Below, one piece after another: positions 1-64,000 of a stretch of DNA of 64,000 nt. The notes below the pieces were generated by a model. That model was not told the origin of the DNA. It did not search any database and saw only the letters and a program-made list of their open reading frames with translations. How positions within the stretch are numbered: the stretch's first letter is position 1; each line of letters starts with the position of its first letter. The DNA lies in contig JBGUGD010000025.1 in NCBI GenBank assembly GCA_041697335.1, forward strand, positions 96,001-160,000, in the 5' to 3' direction. The DNA is from Vampirovibrionaceae bacterium NZW_1234. Lineage in GTDB: Bacteria; Cyanobacteriota; Vampirovibrionia; Vampirovibrionales; JAGQHJ01. A program made the translations under genes and the position numbers.

Positions 1-7
1 AAAAATC

Positions 8-214
8 AAAAAATGCTCGATAAAGTGAGTAAAACAAAGCGGAAATAGATAAACACAGAGTAAAAATGAGTAAAAACGAGCTCAAAAACAAAAAAATGCT
101 CCGTCAAAGCGAGTAAAAATACAACCGAAATAAACCCACTGAGCAAACGTGAGTAAAACTGAGTCAAAAAAATAAATTGTCGATGAGCCGGGATGAGCAA
201 AAACGAGTCAAAAT
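8..214. repeat. Degenerate A-rich tandem repeat: GAG(T/C)AAAA-type units with 10-bp phasing inside an ~83-bp higher-order duplication
   Basis: GAG-initiated units at 27, 58/68/78, 111, 141/151/161 and 185/195/205. AAAAAATGCTC occurs at 8 and 91, an 83-bp offset that is also seen for 58 to 141, 68 to 151 and 78 to 161. Confidence 0.65.
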
Positions 215-262
215 AGACAAAATAATTTAACTCATCTCCCTCAGAGAGACAGGCCCCCGAGA

Positions 263-2695
263 TTAATCAACTTTGGTAAGTCGCTGGGTAATGTCATCTA
301 GACTGAAGCCGTGCCAGCGACTGCCGCCCGAGGTGATGGGCAACTGGAGACTGCTCTTGGTGATGCTCCGGGCGTCGACGTTTAAGGTGGTGGGCATCAG
401 GTACCACTTGAAGAAGGACCACCCCATGCGGCGGAAGAACTTGTCCATCCACTCTTTCTTCACCTCGGCAGACAAGGGCTTTCCGGCTTTGGTCATTTCC
501 TTCTCGTACCAGAACTCCTCCTGCATCATCTCGTCGTAGGTCTGGCGCTTGTTCTCCAGACGCCACACGATCTCGTCCCGGAACTCATAGGGGCCGTAGT
601 CATCCTCGGCAACCACGGGCTTGCCGGTGGCGGGGTTGATAGACAACTCCGCCCCGGGTTTCTTCAGAAGCACGGCCTCCGGAATGCACTGCTTCCCTTG
701 CTTGGCCCGCTGAGCGTTCATAAACCGGGCCAGGGCAAAGAGCTTCATCTTGGTCACATCACCAATGGGTGCCAGAGCGCCGGACATATCCCCGTTGACG
801 GTGGCGTACCCGACGTACAGCTCCGACTTGTCGGAGGTGGCGATCGGGAGGGTCTTGGCCCAGGTATTGGAAATCTTCCGCAGGTAGGTGGCCCGCATAA
901 TGGCCTGGCTGTTCTGATGCGCCACATCACCCTCCACCGGGTTGCCCCAGAAGCTGGAAATCTGGTTCTGGCGCACCGGCTTGGTGAGACCTAACGCCTT
1001 GAAGATCCGGCCGAAGCGACTTGCCAGCAGTGTTTCTTTCAGGGCATCCCACCGCTTTTGCATCGGGCTGGCCAATGCCAACGATTGATCAAAGGTCGAC
1101 TCCAGTACCGACACCGCCGGGCCAATGGGCACTTCCACAAAGCGGATCCCCAGGTTCTCGGCCAGAATCCGGGCATCGGTCCGGCTTTCCTGAGAGGTGA
1201 TCTTGGACGGCATGCTGACCCCGAGAACGTTCTCCGGCCCCAGTGCATCGGCCAGCAACACGGCACAGACCGAGGAATCCAGCCCACCGGACAGGCCCAA
1301 AACGGCCCGCTTCATCCCGGTGTTGCGGAAGTAGCTCCGGATCCCGTGCACAATAGACTGATAGGTCCGATCCAGGTCGCGGGTATCGTGGGGATCAAAG
1401 AACTTCGGGACATCAAAGGTCGCCTCTTCCCCTTCGGGCAGAGCATAGATCCGGCCTTCGCCTTTGGCAGGGTTGACCACCATAAATTGTTCGCTAAAGG
1501 CCTTGGCTCGGGCCACGAGATTCCCCTGGCCATCATACACCCGGCTGGCCCCATCGAAGATGACTTCGTCCACCGCACCGGTGCGATTCACGTAGACCAT
1601 AGGACGCTGGTAGCTGCGGCTGACGGAAGACAGCATGTTGTGCTTCAGCTGTTCTTTCATGGTGCGGGTCGGCGAGGCCGAGGTATTGATCAGAACCTCT
1701 GCGCCACCACTTACCAGCTCAGCCACGGGATCCCGAGTGTAGAGCGTCCCCTTGGTGAAGAACTTGGCATCATTCCAGCCGTCTTCACAGATGGCCACAC
1801 CCCACTTGCGCCCGTGAATGTCGGCAGGACGCCCTAAAGGCTCCTGTGCCTGAAAACCCCATTTGGGGTTGTTCAACGTTTCAGCCGGGCTGATACCGGA
1901 GGCCGGCGAGGGCTCAAACATCCGATAGTCATTGAACTCCCCGTACGTTGGCAGCAGGGACTTGCGCACCACCGATTCAATTTTGCCTTCTCCGAGAATG
2001 GCAACGGCATTATACATTTCACGACCAATTATCGCTTGCCCCGGCTCAGGATGCCGGGCTTCCACAAAGCCCACGGCGACTCGGGTCTTGCCCGACTGCT
2101 TTGCCAGGGCTTCCAAGGCCACCTGATTCTGCTCGACCAGGGTTTTGTAGCGCCCAATGGCGTCATAAATGGGATACCCCATCAGCGACATTTCCGGGAA
2201 GACGATCATATCGGCCCCGATGGCCTCAGCCGCCTTCATATATTTCATGATCTTTTCGGCGTTCTCAGCAACCCGCCCGGGGATAGTGTCGATCTGGGCC
2301 ATCACGATATTGCCTTGGCCTCGGGCACCCATCAAGGTTTTCAGGCTATCGAGGATGACGGCTTTCTTTCCCGGCTGACTGGCTTCGGTCCATTGGCCCT
2401 GTAAAAACATATCCAGCGCCTCGGTCAGGTGGCTCATCGCCGTCATCTTGGTATTCTGATAGGGGCTGACCTGGCGGACCGAGTCTTGTGCCAGAAGGGC
2501 AAACTTTTCCACCGACAGGTTCGGATCCAGCAACGGATTCTCCGGAGCCGGGTTTGCAGCAAATCTCAATGTCAGGGAGTCAGCAGCCATGGGGTGTCGA
2601 ACCTGTATCGCCTGTCGTGCGGCATGCAGACGTGTGGACAAAGCCGTTTGCATCCACAACGCTACTTTAGGTTGTACACCAGACACACCACCCAT
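263..2695 (-). CDS. nadE: Glutamine-dependent NAD+ synthetase with ~125-aa N-terminal extension
   Basis: Nitrilase-type glutaminase domain (VFPEMSLMGY, RKSLLPTYGEF, AICED) followed by synthetase domain (LGLSGGLDS, ATSDKSE..VGYAT..GD). SD-like AGGAG upstream. Confidence 0.93.
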   Translation of the reverse strand: MGGVSGVQPKVALWMQTALSTRLHAARQAIQVRHPMAADSLTLRFAANPAPENPLLDPNLSVEKFALLAQDSVRQVSPYQNTKMTAMSHLTEALDMFLQGQWTEASQPGKKAVILDSLKTLMGARGQGNIVMAQIDTIPGRVAENAEKIMKYMKAAEAIGADMIVFPEMSLMGYPIYDAIGRYKTLVEQNQVALEALAKQSGKTRVAVGFVEARHPEPGQAIIGREMYNAVAILGEGKIESVVRKSLLPTYGEFNDYRMFEPSPASGISPAETLNNPKWGFQAQEPLGRPADIHGRKWGVAICEDGWNDAKFFTKGTLYTRDPVAELVSGGAEVLINTSASPTRTMKEQLKHNMLSSVSRSYQRPMVYVNRTGAVDEVIFDGASRVYDGQGNLVARAKAFSEQFMVVNPAKGEGRIYALPEGEEATFDVPKFFDPHDTRDLDRTYQSIVHGIRSYFRNTGMKRAVLGLSGGLDSSVCAVLLADALGPENVLGVSMPSKITSQESRTDARILAENLGIRFVEVPIGPAVSVLESTFDQSLALASPMQKRWDALKETLLASRFGRIFKALGLTKPVRQNQISSFWGNPVEGDVAHQNSQAIMRATYLRKISNTWAKTLPIATSDKSELYVGYATVNGDMSGALAPIGDVTKMKLFALARFMNAQRAKQGKQCIPEAVLLKKPGAELSINPATGKPVVAEDDYGPYEFRDEIVWRLENKRQTYDEMMQEEFWYEKEMTKAGKPLSAEVKKEWMDKFFRRMGWSFFKWYLMPTTLNVDARSITKSSLQLPITSGGSRWHGFSLDDITQRLTKVD

Positions 2696-2986
2696 TCCAT
2701 CACACTCCTAATTTTGTCCAAAACGAACATATATCTGACATAAAATATCAAGAAACAGTACCACAGCCCCGGATCAGCGTCAACGTAAAACCCCTTGTCT
2801 GTCAAACTAGAATGACCTTATTGCCCTATAAAACCCGTCTCACACGTAATATTAAATAAGCAAGCCTATTCACATTTGCACACGCTCTATCATGAACCGG
2901 GGATACCATGTGTTTATGCTTTTAGAGAGAGATTGTATATCTTTGATGTGTCGTATGTGAAGGAAATAATGAGAGGGGGTAACACG

Positions 2987-3565
2987 ATGTTTGGAGGAAG
3001 TGTTGAATCCGGTAATCTAGAGCGGTATCAGAACATGTTTAAACCACCGGCCTCACCTGCTGGGCCTGGCACAGCGGTTGCACCGGGAAAACCTGCCACA
3101 CCGCCTGGGCGCAACATTGTGGTCAACGGCGGTACGGTCAATATCGTCAACCCGCCGGAAAACAGCAATATCATCATTAATGGCGGCAACGTCACCATTA
3201 TCAACCCGCTGGATATCGGTGGTACAGGGCCGCGCCCAGGAACGCCTCCAGCCATTCCCGGAAACCCATCAGGAGGAAGCAATCCTATTCCTAGGATTCC
3301 AGAGGATAGAGATGGTCCTATGTCTCGATGGTATCGTAAGTACTTTCAACGTCAGTCGGAGGGGCCGTCCACTCCGAGCGCTCCATCTGGCCCGAGCACT
3401 CCACCCAGACCGGTGCCTGCTCTTCCGATGCCGGAGATCCAGTCTCGTGAGAAGCCGATTACGTTGCAACCGTATTCGTCGATGTCCACCATTAAATGCC
3501 ACCAGCCGCAGACGCAACCGAAGAATTTTGATCTGCTTGAGTCTTACGCACCCAGGCCACGATAA
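2987..3565 (+). CDS. Pro-rich hypothetical protein, paralog A (NIxxNGG repeat motif)
   Basis: ATG at 2987 follows GAGAGGGGG (the ORF track starts at 2876). Shares two conserved blocks with 3802..4377. Confidence 0.8.
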   Translation: MFGGSVESGNLERYQNMFKPPASPAGPGTAVAPGKPATPPGRNIVVNGGTVNIVNPPENSNIIINGGNVTIINPLDIGGTGPRPGTPPAIPGNPSGGSNPIPRIPEDRDGPMSRWYRKYFQRQSEGPSTPSAPSGPSTPPRPVPALPMPEIQSREKPITLQPYSSMSTIKCHQPQTQPKNFDLLESYAPRPR

Positions 3566-3578
3566 CACAAGTGTTCAT

Positions 3579-3621
3579 AAATAGAGCCGCTTCGGCTGGT
3601 AAGGTAATAGGGCTCTATTTT
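3579..3621 (+). terminator. Hairpin/terminator after paralog A
   Basis: AAATAGAGCC...GGCTCTATTT inverted repeat just after the stop codon. Confidence 0.55.
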
Positions 3622-3801
3622 AGCGAGTTTATCAGACGTGAAAATAACGCAGAACATGAAGGAGGATAGGATGATGTAACTCTAATTTCCATTTGTTTCG
3701 GCACCACAATGATCCAGGATATGCAATCCGTTAATAGGCGATGCTGAAGGCATCGGAGGATTGCCCAGTATTGATTTGCAAGAAATTAGAGGGGGAAAGT
3801 T

Positions 3802-4377
3802 ATGAGTGTTAATCCGCCAGCAGTTATGCCAGGTCCATCGAATCCAGCTCCGGCAACAGGCGCAAAGCCGCCCACAACGGCTCCGGGGGGACGCAACATT
3901 GTTGTTAACGGTGGCAACGTCAATATTGTCAATCCGCCAGAGAATTCAAACATTATTATTAATGGCGGCAACGTCACGATTTTGAACCCGCTGAATGTCG
4001 GTGCTCCGCCAGCACCGATGCAAGGATTACCCGGCGTCCCCGGAAATGTTCCCGGACCCGGATGTCCTCCCGGATTGCCGGGTGTCCCTGGAGTTCCTGG
4101 CATACCCGCACCAGGCGGAGCCGCTCCTGCAAATCCGGCCCGGCCAGCAAACCCGACACTACCCGGTGTTCCTGGAACACCGCCTAATCCGCCACGGCAA
4201 GTGCCAAAACCTGCGAATGACTTCGAGCGCCTCTTTCCAGGTAATAATACACCCCAGCGAGATTATCGGCCGAATTTGCAGTTACGATCGACATCCACGA
4301 TTCAGTGCCACTCGCCACAGAATCAAACTCGTTCGTTTGACTTGACTCCTTTTCCTAATTTTGCTCCGGCTCGATAA
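3802..4377 (+). CDS. Pro/Gly-rich hypothetical protein, paralog B
   Basis: AGAGGGGG SD. RNIVVNGGNVNIVNPPENSNIIINGGNVTILNPL block and C-terminal STIQCHSPQNQTRSFDL block shared with paralog A. Confidence 0.82.
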   Translation: MSVNPPAVMPGPSNPAPATGAKPPTTAPGGRNIVVNGGNVNIVNPPENSNIIINGGNVTILNPLNVGAPPAPMQGLPGVPGNVPGPGCPPGLPGVPGVPGIPAPGGAAPANPARPANPTLPGVPGTPPNPPRQVPKPANDFERLFPGNNTPQRDYRPNLQLRSTSTIQCHSPQNQTRSFDLTPFPNFAPAR

Positions 4378-4396
4378 CCCGCTGGAAAACACCCGG

Positions 4397-4438
4397 AACG
4401 TAGCGTTGCTTTTCATGGCGGCGCTGCGTTTTGGTTTT
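4397..4438 (+). terminator. Rho-independent terminator
   Basis: AACGTAGCGTTGC/GCGGCGCTGCGTT stem (with G-U pairs) followed by TTGGTTTT. Confidence 0.6.
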
Positions 4439-4672
4439 ATGGGCTGTTATGACGAAGCCGGTGCTTGTTGATGTAGGCTGCGAAGTTGGTTCAGCAAACG
4501 TAACTGAATGTGACAAATTGCCTGTCTCTCCAAAATACCGATGAAGACAGGAAATGCAGCGGCCTCATGAAGGGCAGGGTCATCTTTAAGAGAAGTCCTG
4601 AGTCAAGAGGATGCCGATTTTACAAAGATGCGCTATGGTTTTGTCATCTGTAGTTCCGAATCACAAGTGTCG

Positions 4673-6808
4673 ATGAGTGGAGTTTCTATGGTCGCACCCC
4701 GAAATAAAAACGCGAAGTCTGCTTCTAAAACCACATCCAGGTCTGTTAAATCCGACTCGACCAAGTCGACTGTTTCGAAATCGGTCAAATCGTCTACCAA
4801 GTCTGCGGCAAAAGCCAAGGCCGCGCCTGTAGTCAAATCGAAAAAGTCTGTTGCCCCAAAACCGGTTAAGGCCGATAAGGCCACAAAAGTCGAAAATCCT
4901 CCTCAACCGGTTGTCTTGGATCAGAGCCTGAAGAACGATCGGGGGGTGGAAATTCGAGGTCATATCAGCCTGACCTCCACCACGGTTGCCCAACTGCAGC
5001 GAGCCTTGTTGCTCCAGAATATTGCCAAGAACGGTCATCCTTCGTCACTGAAGTTTTATACCGGCCCATCATCCGCCAATCGGTATCGATTACAGGATCA
5101 GGCCGCTCTCGCCGATACGATGCTCCTGGTCAGCTCACCGGTGGATACGGTGATTAAGTCCGGTATGGGCTGCGATATGTTGAGAACCTTCTTGTCCGCG
5201 ACAGGCAAACGATACATGTTGGCAGGAGCAACCCTTCACATGGGTGTGGTTGCCATGAATGCCCCTTATGGCAAGAATAAAGCCAGCCAGGTTCGACGCC
5301 AGCTTTTTAACGATTACAAAAGCGACTTACAGACCCTGGTGATGATGAAGACCGGTGAAACGGATCGGGTGAAAGTCCATCGCGATTTGTTGAGTGCTCG
5401 CGGGTTAAATGCCATGCAGGCCTTGCGTTACGGCAAACAAGGCTTGATTGACGGCATCCTCATTGGGCACGATCAAATCATTGTGCGAGCCGATATGGAT
5501 GCCTTTTTCAAAAAGAAGAAGTGGAACGAGGAACAGGTACAGGAGTTCCTGAAGCACTATATCAATGTATATCAGCTTCCTACACGCACTTTAAGGGAGT
5601 ATGCCCCTGTGTCCGTTCCGGAAGGCAAACTGGTATTCTACAAGTCCTTGAAAAAGCCTTCAAACGACAAAAAAGATGCTTCAAAAGACGGCGAACCCAA
5701 AGAAGCAACTCCGGCAATCGCCTTGAAGGCTGATCCCAGCAAGGTCAAGAAAGTGAAAGGGAAAAAAGCCGTTGCCGAATCTGTGGCCGCCCCCGTCGTA
5801 GCCAAAGGGCCTGCTGACACACCCGCGGAAGAGAAGCCCTCGACCCCGGTATTTTATATCGGCGAGAAAAAACTTGATGAACTGCCGATGGTCACCAAAG
5901 CTTCCAAAGATAAATCACCGGCACGGATTATGGTGGATGTCGTTCCGAAAAGCGCCAATGGCATTTTAGATGATGACGTCATCTTCTTTAATGACGGGTT
6001 TCGGGATGAAACCGCCGAGCAGATTGCGGACAGTCTTTTGGCTTTGGAGCATAAAAAGCTTCAGAGCGGGAATAAAACGCATATCAAGATTATTGAGAAC
6101 AGCCCCGGCGGGAGCGTATGGTCAGGCCAGGAGCTTCGCAGCGTTATCAAATCTCTGAAAACCCCTGTGGACATTATTGTCCAAGGGATGGGTGCCAGTT
6201 GTGGTTCATGGCTGCTGTGCAGTGCGACAGGGAATCGGTATGCCACACCTCATGCCCGCATTATGTTCCATGAGGCGGCCAATGAACTGCGGGACTTGAC
6301 CCCGGCGGATCACTTCAATGAAATGCATGACGGCCTGGATCAGGCAACCTTGGACTATATCTCCATTGTGGCCGAGGCCACGGGACGTCCTTATGACGAG
6401 GTGCTCCAGGATTTCGATCATGATGTCTGGCTGAATCCTTTGGAAGCCCTTTTCTATGGTACGAAAGGCCTGATTGATGCCATTCTGGTGGGCCATAACC
6501 GCGTGATTCTGCGAGAGGATGTCGAGAAATACCTGCTGAAGCATTTCGGATCGGCGTCCAGGCTCAAGCAATACCTGATCGATAAGATTGAAGAGAAACG
6601 GGATCCCAGGCAAGCCATGGAATGGCGTCCTGAACGGCATAAAGAAGACGATCCCTTTGACAACCCATTGAAGATTATTCAGGCAGTCGCCGACACGGCC
6701 TCCAGGCCCATGGCGGAAATTCCCCGTTTCCGTTTATCTTTGCCGGATATCGATGCGCCTGAGAGAACCATTGACTTTTTCAACGTGGTTATCGACGAGA
6801 AAAAATAG
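4673..6808 (+). CDS. Tandem ClpP-fold protein (degenerate ClpR-like domain plus catalytic ClpP domain) with Lys/Ser/Ala-rich N-terminal tail
   Basis: C-terminal domain has NSPGGSV, GMGASCGS, ARIMFHE and HDVWL..EAL.YG..GLID. N-terminal domain has the parallel QALRYGKQGLID but lacks Ser/His. The start may be 4628. Confidence 0.85.
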   Translation: MSGVSMVAPRNKNAKSASKTTSRSVKSDSTKSTVSKSVKSSTKSAAKAKAAPVVKSKKSVAPKPVKADKATKVENPPQPVVLDQSLKNDRGVEIRGHISLTSTTVAQLQRALLLQNIAKNGHPSSLKFYTGPSSANRYRLQDQAALADTMLLVSSPVDTVIKSGMGCDMLRTFLSATGKRYMLAGATLHMGVVAMNAPYGKNKASQVRRQLFNDYKSDLQTLVMMKTGETDRVKVHRDLLSARGLNAMQALRYGKQGLIDGILIGHDQIIVRADMDAFFKKKKWNEEQVQEFLKHYINVYQLPTRTLREYAPVSVPEGKLVFYKSLKKPSNDKKDASKDGEPKEATPAIALKADPSKVKKVKGKKAVAESVAAPVVAKGPADTPAEEKPSTPVFYIGEKKLDELPMVTKASKDKSPARIMVDVVPKSANGILDDDVIFFNDGFRDETAEQIADSLLALEHKKLQSGNKTHIKIIENSPGGSVWSGQELRSVIKSLKTPVDIIVQGMGASCGSWLLCSATGNRYATPHARIMFHEAANELRDLTPADHFNEMHDGLDQATLDYISIVAEATGRPYDEVLQDFDHDVWLNPLEALFYGTKGLIDAILVGHNRVILREDVEKYLLKHFGSASRLKQYLIDKIEEKRDPRQAMEWRPERHKEDDPFDNPLKIIQAVADTASRPMAEIPRFRLSLPDIDAPERTIDFFNVVIDEKK

Positions 6809-6979
6809 CGTTATCTCCAGCTCAGCGTGAACCATGGCGTCGATAGGGCTCTCATGGATACGTTGTCGATCGGTGAATTAATGCATGTTAAACTTAACGT
6901 TAACGTAACTGTTAACTAGGTTCTCGTTTGCTTTTGTGTTACGTTAAACCCGTATTCCAGCCTGTGGAAACAGTTCATC

Positions 6980-7360
6980 ATGCCCATTACCCATATTGAT
7001 CCAGAAACCTTGATGAAGATGCTCGCCGAAAACCCGGAGCTTCAGATGGTGGATGTTCGAACCCCAGAGGAATTTGAGTATCTGGGCCATATTCCCCAGG
7101 CTAAATTGATACCCTTGTATGAACTGCCGTATGCATTTCGCATGCTGGACCCGGAAAAAGAAATCGCGATTACGTGCCAGCATGGGGTCAGAAGCCTAGA
7201 TGCCTGCTATTTCCTGCAGTCTCAAGGCTTCGAAAAACTCTACAATTTGCAGGAAGGCATGTCGACCTGGACGGGGGAGGTTGTCCGGGATGTGACGGGG
7301 ATGAATCGCTTAGTGAACTTGGAAAGCCCAATGGAGAACCATGAAAATGTCAGTGAATGA
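6980..7360 (+). CDS. Rhodanese-like sulfurtransferase
   Basis: VDVRTPEEF..GHIP, active-site loop CQHGVRS, NLQEGMSTW. Confidence 0.92.
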   Translation: MPITHIDPETLMKMLAENPELQMVDVRTPEEFEYLGHIPQAKLIPLYELPYAFRMLDPEKEIAITCQHGVRSLDACYFLQSQGFEKLYNLQEGMSTWTGEVVRDVTGMNRLVNLESPMENHENVSE

Positions 7361-8435
7361 TGCCGAAATTCAAAAGCAAGTGCTGGAAGCCTTGCGCAAA
7401 GTGAACGATCCTGAACTCCACCGCAGTATTGTGGAGATAGGCATGGTGAAAAACCTGGTTTCGAAAGAGGGGCATGTGTCCTTTGACATCGTGTTGACGA
7501 CCACGGCCTGTCCCCTAAAGGCTCAAATCCAGAAGGAAGCCTCCGATGCCGCTTATACGGTTGAAGGCGTTAAAAACGTGACTGCCAATATCTCGGGTGA
7601 AACCTTGGCTCCGAAAGTGCCGAAAAAACAACCGATCCCGGGTGTGAAAAACATTATTGCCGTCTCCAGCGGCAAAGGCGGTGTCGGCAAAACCACCGTT
7701 GCCGTGAACTTGGCGTGTGCCTTGCAAAAACGTGGCGCAAGCGTGGGGATACTCGATGCCGACATCTATGGCCCCAATGTTCCCCTGATGATGGGCCTGA
7801 AAAATCAGACCATTCGTGAAAAAACCGAGGACAACAAGTTAAAGCCGCCGGAAAATCACAACATCAAGGTCATGAGCATGGCCTTTCTCATCAAGGAAGA
7901 ACAACCGGTAGTCTGGCGCGGGCCTTTGTTGGATCGGGTCATCCGCCAGTTCTTCAATGATACCGGTTGGGGTGAATTGGATTATCTCATTGTGGATTTG
8001 CCTCCGGGCACCGGAGACGCCCAGTTGACCATTATTGAAGCCGTTCCTCTGGTCGGCGCCATCATCGTAACCACGCCGCAGGAAGTGGCCATTCACGACA
8101 GCAAAAAAGGCCTGGCCATGTTCAAGAATGCCAACATTCCCGTGTTGGGCGTTATTGAGAACATGAGCTATTACATCCATCCGGGCACGGATGAAAAAGT
8201 CTATTTCTTTGGCCAGGGCGGCGGGCAACAGCTGGCTCAGCTTCTGGAAGTGCCTTACCTGGGTGAAGTCCCCATGAACCCCGAAGTGCGTGAATTTGCT
8301 GATCAGGGGACGCCCATTGTTCTGGCCAAGCCCGAAAGCCATCAGGCCGAAGCCTTTAACCAGATTGCACACCAGGTTACCACAACCATCTGTGAACTGG
8401 GTGTGAATGAGATGTTGGCGGGGGCAGCCGTTTAG
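7341..8435 (+). CDS. mrp: Mrp/NBP35 (ApbC) Fe-S cluster carrier ATPase with N-terminal DUF59/FeS-assembly domain
   Basis: VNDPEL, TTTACP, SGKGGVGKTT, DADIYGP, WRGP, VDLPPGTGD, ENMS. Confidence 0.95.
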   Translation: MKMSVNDAEIQKQVLEALRKVNDPELHRSIVEIGMVKNLVSKEGHVSFDIVLTTTACPLKAQIQKEASDAAYTVEGVKNVTANISGETLAPKVPKKQPIPGVKNIIAVSSGKGGVGKTTVAVNLACALQKRGASVGILDADIYGPNVPLMMGLKNQTIREKTEDNKLKPPENHNIKVMSMAFLIKEEQPVVWRGPLLDRVIRQFFNDTGWGELDYLIVDLPPGTGDAQLTIIEAVPLVGAIIVTTPQEVAIHDSKKGLAMFKNANIPVLGVIENMSYYIHPGTDEKVYFFGQGGGQQLAQLLEVPYLGEVPMNPEVREFADQGTPIVLAKPESHQAEAFNQIAHQVTTTICELGVNEMLAGAAV

Positions 8436-8483
8436 GAAAAACCGCCGAATCAGGTAATCACGAAACGACCCAACGGGAGGACA

Positions 8484-8669
8484 ATGACCATGTTCGTTAA
8501 AATCGTAGACGGATGCATCGCCTGTGGTGTGTGTGAATCCATCAGCCCAGAGGTGTTTACGGTTTTAGACACATCCGTGGCGGACAACAGTAAGGTCCCC
8601 GGTCAGGAAGATGCTTGTCGCGAGGCAGCGGAAGCTTGTCCGGTCAGTGTCATCAAGATCGAAGAATAA
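8484..8669 (+). CDS. Small single-cluster [4Fe-4S] ferredoxin
   Basis: CIACGVC...EAAEACPV; GGGAGG SD. Confidence 0.92.
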   Translation: MTMFVKIVDGCIACGVCESISPEVFTVLDTSVADNSKVPGQEDACREAAEACPVSVIKIEE

Positions 8670-8708
8670 CCGTAGAATACACTCAGATTAGAGAGAGACC
8701 TCCATTTC

Positions 8709-10739
8709 GTGATGGCCCAGAACAGATTAGCGCATTCGGCAAGCGCCTACCTTCGTAGTGCGCAGCATCAGCCCATTGACTGGTACGAATTCGGCGAGGA
8801 GGCGTTTAAAAAAGCCGAAGAACTCGATCGCCTGATTCTACTGGACATTGGCGCCGTGTGGTGTCACTGGTGCCATGTGATTGACCGGGAGTCCTACGAG
8901 AATCCCGAGATCGCTCAGTTGATCAATGACAATTACATTGCCATCAAGGTCGATCGGGATCAGCGTCCCGATATTGACGCCCGGTATCAACAAATTGTGG
9001 CGTCAATGACAGGGCAAGGGGGCTGGCCGCTGACGGCCTTTCTGACCTGCGATGGACGGGTTCTCTATGGTGGAACGTATTTCCCCCCGGAAGTGATGAC
9101 GACGCTTTTGACACAACTTCCTTTGGTTTATCAGGAGCAAAAGGACCAGATCATGCAGGAGTCTCTGACGAAGGTCTCACAGGCGGATCTCGATAAATCC
9201 CTGGCCTCCAACGAAGCGGAGGCCAGACATCCCATTCCGGAGGATGTCTTTGAACGTCTGCTGAACTCCATTGATTCGACGTATGATTCTGAGAACGGCG
9301 GTTTTGGGGTGTACCCGAAGTTTCCGCACTACAGTACCCTCGCCTATCTGATTCAGCAGGCCCACCGAGCCGTTGACCCCGCCAAAACCAAGGAATTGAA
9401 ACAGGTCATTGATCGAACCTTGACCGAAATGGCCCGTGGTGGTGTTTATGACCATATTGGCGGCGGTTTCCATCGGTATTCCGTGGATCGCTTCTGGCAT
9501 GTGCCGCATTTTGAGAAAATGGCGTATGACAATGCCGAAGCCCTACTCGTCTATGCCCAAGCCTACCGGATGTCGCCCTCGCCGTTGTATCTGGAAACCA
9601 TTGAAGGCATTTTGAACTTTTTGTCCCAGACCTTATCCGATCCGGTACAAGGCGGGTTTTATGCCTCCCAGGATGCGGACATCGATCTCAATGACGATGG
9701 GGATTATTTCACCTGGACCATGGAAGACGTCCAGGAGGCCCTGTCATCCCATGAGGCCGAAGTTATTGTGCCTTACTATGACGTGACCCCGGAGGGCGAC
9801 ATGCATGAGCGGCCCGGGCGAAATGTTCTGCGCATCCGGAAAAACCTCAGTGAGGTTGCCAAAACTCTGGGGATATCCCTGGAAGAGTGCATGGAACGGC
9901 TTTATGCCGGGCGCCAGAAATTGGCTGCCAAACGCATGATGCGTCCCACGCCGTATGTGGATACCACCATTTATCTCAATTGGAACGGCATGATTCTGGT
10001 GGGTTATTTTGAAGTGGCCGATTTGCTGGGCAAGCAGGAAGCCCTGGTCTATGCGTGCAAAACACTGCATCGGCTATTGAACACCCATGTGGATCGGGAG
10101 AAAGACATTCTGCTCCACTCCGAGGGGGTTCCCGGCTTTCTGGACGATTATGCCTGGATGGTGGCTGCCTTGTTGCGAGCCAATCAGTCGACAGGGGATG
10201 AACGGTATTTGTCGGAAGCGACCCATTGGGCCCAAAGGGCTTGTGAACTGTTTGAAGATGCCCAGTTCGGCGGTTTCTTCGATATACCGGCCCCTGCGGA
10301 AAACGCCATGGCCCTGCTGAAATTCCGCCGCAAACCGACCGAGGACAATCCCTCCTCCAGTGCCAACGCCGTGATGATCCGGAATCTGATTCGGTTGTTT
10401 CATATTACCGAAGATACCGTCTATCACGAAAAGGCGGCAAAGGCCCTGGCGATGTTCGGGCGAGAATTGTCCGGGCGAAATGGGGTCTTTGTGTCTGCGT
10501 TAGCGATAGCGCTGTTTGAATTTCGCCATCCGCCCGTCCGATTGGAAGTCCTCGGACGTCAGGCCGAATTGCATGAGGCTGCCTTGGGTGTGTTTTATCC
10601 GGGCAAGATTGTCGTTCATCGCCCCGATGATGCTCCGGCAGAAGTTCGCTTGTGCGAAGGCACCCGCTGCATGATGCCCGTACGCCAGGTTGCAGATCTG
10701 GAGACGGCGGTGAATGCCCTGAAAGGAATTCCGGTCTAA
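8709..10739 (+). CDS. Thioredoxin-domain DUF255 protein (YyaL/SSP411/SPATA20 family)
   Basis: NRL...S.YL, WCHWCHV..RESY, KVDRDQRPDID, GGWPLT, GGGFHRYSVD..W.VPHFEKM. Confidence 0.93.
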   Translation: MMAQNRLAHSASAYLRSAQHQPIDWYEFGEEAFKKAEELDRLILLDIGAVWCHWCHVIDRESYENPEIAQLINDNYIAIKVDRDQRPDIDARYQQIVASMTGQGGWPLTAFLTCDGRVLYGGTYFPPEVMTTLLTQLPLVYQEQKDQIMQESLTKVSQADLDKSLASNEAEARHPIPEDVFERLLNSIDSTYDSENGGFGVYPKFPHYSTLAYLIQQAHRAVDPAKTKELKQVIDRTLTEMARGGVYDHIGGGFHRYSVDRFWHVPHFEKMAYDNAEALLVYAQAYRMSPSPLYLETIEGILNFLSQTLSDPVQGGFYASQDADIDLNDDGDYFTWTMEDVQEALSSHEAEVIVPYYDVTPEGDMHERPGRNVLRIRKNLSEVAKTLGISLEECMERLYAGRQKLAAKRMMRPTPYVDTTIYLNWNGMILVGYFEVADLLGKQEALVYACKTLHRLLNTHVDREKDILLHSEGVPGFLDDYAWMVAALLRANQSTGDERYLSEATHWAQRACELFEDAQFGGFFDIPAPAENAMALLKFRRKPTEDNPSSSANAVMIRNLIRLFHITEDTVYHEKAAKALAMFGRELSGRNGVFVSALAIALFEFRHPPVRLEVLGRQAELHEAALGVFYPGKIVVHRPDDAPAEVRLCEGTRCMMPVRQVADLETAVNALKGIPV

Positions 10740-10740
10740 C

Positions 10741-12537
10741 TTAACTGGCCGAGGGTGTCTTCATGGCCCGCTGGTTTTCTTCCACAGCCCGATCAATCGC
10801 AGCATCGTACCGTTCAACAATGCGTTTCCAGTTATGCTCCCGTTGAACATAGCGAATGCCGTTCAATGCAACGTCCGCGACTGTATCGGGTTGGCTGTTT
10901 TTTAGCTGCCAGGCCCGCTCTAAGGCCATACTAAATTGAGATTGCGCCTGGTGGATGACATGGCGATCCAAGGCACTCATTGGCTTTCCATCGCTCCATT
11001 TGGAAATGGCCTTACGATAGCGAGGAACGTCGATGGAGGCCATTTTGATCCCGTTCTGGCCATAAGCCCATACACGCTCTTCGGGGCCATCATCGAGGCG
11101 ATCCAGCACGGGGTCGGAGATGGTGGAGCGAATACCATCGACATTATGGGCAATGGGGATACAGCCCAGGCGCATCCCTTCCAATTGTGTCAAGCCATAA
11201 GGCTCGTACAGGCTGGGCATCAGCATAAAGTCTGCTCCGGCGTTCATTTGTACGGCTTGGGCCTTGGTGAAGAATTTGGACGCGACGATCAACCGGCCTT
11301 TAAATTCATCTGTTTGGGCCATGGTATCCACGAACTGCTGAATCTTGGGGTGATTACCCTGGCCGCCCAGAATGAGCTGCGCCTTGGGATGACGTCGAAG
11401 AAACGCTTGAGCTTCATTCATGACCATGAAGAACCCCTTTTGGTAGGGTTCAAAGCGCCCCAGCCATAGGAAGACCGTGGCCTGGGGATCCGGGTTCAGT
11501 CCCATGGCTTTCTGCAAAGCGACTTTGTTCGTTGTTTTATAGCGCATGAGTTCCCGGCGTTGCGCTTTCTTGCCAAAGACCCGCCGCAGTTCCGTGAACC
11601 CATCGCTCTGTAAGGCTGGGTTGTTGTAGGGGTTGTACTCTTCCGACAAACCATGATGCATATCGAACACACGCCCCTGGAGGAGCTTGTCTTTCAGGTG
11701 CTTGATAAAGTCAGCGCCCTTGCACAAGGCGGTATTGGTGATGGAACGCACATAGTTGGCATTGGCAATCACGACATCCGATAAGCCAATGCCCAGCGAC
11801 AAGGGTGAGACATAACGGCCTTTTAATGCCGGAGGAACCGCTTCTAGGTGATTTGTCCGTGCTACTTCCGGTGAGCGGCCTTCATCGTAAGTGTTATGCA
11901 GCATAAAGAGCTTTGCGGGTGAAAAGCCTTTCGGGAGTTGGTTCAGGAAAAAACCGGTCAGCCAGTCATGAACCATGACGAAATCCACATTACCCCGAAA
12001 AGGGTGAAAGCGTCCTGACGAGGTTTGGGCTGTTTTATCACTGAGTTCAGGCGCAAATTCAGCCGCTGCACGATTAAACATGGCTATGGCCCGAAAAATC
12101 GCATCAGAGCCCAGTCCCTGGTTGTCTTGATTTTTCGGGAAGTACAAGTGCTTGAATCGCCCGAAGTATTTGTCGTTCTCAATGGCGTATACCCAGGTTT
12201 GGCTATCTTTTTCGTACTTTTCCAGTAGCCGGAACGTTTCTATTTGTTGATCCGGTCCGGTGAGGGTCTTTGTAATCCCTGTATCCGTAAACCCGCCTTC
12301 GGCTTTTAAGGGCTCAAGCAGTGGCATCAGGATGCGAACATCTTTCTTCAGATAATGATTCAGAGCCCAGGGGATGGTTTTGGACACTTCGCCCAAACCG
12401 CCCACTTTGGCTGGGTTCCGTTCAACGGTAACCCATAACCCATTTTTTCCCTGACCGGCAAATGTAACCGGCTTCAGAACGCTTTGCGTATGCATGGCTG
12501 GTTTCTGCCATGGACCTGACCCCTGCGACAGTCTCAT
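10741..12537 (-). CDS. glgA: Glycogen/starch synthase (GT5)
   Basis: KVGGL ADP-glucose motif, HDW, GRF..QKG, MPSLYEPYGLTQLEGMRLG. Confidence 0.85.
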   Translation of the reverse strand: MRLSQGSGPWQKPAMHTQSVLKPVTFAGQGKNGLWVTVERNPAKVGGLGEVSKTIPWALNHYLKKDVRILMPLLEPLKAEGGFTDTGITKTLTGPDQQIETFRLLEKYEKDSQTWVYAIENDKYFGRFKHLYFPKNQDNQGLGSDAIFRAIAMFNRAAAEFAPELSDKTAQTSSGRFHPFRGNVDFVMVHDWLTGFFLNQLPKGFSPAKLFMLHNTYDEGRSPEVARTNHLEAVPPALKGRYVSPLSLGIGLSDVVIANANYVRSITNTALCKGADFIKHLKDKLLQGRVFDMHHGLSEEYNPYNNPALQSDGFTELRRVFGKKAQRRELMRYKTTNKVALQKAMGLNPDPQATVFLWLGRFEPYQKGFFMVMNEAQAFLRRHPKAQLILGGQGNHPKIQQFVDTMAQTDEFKGRLIVASKFFTKAQAVQMNAGADFMLMPSLYEPYGLTQLEGMRLGCIPIAHNVDGIRSTISDPVLDRLDDGPEERVWAYGQNGIKMASIDVPRYRKAISKWSDGKPMSALDRHVIHQAQSQFSMALERAWQLKNSQPDTVADVALNGIRYVQREHNWKRIVERYDAAIDRAVEENQRAMKTPSAS

Positions 12538-12713
12538 AAAACGTATACCCCATTCGAAAATGTAATGAAATATGATGTCAATATTTAAAGATCAACATGG
12601 ACCGCTGTAAAGCCAATGTCGACATCAATACCCAAAGCGGGATGACGACAAGTGCGTGTATTTCCAAAGAATGTCCAACGAAGATCTTGAAATTGATTTA
12701 ACTAAATGAAAAT

Positions 12714-13571
12714 ATGAATAATGATTTGAATAATAAACTGTGTGTGTCCATGACTTCTCTCGTTGAACCCTATCCAACAACTGTTACCCTTGAAGACATT
12801 GATGTTCAGGCGTACCCTAACCCAGAAAGCCTGTTTCAGCGGATTGTCGAGGAAACGCAACGTCGAACACAGACGTTAATCTATGCCCTAAACGTCAATG
12901 CAGCCAATATCGCGTTTATTGATTCCCAATGGCGCTCCATTATACAAAAGGGACACATCATGTACTGCGATGGTGCTGGTATCGTTTTGGGTTCCAAGAT
13001 TCTAGGAACACCGCTTCCGTGTCGCTTAACGGCCGCAGATTGGTTGTTGGATGCAGTACGCTATTTTTCTGAGAACGGCTTATCAGTCTATTTCCTAGCG
13101 GGGGAGCCCGGTATCCCGGAGCGAGCGATGGCCCTTTTTGATAAAGCTGTCCCGGAACATCGGGTTTTGGGGGCGCATCACGGCTACATACTCGACGATC
13201 CGACACTGGAAAACGCCGTTATTGATGAAATTAACCGTCTAAAGCCGGATATTCTGCTGGTCGGGTTCGGGATGCCCTTGCAGGAATACTGGATTGAAAA
13301 AAATCGTCACCGCTTGCAGGTCGCTTCTTTATGGGCTATCGGTGCCACCCTGGATTATCTGACCGGGAAAGTGAGTCGTTGCCCGGGTTGGATGGGACGA
13401 TACGGCCTTGAGTGGCTTTATAGATTGCTATTGGAACCAAAACGGATGTGGCAGCGCTATGTCGTTGGTAATCCCTGGTTTTTGCTTCGTATTATCGGTA
13501 TGACGACGCTCAATCATTTGAGGCGACTTTTCTTTTTCATCAAACGCCCTATCGCTCCTGCTAATTCCTGA
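12714..13571 (+). CDS. WecB/TagA/CpsF family glycosyltransferase (GT26)
   Basis: CDGAGIV, RLTAAD, HHGY, VGFGMPLQE, IGATLD, GLEWLYRL..EPKRMWQRY. Confidence 0.93.
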   Translation: MNNDLNNKLCVSMTSLVEPYPTTVTLEDIDVQAYPNPESLFQRIVEETQRRTQTLIYALNVNAANIAFIDSQWRSIIQKGHIMYCDGAGIVLGSKILGTPLPCRLTAADWLLDAVRYFSENGLSVYFLAGEPGIPERAMALFDKAVPEHRVLGAHHGYILDDPTLENAVIDEINRLKPDILLVGFGMPLQEYWIEKNRHRLQVASLWAIGATLDYLTGKVSRCPGWMGRYGLEWLYRLLLEPKRMWQRYVVGNPWFLLRIIGMTTLNHLRRLFFFIKRPIAPANS

Positions 13572-13728
13572 TAATAAATCCACGAATATCATAAATTGTC
13601 TTGCAAAATGATATTGTAAATATATATTCACAAGTTAACACAATTGATTGTTAATAAAGTTTTAATACTTATAAGAGATTAAGAATTTTTCATGAATTCG
13701 GTGGAGCAGGATAAGGAATCGGAGAGTT

Positions 13729-14895
13729 ATGGCACAATTTCGAAATGGATTCCCCCCAAGACGACCTGTCATACAGCCTCAAGTCAGACCACAAGGCCGA
13801 CCTGTTGGCGCAGTAGGACCGCGTCCGAATCTGGGTTTCGGTGGGGTCAATCCGCTCGTGGCTCAGAATGCAGCAGCACAGCAATGGGCCATGCAACAAT
13901 TGGCCGGACAGCAGAATTTTGCTCAACAAGTTTTGCAAATGCGTCTCCAACAACAGCGAATGATTCAGCAGATGCTCATCTTGCAGCAGATACGTCAACA
14001 ACAGCAGGCGCAGCTGCCTCTGATTCAGCAGCAACAGGCGCAGCTAGCTCAATGGAATCAGTTGCCGCGTGTGGCCAATAAATTGAAACAAGATGCCATT
14101 AAGCATGAAAATGAGGCCAACCAGCTGTTGAAGCAGGCAAAGGCCCTCAACCCGCGTGGAGGCGGTGTCGAATTTGCTGCCGACAATATTATCCGCCAAG
14201 CCAATCAGCTGATTACGAAAGCCGATGGCACCATTAATGCGGCAGATGCACAGCTTAACTTTTATAACGGCATCATTGCCCAAGTAAAAAAGAACTTCAC
14301 AGATCAGGAAGATGCCTTGCGGAATCAGGCAAATGCGAACCCCAATATGGCCCGTGCTTTAAACCGTCAAGCCGATCAAGTCAAAAAACAAGGTGAAAAC
14401 CAGGTTAAAAGACTGGAAAAGCAACGAGAAAAATCGGTTGCTGCATTGAAAGATGCAAAAAAACGCAGTGAAAACGCAAAAAAGACAGCACGGGATGCCA
14501 TTAATGCTGCGAACAAAGCAAAAGCGGATGAACAAAAGTTCCTGGATGAACTGGTGGACAGGATGAAAGATCCCTTAAAAGATTTGAAACTGCCGCCCGT
14601 TCCGTTGCCCCCTATTCCACCATTTGATCCGTTCCCCTTACCACCTCGACCGAAACCTCCAGAAATTGTGATGGCTCCCTTGGGTCCAACCGGAATGATA
14701 GGCCCGGTTGATGGTGAAAGACCCACAGTGGTTGTTATGGGCCCCACCGGCGCATCAGGTATGTCAGGTCCGATTGATGTTACAACCACAACAGTTGTTG
14801 CCCTAGGGCCTACCGGTCCCTCTGGTATGACGGGGCCTGTTTTGAAACCTACACCCATTGGTCCAACCTTGGCAACGGATGTTGCCGTTGTTTAA
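13729..14895 (+). CDS. Hypothetical protein: Gln-rich N-terminus, coiled coil, Pro-rich hinge and GPTG repeats
   Basis: 388-aa ORF with GGAG SD; clear compositional domains. Confidence 0.8.
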   Translation: MAQFRNGFPPRRPVIQPQVRPQGRPVGAVGPRPNLGFGGVNPLVAQNAAAQQWAMQQLAGQQNFAQQVLQMRLQQQRMIQQMLILQQIRQQQQAQLPLIQQQQAQLAQWNQLPRVANKLKQDAIKHENEANQLLKQAKALNPRGGGVEFAADNIIRQANQLITKADGTINAADAQLNFYNGIIAQVKKNFTDQEDALRNQANANPNMARALNRQADQVKKQGENQVKRLEKQREKSVAALKDAKKRSENAKKTARDAINAANKAKADEQKFLDELVDRMKDPLKDLKLPPVPLPPIPPFDPFPLPPRPKPPEIVMAPLGPTGMIGPVDGERPTVVVMGPTGASGMSGPIDVTTTTVVALGPTGPSGMTGPVLKPTPIGPTLATDVAVV

Positions 14896-14990
14896 AAGGC
14901 TTTAATTTCTTCCATCCTAATAACGTATTTATTCTTATATAATTGAATAATTGAGAGTAAAATTTGTGGTTTATTTATGGGAGTGACTAG

Positions 14991-15983
14991 ATGTTCATCT
15001 CTCACCGAGTGCGAAACATTATTCGCCCTATTTTTTATTGGGTTAATTCTAAATGTCCTTCATTGATTTTAACCGTGCTTCGGTTTTTAACAAATCTGCA
15101 AGTCCCATTATCTTCTAAAAAGAAGTTATTAATTCAATTGAAATCTGCCATTGATAACCAAGAAGGCTTTGCGACTGGAAAGCTAGGTATCGGTCCTCTT
15201 CATTTTCTTTATTACCCACATCTGTCAGGAAGTTGCTTGGCCGAGGATAAACGTAGGTCATTAGAAGCACGTATTTTTTTTGAAATGGAGAAAAATACAG
15301 GAGTTTACCCCGCTAACCCAACATTCTGTGTTAAATGGTCCCAATTTTATCTCGATCAAGTTTACCAATTAGACGCTGTGGGGCTGATTTTTAATCAATT
15401 TATCAAAGATATATATAAGAATAATCGTATTAAAAATAATTTCTTCTTTTATGATTTGGATCCTGAACGACAGATTCCCTCATCTCCAGAAAATTGTTAT
15501 TTACAGTTCTTACAGGACAAGAAAGTACTTCTGATTTGTCCCTTTGCTCACCTACTAGCTGAAAGAGCTAATAAAGAGACTTTTGAGGCAGTGTGGTCAA
15601 AAACAGGAAAAAAATGGTTTAATCCCTCGTCTGTACAGTCCGTTGAAATTCCTTATGGTTTTGCTGAAGAAACTCAGAAAAATTTTCCAACCTCTTTTGA
15701 TCTGTTGGAACATATCTATAGTTTGATAGACCCTTTAGAGTATGATGTTGCATTAATCGCTGCTGCTGGCTATGCAATTCCTATTGCAACATATATCAAA
15801 CGACAAAATAAGGTTGCTATAGATGTTGGTGGCCATTTACAGGTTCTCTTTGGCGTGATGGGTAAACGGTGGCGAGAGAGTAAGGAATATCAAGAAAAAT
15901 ATATTACAGATGCATGGATTGACATGCCAGAAAAATATAAGCCAAAACGCACAGATGTATGTGATCAAGGCGCGTACTGGTAA
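14991..15983 (+). CDS. Hypothetical protein, probable polysaccharide-related glycosyltransferase-like
   Basis: AT-rich ORF with GGGAG SD. C-terminal YDVALIAAAGYAIPIA..IK...K.AID.GG..Q..FG..GKRW resembles a motif I associate with uncharacterised proteins of glycan loci. Confidence 0.6.
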   Translation: MFISHRVRNIIRPIFYWVNSKCPSLILTVLRFLTNLQVPLSSKKKLLIQLKSAIDNQEGFATGKLGIGPLHFLYYPHLSGSCLAEDKRRSLEARIFFEMEKNTGVYPANPTFCVKWSQFYLDQVYQLDAVGLIFNQFIKDIYKNNRIKNNFFFYDLDPERQIPSSPENCYLQFLQDKKVLLICPFAHLLAERANKETFEAVWSKTGKKWFNPSSVQSVEIPYGFAEETQKNFPTSFDLLEHIYSLIDPLEYDVALIAAAGYAIPIATYIKRQNKVAIDVGGHLQVLFGVMGKRWRESKEYQEKYITDAWIDMPEKYKPKRTDVCDQGAYW

Positions 15984-15986
15984 TTT

Positions 15987-16763
15987 TTAATATTGGATTG
16001 CCTGCTTATGTAGCGAGGGTTGAGTTCTGATAACGCAATGTTGCAGAGGGATGGCGTGTCGGACCAACTTACAGAGGAACACCAAGGGATTTCCATCGCG
16101 CTGATAAATCGAATATCTGGGTACGCATTCTGGATTAACCAACGAAGAGCAAGCACCGGTATTTGTTGTTAACGCAAATACATAAGGCGATTTTTGGACG
16201 ATAGAGATTGTCTTATTATCGTAATCACCCCAAGGGTAGGCCAGAACTGGGATAAAGCTTTCACCAAGTTCTTCAGAAAGGATGTTGTAAGATTCCAAAA
16301 GTTCGTTTTGCAACTCACCTTCAGACAGTTGGCTAAAACGTTGATGGGTCAAGCCATGGCTGCCGAAGGTAATGTAGGGTGACATGGCCATTTGCTGAAT
16401 CTGGGAACGCATCAGCAACCGATCTCGCCGGTGTTCTGGTAAATGAGCCTGATCCCAGTCGTTGGTACCGGCAAACTTTCCTGCCAGCAGGAAGATGGTT
16501 GCAGGACATTTTTCCTGATGCAAGATCGGAGCAGCATACAGATAGTTATTTTCGTAGCCATCGTCAAACGTGAGGGCAAAGGTATTGGAAGGCATGGCCT
16601 GGGGTCCGCCAGCAGTAACAACATCTGCTAGAGAGACAGATTGATAGCCAAGGAAGCGCAACGTCCGGATAATCCAGCGAAGACCAGAAGGGGTAATGGA
16701 TAAATGACGTCGATCAAAGTGACGAGGACTGGGTTCTACGTGATGGAAATTAAAGATTAGCAT
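15987..16763 (-). CDS. Polysaccharide deacetylase (NodB/CE4)
   Basis: FHHV, LTFDDGY, GSHGLTH, AYPWG. Confidence 0.92.
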   Translation of the reverse strand: MLIFNFHHVEPSPRHFDRRHLSITPSGLRWIIRTLRFLGYQSVSLADVVTAGGPQAMPSNTFALTFDDGYENNYLYAAPILHQEKCPATIFLLAGKFAGTNDWDQAHLPEHRRDRLLMRSQIQQMAMSPYITFGSHGLTHQRFSQLSEGELQNELLESYNILSEELGESFIPVLAYPWGDYDNKTISIVQKSPYVFALTTNTGACSSLVNPECVPRYSIYQRDGNPLVFLCKLVRHAIPLQHCVIRTQPSLHKQAIQY

Positions 16764-17767
16764 GCTATCTTGACCTCGCTTTTTGGAAAAAAATCGTTAT
16801 GCTGCCATCGGAATGAATAGCAAAGTTTGATGATTGCCTGAACAGTGCGTCGGCAACCATAAAGGGCGTTAATACCGGTAAGCATAGTCAATAATGCCAG
16901 AACCCCTTTTTTGTTTATCAGCAAATCTTTGGGAATATAAGGAAAGAGCTGTCGTGCAGACTCAACAAAGCCGTACATCAGAAACCGGTAAAACAAATTT
17001 CGGGTCTGAATCTGCCAGAGTAATGACTGTTGGGCTTCAGTCAGAACAGAAGCGACACTGGTGACGACTGACATCTCCGCATTATAAGCTGTTGAAAATT
17101 GCGACAAAATTCTTCGGCACCGTCCTTGTGTCGACTGTCGATAAATGACAAGTCGTTCCCCCGTGGGTATGACAGGATAATTTTGGCAAGCCCGAATAAA
17201 GAAGGCTCGATCTTCGTGATAGCAGTTGGGGTCGAATCCACCCACGGTTTCAACAATTTGTTTATGAATCAAGGTTGTACTGGGCAAAAACAGACCTTCT
17301 TCGGTGATGACATCATCCGGAATCATCCCGTTTAGTTGATAGAGCGGAGATAAATGGATGAGTTTGCCTTCCTCATCCACGGCATAATATCCGCTATAAA
17401 CGATTGCAATTTCTGTCGATGCTTGAGCCAAGGTGTTGAGTTCAATTGCCAGCTTTTGGGGCAGCCAGCAATCATCGGCATCTATAAAAGCGAAATAGAT
17501 TCCTTTGGCATGTGCGATTCCTGTATTTCTGGCGACCGCCACACCTTGATTCACTTGGTGAATGACACGAATCCGTGGATCGTTCAGCTGCTGAAGAATC
17601 GATGCAGTCCCATCGGTGGAACCGTCATCAACAATAATCAATTCAAAAATGGGATGCGTCTGTGCCAATACCGACTCGATGGCTTTTAAGACAATATGTT
17701 CACCTTGATAAACGGGTAGGATAACGGAGACAAGGCTGTTCGTCATCGTATCAGTCATGCATAACAT
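16757..17767 (-). CDS. Glycosyltransferase family 2
   Basis: VSVILPVY, VDDGSTD, ARNTG, FIDADD. Confidence 0.93.
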   Translation of the reverse strand: MLCMTDTMTNSLVSVILPVYQGEHIVLKAIESVLAQTHPIFELIIVDDGSTDGTASILQQLNDPRIRVIHQVNQGVAVARNTGIAHAKGIYFAFIDADDCWLPQKLAIELNTLAQASTEIAIVYSGYYAVDEEGKLIHLSPLYQLNGMIPDDVITEEGLFLPSTTLIHKQIVETVGGFDPNCYHEDRAFFIRACQNYPVIPTGERLVIYRQSTQGRCRRILSQFSTAYNAEMSVVTSVASVLTEAQQSLLWQIQTRNLFYRFLMYGFVESARQLFPYIPKDLLINKKGVLALLTMLTGINALYGCRRTVQAIIKLCYSFRWQHNDFFPKSEVKIAC

Positions 17768-19040
17768 CCTGATAAACCGCTTCCAGCGACTGCATCATAT
17801 TGGCCAAGGTAAATTGTTTTGCAACAATCCCCAATTGGTCTTGGACCATATCTTTTTTCTCTTGCGGCCACTGCAATAGCTGGATTAATCGTGCAAAAAG
17901 AGCTTCTTCGTCACCGACAGGTACCATGAGACGCTGGGTCTCTGGAAGAAACAAGATTTCTGGTATGCCACCGGCAGCATAGGTCACGAATAGCGTTTTT
18001 GCGGCGGCTGCTTCGAGAACTCCCAAGCCAAATCCCTCCCTCTCGGAAAGAAAAACAAGGGCATCGGAAACAGCCATAAGTTCAGGAATATCCGATCGAT
18101 GACCCAACACATGAATTTGATCAGCAACGGCGCTCTCTGAAACGTGCTTCCGAATAAGCGATTCATCTTGGCCGGAGCCGACCATGAGGAAGTGAGTTTT
18201 CTCAAAGCCGGGTATTTGAGTCATACGCGCAGCGAATTGAATAAACTGCAATGGATTCTTATTGCTGACCATACGCCCAATATAGCTGACACATAACGTG
18301 TCCAGCGGAATACCTAGTTTTTGGCGAACTTGCGTACGATTTGTGTTCTGGGCACGAAGCTGCCAGCGATGCACATCAATACCGTCGTGAATGACATGAG
18401 AGGTGACTGTGTCTGGTAAATATTGTTCTTCAATTAAGCGATTGCGTTCGGCAAAACTGACAAAAATAAGGGAATCAACCGTCTTGATAAAATGCCTGAA
18501 GAGATATTGAAAAGGCTTCTTTAACCAGCGCCTAACTGAATTGGTAGTCTCACTGAGACTGTAGAGAGAGCCATAGCCATGGAATGTGTATACCAATTTA
18601 CACCCCATGAGTTTAAAGATGAGATTCTCGATGTGCCCGATCTGAATATGAACAACGTCCGGTTTCTCACGACGCAGAATCCACCATAATTGTGCCTGGG
18701 TGGCGAGGTCCAGGGGTCTTAAAGCCGGGCGCCGAAATAAAGGTAAAGTGTGAATGCCGTGAGTATCAATCCCATTTTCGTGAAGGTACCTTTGCAAGCG
18801 TCCACCGGCAGAACAAACGACAATAGGCTTAAAGCCCGGATTACTCTTTAAAAATGACGTCACATGGAGAATATAATGCTCAATACCGCCAAAAGCCCCA
18901 AAATCCGGATAGTAGAGTAAAATCCGGGGTTGTCCGAGGTATTGGCTGCCTGGTTGAATCGACAGCCTGGGCATCCAGAGCTTCTCCCAGGCCAGTTCAG
19001 GTTTTAATGAAAATGTCGGATTTAACGCCATTTCCGTCAA
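17751..19040 (-). CDS. Glycosyltransferase family 4
   Basis: FGGIE, TFHG, IGRM...K, EGFGLGVLEA, GGIPE. Confidence 0.92.
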   Translation of the reverse strand: MTEMALNPTFSLKPELAWEKLWMPRLSIQPGSQYLGQPRILLYYPDFGAFGGIEHYILHVTSFLKSNPGFKPIVVCSAGGRLQRYLHENGIDTHGIHTLPLFRRPALRPLDLATQAQLWWILRREKPDVVHIQIGHIENLIFKLMGCKLVYTFHGYGSLYSLSETTNSVRRWLKKPFQYLFRHFIKTVDSLIFVSFAERNRLIEEQYLPDTVTSHVIHDGIDVHRWQLRAQNTNRTQVRQKLGIPLDTLCVSYIGRMVSNKNPLQFIQFAARMTQIPGFEKTHFLMVGSGQDESLIRKHVSESAVADQIHVLGHRSDIPELMAVSDALVFLSEREGFGLGVLEAAAAKTLFVTYAAGGIPEILFLPETQRLMVPVGDEEALFARLIQLLQWPQEKKDMVQDQLGIVAKQFTLANMMQSLEAVYQDVMHD

Positions 19041-19263
19041 TATCCATTCTCTTACTGCGGCATCAAGGTTAATGAACCAGGATTGTGTATGAAAGTTAAA
19101 AAAAAAAGGCTATCCAAAGTGCGTGAATTGACACCGTATATGAAGAATTATGAATTTTTGATGGCATGTTGAAGAATTGCCTGCCCCCACCCTCGGTATT
19201 TTTGATGCGCCATTCTATAATAGAGATTAGTAGTATCAGTTTGAATCTGCGAAACGGTATTCT

Positions 19264-20262
19264 ATGATTGCGTCACCCTATGCACCCGAAGTCTATGTCA
19301 CCTTAAAAGGTATGAAGAATCAGGTTGCCGCGCTGGCCCGCCAAGCCAATGCACCGATTGTAGAAATCGATCCGGATCTTCCCTATTTTATCCAATTGAT
19401 GGATATCGATCCTCGTTCAGAGTTGGTTATTGCACTTTCAGATCGGATTAACAAGCAGCGAAGCCTGGAATTTCGGGATAAAATATTTCGAACGAATGCT
19501 GCTCGTAAGATTTACAGGCAGACCTATCTCTATAATTCCTGGGTTTGGGGAACCAATGCCTTAACCAACCGGGAGCGGTTTTTGGCCGGTCACCTGATCA
19601 CGGACCTGAAAAAACGCAGTGATGCTAAGGTGGCCATTGTCGTTGGGAATGGACCTTCTTTAAAAAGTTTTACGCAGCCTGTTTCAAATGCCGAAATATT
19701 TACCTGTTGGCATGCTTTATCCAAATTGCAGGCCAACAACATCGATCCGAATTACGTCATGCACATTGATGTTGCGCCGCCCTCTCAGGATTTCGAGATA
19801 ACTGCTTTACCCGCATCTACACCCATTATTGCCACGCCAACGGCTGCCCCCCAGTTTCTTGAGCAGTATTCTGAAAATCCCTTGTATGGGTATTTCAGTC
19901 AGGAAGTCGTTTTCCATTCCTGGTTTGCCAAACAACGTAATATTGCGGAGCACGAGGCTATTGACGGTACTGTTGTGACAGGGATGGTTAGAGCTGCCAT
20001 TTATGCGGGTTATCGCAATATCGCCTTAATTGGTGTGGATTTGGGCGATCCGGTGACCGGCAACAAAGACGAGGTTATTCTGGAAAAGAATCAATTTGGT
20101 CATGAAATTTCCACCAGCCCGGTCTATATGACCTATAAAGAAGGCCTGGAGTATCTTGCATCATCGAAGCCGGAGGTGCGGTTTTATAACTTAAGTCAGA
20201 TTGGGTTAGATCTGGCGGGTTTTAAGCCCGTTACCTGGGATGGCTTATTAACCCTTCAGTAA
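19264..20262 (+). CDS. DUF115 / MAF (motility-associated factor)-like glycosyltransferase
   Basis: AIVVGNGPSL, IDPNYV, GTV, AIYAGYRNIALIGVDL, FYNLS. Confidence 0.75.
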   Translation: MIASPYAPEVYVTLKGMKNQVAALARQANAPIVEIDPDLPYFIQLMDIDPRSELVIALSDRINKQRSLEFRDKIFRTNAARKIYRQTYLYNSWVWGTNALTNRERFLAGHLITDLKKRSDAKVAIVVGNGPSLKSFTQPVSNAEIFTCWHALSKLQANNIDPNYVMHIDVAPPSQDFEITALPASTPIIATPTAAPQFLEQYSENPLYGYFSQEVVFHSWFAKQRNIAEHEAIDGTVVTGMVRAAIYAGYRNIALIGVDLGDPVTGNKDEVILEKNQFGHEISTSPVYMTYKEGLEYLASSKPEVRFYNLSQIGLDLAGFKPVTWDGLLTLQ

Positions 20263-20411
20263 CGCGTAACGAATTCTTAAAAAAATTGCTTGACAGGAAT
20301 TCTGTTTATTTAATGAATACTCAGAATTTCTCAATCAAGGCTTTTCTTCTGAAAAAGATTGCAGTAAAAAGGCCCAGATTTCACGGAAAGTAGAGACCTA
20401 TCCAGCTTAAA

Positions 20412-21665
20412 TTGAAATATTTCTTTACGAAAACGCAATTTCCAAAGTGTAGCAACTTAATTCCAATGTCCCAAAGACAATCCCCTCTTTCCCCCACCAA
20501 CACGACCTTGGAGTTTAATTGCATGATGGAAGAATATAGGTTAAAACCTGCTTCCGGCTTAAAAGAGAAGATATTAATTAGTTTCAAGACACTGGCAATT
20601 CTCTTGATACTGGGTATCTCCCTATTGGCAACGACACCGCTGGTATCATGGGCAAATCCTTCACCTGAACAAGTTGAGCTACAAACCATCCAGGGGAAGA
20701 TTGAGTATAACGATAACAACTACCGTGTTGGCCCTGGGGATATTTTAAGTTTTCAAGTCTATCACCAGCCGGATATGGGACAAGCCGATATTTTGGTACG
20801 ACAGGACGGCAATGCGAGCTTTAATGGCATTGGCGAACTCAACGTCGCAGGGTTGACCGTGGATGAAATTACCCAAGCGTTATCGTTCCGTATCGCTGAA
20901 TTGGTTCGGGACCCCATTGTCACGGTAACAATTTCTCAAACGCGACCTGCCACAATATACTTAGCCGGAGCGGTACTTCACCCTGGCATGTATCAGATGA
21001 ATACGAACCAGGCTAAAGGGGTTAATGCAGGCACAACGGCCAATGCCCGTATCGATATGCGGGTGTCCAATATTTTGGCCAACAGTGGGGGAGTGCAACT
21101 CAATGCGGACTTGACCAATGTGGAAGTCCGACGGGGTGGAAAAATTAGCGAGACGAAACGAATCAATCTATGGAAAGTTTTAAAAGAAGGTGCCCGGGAA
21201 CAGGACATCTGGGTCCAATCCGGGGATACCATTTATGTTCCAGCCCTAGACAAAATTGCGATGAGCGAGGCAGATTACAATCTGTTACTCTTGTCTGCCA
21301 TTGGGCCTGGAACATTTCCAGTTAGGGTTATTGGTGAGGTGAATACGCCGGGTGTGTTCGACCTTGGTGGCACGTCCCCTTATCTGGCTTCGGCAATTGC
21401 CAAGGCTGGTGGGTATAAATACAGTGCCAACAAGAAAATGATCGCCATCCGGCGTTTTACCCCCAATAACAGTTCCACAACATTGTTCGTGGAACCGGAA
21501 AAGGAAGACGTAACTTTAAGGCCGAATGACGTGATATTTATATCCGAAAATAAAATTTATGCTGCTGGGCGCTTTATGGAGACCGTGTCCAAAGTCTTTT
21601 CTCCCATTACCAGCGCGGGATCTGCATTATTCTCGTTCGGCTGGATTATGGGCGCAGGGAGGTAA
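20412..21665 (+). CDS. wza: Wza-like polysaccharide export protein (Poly_export plus SLBB domains)
   Basis: YRVGPGDIL, VRQDG, GEL.VAGLT, V.GEV..PG, L.PNDVI, C-terminal amphipathic helix. True start is probably downstream (20466 or 20523). Confidence 0.88.
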   Translation: MKYFFTKTQFPKCSNLIPMSQRQSPLSPTNTTLEFNCMMEEYRLKPASGLKEKILISFKTLAILLILGISLLATTPLVSWANPSPEQVELQTIQGKIEYNDNNYRVGPGDILSFQVYHQPDMGQADILVRQDGNASFNGIGELNVAGLTVDEITQALSFRIAELVRDPIVTVTISQTRPATIYLAGAVLHPGMYQMNTNQAKGVNAGTTANARIDMRVSNILANSGGVQLNADLTNVEVRRGGKISETKRINLWKVLKEGAREQDIWVQSGDTIYVPALDKIAMSEADYNLLLLSAIGPGTFPVRVIGEVNTPGVFDLGGTSPYLASAIAKAGGYKYSANKKMIAIRRFTPNNSSTTLFVEPEKEDVTLRPNDVIFISENKIYAAGRFMETVSKVFSPITSAGSALFSFGWIMGAGR

Positions 21666-21670
21666 TATAA

Positions 21671-23779
21671 GTGACGTATTCTTTTATTCCCCTTCGGTAT
21701 GAGCGAATTACTTTTTTACCTCAGGAAAACCAGCCCCAGTCCCCATTAAATGCAGTGGTGGATACGCTAGCCCATGAAATTCCGCAACATCCTCAGCAAG
21801 ATGATGAGACGGAGCCTGTATTGTCCGACACGGATGTGAGTGAAGTTGTGAGCAAACCTGCCAGTATGGATAGGGAGCTGGTAGATGATGAAATATCAAG
21901 TATTGATGAGGAAAGTATTAAATCACCCTCCCCGTATCAAAACGCCGAACAACCTGCATTACCAGGAACCTCTCAACAGCAAGATGCCTCTTTGGATCTT
22001 ATTGTCGATAATACCCCGTATCAGCAGGATACTGAAAGACCCTTAAGCTGGTTTAAACGTCTCAGACCGGACTTTCGCGTTGCTGTAGTTCTGATGCTTA
22101 TTGTCTGGGGATGGGCTTTGATTTATGGGTGCTTCGGCTATCAGCCCAAATATGTTTCTCATTCAATGGTGCTGATTAAAGATTCAGCAATTACTGGGCG
22201 CTATGTTTTACCGGATCAATATTATGCGTTGCAAACGACCTCGTCCAGTGCTGCAAACCCTGTATTAAACACGATGGGGCTTTTAAAATCTGAATCCATC
22301 TCCAAGTCACTCTGGCTCTATTTCAAAAACAACCACCCGGAAGAATTGAAGCGCCTTAAGATTAAAACGTATGCCCAATGGGAAACCATGTATGGTACTG
22401 GTAAAAGCTACATCAAATCGAAGAATGAGCCGGGCACAGACTTGATCTCGGTTTATTTTACCTGGAACGACCCTAAAATGTCTCAGGAAGGCTTAAATGT
22501 TATTTTAAAAACGTTCAGTGATGCCAGCCTGAAATTGAATAAGGCCGAACAACGTAATCGCAGCAAATATCTCGAATACCGGGTTAAAGAGATAAATACC
22601 CAGTTGGAAAACCTGCGCCGGGAGAAGCGTGAATATAAAGATCAGGTTGGATCCATTAACTCGGATCCGAAAAATGAGGAACTGATCAAGGCCCAAATAG
22701 AAATTTCCAACCGTCTGAGCAGTACGTTGGCAGCAGCCGATGGAAAAGAGGCAGAGTATAAACGTTTTCAAACCATGTTGGGAATGACGCCGGAAAACGC
22801 ACTGACGGCGTCTGCAATTGGCCTTAATCCAACATTGTCCAAACTGCAAGATGACTACTATAAACTTTCTCAAAATTATGCCTTTGTCAAAGCCAGCTTA
22901 ACCGATAAGAATCCCAAAGTGCGTGAATTGCATGCCCAATTGGAAGAGATCGAGAAAAACCTCCGCTCGGAAACCGGACGTACTTTAGGGAAAGAAAGTA
23001 TCGCTTCACAACCTTCGGCAGCTGTTTCCGACACGACACGCGCCAAGGTAGTCAACCAAATGGTATCGGCTCAAGCTGAAACAATGCGGCTTCGTGCAGA
23101 GGCAGAAATCCTCAGTCGTCGTCTGGATGAGCTCAACCGACAAATTGATATTTTACCCACTGTGGAAGAACGCTTAACCAATATTGACGAGCAGGAAAAG
23201 TCATTGAGCAATGCGCTGTTTACGTTGCGACAAAAACAGTTGGAAGCACAAATGAAGGAAGCTGAAACGTTGAGCAACGTATTTATTGTGGATGCTCCCC
23301 ACTTGCCACGTAAAGAGAAATTTCCTAACCGCATTGCTGTTGTCTTACTTGGCATATTGGCCGGTATTGCTTCCGCTGGAGCTTTTATCGGCATTGCAAG
23401 AGCGGTTAGAGAAGCCTCCGGTAGTAGTTATTTATTGACGGTTTTTACAGGCCCTGCCGAGAATAATACAACAGCCCATGTTTTGGATAATGCTCATTCC
23501 GACTTTCAGGGACAATCTCACTCATTGTCCTCTCCTGTATCACCGGCTCTCATAGAGTCGAAAGTCAGAAATTGGATCTCCACCAATAACGATATGGACC
23601 AGTATCTTGATGACTTGTTTGACGGTAAACAGAACCCCAATGCTTCTGCTCACAATGCCGTAAGAGAGCAAGTATACTTATCGCTGCGCCACCAGACCCA
23701 GAGTTCCGCAAATCAATCTTCCTCACACGATGAAAAACAGAGTTTGGAAGAATACAGCCCTTCTCATTCCTTCTCCTAG
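21671..23779 (+). CDS. Wzc/GumC-like polysaccharide co-polymerase lacking the tyrosine-kinase domain
   Basis: TM helix, PKY.S, long coiled coil, P.V, IVDAPHLP....FPN, second TM helix; no Walker A motif after TM2. Confidence 0.82.
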   Translation: MTYSFIPLRYERITFLPQENQPQSPLNAVVDTLAHEIPQHPQQDDETEPVLSDTDVSEVVSKPASMDRELVDDEISSIDEESIKSPSPYQNAEQPALPGTSQQQDASLDLIVDNTPYQQDTERPLSWFKRLRPDFRVAVVLMLIVWGWALIYGCFGYQPKYVSHSMVLIKDSAITGRYVLPDQYYALQTTSSSAANPVLNTMGLLKSESISKSLWLYFKNNHPEELKRLKIKTYAQWETMYGTGKSYIKSKNEPGTDLISVYFTWNDPKMSQEGLNVILKTFSDASLKLNKAEQRNRSKYLEYRVKEINTQLENLRREKREYKDQVGSINSDPKNEELIKAQIEISNRLSSTLAAADGKEAEYKRFQTMLGMTPENALTASAIGLNPTLSKLQDDYYKLSQNYAFVKASLTDKNPKVRELHAQLEEIEKNLRSETGRTLGKESIASQPSAAVSDTTRAKVVNQMVSAQAETMRLRAEAEILSRRLDELNRQIDILPTVEERLTNIDEQEKSLSNALFTLRQKQLEAQMKEAETLSNVFIVDAPHLPRKEKFPNRIAVVLLGILAGIASAGAFIGIARAVREASGSSYLLTVFTGPAENNTTAHVLDNAHSDFQGQSHSLSSPVSPALIESKVRNWISTNNDMDQYLDDLFDGKQNPNASAHNAVREQVYLSLRHQTQSSANQSSSHDEKQSLEEYSPSHSFS

Positions 23780-23813
23780 TTCACAGGCACATTAGACTAA
23801 CCGGGTAGTTCCA

Positions 23814-25364
23814 ATGTCACGTTCGATGGTTACCGCCATAAAGCCGATTCAGCTGCTCAGTCCTCAGCAGTGTCCCTGGGTGTTGGTTATACTCTTGGGT
23901 GTATTGTTGCCAGTTATTTGTTATTGCTTGCTTCCGAGTCTGGGTGTCGAAGTTTTTCAAGAGAATTTGACATTAAATCATTTTGCCTTAGTGCTTTCAG
24001 CAATCATTGGCTGTTTACTCTATGTCCGGTATTTTCAAATTGTACTGACGTGCCCCGAAATACTTATGTTCGCCGTTTTAGTGGCCTGGCCGCTGATTGA
24101 ATGTGGTAATCAATATCTAATGCAATTGGCCGGAATTAACATTCACTTTCGGTTATTTGTAACGCTGCTGTTGGTGTTACCTGCATGTTGTTACTTTATC
24201 TTGTCATCCAAAGTGTTGGTACGCGTTCTACCCTATTTGAATATGTATCTGGTGTTTTACGCATGTCTGTTTGCTTATACGCTGTTCTATAATGCACATG
24301 CCGTTGATCCTCGGTGGGCACAGGAAGGTTCCTGGTCTGGGGGAGGGATTGATACGGTTCAGGCAACCGCGTATCTGAACTGCCTGGTGTCCATGGTGGT
24401 TTGTGCGGTTGCAATCCTGAGACATCCGAATGTCACTCACCTCTTTGATCGTTTTAACCGACTCTTCCTTGTGGTAACGGCCTTGACATCTTTGGTCGCG
24501 ATTGTTGGGTATCCATTTGGCTTTCTAAGTATGATGCTGGATGGCTTTAATCGCTCCTTTGGTATTTTTACGCAGCCAAACCCGTTTGCCCATCATCTTG
24601 GCATAGTCTTACTCTATTCGCTGGGCTTGTATTGCTATTATCAAGGTTCAAGGCGTATTCGTATACCAACATGGCTGATAGTTTGTAGTCTGGTTTTGAA
24701 TTTGTTGGCTTTTCTTTTAGCCCTCTCTAAAACGGCAATTGCATTACTGTTGGGATGTGGCTTCTTGCTGTTTGCGCTCAATCTGTCATCACCTGCTGTC
24801 AGACGGGTATTTGTACGACTTGTTCTGGCTTTGCTGGTGATGGTTCCCGTCGGTTTGGTTTTATTTCAGATTATTACAGAGCGCAGCTTTTTAGAACTCA
24901 TTCAAGCTCGCCTGGAACAAAAAGAAAGTATGAACTGGCGTCTTCAGATCTGGCAGGATCTGCTTGGCAGCATTGATCCTATCAACACGCTTTTTGGTCA
25001 TGGATTTACCTCTGCCAATACCTTGGTTTATCAAATGTCCTATAATGATCGCAAGAACGCTCAGCCGTTGATGTTGGTTCATAATGGCTATATTGCTTTG
25101 TTTTACGATATGGGGGTTCTGGGGCTCACACTGTTTATCAGCGCATTCATGTTAATGGGGCAAGCCTTAAAACGATATTGGGAAGCTGCATACCAGCAAA
25201 GCCGACCGCTTTTGACAACGGTTATTGTATTAACCATTTATTTTTTAGTGGCATGCGGTTTTGATGAAATGACCTATATGTTCGATGCCCCAATACAGTT
25301 CTGGTGTTTGTCTACCATACTCACCTGTGTGGCAATTCGAGAAGCTGGAGTTAAAAACTCATGA
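23814..25364 (+). CDS. Wzy/O-antigen-ligase-family polymerase
   Basis: Multi-pass membrane protein with RSFGIFTQPN, SKTA, WRLQIW, FGHG and HNGY. Confidence 0.88.
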   Translation: MSRSMVTAIKPIQLLSPQQCPWVLVILLGVLLPVICYCLLPSLGVEVFQENLTLNHFALVLSAIIGCLLYVRYFQIVLTCPEILMFAVLVAWPLIECGNQYLMQLAGINIHFRLFVTLLLVLPACCYFILSSKVLVRVLPYLNMYLVFYACLFAYTLFYNAHAVDPRWAQEGSWSGGGIDTVQATAYLNCLVSMVVCAVAILRHPNVTHLFDRFNRLFLVVTALTSLVAIVGYPFGFLSMMLDGFNRSFGIFTQPNPFAHHLGIVLLYSLGLYCYYQGSRRIRIPTWLIVCSLVLNLLAFLLALSKTAIALLLGCGFLLFALNLSSPAVRRVFVRLVLALLVMVPVGLVLFQIITERSFLELIQARLEQKESMNWRLQIWQDLLGSIDPINTLFGHGFTSANTLVYQMSYNDRKNAQPLMLVHNGYIALFYDMGVLGLTLFISAFMLMGQALKRYWEAAYQQSRPLLTTVIVLTIYFLVACGFDEMTYMFDAPIQFWCLSTILTCVAIREAGVKNS

Positions 25365-26935
25365 CAATGCATTCACGTATTATTATGGGAATGCTGAGCG
25401 GTGCGGGAAACATTGCTGTTAAAACGGCATTGAACATTTTGCTGATTCCGGTTCTTATTTATCATCTCGGTGTGGATAGTTATGGCCTTTTTGTTCTTCT
25501 AATTGGCATTTTAGAAATATCCACGATGTTGGATCTAGGTTTCACAGCGGCTATGGTTAAAGGGTTGGGTGAATATCGGCATGCCAAGCAGGTGAAGAAG
25601 GCACAAGAATTATTGACGATGGGACATGTGCTTTATGGCTTTCTCGCAGTGCTACTTTGTTGTGTTGGTTGGGGGTGGAGTCAGGACCTTATCAAACTTT
25701 TTCATGTCCCTGGCTCTTTGATGCAGGATGCCCATACAGCGTTATTAATCGCAATTGCAGAGGGGGCGATGACATTGTATACCACCTATTATCGCTCAGT
25801 GTTGCTCGTCCATTGTCAACACCAGTGGGTGAATCTCAGTGAGAGTTTGGGATTAATTCTTTCCACCGGGATCGGATTATTGCTGGTTGCTTCAGGACAA
25901 GGGTTGATTGCTTTAATGATCTGTCGTCTTGTTACCGTGGGGTTGCGAACGATTGTGCTGATTTTTCAGGCACATCGAGTGGAGCCATCCGTGCTATTGC
26001 CTCAAGAGTGTCCTAGCAGAAGGACCGTTTCCGAGGTTATTACGACAAGTTTCCATGCCATGATGGTTAACTTGAGCATTGTTATCTCACATAAGATTGA
26101 TACTTTTGTGATTGCGGCATTTTTACCCATAAAAATGGTTGGCTATTTTGAAATTGTTTACCGATTTCTATCCGTTGCGTCACAAGTGGCCGGAAAAGTC
26201 GCTGAAGTCGTTTTTCCGTTGTTCAGTCGCTATGCTGCCGAAGGCCAGGATCACGAAATGCGGTACTTATTCTTGCGCATGAGTTGTGTTCTCAATTTTA
26301 CTGTGGGGATCCTGATTTTAGGCATCTGTATTTTCTACCCTGAGCTTTTCCGTATTTTTTCTGCAGGTAAGATTCCATTTGAACCGACACTGCCTATCCT
26401 GGTACTTGCCATACCCTGTATTTGGAGTGGTGTCCTGCAATTGCCGTCGGGGTACTACCTCTTCGTTTCCGGTCGGCAACGTTACCTAACCCTTACAAGT
26501 ATACTGGCTGCCGTATTTAATTTAGGGTTTAGCCTTCTCCTGATTAAACCCTTGGGCATGCCTGGTGTCATTCTTGGGACATTGATCCCTCAGCTGATCC
26601 AACATCAGGCCGGTTTGATACGACAAACATGTAAGGGATTGGGAATTTCATTTAAAGCGTATTTTGAAGCTGTTTACCAGCCCAATATCTTCCCCCTGGT
26701 TGGGACTGTCTTATGGCTGTTAATGGCAAAAACGGTCATTTTTTCTCCCTCACTAACGTTCTGGCCAGTCGCCTTTGTATTGGCGTCCGGCTTGGTCTTT
26801 GGCACCACACTTTGGTTGGCCTATTGCATGAATGACCATGAAAAAATGTACGTGGAGGTCAATTTCGTCATGCCTCTACAGAAAAAACTGGGAACTCAAA
26901 GGCCATCTAACGATAAAAGGGTGACGCATGGCTAA
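25361..26935 (+). CDS. Wzx flippase
   Basis: Highly hydrophobic; LG.DSYG, LDLG, KIDTFVIA, VG.F, FPLFS. Confidence 0.88.
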   Translation: MTMHSRIIMGMLSGAGNIAVKTALNILLIPVLIYHLGVDSYGLFVLLIGILEISTMLDLGFTAAMVKGLGEYRHAKQVKKAQELLTMGHVLYGFLAVLLCCVGWGWSQDLIKLFHVPGSLMQDAHTALLIAIAEGAMTLYTTYYRSVLLVHCQHQWVNLSESLGLILSTGIGLLLVASGQGLIALMICRLVTVGLRTIVLIFQAHRVEPSVLLPQECPSRRTVSEVITTSFHAMMVNLSIVISHKIDTFVIAAFLPIKMVGYFEIVYRFLSVASQVAGKVAEVVFPLFSRYAAEGQDHEMRYLFLRMSCVLNFTVGILILGICIFYPELFRIFSAGKIPFEPTLPILVLAIPCIWSGVLQLPSGYYLFVSGRQRYLTLTSILAAVFNLGFSLLLIKPLGMPGVILGTLIPQLIQHQAGLIRQTCKGLGISFKAYFEAVYQPNIFPLVGTVLWLLMAKTVIFSPSLTFWPVAFVLASGLVFGTTLWLAYCMNDHEKMYVEVNFVMPLQKKLGTQRPSNDKRVTHG

Positions 26936-27980
26936 TCTCTTTCCGTTGGTGTCGATTATTATGCCCGCCTATAATGCGGCTGCACATATTGCTGAGGCAA
27001 TTGAGTCTGTCTTGGCGCAGAGCTATTCACATTGGGAGTTATGGATTATTGATGATGCCTCTCAGGACAATACTGACTCTGTCGTGTCTCAGTTTCTGGA
27101 CAGTCGCATCCGGTATCATCGCATTGAAAAACAAGGACGTGCCGGTGCTGTTAGAAATGTTGGACTCCGCCAAGCCCAAGGTGACCTGATTGCGTTCTTG
27201 GATGCCGATGATGTTTATTTCCCCGATGCTCTCGAAGCCCTCGTCACACCTTTCAAACTAAATCCCTCTTTGATTGCCGTTTATGGTTTTGCCAACTACA
27301 TGGATGAACATGGCAAACCAATCCCAACGATGGATCTGCTGCGTCCGGATCGTCAAGGGCAGTATCACTTGCCGAAAGGTTATGATCACAGTTGGCGTCA
27401 GATTATTACCGGCAATTTCTCCTGTATGCTGCCCGGCCTGATGCTACGGCGTGAAACCCTGGAAAGAATTGGTTACATCGACGAGACGTTTATCAGTGGG
27501 GAAGATTACGAATTTTATCTAAGGCTTTTCCTGGATAATCATAACCAGGTTCATTGTCTGCCCCGCTATATCTACCGTTACCGTGTCCACAGCCAGAGCC
27601 TGACCAAGTGTCCAGAACAGTATCAGGCGATTTTAGAGAGTTGCCTTGCGATTGCCGACAGTGTTTTTAGTAATCCCCGGATTCCAGATGAAGCTCTCTG
27701 TCATAAATCCATGGCCTATTGGGAATGTTTTCGCTATTTAGCCCGTGAGCGCCTTATTCATGGGCAACCTTCCATTGCAAGACATATTATTCTTCAAGCA
27801 TTCTGTCACCGTCAGGTTGCAACATCGACCTGGCTACTTAAAGGGCTTCCGTTATTCCTACGTACTTTACTGCCAACAGAATTTAATCATCATTTAATCT
27901 CAATTAAATGTAAGCTGAAACCACCTTGCGTAATGGGTTTATCCCGCCTTTCCAACATATTCTCAGGAGGATTGCTATGA
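26928..27980 (+). CDS. Glycosyltransferase family 2
   Basis: VSIIMPAYN, IDDASQD, RNVG, FLDADD, EDYEF. Confidence 0.93.
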   Translation: MANLFPLVSIIMPAYNAAAHIAEAIESVLAQSYSHWELWIIDDASQDNTDSVVSQFLDSRIRYHRIEKQGRAGAVRNVGLRQAQGDLIAFLDADDVYFPDALEALVTPFKLNPSLIAVYGFANYMDEHGKPIPTMDLLRPDRQGQYHLPKGYDHSWRQIITGNFSCMLPGLMLRRETLERIGYIDETFISGEDYEFYLRLFLDNHNQVHCLPRYIYRYRVHSQSLTKCPEQYQAILESCLAIADSVFSNPRIPDEALCHKSMAYWECFRYLARERLIHGQPSIARHIILQAFCHRQVATSTWLLKGLPLFLRTLLPTEFNHHLISIKCKLKPPCVMGLSRLSNIFSGGLL

Positions 27981-29164
27981 ACGCCCTTATGGCAGCGCCA
28001 ACAAGCACTCCTGGTTTAGGCGAGGTGTATCGGGCTCAGGTGGTCGACAGTCTCCAGGAGTTTGCTCAAATCCGTTCTCATTGGGATCATCTGATCCAAA
28101 ATTCGGGCCTGGACACCATTAACCTCGACTATTTATGGTTAAGTACCTGGATGGAGTCTTTTCCGAATCAATCGCTTTTTCTCATTCTGATTTATAATGA
28201 CCAGGATGAGCTGATAGCAGGTGCCCCTTTAAAGATCAGTCAGTCTCCATCGGGCCTGATGTGTCGACTATTACGCCATCTACAGTTTATAGGAACAGAC
28301 CCCTGTGTATACGATTGGATGGTTTTTCCCATGGTTCACAGTGCCAATGAAGCTCAGGTGATAGAAACACTAGCCAACTGCCTTTTCGAACATCGCACTC
28401 GCTGGGATCTCATGGATTTCAGATATTTGCAAAGTGAAACACAACTAGCGCATCTAAATCGAATCCTTTCTTCTTGGGGGAGACGTACCACACATCATGC
28501 CTCTATGGTGATTCCAACACGAGATCTCCCCGAGACTGTGGAAGAATATGAAGCATCGGTCAAGCATCGGGGATACAAACGTAATTTGAAGCGAATTCTG
28601 AATCAGATTCGTCGGGAGTTTAATGGTGAGCCCGTCGTTGTAGATGTTTTGGAAAATTCTCCCGAAACAATGGAGCAGATCGCCCTGTTTTTCGATCACC
28701 ATCGGACCTACTGGGCTTCCAAAGGCATAAAATGTGACCTGGAACGTTATCCCAATCTAGTCACGTTTTACCACCGTATTTATCAGGGTTTTGCCAAAGA
28801 CTTGAGCAATCCTAACAAGGTTTTATTTACGGTTTTGAAAATAGGAAGCCGGATTATCAGTTATAATTTCGATTTCCTTTCAGGAAAAAGCATTTGGGGC
28901 CACTTGTCCGGCTATGATCCCGCGTATCGCAAATATCGCCCCGGTGTGTTGCATATTGAACTATTGCTGCATTTTTCCATTCAAAATGGAATGTCGCGTT
29001 TTGAGTTTGGCAGAGGCGATCAATCCTACAAAGATCAATGGGCGAACCATCACATTCAACTATGGAATTTGATGCTCTGGAATACGCCATGGGCTTTTCT
29101 TTTCTGGAAAACGGATCAGGTACTCAAAAAATTAGTACGCAAGCCCTTGTTTTCATCGCAATAA
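27977..29164 (+). CDS. GNAT-family acyltransferase (CelD/BcsL-like, Acetyltransf_6)
   Basis: GYDPAYRKYRPG, FEFGRGDQSYKDQW; AGGAGG SD and ATGA overlap with the upstream stop. Confidence 0.88.
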   Translation: MNALMAAPTSTPGLGEVYRAQVVDSLQEFAQIRSHWDHLIQNSGLDTINLDYLWLSTWMESFPNQSLFLILIYNDQDELIAGAPLKISQSPSGLMCRLLRHLQFIGTDPCVYDWMVFPMVHSANEAQVIETLANCLFEHRTRWDLMDFRYLQSETQLAHLNRILSSWGRRTTHHASMVIPTRDLPETVEEYEASVKHRGYKRNLKRILNQIRREFNGEPVVVDVLENSPETMEQIALFFDHHRTYWASKGIKCDLERYPNLVTFYHRIYQGFAKDLSNPNKVLFTVLKIGSRIISYNFDFLSGKSIWGHLSGYDPAYRKYRPGVLHIELLLHFSIQNGMSRFEFGRGDQSYKDQWANHHIQLWNLMLWNTPWAFLFWKTDQVLKKLVRKPLFSSQ

Positions 29165-29257
29165 AGCATTACAAACGGCTCAAACTGCGCAATTTTGCTT
29201 TCTCAACAGTATTTATTGATATACAAACGCTATTATGAATTTGTGGATCGTAGGCCT

Positions 29258-30010
29258 ATGAATGCGCATCGAGAAAGTCTGTTGTCTCCTTCGGGAGAAA
29301 CATCGCCCTACTTTGTCGTTGACAATGTCATGACCCATGATTCAAAACACGTCATTCATCCAAGGCGGCTTGAGCAAGAAGCCTTTATGGCCCGAGCCCT
29401 GAAAGAGTCAGGTAAACGGCTTTTTACGCTCCAGGACCTTACAATTCCAGGACTTGATGAAGCTATCCCGTCACAGGATTATGACTACTTGAAGCTAGCC
29501 TTGGCTTGGGTCCAAAAATTCATTATGCGTCCCCACCCCGGATTAAACCGACCCGGTGCTGTCTGTCCTGCTGTAAAGATGGCTATTGATGAAGGGCTGC
29601 TGTATTTCACCGTTGCACATCCTGAGAAAACAGATGAGTACCGATCTGTAGCCGATGAACTGCGTCAATACGCAAAGATATTTCATACTCTTCAACCCGA
29701 AAGCGGAGAGTTAGCCGGTTTGAAAGCCTTTGTTATCTTAATGCCTGAGTGTGAGCCTGCACATTTAACCGACCATAAGGCTACGATGAAGCTTAAAACG
29801 GAGTTACTTCATCAAAACCTTATGCTTGGCCAGTTTTTCCCTATCAATGACCCAAAAGAAGCTTTAAAATCCAAATTTTTTCCGGTACAACCTCCATTTC
29901 CCATTTACAGTATGAGAACCATGTTAGAAAGTGACTGGGTCTTTCTTCAGTGGGAAAACGAATGGCGGCAAATTTATGAAACTCGTTTCGGAGCGTTCCC
30001 ACAACCATAG
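29258..30010 (+). CDS. DUF6875-like hypothetical protein
   Basis: RPHPGLNRPGAVCP, LMLGQFFP and R.M...D..FL motifs; start uncertain (29195 or 29258). Confidence 0.7.
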   Translation: MNAHRESLLSPSGETSPYFVVDNVMTHDSKHVIHPRRLEQEAFMARALKESGKRLFTLQDLTIPGLDEAIPSQDYDYLKLALAWVQKFIMRPHPGLNRPGAVCPAVKMAIDEGLLYFTVAHPEKTDEYRSVADELRQYAKIFHTLQPESGELAGLKAFVILMPECEPAHLTDHKATMKLKTELLHQNLMLGQFFPINDPKEALKSKFFPVQPPFPIYSMRTMLESDWVFLQWENEWRQIYETRFGAFPQP

Positions 30011-30108
30011 AGGGATATTGGGGGATATCCGTGATTTTAGGTGTCACAAAATAGCCATCAGTGGTTTTCATGAACCATAGCGCCATTGTTCCAGTAGGTT
30101 GACACCCG

Positions 30109-31107
30109 ATGATCTTGCGAATTGAGAGCCCATTACACCGCCATTCAACAACACCAACGTTAAAGGTCTCAGGACATTGTGGGAATAAAATCATCGATTC
30201 CGTTCGGTTTTCATCTGAAGCGGCCTCCAGTAAGCGTCGGAAGAATACGTCTGATTTTTTTGGTACGATTCGTTACTACTGGAACCGCCTGACAAAGGGC
30301 TTAGGTTCGATAGTGACCCAGCTCTTAACACGTATTGCATCGTTTTTCGGGTATTCTTCCAAAAACGCTTCTCCAAAACCTGTTAGGCCAATTCCGATTG
30401 AGGCCAAGATCACAGCCACTCATGAGCTTGGGCATGCGCTGTTGTGTCGCGCATTGGGAATATCCATGCATGAGATAAATGTAAAAGGCCATCAAGAATC
30501 CCGTTCTCGAGGTTATGTCGTCCATACATCCGTGGTGGATGCTCCAAAGTCAAAACCTAATACACAGGACTATCTTCGTGAAATTCTTGTTATGGCCGCC
30601 GGGTACGCATCGGCAAAAACGAAGCTCTTTACGCAACTGAACAAAGAACCAAAGAAAAATGAGAACGCTTTATTACAAATTCAACTGGGCCCCATTGGAG
30701 ATATTAATGCTATGCGCGCCGATCTCAAGAAGGCCAGAGAGAATGGCTACTTTCTGGATACCCCGGGATTGGCGAGCTGTGAGCTTGGACCTGCCGCGGA
30801 TGAATCCGAAGTAACGTCCTGGACAAGTCGTGAGGCACAAAACATTTTAAATACCTGGAAATACCCAATTATTTCCCATGCATATCAACTTGCTGCAGAC
30901 GTCATTGCGGCGGTTCCCGTCGAAAAATTTAATGCGATGGTCAAAGATCTGTTTGCCAAGGGTAACATTAAGGGCAAAGAAAAGATTAATGCTTTCTTTG
31001 AACACCATTTGGGAAGGAATTTTAGGTGGACATCAGTACAAAATAAGATTGACCACTACCTGAAGGGACCCCAACACTGGTTTGCACCGAAAGCGACAGC
31101 GGCATAA
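30109..31107 (+). CDS. Stand-alone M41 (FtsH-protease-domain)-like zinc metallopeptidase
   Basis: TATHELGHAL, G.V, ILVMAAG, GDI; no AAA module. Confidence 0.7.
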   Translation: MILRIESPLHRHSTTPTLKVSGHCGNKIIDSVRFSSEAASSKRRKNTSDFFGTIRYYWNRLTKGLGSIVTQLLTRIASFFGYSSKNASPKPVRPIPIEAKITATHELGHALLCRALGISMHEINVKGHQESRSRGYVVHTSVVDAPKSKPNTQDYLREILVMAAGYASAKTKLFTQLNKEPKKNENALLQIQLGPIGDINAMRADLKKARENGYFLDTPGLASCELGPAADESEVTSWTSREAQNILNTWKYPIISHAYQLAADVIAAVPVEKFNAMVKDLFAKGNIKGKEKINAFFEHHLGRNFRWTSVQNKIDHYLKGPQHWFAPKATAA

Positions 31108-31114
31108 ACGTCAT

Positions 31115-31399
31115 TTAAAGCTGAGCCCATTCCTCACATGAGTATGTTTTTAGCTCCAATGCGTGCAAATGGGTTTCAAAGTTTTCTTTCAAGAGGGCAT
31201 GAACCATACGGTGACGGTTGAGTAAGGGGACATCCTTAAATTGATCGGAAACAACCACAACACGAATATGTGTCTGCTGGCCTTCTGGGACATTGGACAT
31301 GGCCGCATGCCCCGCGTGACGCCAGCTATCATCAATGACCTCCACATGGGTGGCAGCCAGATGAGTATACAGTTTGTCCGTGATGTTTGGATTGGTCAT
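31115..31399 (-). CDS. bolA: BolA family protein
   Basis: DDSWRHAGH, HIRVVVVS..F, RHRMV, LHALEL. Confidence 0.93.
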   Translation of the reverse strand: MTNPNITDKLYTHLAATHVEVIDDSWRHAGHAAMSNVPEGQQTHIRVVVVSDQFKDVPLLNRHRMVHALLKENFETHLHALELKTYSCEEWAQL

Positions 31400-31464
31400 A
31401 GCAACACTATCTTACAAGAGAACCGGTCTTTGATTCAACATTGCACTGGAGACTACCCAAATGG

Positions 31465-31707
31465 TCAGGCGATCTTTTCTGCGCCCATGATATTGCCCAT
31501 CAGTAAATTGAGTTTAACAGTATCCCCAGGCTTCGGATCCGGATAAAATGCTTCCGGGTTGATACGAGCCTGTTGAATTGGGGAGGAATCCGATGTGCGA
31601 TAGGCCACCTGATAATATAAGCTGCCGTGAATCCGAACCTCCTGAACATCAACGAGGGTGACAGTCAACGTATCCTGCAACAAATTCATGGGGGACAATG
31701 GCTCCAT
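31465..31707 (-). CDS. Small hypothetical protein (possible OB-fold-like)
   Basis: 80-aa ORF co-oriented with its neighbours; ARINPEAFYPDPKPGDTV. Confidence 0.7.
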   Translation of the reverse strand: MEPLSPMNLLQDTLTVTLVDVQEVRIHGSLYYQVAYRTSDSSPIQQARINPEAFYPDPKPGDTVKLNLLMGNIMGAEKIA

Positions 31708-31755
31708 GTTGTATCTGCAGTCATTATCCTACACGAAGCAAAGGAGTCAGACCAG

Positions 31756-32313
31756 TTACTCTGCAGAGCGAAGCCGCCCTTGTTGGTCTATTTTCAATCG
31801 TTGCGGTGAAAGGATGGCGCGAGAACCGATACCCTGATTAAAAATTTCGCGTACTTGGCGCATGTACCGTCGAGCGGCCGATACGCCGTCCTGAATGCTG
31901 TGTTCGGTAATTTTGGATACGTCATCCATGGAGGGTGTTTTTTGATAATGCTTACAAAGCCCAAAGTAATCAATCGTTAAGCTAATCACCTCATTGGCCT
32001 TTTGCATTAAAAATTGTCGGTTCTCCTCTGACAGAATGGCTGTGTAATTCATGGTCTGATGAACATACTGGTTCTGATCATAGGTACGCCGTTTGTTGCG
32101 GGCCAGATAAAATGCCCGAAGCTTTTCACTCCCTAACGAGCGGTGTTGGTTGAGTTGTTCTTCGACACGAAATTCCAGATTGGCCATTTCCACAACAGCC
32201 TTACAAATAATCGACTGAACCTCCGCTGGGAAGACCTGAATGGCGCGAATAAACCGCGTGACATCTGGATACGCGTCATACCAACGACGCGCTGAAGGGG
32301 GGTGTGTTGCCAT
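31756..32313 (-). CDS. Hypothetical protein, RRWYD family paralog 1
   Basis: GAGG SD; aligns with 34466..35020. Confidence 0.82.
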   Translation of the reverse strand: MATHPPSARRWYDAYPDVTRFIRAIQVFPAEVQSIICKAVVEMANLEFRVEEQLNQHRSLGSEKLRAFYLARNKRRTYDQNQYVHQTMNYTAILSEENRQFLMQKANEVISLTIDYFGLCKHYQKTPSMDDVSKITEHSIQDGVSAARRYMRQVREIFNQGIGSRAILSPQRLKIDQQGRLRSAE

Positions 32314-32663
32314 GGGGGCATAACCTCAAGGAGTTAACGACACGTTAAAAAATCTGAATAAAAGCGTGATTATGGCTTAAATAACAATCCTGTACCGGGC
32401 AAAATTACTAGACATAACTCTAACGAAACACAACAAAGCAATATTTTCATAAAACAAGAATATCATATGTGATTCAATTATGAGTGGAAGAAAAAATTAA
32501 TTTTTGAATTCATTAAATAAGATATAACCAATGTTAAAAAATAGAGTGACAATGGAGATGCGCTCCGAGCGTTAGGGAGGATAACAAACGTGGTATTTCG
32601 TTGACCGTGACAACTGTCTTAGTTAAAATCCTCTTTATTGATTTATTCTGGGGAGATGCCACC

Positions 32664-33329
32664 ATGCGGACCGAATTAACACGAGGAATGAGTACGGACT
32701 TAACCAAGGGCAAACAAAGAACCCAACCTTCGTTTGCCGGGGCCCGCAAATTGATGGCAAGTATGGCCTTTCTTGCCTTAATTGGTGCCGGGTGTGATCT
32801 CCATCGCTCAAATAAGGATACGTATGAACAAATGCGAGCCTTTGAGCGTGAACGGGAAGAGAAGCGCTCCCAAATGCTCAAACAGGTTAAGGATAACTAT
32901 GCCGCACTGCCCGCAGAAAATTTAAAACAGCGCAGTGAGCATTTAAAAAACCTATTCAACGGGTCACTGATTCAAGACGACATGAAAAAGCTTCGCACAG
33001 AGTATGCCATTCGCGAGTGGGCTTTAACCACCTTGGTATCAGATCCGACCCTACCTCCTGAGTCTAAAATGGATGTTTTGGTCTATGGTTTGTCTAAAGA
33101 ATACGGTTCCTTGTATCAACTGAGCCGAACCAAGGCTAATCTGCTGATTCGGGACCTGCGCAAAGATAATAGAATACCCGACGATTTGAGAGAAGATTTT
33201 GAGACCTTTGTTCGCATTTCGCCAGACATTACGCATGACGGGTTTAAAGGAACTTACTACAAGGGACGAGTGACGGAGGACTTTTCGTCATTGGGAGAAA
33301 AACTCCGTGAGCGCCTGGCAAAGCCCTAA
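32664..33329 (+). CDS. Putative lipoprotein with extended N-terminal leader
   Basis: GGGGAG SD before ATG 32664; QPSFAG-ARK-LMASMAFLALI-GAGC. Confidence 0.72.
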   Translation: MRTELTRGMSTDLTKGKQRTQPSFAGARKLMASMAFLALIGAGCDLHRSNKDTYEQMRAFEREREEKRSQMLKQVKDNYAALPAENLKQRSEHLKNLFNGSLIQDDMKKLRTEYAIREWALTTLVSDPTLPPESKMDVLVYGLSKEYGSLYQLSRTKANLLIRDLRKDNRIPDDLREDFETFVRISPDITHDGFKGTYYKGRVTEDFSSLGEKLRERLAKP

Positions 33330-33364
33330 GTCATCATGCCTCGGAAAGCATTGAGCCAACACAA

Positions 33365-34309
33365 TTAAGAGGCAGAACTCACCATCGAAGGCAGGGCATC
33401 TTGAGAATACAACGAGCGTAAAATAGAAATCGGAGCTTTTTCAGGAAGCACCATGCCTTGGTAATCAATAATAAAGGTCTGCTCTAAAGCGTATTGCCCG
33501 GAAAGAACTGCATGGCTTACCATGTCGGTGTATACAAGCCACGAGGAACCCGGTGGAAATTCCCACATATCGTGGTGAGACTCCTGCAATTGGAATGAAC
33601 GGTTTTCTTTCAAAAAATTATGAAAGTCCAGCATCCAGACATCATAAGCTGGCCTGTTCAAGGCTTTCAGCCCCAAAAGTCTCGCAATGGGCTCAAACAT
33701 ATCCAGAAACGCAGCAGGAGATTTATCGACAAAGGGCTTGAGAACATCTTGATATTGAATGGCCAATTCTTCGAACGTTCCTGAGGTTTTCCAAAATCGA
33801 GTTTGAGTCGGACTAATATTGGTAAACACTCGCAGTATCCGATTGCCATTCATGGCACGTGTCGTGAATGAATCGATGTGGAGCAGATCATTGCGGGCTC
33901 GAAGCCTTAGCTTTCGGCCTTCCTCTTCAATTGGCCTGAAACTGGCGTAGTCTAATTTCCAAAACCCTCGATAAGGAGCCAAAAGACTTTCCACAAGCGA
34001 GACCGTTTCATCCGTGTAATGCTGCATAATCTCAGTCAGCTTGGCAATATCAACTCCCGAGTCTGCTTTGAGACCGGTTATTTTCCGTTTCAATGGGCGG
34101 TAGGCAATGTTTTTATGAAACCCGTTTTCCAGTTGATGTTGATGGAGCAAAAAATCCAGGTCTTCCGGAGGAAAGGAAAAGGGCGATTGAGGGAAATAGA
34201 CGATACCCCCACGTTCCAGGTGAGCACAAACCTCTTGAGGTGTTCCTCCCTCTTGTACGTGTGACCGGGATTTATGTTCGCCGGTCATTAAAAGCTGAAA
34301 TACGGTCAT
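33365..34309 (-). CDS. kdoO: Kdo hydroxylase family protein (KdoO-like)
   Basis: KNIAY, SFRP, DLLHIDSF, G.RILRVFTNI, YD..ML.FH...K, FPPGSSW..YTD.VSHAVLSGQYALEQT. Confidence 0.85.
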   Translation of the reverse strand: MTVFQLLMTGEHKSRSHVQEGGTPQEVCAHLERGGIVYFPQSPFSFPPEDLDFLLHQHQLENGFHKNIAYRPLKRKITGLKADSGVDIAKLTEIMQHYTDETVSLVESLLAPYRGFWKLDYASFRPIEEEGRKLRLRARNDLLHIDSFTTRAMNGNRILRVFTNISPTQTRFWKTSGTFEELAIQYQDVLKPFVDKSPAAFLDMFEPIARLLGLKALNRPAYDVWMLDFHNFLKENRSFQLQESHHDMWEFPPGSSWLVYTDMVSHAVLSGQYALEQTFIIDYQGMVLPEKAPISILRSLYSQDALPSMVSSAS

Positions 34310-34465
34310 AAAAACAGGGCCTTGAGAGAATTCAAATTCAAGTGTCTTAAATTGCCCAAAGTATAGCTCTTTCTGCTGGAAACCGCAAGAAAATGCCGTG
34401 GCAACGTAACAACAGCGTAAGTTCTAACCTTAACGTTAGGAGAAAGAGCCCATAAATATCGAAAA

Positions 34466-35020
34466 TCACTCCTCCAATGGAGCTATCTCTTCTTCAGGAG
34501 CAGGTTCGTTAAACCGCCGAATGACGTACGCGGGTTCTCCTTCATCATATAAAACGGGTTTTTGCACGTTTAAAATGTCGTCTATAATAACGGCCCCGGT
34601 TTCGAGACTGCGTAAGCAAAGCTCGTAGACATGCTCAACATTGGTGCCATAATCTATTGCTCGATGTCGTTTCAGATATTCCAAAACCGATCGCAGCATC
34701 AATGTCGCTTGTTGAAGGATCTGATTTCTTTTTTCAATATCCAAAGCCACCATGGCGCTCATGGTGTTATGCAGTAAGCGATTATCATCATATTCACGGC
34801 GCTTGTTCTTGGCTAAATGCAGTGCAGCCAGCCGTTGGTAACCCATGGTTCGATAGTTCTCAGATAATGAAACAGATGCATTTACCCCTTCAATCAAATC
34901 ATGCATAAAATGGCAGATAATCTCTTGAATTTTTTGTGGAAGAGCCTGCATAGCCTGAAAAAAATCATTGGCAGTCGCATCATGGTCATACCATCGACGT
35001 TTGGTATTACTACTATCCAT
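34466..35020 (-). CDS. Hypothetical protein, RRWYD family paralog 2
   Basis: RRWYD, LPQKIQEIIC, RTMG...L.AL.LAKNKRREYD.N...H.TM shared with 31756..32313. Confidence 0.82.
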   Translation of the reverse strand: MDSSNTKRRWYDHDATANDFFQAMQALPQKIQEIICHFMHDLIEGVNASVSLSENYRTMGYQRLAALHLAKNKRREYDDNRLLHNTMSAMVALDIEKRNQILQQATLMLRSVLEYLKRHRAIDYGTNVEHVYELCLRSLETGAVIIDDILNVQKPVLYDEGEPAYVIRRFNEPAPEEEIAPLEE

Positions 35021-35141
35021 AGTTCCGGACCTATGTTCAGCACACTGTCATGATGGATATATCGGCATGTCATGCAAATTTCTTAAGAACACGTCAGCGG
35101 CCAGACAGGGTCTGGCCGCGAAGAGAAGGACTGAACACCGT

Positions 35142-36284
35142 TTAGACGGACGATAAAATTTCCGTGGTACAGTTTCCACCACTGAGTATGCTAATTTGAA
35201 TGGCCTGACGCGTGTCTTTCGGCTCGTAACACAAACGAGTCGTGGCACCAGAAGGACCCTCGACCAGTGCACCCAGGTCAGATAACACATAGTTCATCCC
35301 TGAGCGCATATCGGCATCATTAATACATTCAAAGTGAGCATGCAGGACTTCCAAGAGGGCTTGATTCTGCAAGGCTGGCTTATTGACACGAATGGCATCG
35401 CCATACACTGTATCCAAAGATTCCAGACACAGGCCGGTAAAGTTGATGTTAATGCCTCGAAACCGGGCATCCCAAGCTGCAGCCATCTTCAGTGCAACAG
35501 CCGTTCCTGTCAGTAAACCGCCGCCGCCAACAGGTGCCACTACGGAAATTTCCGAGACCTCCTGCTCCTGCAGTATGGGAAGCAGTTGCTGGTAAAGCTC
35601 CAACCCAAGGGTCCCTTGGCCTGCAACCACCCAGGGATCGCTATAGGGATCCAGATAAAACCCATGTTGCGTCTGGTTCTTTGCAAAATCTCGGGCCTCA
35701 TCAAAAGTGCTTCCGTACTCAATCAAGGCAGCATGGACCCCAAGGGCATTCAGCAACTGGACTTCCTGTTTCAATTTTGTCAGTTTAACGGCTGCGGTTG
35801 TCGTCGGCACCACAATCTGGATCTGGTCAGGCCGTAACAGGGCAGCGGCTTTAAAGAGACCCAATGCATGATTGCCGGTGGATGCGGTAATGAATTGCCG
35901 ATAATTTCCGCATTGCATCATTTTAGCCATACCCACGACCGCCCCCCGGACCTTATAGGCCCGGGTGATGGTCAAATCTTCACGCTTGTAAAACAGATAT
36001 GGCGAAAATGTCGACGGTTGAAGCGGCGTTAACGGATCTTGAGGGTTGCTGTTGTTCAGAATCCCCAACTGAGGACGAAACCGATCCAGGATGCGGTTTG
36101 CCTCCAAAATTGAGGTATACATCTGAGTCACCTGAAGATAGGATTCTATCGACAACCCGGCCGGGAAACCCGGCATCATAATTCGACCATCGTCTCCAAT
36201 CATCGCAGGCGCCATTCCAGGAGTAGATATCATGGAAGGCATCGAACGATAAACGGAAGAGGCAAATGTGTCGACGGTCATCAC
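35142..36284 (-). CDS. ilvA: PLP-dependent threonine/serine dehydratase (IlvA-like) without regulatory domain
   Basis: TPL, YKRED, AYKVRGA, STGNH, AGQGTLGLE, PVGGGGL, VEG, LSGGN; last gene of the ilv operon. Confidence 0.75.
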   Translation of the reverse strand: MMTVDTFASSVYRSMPSMISTPGMAPAMIGDDGRIMMPGFPAGLSIESYLQVTQMYTSILEANRILDRFRPQLGILNNSNPQDPLTPLQPSTFSPYLFYKREDLTITRAYKVRGAVVGMAKMMQCGNYRQFITASTGNHALGLFKAAALLRPDQIQIVVPTTTAAVKLTKLKQEVQLLNALGVHAALIEYGSTFDEARDFAKNQTQHGFYLDPYSDPWVVAGQGTLGLELYQQLLPILQEQEVSEISVVAPVGGGGLLTGTAVALKMAAAWDARFRGININFTGLCLESLDTVYGDAIRVNKPALQNQALLEVLHAHFECINDADMRSGMNYVLSDLGALVEGPSGATTRLCYEPKDTRQAIQISILSGGNCTTEILSSV

Positions 36285-36305
36285 GATTGAATCCTTTCTC
36301 GTGTG

Positions 36306-37355
36306 CTAGTTCTTATTACGATTGACAAGTCGGTTCCCGCTCAGCCAGCTCATCATCTGACGCAGCTTGCGTCCGGTGACTTCCAACGGGTGTTGACGAT
36401 CCGCTTCGACCAGCGCGTTCAAGTTGGCTTTACCCGACTTGTATTCCGAGATCCATTCCCGGGCAAATGAGCCTGTTTGGATTTCGCTTAAAACTTGCTT
36501 CATGGCAAGTTTTACTTCGGGCCCGATGACTCTGGGACCTCGGGTTACGTCGCCATAACGGGCGGTATCGCTGATGGAGTAGCGCATATCTTCCAAGCCA
36601 CCCTCATACATCAGGTCCACGATGAGCTTAAGTTCGTGCAGACATTCAAAATATGCCAATTCAGGTGGATAGCCTGCTTCCACCAAGGTTTCGAACCCGG
36701 CTTTCACCAGGGCAGTCGCACCGCCACAGAGAACGGCCTGTTCGCCAAACAGATCGGTTTCGGTCTCATCCTTGAAGTTGGTTTCGATAATCCCGGCTCG
36801 GCCCGAGCCCAGGCAGGCAGCATATCCCAAGGCTAAGTCCTTGGCGTTCCCGGTGGCATCCTGATAGACGGCCATTAATGCCGGGACCCCGCGATCGCGC
36901 TGAAATTCGGAACGGACCAAATGCCCCGGGCTCTTAGGCGCCACGAGAAACACATCCACAAACGAAGGCGGTGTCACTTCACCGTAGTGAACACTGAAGC
37001 CGTGGCTAAAAACCAATGCCTGGCCTTCTTTAAGGCGAGATTCAATCAATTCTTTATACACGTGGCCATGATCCACATCGGGCATCAGGAAGACCAACAC
37101 GTCAGCCCATTCAGCCGCATCAGAAACAGGCATAGTTTCAAAGCCGGCTTCCTTGGCTTTGCCCTCGGAGGCACTGCCGGGGCGCAAGGCAATGCGTACA
37201 TTGGCACCGGAATCTTTCAGGTTCATGCTCTGGCCAAAGCCTTGGCTGCCAAAGCCAATGACGGCGATTTTTTTCGAGAGCAACTGGCTCCGATCGATAT
37301 CCTGATCGTAATAAATGTTCAAGGTTTCTTTGGGTTGCGTTGCGGTTGTCATCAC
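36306..37355 (-). CDS. ilvC: Ketol-acid reductoisomerase
   Basis: IGFGSQG, FSHGF, APKSPGH, ETDLFGEQAVLCGG, AYFECLHE. Confidence 0.97.
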   Translation of the reverse strand: MMTTATQPKETLNIYYDQDIDRSQLLSKKIAVIGFGSQGFGQSMNLKDSGANVRIALRPGSASEGKAKEAGFETMPVSDAAEWADVLVFLMPDVDHGHVYKELIESRLKEGQALVFSHGFSVHYGEVTPPSFVDVFLVAPKSPGHLVRSEFQRDRGVPALMAVYQDATGNAKDLALGYAACLGSGRAGIIETNFKDETETDLFGEQAVLCGGATALVKAGFETLVEAGYPPELAYFECLHELKLIVDLMYEGGLEDMRYSISDTARYGDVTRGPRVIGPEVKLAMKQVLSEIQTGSFAREWISEYKSGKANLNALVEADRQHPLEVTGRKLRQMMSWLSGNRLVNRNKN

Positions 37356-37682
37356 TTATCTCCTTGTGTTTTGTGTGGCAAATACGGGGGCAGGTTTCAG
37401 GTTGCCGGGAAACAATTCCGTCACATTGGCTTCCAGGGACGAAGCGCTTTCCACGGAATAGGCGTGCAACACATAAACCTGTTTATTCAAAAATTTCACG
37501 AGCTTATCAATGGTCTTTGAATCAGCACAGACATAGGTCAACGTCACATGAAGGCAGTTGGTGTCGGTGTCCAGGCTGGACAGGAATTGTTCGGGGATAA
37601 ACCCGCGGTAGGTCATGGCCTCCAGAACCCGATCCAGGGCACCCAAGCGGTTTTGCAAAATACAACATAACGTGTTCTTCAT
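37356..37682 (-). CDS. ilvN: Acetolactate synthase small (ACT) subunit
   Basis: NRLGALDRV, RGF, KFLNKQVYV; lies between ilvB and ilvC. Confidence 0.8.
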   Translation of the reverse strand: MKNTLCCILQNRLGALDRVLEAMTYRGFIPEQFLSSLDTDTNCLHVTLTYVCADSKTIDKLVKFLNKQVYVLHAYSVESASSLEANVTELFPGNLKPAPVFATQNTRR

Positions 37683-37688
37683 GCGAGG

Positions 37689-39443
37689 TTATTCTCCTTT
37701 GTTGTCATCTTCGGTAAGCATTTCTTCGTTACTGGCACCTGCCGGAACCCAGGGGTAGACATCGGCCTTTTCCTGGACGGGAAAGTCTATCAACACGGGC
37801 CGGTCGGTAATGGCAAACGCCTCTTGAATCACCCGATCCACATCCTCAGGGGATTCAACGACAAATCCGGCACACCCATAGGCTTCGGCCAATTTCACGT
37901 AATCCGGCGAGGTTAAACGAGTCTCCGATTCCCGATTGAACATCTTGCCCTGCCATTGACGCACCATTCCCAGGTAGCCGTTGTTGATGATGGCGACTTT
38001 GACCGGTAAGTTATACGCCTTGGCTGTGGCCAACTCTTGAAGGGTCATCTGGAAGCTGCCGTCCCCGGCGATATCCAATACGGTCTTATCCGGAAAAGCG
38101 CTCTGGATCCCGATGGCTGCGGGGAAGCCAAACCCCATGGTTCCAAGTCCACCTGAGGAGATAAAGCTCCGGGGACGAGACAGATTAAAGCGCTGGGCAG
38201 CCCACATCTGGTGCTGCCCAACTTCAGTCGTCACAAATCCATCTTTGGGCATCCAATGAAACAGGCGTTCAATAGCATACTGCGGGGTCAGCACGGCAGC
38301 CGGAGTTTGCATGGGCTGACGACGGGCTTTCCACTGCTCAATGGTGTCGAACCAAGTTTCACGGCTGTGGGGGGCCATAGCCTCGGATTCAGTCAAGCGC
38401 AACAGATCGGTGAAGATATGACCGATATCCCCTTGAATCGGCAACGTGGCTTCCACATTTTTTTGCAGTGAGGTCGGATCCATATCGATGTGAATGATCT
38501 TGGCGTTCCGGGCAAAGCGGTCGGCCTTCCCTGTCTGACGCTCACTTAAACGATTGCCGACGATCAGAAGAACGTCGGCATTGGCAATGGCGATATTGGC
38601 CCAGTAATGGCCGTGCATTCCACAGAAACCCATATAGAGGGGATGATCTGCGGGAAACCCACCGAGCCCCATCAAGGAACATGCCACCGGCAGTTGAAAA
38701 CGCTCTGCAAATGCCAGCACTTCCGCATTGGCGCCGGCATTCACAACACCGCCGCCACAAAGCATCACGGGTTGACGGGCGGTTCTTAACAGCTCAAGCG
38801 CCTGTTCCAGATCATGTTCGGTATAGGTATCTGTTTCCGTGCTGTAGCCAGGCAGATCCAGGGTCACGTTTTCCGGATTGTATTCTGTGCTAGCCAACAG
38901 TACATCCTTTGGCAAGTCCACCAATACCGGCCCGGGTCGACCGGTATTGGCGATGTAAAACGCCTCTCTTATGGCACTTGCCAGGTCCCTCACGTCCCTT
39001 ACGATAATATTGTGTTTCGTAACCGCACGGGTTATGCCCACGATATCAGCTTCCTGAAACGAATCATTGCCCAGCATGCCGGTGGCCACGTTACCGGTAA
39101 AGACCACCAGGGGAACCGAATCATAATAGGCATCGGCGATCCCGGTGACGGTATTGGTAGCGCCGGGTCCCGAGGTCACGAGAACCACGCCGGTTTTACC
39201 CGTCGAACGGGCATAGCCTTCAGCCATATGTACTGCACCCTGTTCGTGGCGAACCAGGATGTGTTCGATGGGGTATTCCGGAAGGGCTTCATAAATTGAG
39301 AGAATGACACCGCCAGGGAGACCAAAGACCTTTTCTACGCCTTCTGCGACCAGGGATTTCAATACGACATGTGCGCCCGTGCATACAACGGATACGGGGG
39401 CAGCCTGAGGAGCTTGGGGTACGCAGTTGGCGGGCCTATTCAT
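37689..39443 (-). CDS. ilvB: Acetolactate synthase large subunit
   Basis: FGLPGG, RHEQGA, TSGPGATN, GRPGPV, VGQHQMW, GLGTMG, GDGSFQM...NNGYLGMVRQWQ. Confidence 0.97.
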   Translation of the reverse strand: MNRPANCVPQAPQAAPVSVVCTGAHVVLKSLVAEGVEKVFGLPGGVILSIYEALPEYPIEHILVRHEQGAVHMAEGYARSTGKTGVVLVTSGPGATNTVTGIADAYYDSVPLVVFTGNVATGMLGNDSFQEADIVGITRAVTKHNIIVRDVRDLASAIREAFYIANTGRPGPVLVDLPKDVLLASTEYNPENVTLDLPGYSTETDTYTEHDLEQALELLRTARQPVMLCGGGVVNAGANAEVLAFAERFQLPVACSLMGLGGFPADHPLYMGFCGMHGHYWANIAIANADVLLIVGNRLSERQTGKADRFARNAKIIHIDMDPTSLQKNVEATLPIQGDIGHIFTDLLRLTESEAMAPHSRETWFDTIEQWKARRQPMQTPAAVLTPQYAIERLFHWMPKDGFVTTEVGQHQMWAAQRFNLSRPRSFISSGGLGTMGFGFPAAIGIQSAFPDKTVLDIAGDGSFQMTLQELATAKAYNLPVKVAIINNGYLGMVRQWQGKMFNRESETRLTSPDYVKLAEAYGCAGFVVESPEDVDRVIQEAFAITDRPVLIDFPVQEKADVYPWVPAGASNEEMLTEDDNKGE

Positions 39444-39522
39444 GAATTTTGTCCTCCAATCTGAATGGTCATCTGTTCGTGTGTCATCGGGTGGTTCCTT
39501 TCGATTACGGGTCGATTATGGG

Positions 39523-39561
39523 CTAAAACAAAACCGCCGGGAGCTTGTGTTCCCGGCGGTT
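39523..39561 (-). terminator. Attenuator terminator of the ilv operon
   Basis: 11-bp stem AACCGCCGGGA/TCCCGGCGGTT followed on the minus strand by a T-rich tract. Confidence 0.88.
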
Positions 39562-39581
39562 CGATGAATTCTTGGTGTTTT

Positions 39582-39665
39582 CTAAACAGAACTCATTGAC
39601 CCACCGGGAAGTCCGATGAGTACGACAATAATGACGATAATGAGGCTGCTCAGAAAAGGATTCAT
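39582..39665 (-). CDS. ilv operon leader peptide MNPFLSSLIIVIIVVLIGLPGGSMSSV (27 aa)
   Basis: Hand translation gives a run of 10 consecutive Leu/Ile/Val codons, directly upstream of the terminator. Confidence 0.88.
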   Translation of the reverse strand: MNPFLSSLIIVIIVVLIGLPGGSMSSV

Positions 39666-40108
39666 TTGTTTTTTTGTCTCTTATATAGTGAGGGGAATTC
39701 AGGTCCAGCAACTTAGTGTATGAAAAACACTTGCTGGATGTTTACTGACTTTATCATATCTAATTTTGATATTCAACCCTTTACTGTGAATTTTTCCAAA
39801 AACTACGTTACCTAACGTAATGTGGTTTTTGCGGGGCGCTTCCAGTTTTTTAGAGGTGAATCCATCGGAATAGAGAGACTGATAAATTTAGCGCAAGTCT
39901 TCAATGAAGCCCAGAGATATAAATTTTAACTGTCGATGCTGGCCAAAATCCCCAGAGTTCTTATGCCTAGAAGCTAAAGGCCCAAAATTATTTAGATTGT
40001 ATTAACCCCGTTCATGAATTTAGGCTTGTTGTTTTTATGTATATACGTATCGTGTGTGACTCAAACAATGTGTAATGTGTGAGGCTATTGTTTTATAGGA
40101 GGTCTATT

Positions 40109-40516
40109 ATGTTTGGATCTATGGGTGGATTAGGTTCCTCGATGATTGGTGGCGGCTTGAACAATATTATTGGGATGTTTTCTCCCAAAGCAGCCGGCAA
40201 GCGCCGTGAAGCAGAGCAGTTATTGGCCGAAGCATTTCAGAATTACGTAAATGCACCAATCTTCAAAAAAGATGAAGCGATGCGCACACTAATGGCTGTC
40301 ATGGCTATCTTGGGTGGAACCAATAATCGCCAGAATAATTTGCTGGACTTTTTACTCAATGGCAATAACCCGTTTGCCGGTACCTGGAATCAGAACAGGG
40401 GCGGTAATAACTTCGGACTGGATTTTTCGTCAAACAGTATGGGTATTCCCAATAATATGCCCATTGCCGATATCTCTACGACGAGTCCTGTCGCTGGAAC
40501 CAGCACCGGAATGTAA
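40109..40516 (+). CDS. Gly/Met/Asn-rich hypothetical protein, paralog 1
   Basis: AGGAGGT SD before ATG 40109; shares EAxQxYxNAPxxKKxEA and NGxxPFxG with the next gene. Confidence 0.8.
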   Translation: MFGSMGGLGSSMIGGGLNNIIGMFSPKAAGKRREAEQLLAEAFQNYVNAPIFKKDEAMRTLMAVMAILGGTNNRQNNLLDFLLNGNNPFAGTWNQNRGGNNFGLDFSSNSMGIPNNMPIADISTTSPVAGTSTGM

Positions 40517-40582
40517 AATACGGCGGCTCTATCTTCAGCAATCGCCCGTTGGGCTTAATTGAATACTCGGAAAGATGTATTG

Positions 40583-40613
40583 TCGGATTGGGCAAAACAC
40601 TTGCCCAATCCGA
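40583..40613 (+). terminator. Intergenic hairpin (13-bp stem)
   Basis: TCGGATTGGGCAA/TTGCCCAATCCGA. Confidence 0.6.
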
Positions 40614-40674
40614 TCTTTACTGACATGTATCGTATCAACTATGTGTGTGTGAATAAAAAGCTTATGGAGGTCTT

Positions 40675-40983
40675 ATGTGGGATGCAATAAATAGAATGGG
40701 TGGATCCTCACCCATGATGGGAATGGGCGCCTTTGGCGGCCAAGTTAATCCTGAACAGAAATACATGGAAGCCTTACAAAAATATCAGAATGCACCGGAA
40801 GAAAAAAAGGCAGAGGCGTTGGCAAAACTGATTATTGCCATTGAACGTTTGACGGAATTCCAGCAAAACCAAGGCCAGCCAAATATGGGAATAGCCAATG
40901 GCGGCAATAGCCCCTTTGGTGGAATTAATCTGAATCAGGACAATCGGATGTCTACTCAAGGAACCTTCAGTATGATGGGCTAG
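40675..40983 (+). CDS. Gly/Met/Asn-rich hypothetical protein, paralog 2
   Basis: GGAGGT SD; EALQKYQNAPEEKKAEAL, NGGNSPFGG. Confidence 0.8.
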   Translation: MWDAINRMGGSSPMMGMGAFGGQVNPEQKYMEALQKYQNAPEEKKAEALAKLIIAIERLTEFQQNQGQPNMGIANGGNSPFGGINLNQDNRMSTQGTFSMMG

Positions 40984-41012
40984 TTTAAATAAAAGGCAAT
41001 ATTTCACTATCT

Positions 41013-41056
41013 GCGATCCCGTAGGCCATGATGCCCTACGGGATCGCTTGTATTTT
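41013..41056 (+). terminator. Rho-independent terminator
   Basis: GCGATCCCGTAGG/CCTACGGGATCGC followed by TTGTATTTT. Confidence 0.7.
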
Positions 41057-41173
41057 GGGGCACTTTAAAAATTAAATTGCGACACATGTCAAAAGACGCT
41101 ACACTGACATCCGTCGCAGCCAATGAAAACTCTGGCTTCTCTTAAAAAAGAATGAAAAGGGAAAAGAAAGACG

Positions 41174-41869
41174 ATGGTATCAATCTCTTCAATCTCCACA
41201 CGCTCAACCACACAAACAGGTTACAGAACACACCGACCTCGAAACGTAGGGCAAAACGTTGTTTCTCCAACACAGATCCAGAGCTCTCCTTGCTTTGCCG
41301 GGTCGAAAACTCGTTCCGGCCTTCTGGGGATAGGTTTTTTGGCTGCTTTGACAGGGTTGGTCGGATGTCAGACTAAACCCGAGAAAGAACCTCCCGTTTT
41401 GGAGATTCGCTTGGATGACACCACGCTCCCTGGCTTAAGCAACGCCAAAGGCTGGTTTATTCCAACCGTCATGAAGCCGCAGCTCAGTCTGGGAAAAGAT
41501 CGGGTTGTTGAGCTTGTGATTCAAGGAACCATTGATACCAATCAGGTTTCTGATGAAATTAATCGCCATCTGGAAGGCAAATCGATTCACCAGAAAGATT
41601 GGGAAGAGGCCTACTTCAAGGAACTCAAAACCAAAGTCCTGGAGCCTGCCCTTCAAGAGCATTTGAACACGCTTTTGAATGTCGTGCCAAATCCCAATAA
41701 CCTGGATCGGTTTGATGTGTCTCAATTGCTGCAAGATTATCTGAAAGAGCAAACCCGCTTGCCTTTTGTCACACGCCCGAATGACGAAAAAAAGAACCGC
41801 TTGTACTACAAAGGGCTCTACGGCCTTGAGATCAGGGACATAAAAATCATTCCAGTTGTAACCCACTGA
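41174..41869 (+). CDS. Putative lipoprotein with extended N-terminal leader
   Basis: SPCFAG-SKTR-SGLLGIGFLAALTG-LVGC. Confidence 0.72.
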   Translation: MVSISSISTRSTTQTGYRTHRPRNVGQNVVSPTQIQSSPCFAGSKTRSGLLGIGFLAALTGLVGCQTKPEKEPPVLEIRLDDTTLPGLSNAKGWFIPTVMKPQLSLGKDRVVELVIQGTIDTNQVSDEINRHLEGKSIHQKDWEEAYFKELKTKVLEPALQEHLNTLLNVVPNPNNLDRFDVSQLLQDYLKEQTRLPFVTRPNDEKKNRLYYKGLYGLEIRDIKIIPVVTH

Positions 41870-41893
41870 ATAAAAAAAATGAAGCAATAAATT

Positions 41894-41938
41894 AAAATAC
41901 CCTGGCGAAGCTTTTTAATAAAGCATGCCAGGGTATTT
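41894..41938. terminator. Bidirectional terminator
   Basis: AAAATACCCTGGC...GCCAGGGTATTTT between convergent genes. Confidence 0.7.
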
Positions 41939-41956
41939 TTAATGAGACCTAAGGAG

Positions 41957-42421
41957 CTAAGAGGCTCTCAAACGATCCAATGCTTCCTGGTATTGAGCCG
42001 CATGGTGTTTTTCAACGGTTCCCAAGGAACGAAACCGTTTCGCTGCCTTTTTAAAGATATCCGCATGCTCGGCCGATTCCTGGGCTTGTTCCTGGAATTC
42101 CGCAACGGCAGCAGCATCACCTTCTTCGAGTGCGATACGCTCAAATTCGGGATACATATGATTCGTTTCGTATAACTCACCTTCAATAGCCAATTCCAGC
42201 AAACGCTCCACCGTCATTTCCGATTTGGGGTAAATCAAATCCAGGTGGGCAAAGGCATGGCCGGTTTCATGATGAGCGATCGTCTCAAAGAGGGTGGCGA
42301 TCTCTTCATTACCGAGTTCGCGAGCAACCTTGGCAAAGTACAAATATTTCCGATTTGCCATCGATTCTCCGGCAAAGGCCGCTTCAAGGTTTTTCGAGGT
42401 GCGTGTGTCTTTTGTGTTCAT
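41957..42421 (-). CDS. rbr: Rubrerythrin family protein (no rubredoxin domain)
   Basis: NLEAAFAGESMA..KY, ETGHA, GELYE...MYP, ESAEH, EKHHA. Confidence 0.92.
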   Translation of the reverse strand: MNTKDTRTSKNLEAAFAGESMANRKYLYFAKVARELGNEEIATLFETIAHHETGHAFAHLDLIYPKSEMTVERLLELAIEGELYETNHMYPEFERIALEEGDAAAVAEFQEQAQESAEHADIFKKAAKRFRSLGTVEKHHAAQYQEALDRLRAS

Positions 42422-42461
42422 GTTGGATTCCTCCGTGTTGTTCTGATGTGTATGGCCGAGT

Positions 42462-42493
42462 ATAGATATTATCTAATATTGGATTTTGTCTAA
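42462..42493 (-). promoter_or_regulatory. Two Per-box-like palindromes upstream of rubrerythrin
   Basis: ATAGA-TATTA-TCTAA (42462-42476) and TTGGA-TTTTG-TCTAA (42479-42493). Confidence 0.65.
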
Positions 42494-42534
42494 ATAAAAG
42501 GTAAAAAAATTTGATGCTGATTTAGCGTGAAGGG

Positions 42535-42948
42535 CTAAGTAGCAACCTGTCCATAGAAAGTCACCTGGTATGCTTCCATCTTAAAAGGCTTATCCAATTG
42601 GAAGGAAATGGCGTTGACCACTTCGTGGGGCAGATCATAAATGCGACCGTCAGCTTTGTTTACAAAATGATGATGTTTTTCCAGATTTGCATCATAACGG
42701 ACACGCCCGGCCTCAATGGCAATTTCATCGATAACACCAGCCTCATGAAGCGTATTTAGGGTGTTATAGACCGTTGCACGAGACATTTTAACAGGCAACT
42801 TGTCTTCAACGGCAGCCATCACCTGATCCGCGGTAGGATGATCTTCCGTACCCATCAGGTACTCCAGAATCACGACGCGTTGGGGTGTGGGTTTCACACC
42901 AAATCGGGATAATCGTTGCTCAGCGGATTCAATCATGGTTTCAGTCAC
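42535..42948 (-). CDS. perR: Fur-family regulator (PerR-like)
   Basis: TPQR, HPTA, SRATVYNTL, RYD...HHHF; adjacent to rubrerythrin. Confidence 0.85.
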   Translation of the reverse strand: MTETMIESAEQRLSRFGVKPTPQRVVILEYLMGTEDHPTADQVMAAVEDKLPVKMSRATVYNTLNTLHEAGVIDEIAIEAGRVRYDANLEKHHHFVNKADGRIYDLPHEVVNAISFQLDKPFKMEAYQVTFYGQVAT

Positions 42949-42965
42949 TTATTCTGTTTACATAT

Positions 42966-42980
42966 TTAGAATAAGTCTAA
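42966..42980 (-). promoter_or_regulatory. Per-box-like palindrome upstream of perR
   Basis: TTAGA-ATAAG-TCTAA. Confidence 0.65.
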
Positions 42981-43017
42981 TTGTTGTATTTGTCAACCCT
43001 GGTGTAATCAGAATAAA

Positions 43018-43518
43018 TTACTTGGACCAAGGGAATCGTAGCCCCTTAAGCCAAGCAATTAACCCTTTAGGCTTAGGCTTTTCATCGGGTAACACCAGCT
43101 TTTGTCCGTCAGGAAAGAATTTCTTGTATTGGTCATCGATATACGTCTTGGCTCGGGAGAAGTCATCCTTTGTTTCGACCTTAAAATCTCCATGATAATT
43201 AATTTGTCCGGCACCAACCATCGTTTTGCCCGTCTGAAAGACAGCATTGACCATTAAAAAACGAAATGCATCCCAGACGATTTCACGGGCAACCTCATCG
43301 TGCTTGTCATAGGTCGCAAAGGCAACACCCTTGGATTGTGGCAGTATCCGACTGTAAACTTTGTCTTTTCCAATCTCGGACTCCAGCGCATTGACGATCT
43401 GCCCTGCAAATTGGTTGTGCTGCTCTTGATTCGCCTCATCAAAGGGCAGCGGTACGTGATACAGACTCTTAAACCGTAGTGGACTTGAAAGAGAGTTGGC
43501 CGTCATTGAAGCTCGCAT
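43018..43518 (-). CDS. Hypothetical protein (PLRFKS leader, amphipathic C-terminus)
   Basis: GGGAG SD before ATG at 43518; the ORF track starts at 43545. Confidence 0.75.
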   Translation of the reverse strand: MRASMTANSLSSPLRFKSLYHVPLPFDEANQEQHNQFAGQIVNALESEIGKDKVYSRILPQSKGVAFATYDKHDEVAREIVWDAFRFLMVNAVFQTGKTMVGAGQINYHGDFKVETKDDFSRAKTYIDDQYKKFFPDGQKLVLPDEKPKPKGLIAWLKGLRFPWSK

Positions 43519-43584
43519 AAAACACACTCCCACGATGTAACCCATGATGGGTTTACTTTAGCGAAAAAAAAGGTCAGTTACAAA

Positions 43585-43617
43585 GTCTCCGTACGCGCAA
43601 ATTGCGCGTACGGAGAC
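43585..43617. repeat. Perfect palindrome, copy 1 of CCGT-N5-CAAATTG-N5-ACGG; may also terminate ilvD
   Basis: GTCTCCGTACGCGCAA-A-TTGCGCGTACGGAGAC. Confidence 0.75.
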
Positions 43618-43654
43618 GGGTTTAAAATCATGTTTGAGACGTGTTCAACCCAAT

Positions 43655-45361
43655 TCAGGCATGGACGTTGCTGGGAACTTGGCCGGGATGGGTCACGGCC
43701 CCTTCGGCTGCAGAACCCACGAGTTGAACGTACTTGTAAAGGGCGCCGGAAGTATATTTCAGAGGCGGCTGAGCCCATTCGGTCCGACGACAATCCAGTT
43801 CCATGTCATCGACTTCCAGCGACAGGACACCCTCATGAGCATCCACCAAAATAATATCGCCATCCTTGACGAGGGCAATCGGACCCCCGACAAAGGCTTC
43901 CGGACTCACGTGACCGATCATCAGCCCGCGTGTGGCACCACTGAAGCGACCATCGGTCAATAAAGCCACTTTATCACCCAGATTCTGGCCGTACAGGGCT
44001 GCGGTGACACTCAGCATTTCCCGCATCCCCGGCCCGCCTTTGGGACCTTCATAGCGGATGATGACCGTATCTCCAGCCTGAATCTGTTGTTGCTGAATCG
44101 CCGCAAAACAAGCTTCTTCACTATCAAAGACTTTGGCAGGCCCGCGATGAATCTTATTTTTTAATCCGGCAACTTTGACTACCGCCCCATCCGGCGCCAG
44201 ATTCCCGAACAGAATTTTTAAACCGCCCGTGGGACTTAGCGGGTGGCTTGGCGAGAGCACCACATCCTGATTGGGCGGCAACGTGACATTGGCCAGATTC
44301 TCTGCCATGGTACGTCCTGTCACGGTCAAACAATCTCCATGCAGGAGCCCGGCATCCAATAAGGCTTTCAGAATCACGGGAACTCCGCCGATTTCAAAGA
44401 GATCGTTCATCACATAGCGACCGCCGGGTTTGAGATCCACAAAGTAGGGAGTATCGTTAAACAGCCGCTCAATCTCATCCAGGGTCAACTCAAGTCCAAC
44501 TTCTCGGGCAATGGCCGGCAAGTGAAGAATGGTATTGGTAGAGCCGCCGGTGGCCGCAACCACGCGAATGGCATTCTCAAAAGCCTTGCGGGTCATGATA
44601 TCTCGTGGACGAATATTATCATGCAACAGGCGCATCACGGCATCACCACAGGCCATATTGATGGCCTTACGTTCAGGGTGAATGGCAGGGTATCCGCTGC
44701 TACCCGGTAAAGCCAGGCCCATAGCTTCAGCGACACAGGCCATGGTATTTGCCGTAAACTGACCACCGCAAGAACCGGCTCCGGGACAGGCGTTACATTC
44801 AATGGCATACAGCTCTTCATCGGAGATTTGCCCGGTGGCATGGGCTCCAACCGCTTCATAAACATCCTGAACCGTTAAGTCTTTACCGTTCAAGCTTCCC
44901 GGCATGATGGTTCCACCATATAGAAATACGGAAGGCACGTTCAAACGACCCATAGCCATCATCATGCCCGGCAGACTTTTGTCACAGCCAGCCACACCGA
45001 CCAAGGCATCGTACCCATGGGCATGCATCACCAATTCTACCGAGTCGGCAATGATATCCCGGCTAATCAGAGACGCCTTCATGCCTTCATGCCCCATGGC
45101 AATCCCGTCACTGACGGAAATGGCGGTAAACTCTCGAGGTACACCACCTGCCTGATTCACCCCATCCTTGATGAAGGCTGCTTGATCGCGGAGGGTAATA
45201 TTACACGGGGTCACTTCGTTCCATGTGGTTGCCACTCCAATCAAGGGCTTGTTAAAATCCTCATCCTGCAGTCCCATGGCACGGTAAAAAGCCCGGTGTG
45301 GGGCTCTGCTAGGACCTTCCAGGGTAATACGGCTCTTGTGTCGCATATCAGGATGAGTCAT
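43655..45361 (-). CDS. ilvD: Dihydroxy-acid dehydratase
   Basis: [48 protein letters not shown]. Confidence 0.97.
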
Positions 45362-45411
45362 TGTCTTGCTTTCCTTTAGTCGATGGATAATGAGTACTTA
45401 CTGAAACATCG

Positions 45412-48400
45412 TTATTGTACGGGCTGAGCCACCTTTTGGGGCAAGTTCAGATAAGACTGAAGACTGCGGACATCAAAGCCGCGGGACTTGATACCTGCAA
45501 TCGCATCGGCCATGGCCTTGGCCCCCGAAATGGTGGTTGCCGATGGAATATTCTGCAAAATAGCCGCTTTACGGATATACGAGTCATCCGTTAGTGCCTC
45601 TTCCCCAATAGGCGTATTAATCACCAGTTGGACTTCTCCATTGAGGATCAGCTCTTCGGAATGAGGCGAGCCTTCGTGTTTTTTATTGATGGTCTTGACT
45701 GGAATGCCGGCATCTTGGAGGTATTTTGCCGTTCCTCCCGTTGCCACGATGGAAAAACCCAGCGCATGATAGGCCTGGGCCACGGACAGAGCCTCTGGCT
45801 TATCGGTATCATTGACACTCATAAAGATCTGGCCGCTCAACGGAAGAGTGTTTCCAGCGCCCACTTGGGCTTTGGCAAAAGCCAAATCAAAGGATTCATC
45901 AATCCCCATCACTTCACCGGTACTGCGCATTTCCGGACCCAACTTGGGATCAGAGTCTTTAAACTTGATAAAGGGGAATACAGGGACTTTAACCGCCACA
46001 TGCGAGGGAGGCGTATAGTCTTTGGGGACGACATCCTTCAGCGACTCCCCGAGCATAATGCGGGTCGCCATCTGAATCAAAGGAAGCCCGGTTGCCTTGC
46101 AGACAAAGGGCACTGTCCGACTGGCTCTGGGATTCACTTCCAGGACATAGAGCTTGTTATTTTGGATGGCAAACTGGATGTTGAGCAACCCTTTAATACC
46201 AATGGCAATGGCCAACTGTTCGGTAACCCGGGTAATTTCATCCAGAATATCGGATGAGAGGGTTTGGGGTGGCCATACACAGGCACTGTCACCACTATGA
46301 ACCCCAGCGTGTTCGATGTGTTCCAGAATGGCACCCATAAAAATCCCGGTCCCATCGGAAACGGCATCCACATCCACTTCTTTGGCCGACTCCAGAAAAC
46401 GCTCGATCAGGACGGGAAAATCGGGTTCAACCCGGATAACATTGGAGAGATATTGTTTCAGACTGGTTTCACTATAGAAGATCCGCATAGCCTGACCGCC
46501 CAGTACATAACTGGGGCGAGCGATTAAGGGAAAGCCGATCTCACGGGCCACTGCCACGGCTTGTTCTTCCGAAAACGCAATGCCGGATTCCGGTTTATGC
46601 AGACCTAAACCGGAGAGAATCTGAACAAACTTATCCCGATCTTCTGCCGCATCAATGCTATCAATGGAGGTCCCCAAAATGGCGATATCTTGGTGTTGAA
46701 GTGCATAGGCCAGTTTTAACGGGGTTTGGCCGCCCAATTGGGCAATCACCCCGCGGGGATCCGTATTGCCATCCACAGTATGACGTTCCTGCTCCAGAAT
46801 GGCCATAACATTCTCCGGCGTCATGGGCTCAAAGTATAAGCGAGAACTAATATCATAATCTGTGGACACCGTCTCCGGATTCGAGTTTACCATAATAGCC
46901 TGATAGCCAAGCGTCTGAAGGGTGAAGGCGGCATGCACACAACAATAATCGAATTCAATCCCCTGGCCTATCCGGTTGGGGCCACCTCCTAGAATAACGA
47001 CGGGTTTGGCATCGGTAACTTCAGCAAGAACTTCGTTTTCATCGCCATCATAGGTCGAGTAGAAATACGGGGTCTCGGCCTGGAACTCCCCTGCACAGGT
47101 ATCCACGGACTTAAAGACAGGGACAATGCCATGTTGCTTACGATAGCCCTCGACCGTCAGGCCCGTCTTGTCTTCAAGGTTTAACAGAGTGGTAATTTGG
47201 CGATCGCTGAACCCCTGTTCCTTGGCTTTTCGAAGCAGGGATAAGGGCAGTGAATCCAGTGTATTATATTGAGCCAAAGCTTTTTCGGTCTGAAGGATCT
47301 CCCTGAAGTTTTCCAGAAACCAGGGGTCTATACCGGTCAATTGATAGATCTGCGGCACGGAAATCCCATCTTGTAACGCCTGGTAGATCCAGCGAAGGCG
47401 ATCGGGCGATGTCCGAGCCAGACGCTCCAGGTGGGCTTCCTTGCTGATATGGGCCGGCGGGAAGTGAAAACCGTCCACGCCGACTTCGAGACCTCGAAGG
47501 GCTTTCTGGAAGGATTCTTGGAATGTCCGTCCGATGGCCATCACTTCACCCACGGACTTCATCTGGGGGGACAAATCGTCTTTGCTGCCCGGAAATTTCT
47601 CAAAGGAGAAGCGGGGAATTTTGGTCACGACATAATCGATGGCAGGCTCGAAGGAAGCCGGCGTACTGCGGGTAATATCATTCTGAATTTCATCCAGGGT
47701 AAACCCAACGGCAAGCTTGGCAGAAATTTTGGCAATGGGAACTCCGGTTGCCTTACTCACCAGGGCCGAACTGCGAGAAACTCGAGGGTTCATCTCAATT
47801 ACCACGACACGGCCGGTCTTCGGCTGGACGGCAAACTGAATGTTACACCCACCGGCATCCACACCCACGGCACGGATAATGGCAATGGAGGCGTCTCTGA
47901 GTAAGTGATATTCTTTGTCCGAGAGGGTCTGGGCAGGTGCCACGGTAATGCTGTCTCCGGTATGAACACCCATAGGGTCCACGTTTTCAACGCTACAGAC
48001 AATAACCACGTTGTCCTTGGCGTCTCGCATTACCTCAAATTCATACTCTTTCCAGCCCAAGGCACTTTCTTCCAGCAGAATCTGGTTGATGGGGGATTGA
48101 TCCAACCCATGCGTGACCAGTGGCTCCAGCTCTTCGGGGGTATGGACAATGGCCCCGCCGGATCCACCCAGGGTGAAAGCAGGACGGATAATAACAGGGT
48201 AGCCAAGTTCGGCAACAACATCCTGGGCTTCCGCCAAACTACTGACCGTCTCGGACCGAAGCATTCCCAGGCCCACTTTTTTCACAATGTCTTTAAAGGC
48301 ATCCCGATCCTCGGCGGCATGAATCGCTTCGAATTTAGCCCCAATCAATTCAACATCGAAGCGATCGAGGACACCGTTTTCGTGAAGGCTAAAAGCAATA

Positions 48401-48690
48401 TTCAAAGCCGTCTGGCCACCCATCGTCGGCAAGATAGCATCCGGACGTTCTTTCTTGATGATCTGAGCGACGATATCCGGTGTGATAGGCTCAATATACG
48501 TTGCATGTGCCAGATTAGGATCCGTCATGATGGTGGCCGGGTTAGAGTTAATGAGAATTACCTCATACCCTTCTTCCTGTAAGGCCCGGCAGGCTTGGGA
48601 ACCGGAGTAGTCAAACTCGCATGCCTGACCAATGACAATAGGGCCAGCGCCAATAATCAAAATTCGTCGGATATCAGTACGTTTGGGCAT
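45412..48690 (-). CDS. carB: Carbamoyl-phosphate synthase large subunit
   Basis: [44 protein letters not shown]-like tail. Confidence 0.98.
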
Positions 48691-48917
48691 AGTATCAATA
48701 AACTCTCTTAGGTTGATGCAGGTTTTTAGCGGAGGTAGAGGGTTTCTTTCCTGTTGACCATATCTGTAGGAAAATAAATTCAGGGTTCTTCAAAAGATTG
48801 CCGGAAGGACCATTTCATACTAGTCTATCCCAAACACAGTTGGTTTCGCCAAGACATTCTTCAGAACAGACCTCGCTACACGCATCCACATTGTCCCACA
48901 TAGGAGTTTTTTCGACC

Positions 48918-50048
48918 ATGAGTTTCGATGCAAAGAGCCCCGCAAAGCTAATGTTGGAAGACGGACACGTTTTTCACGGCCAAGCTATAGGTGTTCCTGG
49001 GACAACCTTTGGGGAACTCGTCTTTAATACCTCGGCTACGGGCTACCAGGAGGTTCTCACAGACCCCAGCTATCGGGGTCAGATTGTGTTGATGACCTAT
49101 CCTGAAATAGGGAACTATGGCGTCAATCCGGAAGATTACGAATCTTCCCAGATTCACGTGGCAGGCTTCGTGGTAAAGCGTTTAAGCCCCTATACCAGTT
49201 CCTGGCGGGCCCAAATTTCGCTTCAGGAATTCTTATACCGCAATGCCATTGTGGGCATTGAGGGCATTGATACACGAGCCCTGACACGGATTGTCCGGGA
49301 CTATGGTGCCATGAAGGCGGGGATTACCACTGGGAATATCTCCGATGAGGATTTCCTGAAGCAGGTTAAAGCACAGCCTTCGCTTGCCGAGCAGGACTTG
49401 GTGGGGATTGTTAGCACCCCGAAAAAGATGACCTATGAGCAAAACCTTCAGGTGCTCCACGATATGCACCTGAATCGGATGGTTTTGGTCGATTATGGCG
49501 TCAAGCAAAGCATTGTGGATTATCTGAGAGTCTTCGTCAAAACGCTGGTCATTTTGCCATCGGACAGTACCTATGACGATGTAATTGCTCAACAGCCCGA
49601 TGCAGTGTTACTTTCTAACGGCCCTGGAGACCCAACAGTTATGACTGGGGCTGTTGAGATGGCCCGTGAGCTTATTCACTCGAATATTCCTACGTTTGGC
49701 ATCTGTTTGGGACACCAGATTTTGGCGTTGGCTTGTGGTGCAAAAGTCGAGAAAATGAAATTCGGCCATCATGGCGGAAACCATCCGGTAAAGGATCTGG
49801 AAACCGGTCAGATAACCATTACCAGTCAAAACCACGGTTACGCCGTATCCCCGGATTCCGTGCCCGAGGATGCCATGATCATTACCCACATCAATCTCAA
49901 CGATCATTCCGTGGAAGGGTTTCGTCACAAAAATAAACCTGTCAGCAGCGTCCAGTTCCACCCTGAGGCCAGTCCCGGCCCCCACGACACCCGCTACCTC
50001 TTCCGCCACTTTATCGCTCAAGCCTTAGCACAGTCTGAATTAGTTTAG
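48918..50048 (+). CDS. carA: Carbamoyl-phosphate synthase small subunit
   Basis: GELVFNT..TGYQE..TDPSY, SNGPGDP, GICLGHQ, QFHPEASPGP; AGGAG SD before ATG 48918. Confidence 0.97.
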   Translation: MSFDAKSPAKLMLEDGHVFHGQAIGVPGTTFGELVFNTSATGYQEVLTDPSYRGQIVLMTYPEIGNYGVNPEDYESSQIHVAGFVVKRLSPYTSSWRAQISLQEFLYRNAIVGIEGIDTRALTRIVRDYGAMKAGITTGNISDEDFLKQVKAQPSLAEQDLVGIVSTPKKMTYEQNLQVLHDMHLNRMVLVDYGVKQSIVDYLRVFVKTLVILPSDSTYDDVIAQQPDAVLLSNGPGDPTVMTGAVEMARELIHSNIPTFGICLGHQILALACGAKVEKMKFGHHGGNHPVKDLETGQITITSQNHGYAVSPDSVPEDAMIITHINLNDHSVEGFRHKNKPVSSVQFHPEASPGPHDTRYLFRHFIAQALAQSELV

Positions 50049-50188
50049 GTATAAGAGATTTATGCGAGTTCATGACAGATGGACTGTCGCTAAGCCATAA
50101 TCCGCAGTGAACTACTGCAACTGCATCATTTGCTCACCAACAAAAAATTATATAATTTTCAAGGAAATACTAAATAAGTTAGGATTTT

Positions 50189-51151
50189 ATGGGAATTGAT
50201 ATATTTAGCCTGCAATTACTTGAATTAGGCAGGGCCATTGGTATTAATTTCAACTCGGTACTCCTGATTGGTAGACACCAATTGTTTATGAGTCCCTATG
50301 AGCTTAATACCTTCTATCGAATACTCCAAAAGAATCAGATTCCCACCCCTGAATTACAAGGAAACTACGGTCCCTACTCCGAGCGTTTTTTAAGTGAAGT
50401 ATTTGGTGCAAGCATAATTGACTCTGTAGATACAAGCGATTATGAAGGGGCTACAATTGTTCAAGATATGAATATGCCCTGGAAGCCTGAAAAACAATAC
50501 AATGTTGTTTTGGACTTCGGAACGCTCGAACATGTCTTTAACTTCCCTGTTGCCGTTAGTAATGTCATCCAGGCCTGTAAAGAGGATGGCTATATCATCC
50601 ATGCGTTACCGGGAAATAATTGGAGTGGGCACGGGTTTTATCAATTCTCCCCAGAGCTGTTCTTCAGTCTCTACTCAGAAGAAAGAGGGTTTAAAAACAC
50701 GAGAGTCTTTGCTGCAGAGCTGTTTAATACCGATGACTGGTATGTGTTGACTTCTCCTAAAGATCTCAAAGCTCGATTGGAAATCAGTAACCTCGAACAA
50801 ACCTATGTCTTGGTTATCACACAAAAAACGGAACACGCAGAATTACCAATCGATAGCCCTCCCTATCAATCAGACTATGTCACGAGCTGGGAACAATCAG
50901 AACAGACACTATATATTCCAAAAACAACCCGAATTGGGATCATTCGAAAACAGCTGAAGCGTATCTGCCTAATTGGCTGGGTTATCCGGTTAGGACAAAT
51001 TTTAAATATGAATCGTCGAATTGGAGTCCATGGGTATCGTAAAGAGGCCTTAAAAAAATGGAAATATGTATCACTGCTAAAAAGCTATTATTCAACGGTA
51101 CAGAGATCCACTCGAGATTGTGCAAAAGAAATCTCAGGAATTAACAGTTAG
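50189..51151 (+). CDS. Class I SAM-methyltransferase-like hypothetical protein
   Basis: SVD.SDYEGA....DMN, DFGTLEHVFN, GHGFYQFSPE; AT-rich. Confidence 0.7.
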   Translation: MGIDIFSLQLLELGRAIGINFNSVLLIGRHQLFMSPYELNTFYRILQKNQIPTPELQGNYGPYSERFLSEVFGASIIDSVDTSDYEGATIVQDMNMPWKPEKQYNVVLDFGTLEHVFNFPVAVSNVIQACKEDGYIIHALPGNNWSGHGFYQFSPELFFSLYSEERGFKNTRVFAAELFNTDDWYVLTSPKDLKARLEISNLEQTYVLVITQKTEHAELPIDSPPYQSDYVTSWEQSEQTLYIPKTTRIGIIRKQLKRICLIGWVIRLGQILNMNRRIGVHGYRKEALKKWKYVSLLKSYYSTVQRSTRDCAKEISGINS

Positions 51152-51347
51152 GCGATCAAAGTAACTCATTTTTTTAAATATATATAAGAATCTAAAAAAA
51201 AGATTAACGGCCGCAATTTTTTTCATAATAGTGTTTTTATTTTCATAGAGTCCTTAATTATTTTGTAAGGCTTCTACCCTTATAAGGGCCTCATTATGGC
51301 GTGTTAAGCCATTGAGGAAGGTTCGCTTCAGAAGTTAGGAGGTCGTA

Positions 51348-51422
51348 TTGGTAACGCTTTTAGTTTTATTGAATCAAGTTTGTAGAATTCCGAAGCATCG
51401 TGTCATTTTTTGCAGATGCTAG
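51348..51422 (+). CDS. Possible 24-aa peptide MVTLLVLLNQVCRIPKHRVIFCRC
   Basis: AGGAGG five nt before a TTG start; no other support. Confidence 0.3.
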   Translation: MVTLLVLLNQVCRIPKHRVIFCRC

Positions 51423-51657
51423 CTGTGGCTTCCCCGAGTTAGATCGCATTAGACAGGACTGACAAATCATCGTGGTGCTTTCACCTCATACCCCGATGGT
51501 CGAAACGACCTGTCTTGTGTTTGAAATCATCAAAGAAAGGAGGTTCTTCACCCACACATCAAAAATAATACTGTTACTGCAAAGATGGGCACGATGAATC
51601 AATCACGATATGGAGTGAGAGTGTCCATAGTATTGTAAAAGTCGTCAATTGATGCAC

Positions 51658-51693
51658 ATCAGGTTGCCTCGGCCAAGGCAACCTGATTGTTTT
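51658..51693 (+). terminator. Rho-independent terminator
   Basis: ATCAGGTTGCCT/AGGCAACCTGAT followed by TGTTTT. Confidence 0.75.
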
Positions 51694-51709
51694 GGAGAGA
51701 AAAAGAAAG

Positions 51710-52339
51710 TTATCGCTTGATAAAAAGTCCCAGATATTCTTCGCCTTGACGATCGCCCCAGGAATTCTGGGCCAAGGACAGTTGAGCCACTTCAAACGCA
51801 GGGGAAAACAAGTCGAGAAGTTCTTTCTCACTTGTGCTATAGGGAGGGCCACCTGTCTGGGGGTGAATCCAAAAAAGTCCAAGGAGCTTTCCACCAGTCT
51901 TCAGGAGTGATGAGACGGTTTGGACATAGGCTTGACGCTGAGTGGGGCGGATGGCACAAAAACAGGTGTATTCCAGAACATAATCAAACTGATGGGTGTA
52001 TTTGGGATCCAGTTGAAAAATATCGGCTTGCTCAAAGCTTGCCCACTGTCCATAACGAGCCTTGGCTGCTTCAATCGCCTGAGGAACAAAATCAAAGCCT
52101 ATGACATCAAACCCTTTTTGGCCGAAGAAACCGGCATCATGCCCTCGGCCACAGCCCAACACCGCCATTTTCCCGGGGGGCAAGAATCCCTTGGAATCGG
52201 ACTCGATGAGATCGACAAAGGGGGGTGCAGGTTGATCGATATCCCATGGGGTCGATTCATTGGCATAACGTGTCTCCCAAAAGGCAGGTTGATCACTGGT
52301 TAGACTTTCAGAATTGGGTTCATTGGTCGCTTGGGTCAT
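51710..52339 (-). CDS. TPMT/halide-thiol methyltransferase family
   Basis: FWETRY....TPWD, VLGCGRGHD, EYTCFCAI, GGPPY; GGAGG SD before ATG 52339. Confidence 0.9.
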   Translation of the reverse strand: MTQATNEPNSESLTSDQPAFWETRYANESTPWDIDQPAPPFVDLIESDSKGFLPPGKMAVLGCGRGHDAGFFGQKGFDVIGFDFVPQAIEAAKARYGQWASFEQADIFQLDPKYTHQFDYVLEYTCFCAIRPTQRQAYVQTVSSLLKTGGKLLGLFWIHPQTGGPPYSTSEKELLDLFSPAFEVAQLSLAQNSWGDRQGEEYLGLFIKR

Positions 52340-52507
52340 CGTACTTCGGTTAAACCTCCGTTGCGAAACGTAACAATGAATTGACAATCTCGAATATTTG
52401 CGAGACAGTGACGGCTTGATTTGCGCGTATGGAACATGGACTATTTTTTCTTGCTAATGTCACCCTAGCGCAAATTGGGAGTCAGGAAAATGGGTGGAGT
52501 GTTTGAT

Positions 52508-53305
52508 ATGAACGTTTCAATGTCAAACCGGCAATGGCGCGTGTTTTCGAAACCGGTACAGGAACCGCGCAGGAATGATGTGAATTTATCGTTGCGACAT
52601 GGTCAATCACCTCGGTTTGGAGGGAATGACACGGGTTCGTATGCGCCCAACCTTCATCAGTGTCTACAGCAATGGGCAATTCGGGCATTAACCTACTTGA
52701 AAACCTTGATTGGGGACTTGCTCCAAAAGCTGGTAGCCCCATTGGCCAAAGGGGAAACCCGCGTGCTACATAAGACGAAATTCCTGGAAATGTGCGAATA
52801 TCAGAGCCCCAATATCAACCATCCATGGATTTATGTCCGGTCCCCCATCGCCAAAGGGGCTGTGGTGGTTGTCCCGGTCAAAAACGACAAATTGATTCTC
52901 ATCGAGCAGAAACGTCCGCCTCTTGAACATCTGGATGGCCAGGACACCAAAGGTGTTATTGAGCTTCCAGCGGGCCTCATCGGCGATGAGTCCGATCGGC
53001 AGGATGAGAATGCAATACAAGCCGCCAAAACGGAGCTGCTTGAAGAAACGGGATATAAGGCCAAATCGTTTACCTATCTGGGCAAAGGGGCCACATCACC
53101 GGGGATGAGCAATGAAGTTGTCCAATATGTGAAAGCCGAGAACCTGAAGCGGGTCTCGAAAACGCTGGGGACTGAAAGTGAGGCCATTGTGAAGGTTCAT
53201 CAGGTCCCACTCAAAGGGATTCAAGAGTGGTTGAAGGAAAAACAGAACGAAGGCTATGTTATTAACTGCTCTGTTTATTCCGGCCTGGGTTTGCTAAATA
53301 AGTAA
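52508..53305 (+). CDS. NUDIX hydrolase (ADP-ribose pyrophosphatase-like) with N-terminal leader
   Basis: IELPAGLIGD...E....AAKTELLEETGY Nudix box, TSPGMSNE. Confidence 0.88.
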   Translation: MNVSMSNRQWRVFSKPVQEPRRNDVNLSLRHGQSPRFGGNDTGSYAPNLHQCLQQWAIRALTYLKTLIGDLLQKLVAPLAKGETRVLHKTKFLEMCEYQSPNINHPWIYVRSPIAKGAVVVVPVKNDKLILIEQKRPPLEHLDGQDTKGVIELPAGLIGDESDRQDENAIQAAKTELLEETGYKAKSFTYLGKGATSPGMSNEVVQYVKAENLKRVSKTLGTESEAIVKVHQVPLKGIQEWLKEKQNEGYVINCSVYSGLGLLNK

Positions 53306-53479
53306 TGGCTGGATTCAATGGCAGAGACTGCTTCTGGAAGTTAAGTTTTATAACAAAATCACGGATGGAAATGCATTTTTAAGCTTCACGGTTTTTATTT
53401 CGTTACCCTGTTTGTGTTATAAACAACTACAGTATTTTGACTATCATTTTTGGTGACGATAAATAAGGGAAAGGATACT

Positions 53480-55153
53480 ATGGCTGAAGCATCGGGAATG
53501 CAATCCCCATCGCTTCTTTCGCGGATGTTTAAGCGAAAGAACCTGGATGACATTATTGCCGCATCCGAAAATGCGGAACACAAGTTGAAAAAGACGTTGA
53601 CCGCATTTGATTTGGTTATTTTCGGTGTCGGGGCAATGATTGGTGCCGGGATTTTCGTTTTGACCGGTTCTGCAGCCGCTGGTTCTGAAGGTCACTTGGC
53701 TGCGGGTCCGGCACTTACTCTGTCCTTTGTCCTTACAGGTCTGGTCTGTGCGTTTTGCGCCTTAGCTTATGCCGAGTTTGCTGCCATGGTACCTGTCTCC
53801 GGAAGTGCCTATACCTATACATACTCCACACTGGGCCAAATGGCGGCCTGGATTATCGGTTGGGCTTTGGTGCTTGAATATGCCGTCGGCAATATGGCTG
53901 TGGCAGTCGGTTGGACAGGCCATATTAAGGAGTTTCTCGAACAGTTCCTACACCTCTCCTTACCCACGGCCTTAACCAGCAATACCATTGATATTGCTTT
54001 CGAAGCCAGTAAAATCAACCCGGATAATCTGTTACAGACCATTCCGCTTGAAATTTTTGGTCATCCATTCTTTTTAGCCCTCTACAATGCCTTTAACGTT
54101 CCTGCCTTTATTATTGTGCTGGCCGTCACGGCACTTCTGTATGTTGGTGTTCAGGAAAGCGCCCGCACAGCCGCTTTTATGGTTTTTCTTAAAACGGCCG
54201 TCGTTTTGCTCTTTATCGGGGTTGGCGGAACCTACCTCTTGAACCAGGTGTTCAATATGCCCTTTGAAACCTCGGCATTCCACAAGAACTGGTTTGAGAA
54301 CGGAATGCAAACGTTTGCACCCAATGGCTTACAAGGGATCATTACCGGTGCTTCCACCATCTTCTTCGCCTATATCGGGTTTGATGCTGTTTCAACGGCT
54401 GCCGAAGAAACCAAAAATCCCCAGCGTGATATCCCGATTGGGATTATTGGTTCTTTGGCTATTTGTACGTTACTGTACATTATCGTTTCTGCCGTCATTA
54501 CCGGGGTTGTTCCCCTGCACGAAATCAACAAGGAAGCCGCTGTTGCTGCTACCATGAGCTATGTTGGCTTCGAATGGGCATCTTTGGCGGTCAATATCGG
54601 TGCTATTGCCGGTTTAACCTCAGTTCTACTGGTACTTCAAATGGGCGGTGTTCGTATTTTCTACGCCATTTCCCGAGATAACCTCTTGCCGGCGTTCCTG
54701 GCAAAAGTTCATCCCAAGTTCCAAACACCGCACATCTGTACCATCATTGTCGGTTTGTTTGTGGCCTTGTTCGGTGCCATGTTGCCGATTACTCTGCTGG
54801 CCGAAATGTGTAATATCGGGACCCTGGGTGCCTTCATCGTGGTCTGTGCGGGCGTGATGCTGCTTCGCTTCACCGACAAAGAACGTCCCCGCCCGTTCAA
54901 GTGCCCGATGGGTATCTTGCTTCCCTTGATCGGGATTGCCGGTTGTATTTATATTGCGAGCGGCCTGCCTTCCGTCACTTGGGCGATGTTCTGGGGCTGG
55001 TTTGCCTTAGGCATGGTCATTTACCTGGGCTATGGCTTGCCCAATAGTGCCAAAGCCGAAGCTCTGGCATTAAAAAAAACACTTAACACCCCCAATTTAT
55101 CCGTCGTAAAAAACGACAATGATAAATCGGTAGATCTGGAGCCTGTAGGCTAG
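53480..55153 (+). CDS. APC-family amino acid permease (cationic amino acid transporter-like)
   Basis: GAMIGAGIF, YAEFA, GSAY.Y, FFAYIGFD, EETKNPQR. Confidence 0.93.
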   Translation: MAEASGMQSPSLLSRMFKRKNLDDIIAASENAEHKLKKTLTAFDLVIFGVGAMIGAGIFVLTGSAAAGSEGHLAAGPALTLSFVLTGLVCAFCALAYAEFAAMVPVSGSAYTYTYSTLGQMAAWIIGWALVLEYAVGNMAVAVGWTGHIKEFLEQFLHLSLPTALTSNTIDIAFEASKINPDNLLQTIPLEIFGHPFFLALYNAFNVPAFIIVLAVTALLYVGVQESARTAAFMVFLKTAVVLLFIGVGGTYLLNQVFNMPFETSAFHKNWFENGMQTFAPNGLQGIITGASTIFFAYIGFDAVSTAAEETKNPQRDIPIGIIGSLAICTLLYIIVSAVITGVVPLHEINKEAAVAATMSYVGFEWASLAVNIGAIAGLTSVLLVLQMGGVRIFYAISRDNLLPAFLAKVHPKFQTPHICTIIVGLFVALFGAMLPITLLAEMCNIGTLGAFIVVCAGVMLLRFTDKERPRPFKCPMGILLPLIGIAGCIYIASGLPSVTWAMFWGWFALGMVIYLGYGLPNSAKAEALALKKTLNTPNLSVVKNDNDKSVDLEPVG

Positions 55154-55182
55154 ACCTGCTTTCCAGTCTATCCAAAGTTATG

Positions 55183-55220
55183 ACACGAGAGAGGACAAGG
55201 TTCTCTCTCGTGTTCTTTTT
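55183..55220 (+). terminator. Rho-independent terminator
   Basis: ACACGAGAGAGGA/TTCTCTCTCGTGT followed by a T tract. Confidence 0.75.
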
Positions 55221-55289
55221 GAAGGGCTTGCAAGCCAAGCCGGTTAATGGCACTCTATGAAAATGCATCCAATGTAGCGATGAGGTCTC

Positions 55290-56456
55290 ATGCTCCCTCC
55301 AATTCCCAATATCAATGGTCGAAAACCCAAGATTGCCGTTGCCATGAGTGGCGGCGTAGATAGCAGCATGGTGGCCTACCTTTTGGCAGAAGCAGGGTAT
55401 GATCTCGTTGGCTTTACCGCCTGGACCCTTAATGGTCCCGGCAAATGCTGTAATGATGCCTTGATTAATGCGGGTCGCATGTGCGAACGGCTCGGCTTTC
55501 CCTACGATACTGTGGACTTACGAGAAGCCTTCGCCCACTTTGTCATGGACTACTATGAAAACTCCTATCGGGAAGGGTTAACACCCAACCCGTGTGTTGA
55601 ATGCAACCGCTACATCAAGTGGGAACGCTTGATCGAGTATGCCCGTCATGATCTCGGCGCAGACTACATTGCCACAGGGCACTATGCACGTATTGAGCAT
55701 GGCGAAGACGGCAGTGTGCGAGTTTTCCGGGGACAAGATAAACGCAAGGACCAGACCTATATGCTGGCCCGTGTCAAACCGGAAGACCTTCGCCATACCC
55801 TGTTCCCACTGGCCTACTACGAAAAACCGCACCTGGTGGAATTGGCTCAGAAGCTGGACATTCCAACAGCCTATAGTAAAGAAAGTCAGGATGTCTGCTT
55901 TGTCCTGAACGGTCAGGCAAACTATATAAGCCAAGTCCTCGGCAAACGCCAAGGTGACATCGTAGACTATGATACCGGCAAGCATTTGGGACATCACGAC
56001 GGTCACTATCTCTTTACCCTGGGACAACGCAAAGGGGTCGGGGTTGCCGCAGGGCGCCCGGTGTATGTCGTGAAAATCGACAAGCAGTCCAATACGGTTT
56101 ACGTGGGTGACCCGCATCACCTGGAGCAGACCATTTTTCAGGCCCAAGATGTCAGCTGGATCTGCGAACCTGAGGCTGATGAGTTTAAAGCCATGGTCAA
56201 AATCCGCTACAATACACCCGCCGCAATGGCGACTTGCCGAAAATTGACGAATAACGCAGGGGCCCAACAGGTGGAAGTCATCTTTGATGAACCAGCGATG
56301 GCAGTGACTCCGGGACAAATAGCGGCATTTTATGATGTGACGGATACGGAAATCCTGGGTGGGGGGTATATTGGAGCCCACCTCGTGCATCGGCCCTTTG
56401 TGCCTGGCCAACGCGAGCTGCCTTCTTATGATGATGTCTGCGGAATATTCCGATAG
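55290..56456 (+). CDS. mnmA: tRNA 2-thiouridine(34) synthase
   Basis: AMSGGVDSS, TPNPCVECN, ATGHYA, KDQTY, ESQDVCF, TLGQRKG, TPGQ. Confidence 0.96.
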   Translation: MLPPIPNINGRKPKIAVAMSGGVDSSMVAYLLAEAGYDLVGFTAWTLNGPGKCCNDALINAGRMCERLGFPYDTVDLREAFAHFVMDYYENSYREGLTPNPCVECNRYIKWERLIEYARHDLGADYIATGHYARIEHGEDGSVRVFRGQDKRKDQTYMLARVKPEDLRHTLFPLAYYEKPHLVELAQKLDIPTAYSKESQDVCFVLNGQANYISQVLGKRQGDIVDYDTGKHLGHHDGHYLFTLGQRKGVGVAAGRPVYVVKIDKQSNTVYVGDPHHLEQTIFQAQDVSWICEPEADEFKAMVKIRYNTPAAMATCRKLTNNAGAQQVEVIFDEPAMAVTPGQIAAFYDVTDTEILGGGYIGAHLVHRPFVPGQRELPSYDDVCGIFR

Positions 56457-56486
56457 ATTCATCATCCGTTATAAGGACACCCAAAG

Positions 56487-57056
56487 ATGATACAGACACA
56501 TCGCATTGGAATACCGCCTCGATTCGCCGGGATTTACCGTGTGATTCCGGTGCCCGTTTCCCAACCTGCACCCTCATTTCCCTTAAACAGTTCCAGTACT
56601 TCTCTAAGGCAACAAGAACGCTGTCGTCTTCGGAGCTCTCTATGGGAATGGGCTGCGTATGCGGCCAATCAAGCCCAAGGCATCTATCAGCGATGGGTAC
56701 CCTTTGCATCAGGTTCGACGAATCCGCTGGCCCAGCGAAATCAGGTGATTGCTCGAAACGCGGCGCAAAAGATCCCGGATACCCAGCATCCTCAAGTCAT
56801 TGAGGTGAGCTCAGAATACTATCTCGTGACCAATGATGCTCAAGGCGCTCACAACGCTGCGTTGTGGAAAGAACTGGGCTCTCATATCGATGCGTGTTTC
56901 GCGAGCCAGGTAAAAATGAAGCCAGGACAAAGCGAACGCTTACTCGCTTTCCTGAGGCATTACCAGAACCAGGGGCAGGTTATGCCACTGAAGGCTCATT
57001 ATCTGGAGCACCCCAATGGAGAATACCCCGTTATCCACACCGAGTTTCCCGGGTAG
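56487..57056 (+). CDS. Hypothetical protein (PPRFAG leader)
   Basis: AAGGA SD; fills the mnmA-transketolase gap. Confidence 0.72.
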   Translation: MIQTHRIGIPPRFAGIYRVIPVPVSQPAPSFPLNSSSTSLRQQERCRLRSSLWEWAAYAANQAQGIYQRWVPFASGSTNPLAQRNQVIARNAAQKIPDTQHPQVIEVSSEYYLVTNDAQGAHNAALWKELGSHIDACFASQVKMKPGQSERLLAFLRHYQNQGQVMPLKAHYLEHPNGEYPVIHTEFPG

Positions 57057-57130
57057 GCCCGGAGCAAATTCCCATCAGCCACAGACCAATATGATATACT
57101 AGTGGTGTAGAGTAAAGAGGCATCAGGCTT

Positions 57131-57916
57131 GTGAATACGCAATTGCTGGCGCGCCAGGTTCGGCGTGATAGCTTGAAACAAATCCATCGCGCGGGCTCGG
57201 GGCATCCGGGTGGTGCACTTTCTTCGGCGGACATTTTGGCAGTTCTGTATCGCAATATCCTGAATTTGGACGGACCGAGCCGAGACCGGTTTATCTTGTC
57301 CAAGGGCCATTCCGCCCCAGCCCTCTATGCTGTGTGGGCCAATAGCCAATTAATTGAACATGAAGCCCTTCAGGGCTTTCGCAAATTAAATGCCCCGCTC
57401 CAGGGCCATCCCCATGTGCTGGCAACGCCGTTATGTGAAACCAGTACCGGGTCCTTAGGGCAGGGCTTCTCCGTAGCCCTGGGGATAGCACTGGGCTATC
57501 GACATCAAGGTCTTTCCGGCCGTGTTTTTGCGCTGTTAGGCGATGGCGAACTTCAAGAGGGCATTGTGTGGGAAACAGCGATGTGTGCCGCCCAGTATAA
57601 GCTGAACAATCTCATTGCCATTCTGGATTACAATAAGCTCCAGAGTGATGACAGAAACAGCAATATCATCGGCCTCGAACCGCTGACCGATAAATGGCGT
57701 GCCTTCGGTTGGCATGTCCTGGAAGTGGATGGTCATGATCATGACGCCCTGTACGAGGCCTTGTCCCAAACTTACGATAAACCCACGTTTGTAGTTGCCC
57801 ACACCGTAAAAGGAAAAGGCGTCAGCTGGATGGAAAACATCCCGAAGTGGCATGGCAGTGTTAAATTAACCGATGACGAGTTGACCCGGGCCCTGGAAGA
57901 ATTAGGAGAGGAGTAA
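57131..57916 (+). CDS. Transketolase, N-terminal (TPP-binding) subunit
   Basis: GSGHPGG, DRFILSKGH, LQGHP, TGSLGQG, GDGELQEG..WE, KGKG. Confidence 0.93.
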   Translation: MNTQLLARQVRRDSLKQIHRAGSGHPGGALSSADILAVLYRNILNLDGPSRDRFILSKGHSAPALYAVWANSQLIEHEALQGFRKLNAPLQGHPHVLATPLCETSTGSLGQGFSVALGIALGYRHQGLSGRVFALLGDGELQEGIVWETAMCAAQYKLNNLIAILDYNKLQSDDRNSNIIGLEPLTDKWRAFGWHVLEVDGHDHDALYEALSQTYDKPTFVVAHTVKGKGVSWMENIPKWHGSVKLTDDELTRALEELGEE

Positions 57917-57919
57917 GTT

Positions 57920-58885
57920 GTGAGTAGCCAGCCTACATTGATTGGCATGTCGGGAGACACCTTGCGGGAAGCCTTCGGGAAGGCACTTGCCGATCTTATG
58001 GAACACTATCCCAATGTGGTGGTTCTGGATGGCGATGTCGCCGGCGGCACGGGGACCCACCACGTTCGTTCCCGGTATCCGGATCGCTTTTATCAGATGG
58101 GCATCGCTGAGCAGAATATGATGGGTGTAGCCGCCGGTATGGCAGCCACAGGCCTTATCCCTGTGGTTACGACCTTTGCCGCTTTCTCCCTGCGGGCTTA
58201 TGAGATTGCTCGACTCTCTGTGGCCTATGCCCAGCGCAATGTCAAAATTGTTTGCAGCCATCCGGGGCTTGACACTGGACCCGATGGGGCTTCGGCTCAA
58301 AGTATGGAAGATCTGGCCGCCTTTATGGCCATTCCCAATATGACCGTCCTTTCTCCAGCGGATCCGGTGGAGGTCAGATTGGCTACCAAGGCCATGCTGG
58401 ACCATCAAGGCCCGATTTACATGCGGACCGGCCGAAGCGCCACGACCCGTCTGTTTGATGAAAAGCATCGTTTCGAGATTGGCAAAGGACAAATTCTGAG
58501 ATCCGGCAGTGACATCACATTAATTGCCTGCGGTGTCCAGGTGGCTCGCTGCCTTGCTGCGGCCGAACTGGCTTCGAAGATGGGGATCTCCGTTCAAGTG
58601 GTTAATATGCCCACGCTTAAACCCATTGATGAGGCATTAATTCTTCAATGTGCCAAGGAAACCGGGATTCTGATGACCTCCGAAGACCATAACACCTTGA
58701 ATGGGTTGGGCTCGCAAGTGGCACGCGTGACAGCTCGCCACTGTCCTGTTCCTGTCTTTTGTCATGGGGTCCAGGACACCTTTGGTGAATCCGGTGAACC
58801 CGAAGAGCTCGCCGAAAAATATGGGCTTTCTGCCCCGTCGATTCTTCGTCAGTTACAGGATTTTCTGGCGCAGCACCGAAACTAA
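57920..58885 (+). CDS. Transketolase, C-terminal subunit
   Basis: GIAEQNM, GPDGAS.Q, GPIYMR, EDH...GLG, FGESG. Confidence 0.93.
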   Translation: MSSQPTLIGMSGDTLREAFGKALADLMEHYPNVVVLDGDVAGGTGTHHVRSRYPDRFYQMGIAEQNMMGVAAGMAATGLIPVVTTFAAFSLRAYEIARLSVAYAQRNVKIVCSHPGLDTGPDGASAQSMEDLAAFMAIPNMTVLSPADPVEVRLATKAMLDHQGPIYMRTGRSATTRLFDEKHRFEIGKGQILRSGSDITLIACGVQVARCLAAAELASKMGISVQVVNMPTLKPIDEALILQCAKETGILMTSEDHNTLNGLGSQVARVTARHCPVPVFCHGVQDTFGESGEPEELAEKYGLSAPSILRQLQDFLAQHRN

Positions 58886-59478
58886 GCCAAGAGTGTATCC
58901 GTCCCTGCCGGCCCAGCGGGAACAAAGGGAATATTATCCCCGCCAATAATTCCTTGGCCACCGGGAAGAGATTTGCCCACCGTAGAACTTAGCCCTTCCA
59001 TCAGGCCTCTGAGGTTGGTCTGTGCATTCGCATTGAGGGTTCCTCTCAGCTTCGGCGCATTTTTATTGGGGTCCCCACCGCTAAAATAGGGATCATTAGG
59101 AGTGTCGTAGCTGCTACCCCAATTGGCAACAGGGAACGTATCGCTGCCACCAATATCGGCTGTTGTGCCACGACGGCCTGAGGAGCCATTCGAATTATTT
59201 ACCCGGGGAGATCCGCCTGCAAGAAGCGTGTCCGTCCCTGCGGGGCCAGCCGGAACAAAAGGAACATTATCACCGCCGATGATGCCCTGACCACCCGGCA
59301 ACGATTTACCCACCGTTGAACTGAGGCCTTCCATGAGCCCTCGTAAATTGGTTTGAGCCCCTCGGCTCAAGGAACCATTTAATTTGGGTGCATTCTTGTT
59401 GGGATCACCACCACTAAAATACGGGTCATTGGGCGTTGAATAATCGCTAATCCGATTCGCCACATTTCCAAATGTCAT
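58882..59478 (-). CDS. Orphan 198-aa protein consisting of two 73-aa repeats
   Basis: AGGAGGT SD; residues 15-87 and 126-198 are 67/73 identical with mostly synonymous DNA differences. Confidence 0.9.
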   Translation of the reverse strand: MTFGNVANRISDYSTPNDPYFSGGDPNKNAPKLNGSLSRGAQTNLRGLMEGLSSTVGKSLPGGQGIIGGDNVPFVPAGPAGTDTLLAGGSPRVNNSNGSSGRRGTTADIGGSDTFPVANWGSSYDTPNDPYFSGGDPNKNAPKLRGTLNANAQTNLRGLMEGLSSTVGKSLPGGQGIIGGDNIPFVPAGPAGTDTLLA

Positions 59479-59936
59479 ATCGCTGACCTCCTAGGTCCAC
59501 ATAACCAGCCTAATCACATCTGAAGATATAAAAACAATAAAATGGCTCATTGATGCTAGGGTTTATATTTTCTTAAGATTGTTGATCGAAACAGGTTGAT
59601 TTTAAAAAATCAGCGCCAAGCTTGAAATAACAAATTTAAAAATGTTACAAATGCGCACAAAGTCTGGTTTTGAGGTTTTTATATAAACAGAGAGAGTCCT
59701 AACAAGTTTTAGAGGGGGATACATTAGAGGGGTTGTTAAAAGATTTGATAATTTAATACGATAGCCATTTTGGGCCAACATTGCTTGTGACTTGAACGCA
59801 TTTCAAGACACAGACCTGTTTAACCCGCAAGGCTAGTTTTAGCCCACTATGCCTATCAATAACATCATCGAAGCGTTCACGTCGTTGTGAACAAATTGAT
59901 GCCAGTTATCTGTCTTCGCCCAACCCATCCACCAGG

Positions 59937-59994
59937 GGAAGCATTTCCTGAATTTTCTCTTCTCGGGGGGAGGAAATGCTTCCTATTTTTCTTT
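59937..59994 (+). terminator. Hairpin with T tail
   Basis: GGAAGCATTTCCT...AGGAAATGCTTCC followed by TATTTTTCTTT. Confidence 0.55.
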
Positions 59995-60163
59995 GAGAGT
60001 TATGGTTATTGTTCAATGTGTGTATCGTAATGTGTGTTGCCAATTATATTAATTAGGGTGTTGGGCCTTTATTCCTTTAGCCGATGCCCGGTAACATCGA
60101 GCATCCCGGGCAAGTCGGGTTCTGTGAAACAGCGATTTAAAAATATGACGCTTATCGTTGCAT

Positions 60164-60195
60164 AACGGTTTTGCAAACTAATTTGCAAAACCGTT
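60164..60195. repeat. 14-bp perfect inverted repeat
   Basis: AACGGTTTTGCAAA-CTAA-TTTGCAAAACCGTT. Confidence 0.7.
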
Positions 60196-60557
60196 CAGGT
60201 GTGTGTTTAAAGGTCAATGAATGTCCTATCCTGGGGGGATATTTTATAAAAAATCAGCATTCAACAATGAATCAATTGTTCAATACACTCTGTTTTCACG
60301 CGCAAAATAAAGTAGATAAGGAAGCTCACGGATACGGGTATGAATCGAGCTGCAATAAAAATTATTATTGTAAAAACCTCCAAGCTCAGGACCTGATGCC
60401 CTAGAATCTCCATTAGCCAGAGGAATTCCAGTCCTATATCTCATCTAAGCGAGTGGCATTTCGATAAATAGCTCACCTAGGCAATATGTCCGTTTCGACA
60501 TATCCCGCATAATTTCCGTGTGATTCAACTCTCTTCCACTCATAGAACATACAGCGG

Positions 60558-60583
60558 GCCTCATTTCATGAGGCTTTTTTTTT
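60558..60583 (+). terminator. Plus-strand terminator with no convincing upstream CDS
   Basis: GCCTCAT-TTC-ATGAGGC followed by T9. Confidence 0.7.
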
Positions 60584-60607
60584 CGAAATAACCTAAAATT
60601 GCTTTCT

Positions 60608-60640
60608 AAAAAACACCTGGGCCTTATGACCCAGGTGTTT
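60608..60640 (-). terminator. Terminator of fixCX
   Basis: AAACACCTGGG/CCCAGGTGTTT with an A tract on the left. Confidence 0.75.
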
Positions 60641-60664
60641 AATGTTTTTAATATCGACAGAAGC

Positions 60665-60967
60665 CTAACCGTGACGGAAGGTCACGCCATGGCCGTCCTT
60701 GGGATAAAACCATTCGATGGATTGGTAGACACAGCCCAGACGGCACGCGCCACACTCGAAACAGTTTTCAAAGGCAACCAGGTTTCGACTCTGATCGGGA
60801 TCCCAATGATACACATTTGCTGGGCAAAAATAGTTGCAGGCTTTGGATTCACAAACCTGACAATCATCTTGATTCGGTATCAAGTGAGAGCTTGGGCCCG
60901 GCTTATATTTAACGGTAAAGAGTTTTTCCTCAATGGTGGACTGAGGAATCGCTTGATTGGCGCTCAT
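60665..60967 (-). CDS. fixX: FixX-type ferredoxin
   Basis: C..C..K.C...CPA.VY, ENCFECGAC...C, W.YP..G.GV.F..G. Confidence 0.92.
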   Translation of the reverse strand: MSANQAIPQSTIEEKLFTVKYKPGPSSHLIPNQDDCQVCESKACNYFCPANVYHWDPDQSRNLVAFENCFECGACRLGCVYQSIEWFYPKDGHGVTFRHG

Positions 60968-62274
60968 CGTAACATTGGCCCTCCTATTTTAACCATATCC
61001 AGCATCATGCTGGCGATGGAGCGTTGCTTAAACGTTTTGCCGATAAACTCTTTCATCTTTTCTTTTTTCGGCACGCTGTCCACACTAACCATAGCGTCCA
61101 TTAAGTCGTTGATTTTCTTGGGATAAAAGCCCATAAACACATCGCTGTTATGTTCTACCGTGGGCAACATATCGCGATAGGTCTGCAGATCTTTCATGAC
61201 ATAGCTGCTATTGAGTAGTTTTTCATACAAGGCCAGCTGGTATTCGCTGTAATCGTGATTTTCCAGTGCCTGAATAGCTGTTTCTGCAGCGAATTGTCCG
61301 CTTGCCATAGCCAGGTTGGTTCCTTCCCAATGGACGTTATTCACCAACATCGCAGCATCGCCAGCGACCATAACACCTTTGCGATACAGCTTGGGAACGG
61401 AATGAAACCCGCCTTCGGGAATCATGTGCCCCGAATACTCCATCATTTCGCCTCCGGCAATCAGAGGACGGATCATGGAATGCTTTTTAAACTGCTCTAA
61501 TAAGTCATACGGCTTGATGCATTTTTGCTGCAAATCGTATAAAGAAGCGCCCAGCCCAACGACAATGGAGTCTTTATTAGTGTAAATAAAGCCCATTGAG
61601 GTAATACCTTCCATGGCGCCGCCCATTATGGTGTAAATAACACCGCTGCCGTTCTCGCAGTTAAAACGCTCGTTAATAACCGATTCACCAAGCTTAATGA
61701 CTTCCTTGACACCCAAGGCCACTTCGTTGGGCTTGGGGATGCTCTGACGAAGGCCTGCTTTTTCGACCAAGAGCGAATTGACCCCATCGGCAATAATGGT
61801 CACCCGGGCTCGGAAATCTTCCTGATCGGTTTTTACGCCCACGACTTGATCGCCATCCCACAAGAGATCGCGAACGACTGTTTGCGTCACAATATAGGCA
61901 CCAGCGGCTTCGGCTTGCTCTGCGCACCATTTATCCCATAAAGATCGCTGAACCGTAAAACTGTTATAGTGGGGCTCATGCATATGTCGTTCCGACTTGT
62001 ACCCCACCGTAACAGCCGACTCACCGGTTAGCAATGCAAACCGGTGTTCGGCATTAAAGCGCTCAACAGGTGCGGACTTCCAGAATTCAGGATAAAGTTC
62101 TGCGGTAGGCTGCGTGTAAATGGCGCCGCCAAAAACGTTTTTGGCACCTACAAATTCACCGCGTTCTAAGACAACAACTTCTTTACCGGCTTTTGCCAAG
62201 GTTAGCGCTGCCGCCAAACCTGCTGGCCCCGCCCCGACAATTACTACATCGACTGCATCCGTTAATTCAGCCAT
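60964..62274 (-). CDS. fixC: FixC-type ETF:quinone oxidoreductase (flavoprotein)
   Basis: VGAGPAG, ERG...GAKN..GG, ADGVNS, EYSGH.IPEGG, AGDAA, EG.NLA..SG. Confidence 0.92.
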   Translation of the reverse strand: MAELTDAVDVVIVGAGPAGLAAALTLAKAGKEVVVLERGEFVGAKNVFGGAIYTQPTAELYPEFWKSAPVERFNAEHRFALLTGESAVTVGYKSERHMHEPHYNSFTVQRSLWDKWCAEQAEAAGAYIVTQTVVRDLLWDGDQVVGVKTDQEDFRARVTIIADGVNSLLVEKAGLRQSIPKPNEVALGVKEVIKLGESVINERFNCENGSGVIYTIMGGAMEGITSMGFIYTNKDSIVVGLGASLYDLQQKCIKPYDLLEQFKKHSMIRPLIAGGEMMEYSGHMIPEGGFHSVPKLYRKGVMVAGDAAMLVNNVHWEGTNLAMASGQFAAETAIQALENHDYSEYQLALYEKLLNSSYVMKDLQTYRDMLPTVEHNSDVFMGFYPKKINDLMDAMVSVDSVPKKEKMKEFIGKTFKQRSIASMMLDMVKIGGPMLR

Positions 62275-62458
62275 TCAGGCTACCTCCCACACTGACAGCA
62301 TGATGCTTAATAGTATAGAACCCCCAATCGTTTTTGACCAGAGCGTGCCATCGCCCCGGGTGTGTATCTGATCAGGACAGGTTGATCCATGAGGGCACTT
62401 GGCAAGAGCGCATGAATGTTGTTTCGACTGCGTCATCCATGTTTTAGAGGGGAGTTTC

Positions 62459-62486
62459 ACCGTTCGGACAAATTGGCCGAACGGTG
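62459..62486. repeat. Palindrome, copy 2 of CCGT-N5-CAAATTG-N5-ACGG
   Basis: ACCGT-TCGGA-CAAATTG-GCCGA-ACGGTG. Confidence 0.75.
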
Positions 62487-62552
62487 CGGGCGTCTTCAAA
62501 ATGTTGAGAACAGGCGTCGATAATCCCGATATGATTGCAACAAAGGCATGCG

Positions 62553-62580
62553 ACCGTGGGGACAAATTGTCCACACGGTG
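62553..62580. repeat. Palindrome, copy 3 of CCGT-N5-CAAATTG-N5-ACGG
   Basis: ACCGT-GGGGA-CAAATTG-TCCAC-ACGGTG. Confidence 0.75.
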
Positions 62581-62803
62581 ATTCCATCCTGATATCAATA
62601 TGGCGTTCAGATTGAGGAGTACTGGAATAATGCATCAGATAAGCCTTAACGAGATTATTTCTAGTATAATTCCCGTATTTAGGCCATTTTAAACATCATA
62701 ACTGCAAATTAGTCTTGAGAGAAGGGAATTTGGGCAGATCAAACAATTCTGTCTCTAGGGGACAAGGCAAGTGAGCCTGGAGTCATGTTAAATGTCAAAA
62801 GAA

Positions 62804-62893
62804 CGGAGAGGGTGGGATTCGAACCCACGGTCCAGTTTTAGGCCGGACAACTTCTTAGCAGGAAGCCGCTTTCGTCCACTCAGCCACCTCTCC
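62804..62893 (-). tRNA. tRNA-Ser (anticodon GCT), CCA not encoded
   Basis: Reverse complement is GGAGAGGTGGCTGAGTGGACGAAAGCGGCTTCCT-GCT-AAGAAG, then a long variable arm, then GGGTTCGAATCCCACCCTCTCCG. Confidence 0.97.
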
Positions 62894-63015
62894 ACAGATT
62901 TGTGGGGACTCGGACACGAGTCAGTATAAAGTAAATTATACCGCATCCGACCTGCTGTCAAATCCTATTTTTATGGGGGATCTGTCCAGAATGTCTCAAA
63001 TAAGCCCACAAATGC

Positions 63016-63045
63016 AAACCACCTCTCTGAAGAGAGAGGTGGTTT
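63016..63045 (-). terminator. Terminator hairpin
   Basis: AAACCACCTCTCT/AGAGAGGTGGTTT downstream of the 63064 stop. Confidence 0.7.
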
Positions 63046-63063
63046 GGTTAATATGACGTGTAA

Positions 63064-64000
63064 TTAAACCATGCATCCCATTGGGCGAGAAGAATGGGTG
63101 ACCGGAATGTCGCGACGTTCCATTTCCTGGCGAACGGAGCCTAATGGGACCACCCGTTCGGGAGGAAAAACACCCCGTTGGGTAATGGCGTTGGAACCCA
63201 GGAGCTGGGCGACAATGGACACGGGGAAGGCGGTTGTCCGCATCATGGCGGTCATTTTGTTCTGTGTGTCATAACGATCGAGACAGTCAAACTGTTCTTC
63301 GATCATCTGTCCTTTTTTCTCGCCTTTAACCGTCACCCGAATCACAACATAATCGGTAGGCTCATCCACGCGTAAGGATTGATTCATAACCGCTGCAGCC
63401 ACTTTGCGAGGTTCAACTGTAATGCCGTCACGAGTCGTTACAGGGGTCGTATCAAAAAAGCCCAGGGTTTCGAGCAATTGAATTTTTTCGCAATGCCCCG
63501 GATAACGGACAGTCTTGTAGTCCAAATTCTTGACTCGCCCTTCATATGTCCAGGGAAGAGTGGATGTTCCGCCTAAAGTCGTAAAAGCCTCACACGGACC
63601 TACGGGCTGAGGAAACTCGATGGACTCAAGTTCGGTCAACGATTTGACCAGGGTTCTCTTGCCATTGCGAATAACAGCACAGTCTCCGAGATATTCGTTG
63701 ATTAATCCCTCAATGGAGAAGAACAGCTGATAGTTGAGGGGTTGTTCCGGATTCTGAGGGAGCCCGCCAACACGAACTTTTACGGACTCAACCGAATCAA
63801 AGCCATCGATAAGCTCTGCAGCAAGAAGGTTGGCATATCCGGGTGCGAGTCCCATGTCCGGTACAATGGTGACACCGGCTTTTTCAGCCTGAGAAGAATA
63901 GGTCATCTGTTTCAAGACCACATCGGTATTACCACCCATATCCACAAAATGGGAACCGGCCTCAATAGCCGCTTGGGTGAGCATTTCATTTAGGAAGTAA
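63064..64000 (-). CDS. Saccharopine dehydrogenase/lysine 6-dehydrogenase family protein (5' end beyond the window)
   Basis: HFVDMGG, DMGLAPG, VGGLPQ, FS.EGLINEY, EAF.T.GG, YKT.RYPGH, TAM.RTT. Confidence 0.88.
   Translation of the reverse strand, partial: YFLNEMLTQAAIEAGSHFVDMGGNTDVVLKQMTYSSQAEKAGVTIVPDMGLAPGYANLLAAELIDGFDSVESVKVRVGGLPQNPEQPLNYQLFFSIEGLINEYLGDCAVIRNGKRTLVKSLTELESIEFPQPVGPCEAFTTLGGTSTLPWTYEGRVKNLDYKTVRYPGHCEKIQLLETLGFFDTTPVTTRDGITVEPRKVAAAVMNQSLRVDEPTDYVVIRVTVKGEKKGQMIEEQFDCLDRYDTQNKMTAMMRTTAFPVSIVAQLLGSNAITQRGVFPPERVVPLGSVRQEMERRDIPVTHSSRPMGCMV

Follow-up and report, generated by a model that had tools for sequence, protein, structure and literature searches.

How two genes come to encode proteins that appear to carry two N-terminal addresses, an extension ending in Phe-Ala-Gly (FAG) and behind it what looks like a complete lipoprotein signal, is the question raised by the window analysed here, a 64,000-nucleotide stretch of DNA from Vampirovibrionaceae bacterium NZW_1234. 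A sequence-only reading had treated the genes as two equal stacked cases, with FAG as the motif of the leader and the stacking itself as the best evidence for where the leader ends and as a hint that it is removed. By themselves the two genes give a modest result, one good case (P0002) and one probable coincidence (P0001). For P0002 the favoured reading, to which we assign a probability of about 0.4, is that its leader, which is found genome-wide, likely serves as a type III-like export address and that the signal behind it is read by Sec, Lgt and LspA of a recipient. If this is true, a non-photosynthetic relative of cyanobacteria makes proteins whose second signal is read after delivery into another cell.

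Two genes with a second signal

P0001 (32,664–33,329, + strand) encodes a helical orphan of 221 residues whose N-terminus reads ...PSFAG-ARK-LMASMAFLALIGAG-C (Phe24, Cys44), and P0002 (41,174–41,869, + strand) encodes an orphan of 231 residues that reads ...PCFAG-SKTR-SGLLGIGFLAALTGLVG-C (Phe41, Cys65), so that the cysteines lie 18 and 22 residues past FAG, as had been stated. Contigs from public DNA runs, which may include the source sample, agree with both N-termini letter for letter and show no strain variation in the two genes. Both second signals have the make-up of a complete lipoprotein signal. The signal of P0001 (32,742–32,795, + strand) ends in GAG-C, with Cys44 at 32,793–32,795 and Asp at +2, while that of P0002 (41,303–41,368, + strand) comprises a basic n-region, an h-region and an LVG-C lipobox (Cys65 at 41,366–41,368). 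They score 12.7 and 13.7 in a model built from 23 ordinary lipoproteins that this genome encodes (7.7–23.1 for these in leave-one-out runs), which were hand-picked from 39 pattern matches with P0001 and 15 helix- or Rossmann-start-like sequences left out. These values are within the range of the ordinary lipoproteins, and among 6082 internal cysteines four score at least 8 and none at least 12.

What precedes these signals differs between the two genes. The N-terminal extension of P0001 (32,664–32,741, + strand, ending PS-F-A-G) is a doubtful member of the leader family, as it scores 4.4 from Met1 or 6.0 from Met9, levels corresponding to 2.5–4.7% of 4885 internal-Met controls; between scores of 4 and 7, chance would account for 79–88% of matches, and scores of 4.4–6.4 are also seen in 5 of the 23 ordinary lipoproteins. 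Since the leader score is at chance level, P0001 probably belongs among the ordinary lipoproteins, its n-region being long and its FAG fortuitous. Its Cys44 falls within the range of residues 13–51 seen in the 23 ordinary lipoproteins as called from inferred starts. The leader of P0002 (residues 1–43; 41,174–41,302, + strand) is rich in Ser, Thr, Pro and Arg, has no acidic residues and ends SPC-F-A-G. With a model trained without either protein, as for P0001, it scores 13.4 (0.08% of the same controls; local false share 0.06) and is convincing as a variant of the genome-wide [PVL]RF[GSA] leader, lacking the Arg that usually stands before Phe. Its Cys65 lies outside the 13–51 range of the ordinary lipoproteins as called. 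The proposed pair of equal cases was not borne out, the leader being convincing in P0002 and doubtful in P0001.

Neither protein has a match in Pfam or NCBIfam, and in homologue searches each found only itself, with none in 60 relatives (0/60), in a 5.8-billion-sequence database (near lengths only) or in the ESM Atlas, and for P0002 none among 1.84 billion representatives either. The fold search with P0001 gave generic helical matches only. For P0002, residues ~81–231 (41,414–41,866, + strand) are predicted to adopt an SPFH (band 7)/FliL-like fold from a low-confidence model (pLDDT 47.8). The best 13 VIA-align rows are all SPFH-fold chains with Z scores of 5.0–6.6, all below 8, and no Foldseek match was found at E ≤ 0.001.

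A genome-wide leader and its cargo

About 350 of the 3069 genes, or ~10% of the proteome, encode an N-terminal leader that is rich in Ser, Pro and Thr and ends in [PVL]-R-F-[GSA]. FAG is a minor variant rather than the family motif it was taken to be: it ends 14 of 348 leaders and its occurrence is flat along the length of proteins, whereas Arg precedes Phe in 293 of the 348. RFG occurs near N-termini 142 times (34 expected), the leader is present in 262 of 3069 genes (7 expected), and its motif is found in 183 of 2496 cases at the N-terminus versus 12 internally. In composition, Ser, Pro and Thr are raised, Asp and Glu are lowered and Arg is enriched. The leader is constrained at the protein level, since synonymous codons in these genes vary as they do elsewhere in the genome; the same normal variation ruled out a DNA-level cause of the motif. 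An upstream motif accompanies 96 of 313 leader genes versus 54 of 2273 others (cross-validated) and is absent from P0001, P0002 and the genes of the second apparatus described below; a second promoter class, sought in leader genes that lack it, was not established. About nine-tenths of leader proteins have no hydrophobic segment nearby, and the leader is therefore not part of a Sec signal.

Within the window the leader is also carried by a divergent NAD synthase (263–2,695, − strand, TLR-FAA), a glycogen/starch synthase with a leaderless copy elsewhere (10,741–12,537, − strand, PVT-FAG), a Nudix protein (52,475–53,305, + strand, SPR-FGG) and proteins without a Pfam match at 30,109–31,107 (+ strand, SVR-FSS), 43,018–43,545 (− strand, PLR-FKS) and 56,487–57,056 (+ strand, PPR-FAG). 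The Rfam search returned a single tRNA only.

Across the genome, a leaderless paralogue exists beside each of several leader-bearing proteins, namely citrate synthase, PurA, guanylate kinase, MalQ, ClpP, Clp ATPases, RelA, RtcB and an ICDH-like enzyme. The leader is a modular pre-sequence that has been added to duplicate enzymes, which upholds one claim of the sequence-only reading. Of 316 leader proteins, 223 are without a paralogue, and the assembly, which is 94.75% complete, has no NAD synthase other than the leader-bearing one. Also among the cargo are a sigma-70 factor, a sigma-54 activator, ClpB, Lon and FtsH, CheR, response-regulator and PrkA/YeaH/SpoVR proteins, ankyrin-like and TPR proteins, and starch enzymes.

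That the leader can precede a self-sufficient signal also stands. Lipoprotein-like signals make up 3 of 38 hydrophobic segments behind the leader versus 2 of 1842 internal helices (P = 7 × 10^-5), or 2 of 37 when the gene of the sequence-only reading is removed (P = 0.002), and their rate resembles that of true signals (19/411, P = 0.42). Only the trained model yields this excess, to which three genes contribute, a cruder lipobox pattern giving none (2/24 vs 49/1400, P = 0.21). Stacking of leader and lipoprotein signal is real but rare. In addition, a DUF885 protein has the leader followed by a Tat signal in two genera (this genome and relative G003), the twin-arginine motif being kept at 58% overall identity although its flanks have diverged, and homologues in two genomes without any FlhA begin with a plain signal peptide. 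Orthologues of a glucoamylase-like protein have the leader and no second signal. For P0004, a C39 protein and a third stacked lipobox case, the one orthologue covering the region (in G003) keeps the hydrophobic segment without the Cys; homologues of P0005 were not found among 48 relatives, and a sample of 55 leader ORFs from four relatives contained no protein with both leader and lipobox.

The second signal had been thought to begin immediately after the leader. The first hydrophobic segment in fact starts 1–30 residues past the leader Phe with no sharp register, and AxA sites show no excess in these segments (4/38 vs 213/1842 internal). Nothing in this analysis shows cleavage after FAG and no result requires removal of the leader. 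The two genes do not serve as evidence for where the leader ends. Hydrophobic segments behind the leader have lower hydrophobicity values than the ordinary signals at N-termini (medians 1.88 and 2.46, P = 10^-7; 22 of the 23 ordinary lipoproteins were included), and lower hydrophobicity is expected if such segments must escape the cell's own Sec/SRP. This genome encodes Lgt, LspA and TatC, and second signals could thus be read at home.

A second flagellum-derived apparatus and the destination of the cargo

The genome contains two sets of FlhA, FliP, FlhB, FliF, FliI, FliE and rod genes and one FliG, the single FliG_C match lying within the first flagellar operon. The second apparatus has no FliG or filament of its own, which sets it apart from a motile flagellum, and it keeps rod genes, which sets it apart from a canonical non-flagellar type III system. 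Of the 48 relatives in the order, 47 have FlhA2 (2 of them as fragments), and the second operon is retained in a genome of family f7 that has no flagellin match. FlhA2 scores 678 with TIGR01398 and 586 with TIGR01399, under both cut-offs, and in a FastTree tree it falls with flagellar FlhA on a long stem, not among SctV-like rows. Needle, tip and translocon components were not found and no secretin is linked to the second apparatus, the two secretins of the genome being part of loci that resemble type IV pilus and Tad systems; VirB4 and TssC have no match in this genome and TrbI has one, under its cut-off. Co-occurrence of leader and FlhA2 is mixed across the sampled relatives: with the model of this genome, FlhA2-bearing families f2 and f7 show leaders in 0 of 89 and 0 of 130 sampled ORFs, and a sampled genome without any FlhA has leaders in 0 of 331. 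The literature searched, which covered few subscription journals, described neither this leader nor an export function of the second apparatus.

We infer a link between the two, in which the leader would likely act as the address on substrates of this second apparatus. It is slightly better than an even chance that the unfolded protein would be exported by FlhA2, FlhB2, FliPQR2 and FliI2. Given export, the destination would probably have machinery of the bacterial type, because the cargo includes the sigma-70 factor, the sigma-54 activator, RelA, ClpP/ClpB/Lon/FtsH and RtcB. There the second signal of P0002 would anchor its SPFH-like domain in the recipient membrane, with the leader removed or not. 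Put more broadly, a flagellum may have become a protein injector a second time in Vampirovibrionia, independently of the known injectisomes, and would deliver ~300 RF-tagged proteins (a sigma factor, proteases, duplicate enzymes) to a bacterial-type cell, where the subset with a lipoprotein or Tat address would hijack the export of the recipient. This broader scenario is tentative and, taken whole, doubtful.

The leader might instead export proteins whose second signal is the relic of a captured gene or a plain membrane anchor, a possible and somewhat less favoured explanation in which proteins that were already secreted or membrane-bound acquired the leader and retained their earlier signals, and anchoring in a host membrane would make lipidation by Lgt unnecessary. 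The Cys-less orthologue of P0004, the absent AxA excess and the variable presence of the second signal among orthologues all agree with this, as does the textbook fact that SPFH and FliL proteins are normally anchored in a membrane N-terminally, at the position seen in P0002, whose fold is predicted. It is at odds with a twin-arginine motif that has persisted after the leader in two genera while its flanks diverged, and with lipoprotein-like signals whose frequency is that of true signals, not of helices. Were P0001 and P0002 simply lipoproteins of the cell itself, with long n-regions processed by its own Sec, Lgt and LspA, FAG would be fortuitous in P0001 and the leader of P0002 would have a role other than export, such as timing or degradation. 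The cell's own Lgt and LspA, ordinary lipoprotein cysteines that in the called proteins reach residue 51, a leader score of P0001 like those of ordinary lipoproteins and the lack of the regulon motif upstream of both genes are in keeping with this, but for P0002 it is unlikely, as Cys65 lies beyond all 23 ordinary cases, the false share of the leader is 6%, and the rarity of hydrophobic segments near the leader, which are missing in about nine-tenths of leader proteins, shows that it is not part of a Sec signal.

If the prey were an alga, the leader could at the same time be a transit peptide for an organelle, and the second signal would work as does the thylakoid-transfer part of bipartite chloroplast signals, which we consider rather improbable. 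The composition of the leader and its R-F junction may resemble organelle presequences. The sole cultured relative preys on Chlorella, according to the account in PMC4451040, and the sigma factor, starch enzymes and Clp/FtsH/Lon proteins would fit a plastid or mitochondrion, the ankyrin-like and TPR proteins also being in line with this reading. The CheR, response-regulator and PrkA/YeaH/SpoVR proteins, however, suggest a bacterial recipient. Plastids are not known to have Lgt or LspA, so that lipoboxes would be idle there. Translation from a downstream start, which would leave no stacked signal, is very improbable: a database copy of P0001 is called from Met34 (188 residues), but the RBS-like element GGGGAG (32,650–32,655, + strand) lies 8 nt 5′ of the ATG at 32,664 and there is none at the in-frame Met31 or Met34, and P0002 has no ATG, GTG or TTG from residue 1 up to its h-region.

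Export followed by reading of the second signal in a recipient, the reading preferred here, would bear on organisms whose way of life is in most cases little known, and a leader motif on about one-tenth of the proteome provides a motif-defined list of candidate effectors. The incomplete flagellar gene sets of Vampirovibrionia, in so far as PMC5877343 describes them, gain a testable role. The published model for the one cultured predator rests, in the account of PMC4451040, on a plasmid type IV system, and no VirB4 match was found in this genome. Should the stacked lipoprotein and Tat signals prove functional, they would reveal the type of the recipient cell, because lipoboxes need Lgt and LspA.

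Comparison with known systems

The nearest known cases to the leader are type III signals and the birth of effectors by terminal reassortment, which was reportedly described by Stavrinides in 2006. Like the leader, type III effector N-termini are disordered, rich in Ser, Thr and Pro, poor in acidic residues (PMC2669295) and found on unrelated domains, and a promoter motif is common to part of the set, as in the leader genes. PMC2669295 gives type III signals no common motif, whereas the leader ends in a conserved [PVL]RF[GSA] and is enriched in Arg, and it is present on ~10% of the proteome and largely on bacterial housekeeping and regulatory cargo. With non-flagellar type III systems, including that of Myxococcales as PMC3459982 presents it, the second apparatus shares a flagellum-derived gate, ATPase and ring and the absence of FliG. 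It differs in keeping flgB, flgC and fliE, which serve there as markers specific to the flagellum (PMC3459982), and likewise in the position of FlhA2 in the tree and in the lack of a linked secretin, needle or translocon among the genes found.

P0002 may share with SPFH/band-7 proteins and FliL the fold predicted for it and an N-terminal membrane anchor, and is unlike them in having a leader and a lipobox and no C-terminal coiled coil; its sequence matched none of the families or proteins searched. In layout, leader and second signal resemble the bipartite signals of the chloroplast thylakoid lumen, in which a Ser/Thr-rich first part precedes a Sec or Tat signal of bacterial type; here they are encoded by a bacterium, lipoboxes are included, and any processing site or peptidase would be putative. 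For a second signal read inside a recipient after delivery, as proposed here, the parallel is VgrG3 of Vibrio cholerae, where an internal linker re-routes the delivered effector into the target's periplasm (Ho et al., 2017, as cited in PMC9927483). VgrG3 belongs to a type VI system and its linker is internal and non-canonical in that description (PMC9927483), whereas the signals found here are canonical lipoprotein and Tat signals right behind an N-terminal leader.

The leader across the genome and in the two ORFs

The window occupies G000:C14:96001-160000. The genome assembly (G000; 3.7 Mb, 50% G+C, 94.75% complete), whose sequence is contained, among the datasets listed, in hot-spring and microbial-mat metagenomes, yielded 3069 genes with a purpose-built hexamer model, and in these RFG is concentrated near N-termini (142 observed, 34 expected), while a position matrix for the motif recovers 262 genes where 7 are expected. 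FAG, proposed as the family motif in the sequence-only reading, proved not to be one, as its frequency is flat near N-termini and it closes just 14 of 348 leaders. These 348 were matched by a model, trained with both ORFs left out, of a Ser/Pro/Thr/Arg-rich, Asp/Glu-poor stretch followed by [PVL]-R-F-[GSA]; Arg precedes Phe in 293, and the 10th and 90th percentiles of the Phe position are residues 8 and 43. The codons encoding RFG vary as they do elsewhere, so the constraint acts on the protein. Upstream of 96/313 leader genes versus 54/2273 others (cross-validated), in most cases at a distance of 60-80 nt from the start, stands the motif GCAAYTT-N6-TTGAG..TTWWT, which also precedes many leaderless Pro/Tyr/Ser-rich orphans. 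No description of an RF[GSA] leader was found in the main-text literature searched, and the family is large and apparently undescribed so far.

Both ORFs, 32664..33329 (+) (P0001, 221 aa) and 41174..41869 (+) (P0002, 231 aa), are present as claimed, with Cys 18 and 22 residues past FAG, respectively, and their N-termini show zero differences in public contigs covering both, which possibly come from the source sample. The leader score of P0002, 13.4, is equalled by 0.08% of 4885 internal-Met controls and lies in a range where 6% false matches are expected, while P0001 scores 4.4 or 6.0 depending on the start, in a range that holds 79-88% false matches and 5 of 23 ordinary lipoproteins. Hence P0002 is a good member, with the unusual feature of Cys where Arg normally stands, and P0001 a doubtful one. 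The upstream motif is missing from both, as it is from about 70% of leader genes. Of the stacking proposed for the pair, P0002 keeps one real stacked signal, while FAG in P0001 is probably a coincidence.

Sequence searches, run over 60 relatives and, at near lengths, a 5.8-billion database, returned no homologues of either product, and both are orphans. The best 13 rows of a wide structural search with the poor single-sequence model of P0002 (pLDDT 47.8) are all SPFH-fold (HflK/C, prohibitin, QmcA, flotillin, erlin, stomatin, vault shoulder and FliL; Z 5.0-6.6, about 100 residues aligned); Foldseek gave zero matches at E<=0.001. SPFH-fold proteins usually have an N-terminal membrane anchor, a feature compatible with lipid anchoring as well as with a simple helix. 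The P0001 model is helical, and its structural search gave no specific match. P0001 and a Kdo hydroxylase gene are flanked by similar-looking genes of ~185 aa with an RRWYD start (31756-32313(-) and 34466-35020(-)), neither with a Pfam match; a third look-alike lies at C26:168395 (C numbers are contigs). Also in the window, tandem Pro/Gly-rich proteins (2876-3565(+) and 3802-4377(+)), likewise without Pfam matches, have in common the stretch NIVVNGG..VNIVNPPENSNIIINGG, and a tRNA gene (62804-62893(-)) is the sole Rfam match.

Second signals behind the leader

A crude lipobox pattern shows no excess after leaders (2/24 versus 49/1400 internal helices, P=0.21). Separation is better with a lipoprotein-signal model whose training set was 23 ordinary lipoproteins picked by hand (leave-one-out scores 7.7-23.1): it gives at least 8 to only 4/6082 internal Cys, and scores P0001 at 12.7, P0002 at 13.7 and, outside the window, a C39-peptidase-like leader protein (C17:10976) at 10.9 and an orphan (C34:197549) at 9.1. 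With this trained model, 3/38 post-leader hydrophobic segments are lipoprotein-like, versus 2/1842 internal segments (P=7e-5), 0/300 first helices that lie farther into the protein (P=0.0013) and 19/411 ordinary N-terminal signals (P=0.42); with P0002 left out, the first two values become P=0.002 and P=0.012. AxA sites are not enriched in the post-leader segments (4/38). Because the h-region begins anywhere from 1 to 30 residues past the leader Phe, the two genes leave the cleavage site unfixed, and the suggestion that they mark the leader's end is not borne out.

The best independent case of stacking is a Tat-type DUF885 protein of G000, in which the leader is followed by SRRQFL, an h-region and AVA, and whose orthologue in the relative G003, at 58% identity, has TRRGFL between leader and h-region. 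The DUF885 protein of G034 has leader and Sec-like segment and that of G022 the leader alone; four homologues in G050 and G056, both genomes without FlhA, start with ordinary signal peptides. Four tandem genes in G003 (L222, G003:C27:3305-7424) each encode a leader and a single hydrophobic segment, with a lipobox in none.

Leader cargo and a candidate export machine

A Pfam scan of 105 of the 316 leader proteins scoring at least 11 gave matches at 1e-5 for 35, among them sigma-70, sigma-54 activator, Lon, ClpP, Clp ATPase and FtsH; PrkA, YeaH, SpoVR, CheR, TPR and HEAT proteins; and the enzymes citrate synthase, PurA, guanylate kinase, NAMPT and MalQ. Leaderless paralogues exist for 49/316, most housekeeping enzymes among them, and 223/316 have no paralogue; spare copies bearing an added tag are a prediction of export to another compartment. 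Sigma factors or RelA would require bacterial-type polymerase and ribosomes at the destination. PrkA, SpoVR, YeaH/DUF444, PrkA and ClpP-like genes are consecutive at G000:C5:195785-205961 (L191), each with a separate leader, giving the impression of an entire stationary-phase operon tagged for export. Two neighbouring genes (L196, G000:C2:10931-13102 and C2:9164-10921), both with leader, encode a sigma-70 factor of 714 aa and a sigma-54 activator, respectively; leaderless sigma factors are present elsewhere. The sole NAD synthase in the assembly (window 263-2695(-)) is divergent and leader-bearing; 57/60 relatives have a match, nearly all of standard type. G003 and G028 carry the divergent type as a supplementary copy, so the assembly may lack the usual one.

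Beside a complete flagellar system (C2, C23, C25, C26), a second flagellum-derived set comprises two flgF/G-like genes, flgB, flgC, transglycosylase, fliE, fliF, a gene without family match, fliH, flhA and fliI on C32, a fliM/N-like gene and fliO, P, Q and R on C8, and flhB, adjoining a sigma-factor-like gene, on C29. FliG is single-copy; its place in the second operon is occupied by a 385-aa gene (G000:C32:14371-15528) that has no family match and is weakly conserved in relatives. The FlhA of this set, FlhA2, occurs in 47/48 relatives of the order (64-91% identical), and its nearest named relatives are Melainabacteria records, which would place the genome in Vampirovibrionia; fliE-fliF-x-fliH-flhA is retained in G052, where no flagellin match was found. 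In a midpoint-rooted FastTree of 79 rows, FlhA2 groups with its 13 close relatives on a long stem among flagellar FlhA, and SctV-like rows, labelled by taxon only, stand separately; families f6, f8 and f9 have 43-49% matches outside the tree. With a model tuned to G000 and small samples of relatives, leaders number 328/3013 in G000, 22/219 in G003, 22/246 in G004, 11/225 in f3, 0/89 in f2, 0/130 in f7 and 0/331 in G050, and 21/1103 in unrelated bacteria, so that co-occurrence with FlhA2 is only partly in favor of a link. The f4 glucoamylase-like orthologues have leader-like FSS and FTG variants. The second set is a plausible export machine for the leader. VirB4 and TssC were not found in G000, and its secretins are located in pilus-like and Tad-like loci, which are alternative candidate machines.

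Readings of the stacked signal

The likeliest reading is that the leader serves as a type III-like export address, that P0002 is exported in an unfolded state, and that its weakly hydrophobic second signal is read in a recipient; to this whole chain we assign a probability of about 0.4. The original observation is confirmed in part, and the two-step targeting put forward from it is supported in part: the stacking in P0002 holds, the leader of P0001 is doubtful, and the leader's end is not located by these genes. Somewhat less probable is that the second signal is a relic or plain anchor. In G003 the orthologue of the C39-peptidase-like protein has lost the Cys while retaining the h-region, and a sample of 55 leader ORFs, drawn from four relatives, includes six with an h-region and none with a lipobox; both results count against a function of the Cys.

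That these are the cell's own lipoproteins is unlikely as a general account, given the P0002 leader, and is a fairly confident assignment for P0001 by itself. Mimicry of an organelle transit peptide in an alga, which is compatible with export, is slightly less likely again. Least probable is translation from a downstream start: the database copy of P0001 does start at Met34, but of its in-frame Met9, Met31 and Met34 the last lacks an element like the GGGGAG found 8 nt 5' of the ATG, and P0002 has zero ATG, GTG or TTG codons from residue 1 to the hydrophobic stretch, so that translation of the signal entails translation of the 43-residue extension before it.

Among known systems, PMC2669295 covers the N-terminal signals of type III effectors and PMC3459982 non-flagellar type III secretion systems. 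A type IV model is presented in PMC4451040, in whose main text "type III" is absent; a linker in VgrG3 is treated in PMC9927483, and partial flagellar gene sets in PMC5877343.

Follow-up and report, generated by a model that had tools for sequence, protein, structure and literature searches.

What keeps two long stretches of an apparently disordered orphan protein almost identical to each other while their codons have drifted apart, and to what kind of system does such a protein belong? The question is raised by a minus-strand open reading frame (ORF) at positions 59478-58882 of the window, the 64,000-nt stretch of DNA analyzed here. It encodes a 198-aa protein of 19.8 kDa, in which a preliminary description had recognized two 73-aa repeats.

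The orphan gene consists of two anciently duplicated units

The repeats are present as reported, but the true unit is larger, ~87 aa (86 aa in the second copy): residues 1-87 and 113-198 are 86% identical over 87 columns, with homology extending back to the start codon. Unit 1 (residues 1-87; 59218-59478, minus strand), delimited by the repeat alignment and the predicted structure, starts with 14 loosely conserved N-terminal residues, followed by a Pro/Gly/Asn stretch, a predicted amphipathic helix (residues 39-56), and a Gly/Pro-rich tail. Unit 2 (residues 113-198; 58885-59142, minus strand) carries a predicted helix at residues 150-169. Between them lies a 25-aa linker of Gly, Ser, Asn, and Arg (residues 88-112; 59143-59217, minus strand), which is defined by the repeat alignment and by a gap-free contig from a diverged relative and is likely the former intergenic space of two tandem genes. 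The likeness of the units stops exactly at the stop codon of the ORF, a TAG (58882-58884, minus strand) that overlaps the stop codon of a convergent gene for the transketolase C-terminal part (57920-58885, plus strand). As had been stated, a GG directly follows the first 73-aa repeat and the stop codon directly follows the second.

A ribosome-binding site, GGAGGT (59486-59491, minus strand), is located 7 nt upstream of the ATG. At the border between the linker and unit 2 (59140-59154, minus strand), 13 of 15 aligned bases match this real start region. The match, spotted post hoc (p ~0.005-0.007 when anchored, 0.20 when unanchored), is at most suggestive of a relic ribosome-binding site and start codon. 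The most likely history that can be read from the sequence is a head-to-tail duplication and fusion of a whole 87-codon gene, in which the intervening 75 nt were converted to the linker. The ORF is a genuine gene built of two anciently duplicated halves.

The gene is flanked by genes for transketolase halves and by a FixC/FixX-like pair, and it sits at a synteny break between the two. The closest family homolog of the split transketolase pair (57131-58885) is found in a different gene cluster (genome G003, 67-69%). A 1.2-kb intergenic region contains a 32-bp near-perfect palindrome (60164-60195). At 60518-60576 on the plus strand, a 36-nt element precedes a terminator-like hairpin; similar copies are present at C2:123406 and C29:92198.

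Silent sites of the two repeats are saturated

To follow the divergence codon by codon, we aligned residues 15-87 with residues 126-198. Among the 73 codon pairs, 23 were identical, 44 differed silently, and 6 changed the residue (positions 34, 36, 38, 39, 40, and 72), which confirms the earlier count of six differences, five of them in one patch (34-40). A hand count reported for the last 47 codons, with 46 identical residues and 29 silently different codons, was also exact. Identity between the repeats was 86, 95, and 36% at the three codon positions, and pN and pS were 0.084 and 0.84. Of 67 pairs encoding identical residues, 23 share the codon, compared to 23.7 ± 3.7 expected at full saturation with the codon usage of the genome. 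Since codon sharing equals the random expectation, silent sites are saturated, with dS ≥1.4 and dN/dS no higher than ~0.06. This bears out the proposal of an old duplication under strong purifying selection. The concentration of differences at third positions shows that the repeats result neither from assembly collapse nor from gene conversion. Selection against DNA identity was considered and ruled out, since codon sharing matches the random expectation and is not lower.

To see how unusual this pattern is, we surveyed 3438 ORFs of the genome (predicted with a crude ORF caller) for ungapped repeats of at least 40 residues, using a finder that favors high identity. Repeats were found in 30 ORFs, and in 29 of these pN/pS was 0.25 or lower. 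With its pS of 0.84, the orphan gene ranked fourth among the 30; a microviridin-type precursor (0.98) was among those above it. The pattern is therefore less unexpected than it had seemed, though its extent, 73 residues of aperiodic and apparently disordered sequence, is notable. Taken alone, the repeat signature amounts to ordinary purifying selection acting on an old duplication.

The protein is mostly disordered by prediction, and the only homolog found comes from contig fragments of one run

AlphaFold predictions had mean pLDDT values of 47.6 and 54.2 and contained no confident fold, only the one helix per unit (39-56 and 150-169); both helices are moderately amphipathic. The protein has 36 Gly (18%) and no Cys among its 198 residues, a pI of 6.17, and a net charge of 0. 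A hydropathy rule revealed no hydrophobic N-terminal signal or membrane segment in it. The unit sequence is aperiodic, with neither amyloid-like nor collagen-like periodicity.

Pfam and NCBIfam contained no match, the best PDB match had an E value of 0.77, and in a set of 5.8 billion proteins, searched at near, longer, and shorter lengths, the only match was the protein itself. No homolog was found in the genomes of 60 relatives, in 48 genomes of the order searched with a profile of the unit, or in GTDB contigs, JGI contigs, and the Atlas, and no paralogue was found in the genome itself. In four family relatives, the position behind fixX showed no syntenic gene. These results agree with the description of the protein as a mostly disordered orphan with no recognizable domain. 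A viral scan signaled one stretch encoding a relative, without giving a locus. Two weak matches among 1.84 billion representatives were attributed to the summing of chance matches with unrelated repeats and rejected.

Near-identical contigs covering parts of the gene are present in metagenomes of hot springs and mats (runs X1, X3, and X9), one of which may be the source of the genome. A fourth run, X11, contained contig fragments of a diverged relative, the sole homolog found beyond the near-identical contigs; this evidence consists of single contigs with a depth of 3 to 5. One X11 contig spans the linker and both its flanks without a gap and differs at 46 of 295 nt; the X11 differences known by count alone number 67 and include all of these 46. 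The contig covering the start has two listed coding changes in the first 24 codons (59461 and 59437), both silent. An assembly artefact, a gene conversion product, or a noncoding shadow frame would fit a gene that is known from a single genome and has no homolog in protein collections. With a ribosome-binding site and the upstream motif described below in place, near-identical contigs from X1, X3, and X9, and the diverged relative of X11, this explanation is largely refuted and, in our estimate, highly improbable.

Features of known peptide precursors are lacking

The GG after the first repeat had led to the suggestion that cleavage releases two near-identical peptides from a multicore precursor of modified peptides. 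We searched the protein for the corresponding leader and core patterns. Neither the YF(L/F)DY tag of this genome nor the graspetide tag PFFARFL is present. Three graspetide core patterns, including TxKxPSD and TTxxxxEE, are absent, and there is no match to Inhibitor_I10, unlike in a true precursor. The double-glycine leader pattern is absent from the protein, and none of the seven C39-family matches of the genome is near the gene. The YxxPxL leader of lasso peptides is also absent, and two loose matches to the lasso core pattern are not common to both units; the genome showed no stand-alone lasso peptidase, its sole match to the family being weak and lying inside a 2018-aa protein. RTX nonapeptides (GGxGxDxL) have no strict match and three isolated loose ones, with no Pfam match. 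Having no leader, tag, core, or Cys and no modifying enzymes nearby, the protein does not support release of two peptides by cleavage at the GG.

A two-core precursor could still be processed in trans, by graspetide ligases of the genome or by C39-like peptidases from the gene cohort described below. Strict conservation would suit an enzyme substrate, four of the seven C39-family matches are cohort genes, and the genome does have multicore microviridin-type precursors, one of which belongs to the cohort and one of which is equally saturated at silent sites. However, the unit of 87 aa compares to cores of 21-22 aa in this genome, and no modifying enzyme genes were found near the gene, which makes a precursor of this kind improbable.

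The gene shares a promoter-like motif with a cohort of orphan genes

What the preliminary description missed is a promoter-like motif upstream of the gene and, with it, a genome-wide cohort of genes. The motif was first seen as a likeness of the upstream region to other intergenic regions of the genome. Its downstream box, GTTTTTATAT (59526-59535, minus strand), ends 47 nt before the ATG, and its upstream hexamer, TAGCAT (59553-59558, minus strand), lies 17 nt before the box. The bipartite motif, TRNCAH-N15/16-GTTTTTATAW, occurs at ~130 sites in the genome. The core GTTTTTATAW was found 113 times, compared to 4-15 times for each of seven shuffled 10-mers, and a TRNCAH hexamer is present at the fixed distance from 58 of the 113 core boxes, compared to 1 of 102 control words. 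The strict bipartite pattern has 62 sites and no reversed ones, with a single site inside a long ORF. Under a matrix built with this site left out, the site of the orphan gene reached 30.4 bits and ranked 33rd of 149; controls yielded 3 hits.

The relative of run X11 has no listed change in the box; three substitutions and two compensating indels have occurred in its 17-nt spacer, and its hexamer, TAGCAC, has the consensus form. Relatives from the family have 32, 27, 20, and 3 motif sites and no reversed ones. Eleven other genomes contributed 39 sites, 35 of them located before ORFs, and on inspection most of these ORFs appeared similar in character; eight have a homolog in this genome, and four of the eight homologs are motif-led here as well. 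An Rfam search of the upstream region gave nothing credible, a sigma-70 promoter scan gave matches at chance level, and the motif was not found before flagellin genes. It is not known to fit any sigma-28 (FliA) consensus. Its architecture and position point to a promoter, which the orphan gene likely shares with ~90 other, mostly orphan, low-complexity proteins.

A second core box, at 59675-59697 on the plus strand, faces away from the gene; it has neither a passing matrix score nor a downstream ORF. The stretch 59694-59968 is ~91% conserved in run X11 and is possibly a small RNA or a regulatory element.

With a cutoff of >16 bits, the motif matched 131 sites, 93 of which precede an ORF of at least 80 residues. 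This cohort contains a few likely false members. Of the 88 cohort ORFs that were scanned, 73 had no Pfam match; the other 15 include four C39-like peptidases, a subtilase, EF-hand, collagen, and pentapeptide proteins, and a microviridin-type precursor. A GntR-type regulator and an M16 peptidase also belong to the cohort. We compared the 45 ORFs behind strict sites to background genes from the crude ORF caller. Their median G/P/S/N/Q/T content was 0.42 (background, 0.33), 27 of the 45 were free of Cys (background, 311 of 1668), and 2 of the 45 had a signal peptide-like start as judged by the hydropathy rule (background, 403 of 2579). Cohort members make up 10 of the 30 repeat-bearing ORFs of the genome, and tandem paralogues accompany 12 of the 93 cohort ORFs, compared to 129 of all 3438. 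Enzyme domains in the cohort are preceded by polar, low-complexity N-termini; such N-termini are typical of type III substrates.

Several cohort loci deserve a separate record. Stand-alone C39-like peptidases with low-complexity N-termini, all motif-led, are encoded at C14:49516, C5:228339, C37:142312, and C37:143734. A tandem array at C9:91699-101380 contains approximately nine paralogues, in which FRPGQVRVDDSRGTE-like units are repeated; several of the paralogues are motif-led, and the array is possibly another multicore family. The highest-scoring listed motif site (36.7 bits) precedes a gene for a 111-aa protein (C7:123788-124123) with paralogues at C10:10421 and C10:11173; a homolog in L265, a genome of another genus, keeps the motif. 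As a guess, this protein may form the filament or needle of the second machine described below.

The makeup of the cohort bears on whether the orphan protein is a structural subunit. Its units would self-assemble, or coassemble with other products of the cohort, into a surface matrix, an adhesive pad, or a fiber, the fusion would be a covalent dimer, and coassembly would keep both copies identical. The cohort is rich in Gly/Pro/Gln repeats and includes a collagen-like protein, gut relatives retain the second export set, and Vampirovibrio chlorellavorus makes an attachment pad whose composition is given as unknown in PMC4451040. Yet the unit lacks the periodicity of amyloids or collagens, and relatives should possess a core structural subunit of this kind, whereas the search of 48 genomes of the order found no homolog. 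We consider a structural role rather unlikely.

The genome encodes a second, flagellum-derived export set and a divergent sigma factor

The genome contains two FlhA genes. In addition to the canonical flagellar genes, it has a second, divergent set that duplicates FlhA, FlhB, FliP/Q/R, FliI, FliF, FliE, and rod genes. It is distributed among C32:10110-20950 (FliI, FlhA, FliH, FliF, FliE, a likely transglycosylase, and FlgB/C/F/G), C8:66046-68072 (FliP/Q/R), C29:178730-180600 (FlhB and a divergent sigma gene), and a further locus at C30:50448-52826. FlgK, FlgL, FlgH, FlgI, and FlgA are single-copy, and all three flagellins are encoded in one cluster; genes for a second junction, ring, or filament were not recognized in the genome. 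The second FlhA scored 678 bits on the FlhA model and 586 bits on SctV, below both cutoffs. It is thus nearer to FlhA, and with FlgB/C/F/G-like rod genes present, the set does not qualify as an SctV-type injectisome.

The second FlhA, with identities of at least 63%, is present in 47 of 48 relatives from the order (in two of them as fragments) and in 3 of 12 other members of the class, and the gene order of the second set is conserved among relatives. Its closest named records, at 62-67%, are from Vampirovibrionia, mostly Gastranaerophilales. Since gut Gastranaerophilales also carry the second set, its function need not be the attack on prey.

The divergent sigma gene (C29:179872) lies 60 nt behind the second flhB. 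Pfam recognizes region 4 of its product but not region 2. The gene is found in 47 of 48 relatives from the order and directly follows the second flhB in all 11 other loci examined. A paralogue, C16:18950-19630, is 44% identical to it and has a wide distribution in the order as well. Separately, the genome has a canonical FliA-like gene and a flagellum. Outside the order, an excess of motif sites was observed in three of four genomes with the divergent sigma factor and in none of eight without it, a comparison in which related genomes are not independent. We infer that the flhB-adjacent sigma factor or its paralogue may read the motif.

The second export genes themselves are generally not motif-led. 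The motif was absent near them in 15 of 15 loci of relatives; it occurs in 1 of 11 export loci of the gut lineage, compared to 1 of 13 flagellar control loci. In this genome, the single motif near second export genes is weak (16.9 bits) and lies behind the second fliI. The lack of a link between motif and export genes in relatives fits an explanation in which the protein stays in the cytoplasm as a stage- or stress-specific disordered protein, its units bind an intracellular partner, and the motif identifies a developmental sigma regulon unrelated to export. Cytoplasmic proteins likewise lack signal peptides, and the GntR-type regulator and the M16 peptidase of the cohort would be at home in such a regulon. 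On the other hand, the cohort consists mostly of lineage-specific orphans (73 of 88 without Pfam match) and has polar, low-complexity N-termini before enzyme domains, and the likeliest sigma gene adjoins the second flhB. We therefore regard a cytoplasmic role as unlikely. The cohort instead probably belongs with the second flagellum-derived export system, and its products would be exported by the second set.

In the mostly open-access literature, we found no description of a second or nonflagellar type III system in this class and none of its orphan proteins. Di Rienzi et al. (PMC3787301) report a genome without filament, cap, junction, and L/P rings and read this as genome reduction. In PMC3787301 and PMC5877343, the gap in the "partial flagellar gene sets" of Melainabacteria is likewise read as genome reduction or nonmotility. 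In contrast to this partial-set reading, the coexistence of a full flagellum and the second set in the present genome points to a separate machine.

A model for the orphan protein and its cohort

The explanation that we favor, tentatively, is that the orphan gene encodes an exported, disordered, two-valent binding protein working like EspF-type repeat effectors. The gene would be transcribed from the promoter common to ~90 cohort genes, and the protein would be exported unfolded via the second, flagellum-derived type III machine. It has no Sec signal, and its N-terminus is polar and disordered, as expected for a type III substrate, although this criterion is a weak one. Each unit would then fold upon binding its own copy of one partner; the linker would permit two-valent binding, and the conservation of the units would reflect a long interface with the partner that occurs in both units, for avidity or cross-linking. 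Such an interface would explain how a disordered unit is conserved residue by residue while its silent sites drift. The partner could be of the prey, of the host, or of the bacterium's own cell surface.

For the class as a whole, we propose, with somewhat greater reserve, a second type III system that was derived from the flagellum independently and is equipped with a dedicated divergent sigma factor and with a promoter motif marking its substrates. In this genome, it would export approximately one hundred disordered, lineage-specific proteins, including the two-valent product of the orphan gene. In predatory members, this system, in place of type IV secretion, would build the pad or deliver effectors. 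Soo et al. (PMC4451040) propose type IV secretion for an attachment pad of unknown composition. Neither VirB4 nor the type VI protein VipB was found in the present genome, which is 94.75% complete.

The context of the gene outweighs its repeat signature. It bears on the means by which Vampirovibrio-type bacteria attach to algae and attack them, for which a type IV system has been proposed, while a search of the present genome, 95% complete, found no VirB4. The conserved second export set offers an alternative reading of the "incomplete flagella" of gut Melainabacteria, and the motif is a direct means of listing candidate substrates in any genome of the class. If confirmed, the system would be an independent conversion of a flagellum to a secretion machine, in the nonphotosynthetic sister group of photosynthetic cyanobacteria.

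Comparison with known systems

Multicore microviridin/graspetide precursors resemble the orphan protein in having repeats that are conserved at the protein level and silently diverged, and one such precursor of this genome shares the motif. They differ from it in their core and leader motifs, which the orphan protein lacks, and in the length of the unit, which is four times longer here.

Harpins of plant-pathogenic bacteria, as characterized in PMC6945534, are similar to the orphan protein in being Gly-rich (18% in our case) and Cys-free, with predicted helices amid unstructured sequence; many cohort proteins also look harpin-like. Unlike harpins, the orphan protein is not clearly acidic, and it has no Pfam or NCBIfam match.

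EspF and EspFU (TccP) of enteropathogenic and enterohaemorrhagic Escherichia coli provide the working analogy. According to PMC7973643 and PMC2567903, these are disordered effectors (EspF is 21 kDa) with near-identical proline-rich repeats, which are multivalent in EspFU. The orphan protein, too, is small and disordered, and conserved proline-containing repeats fill most of the chain. Compared to these effectors, its units are longer (~87 versus 40-47 aa), it has no separate N-terminal secretion domain, and the genome has no SctV-type injectisome. Pfam, NCBIfam, PDB, and protein-collection searches revealed no homology to the 47-aa repeats of EspF/EspFU. The protein belongs to neither the EspF/EspFU nor the harpin family.

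At the level of regulation, the closest parallel is the late regulon of sigma-28 (FliA). The sigma region 2 that Pfam does not recognize, a motif that differs from the FliA consensus and was not found before flagellins, and a cohort of ~90 mostly orphan proteins set the present system apart from it. Shared by both are an alternative sigma factor in the context of export genes, a promoter-like motif in two parts, and substrates that lack Sec signals. Early flagellar genes lack the motif of the late regulon, much as the second export genes are free of the motif that precedes the cohort.
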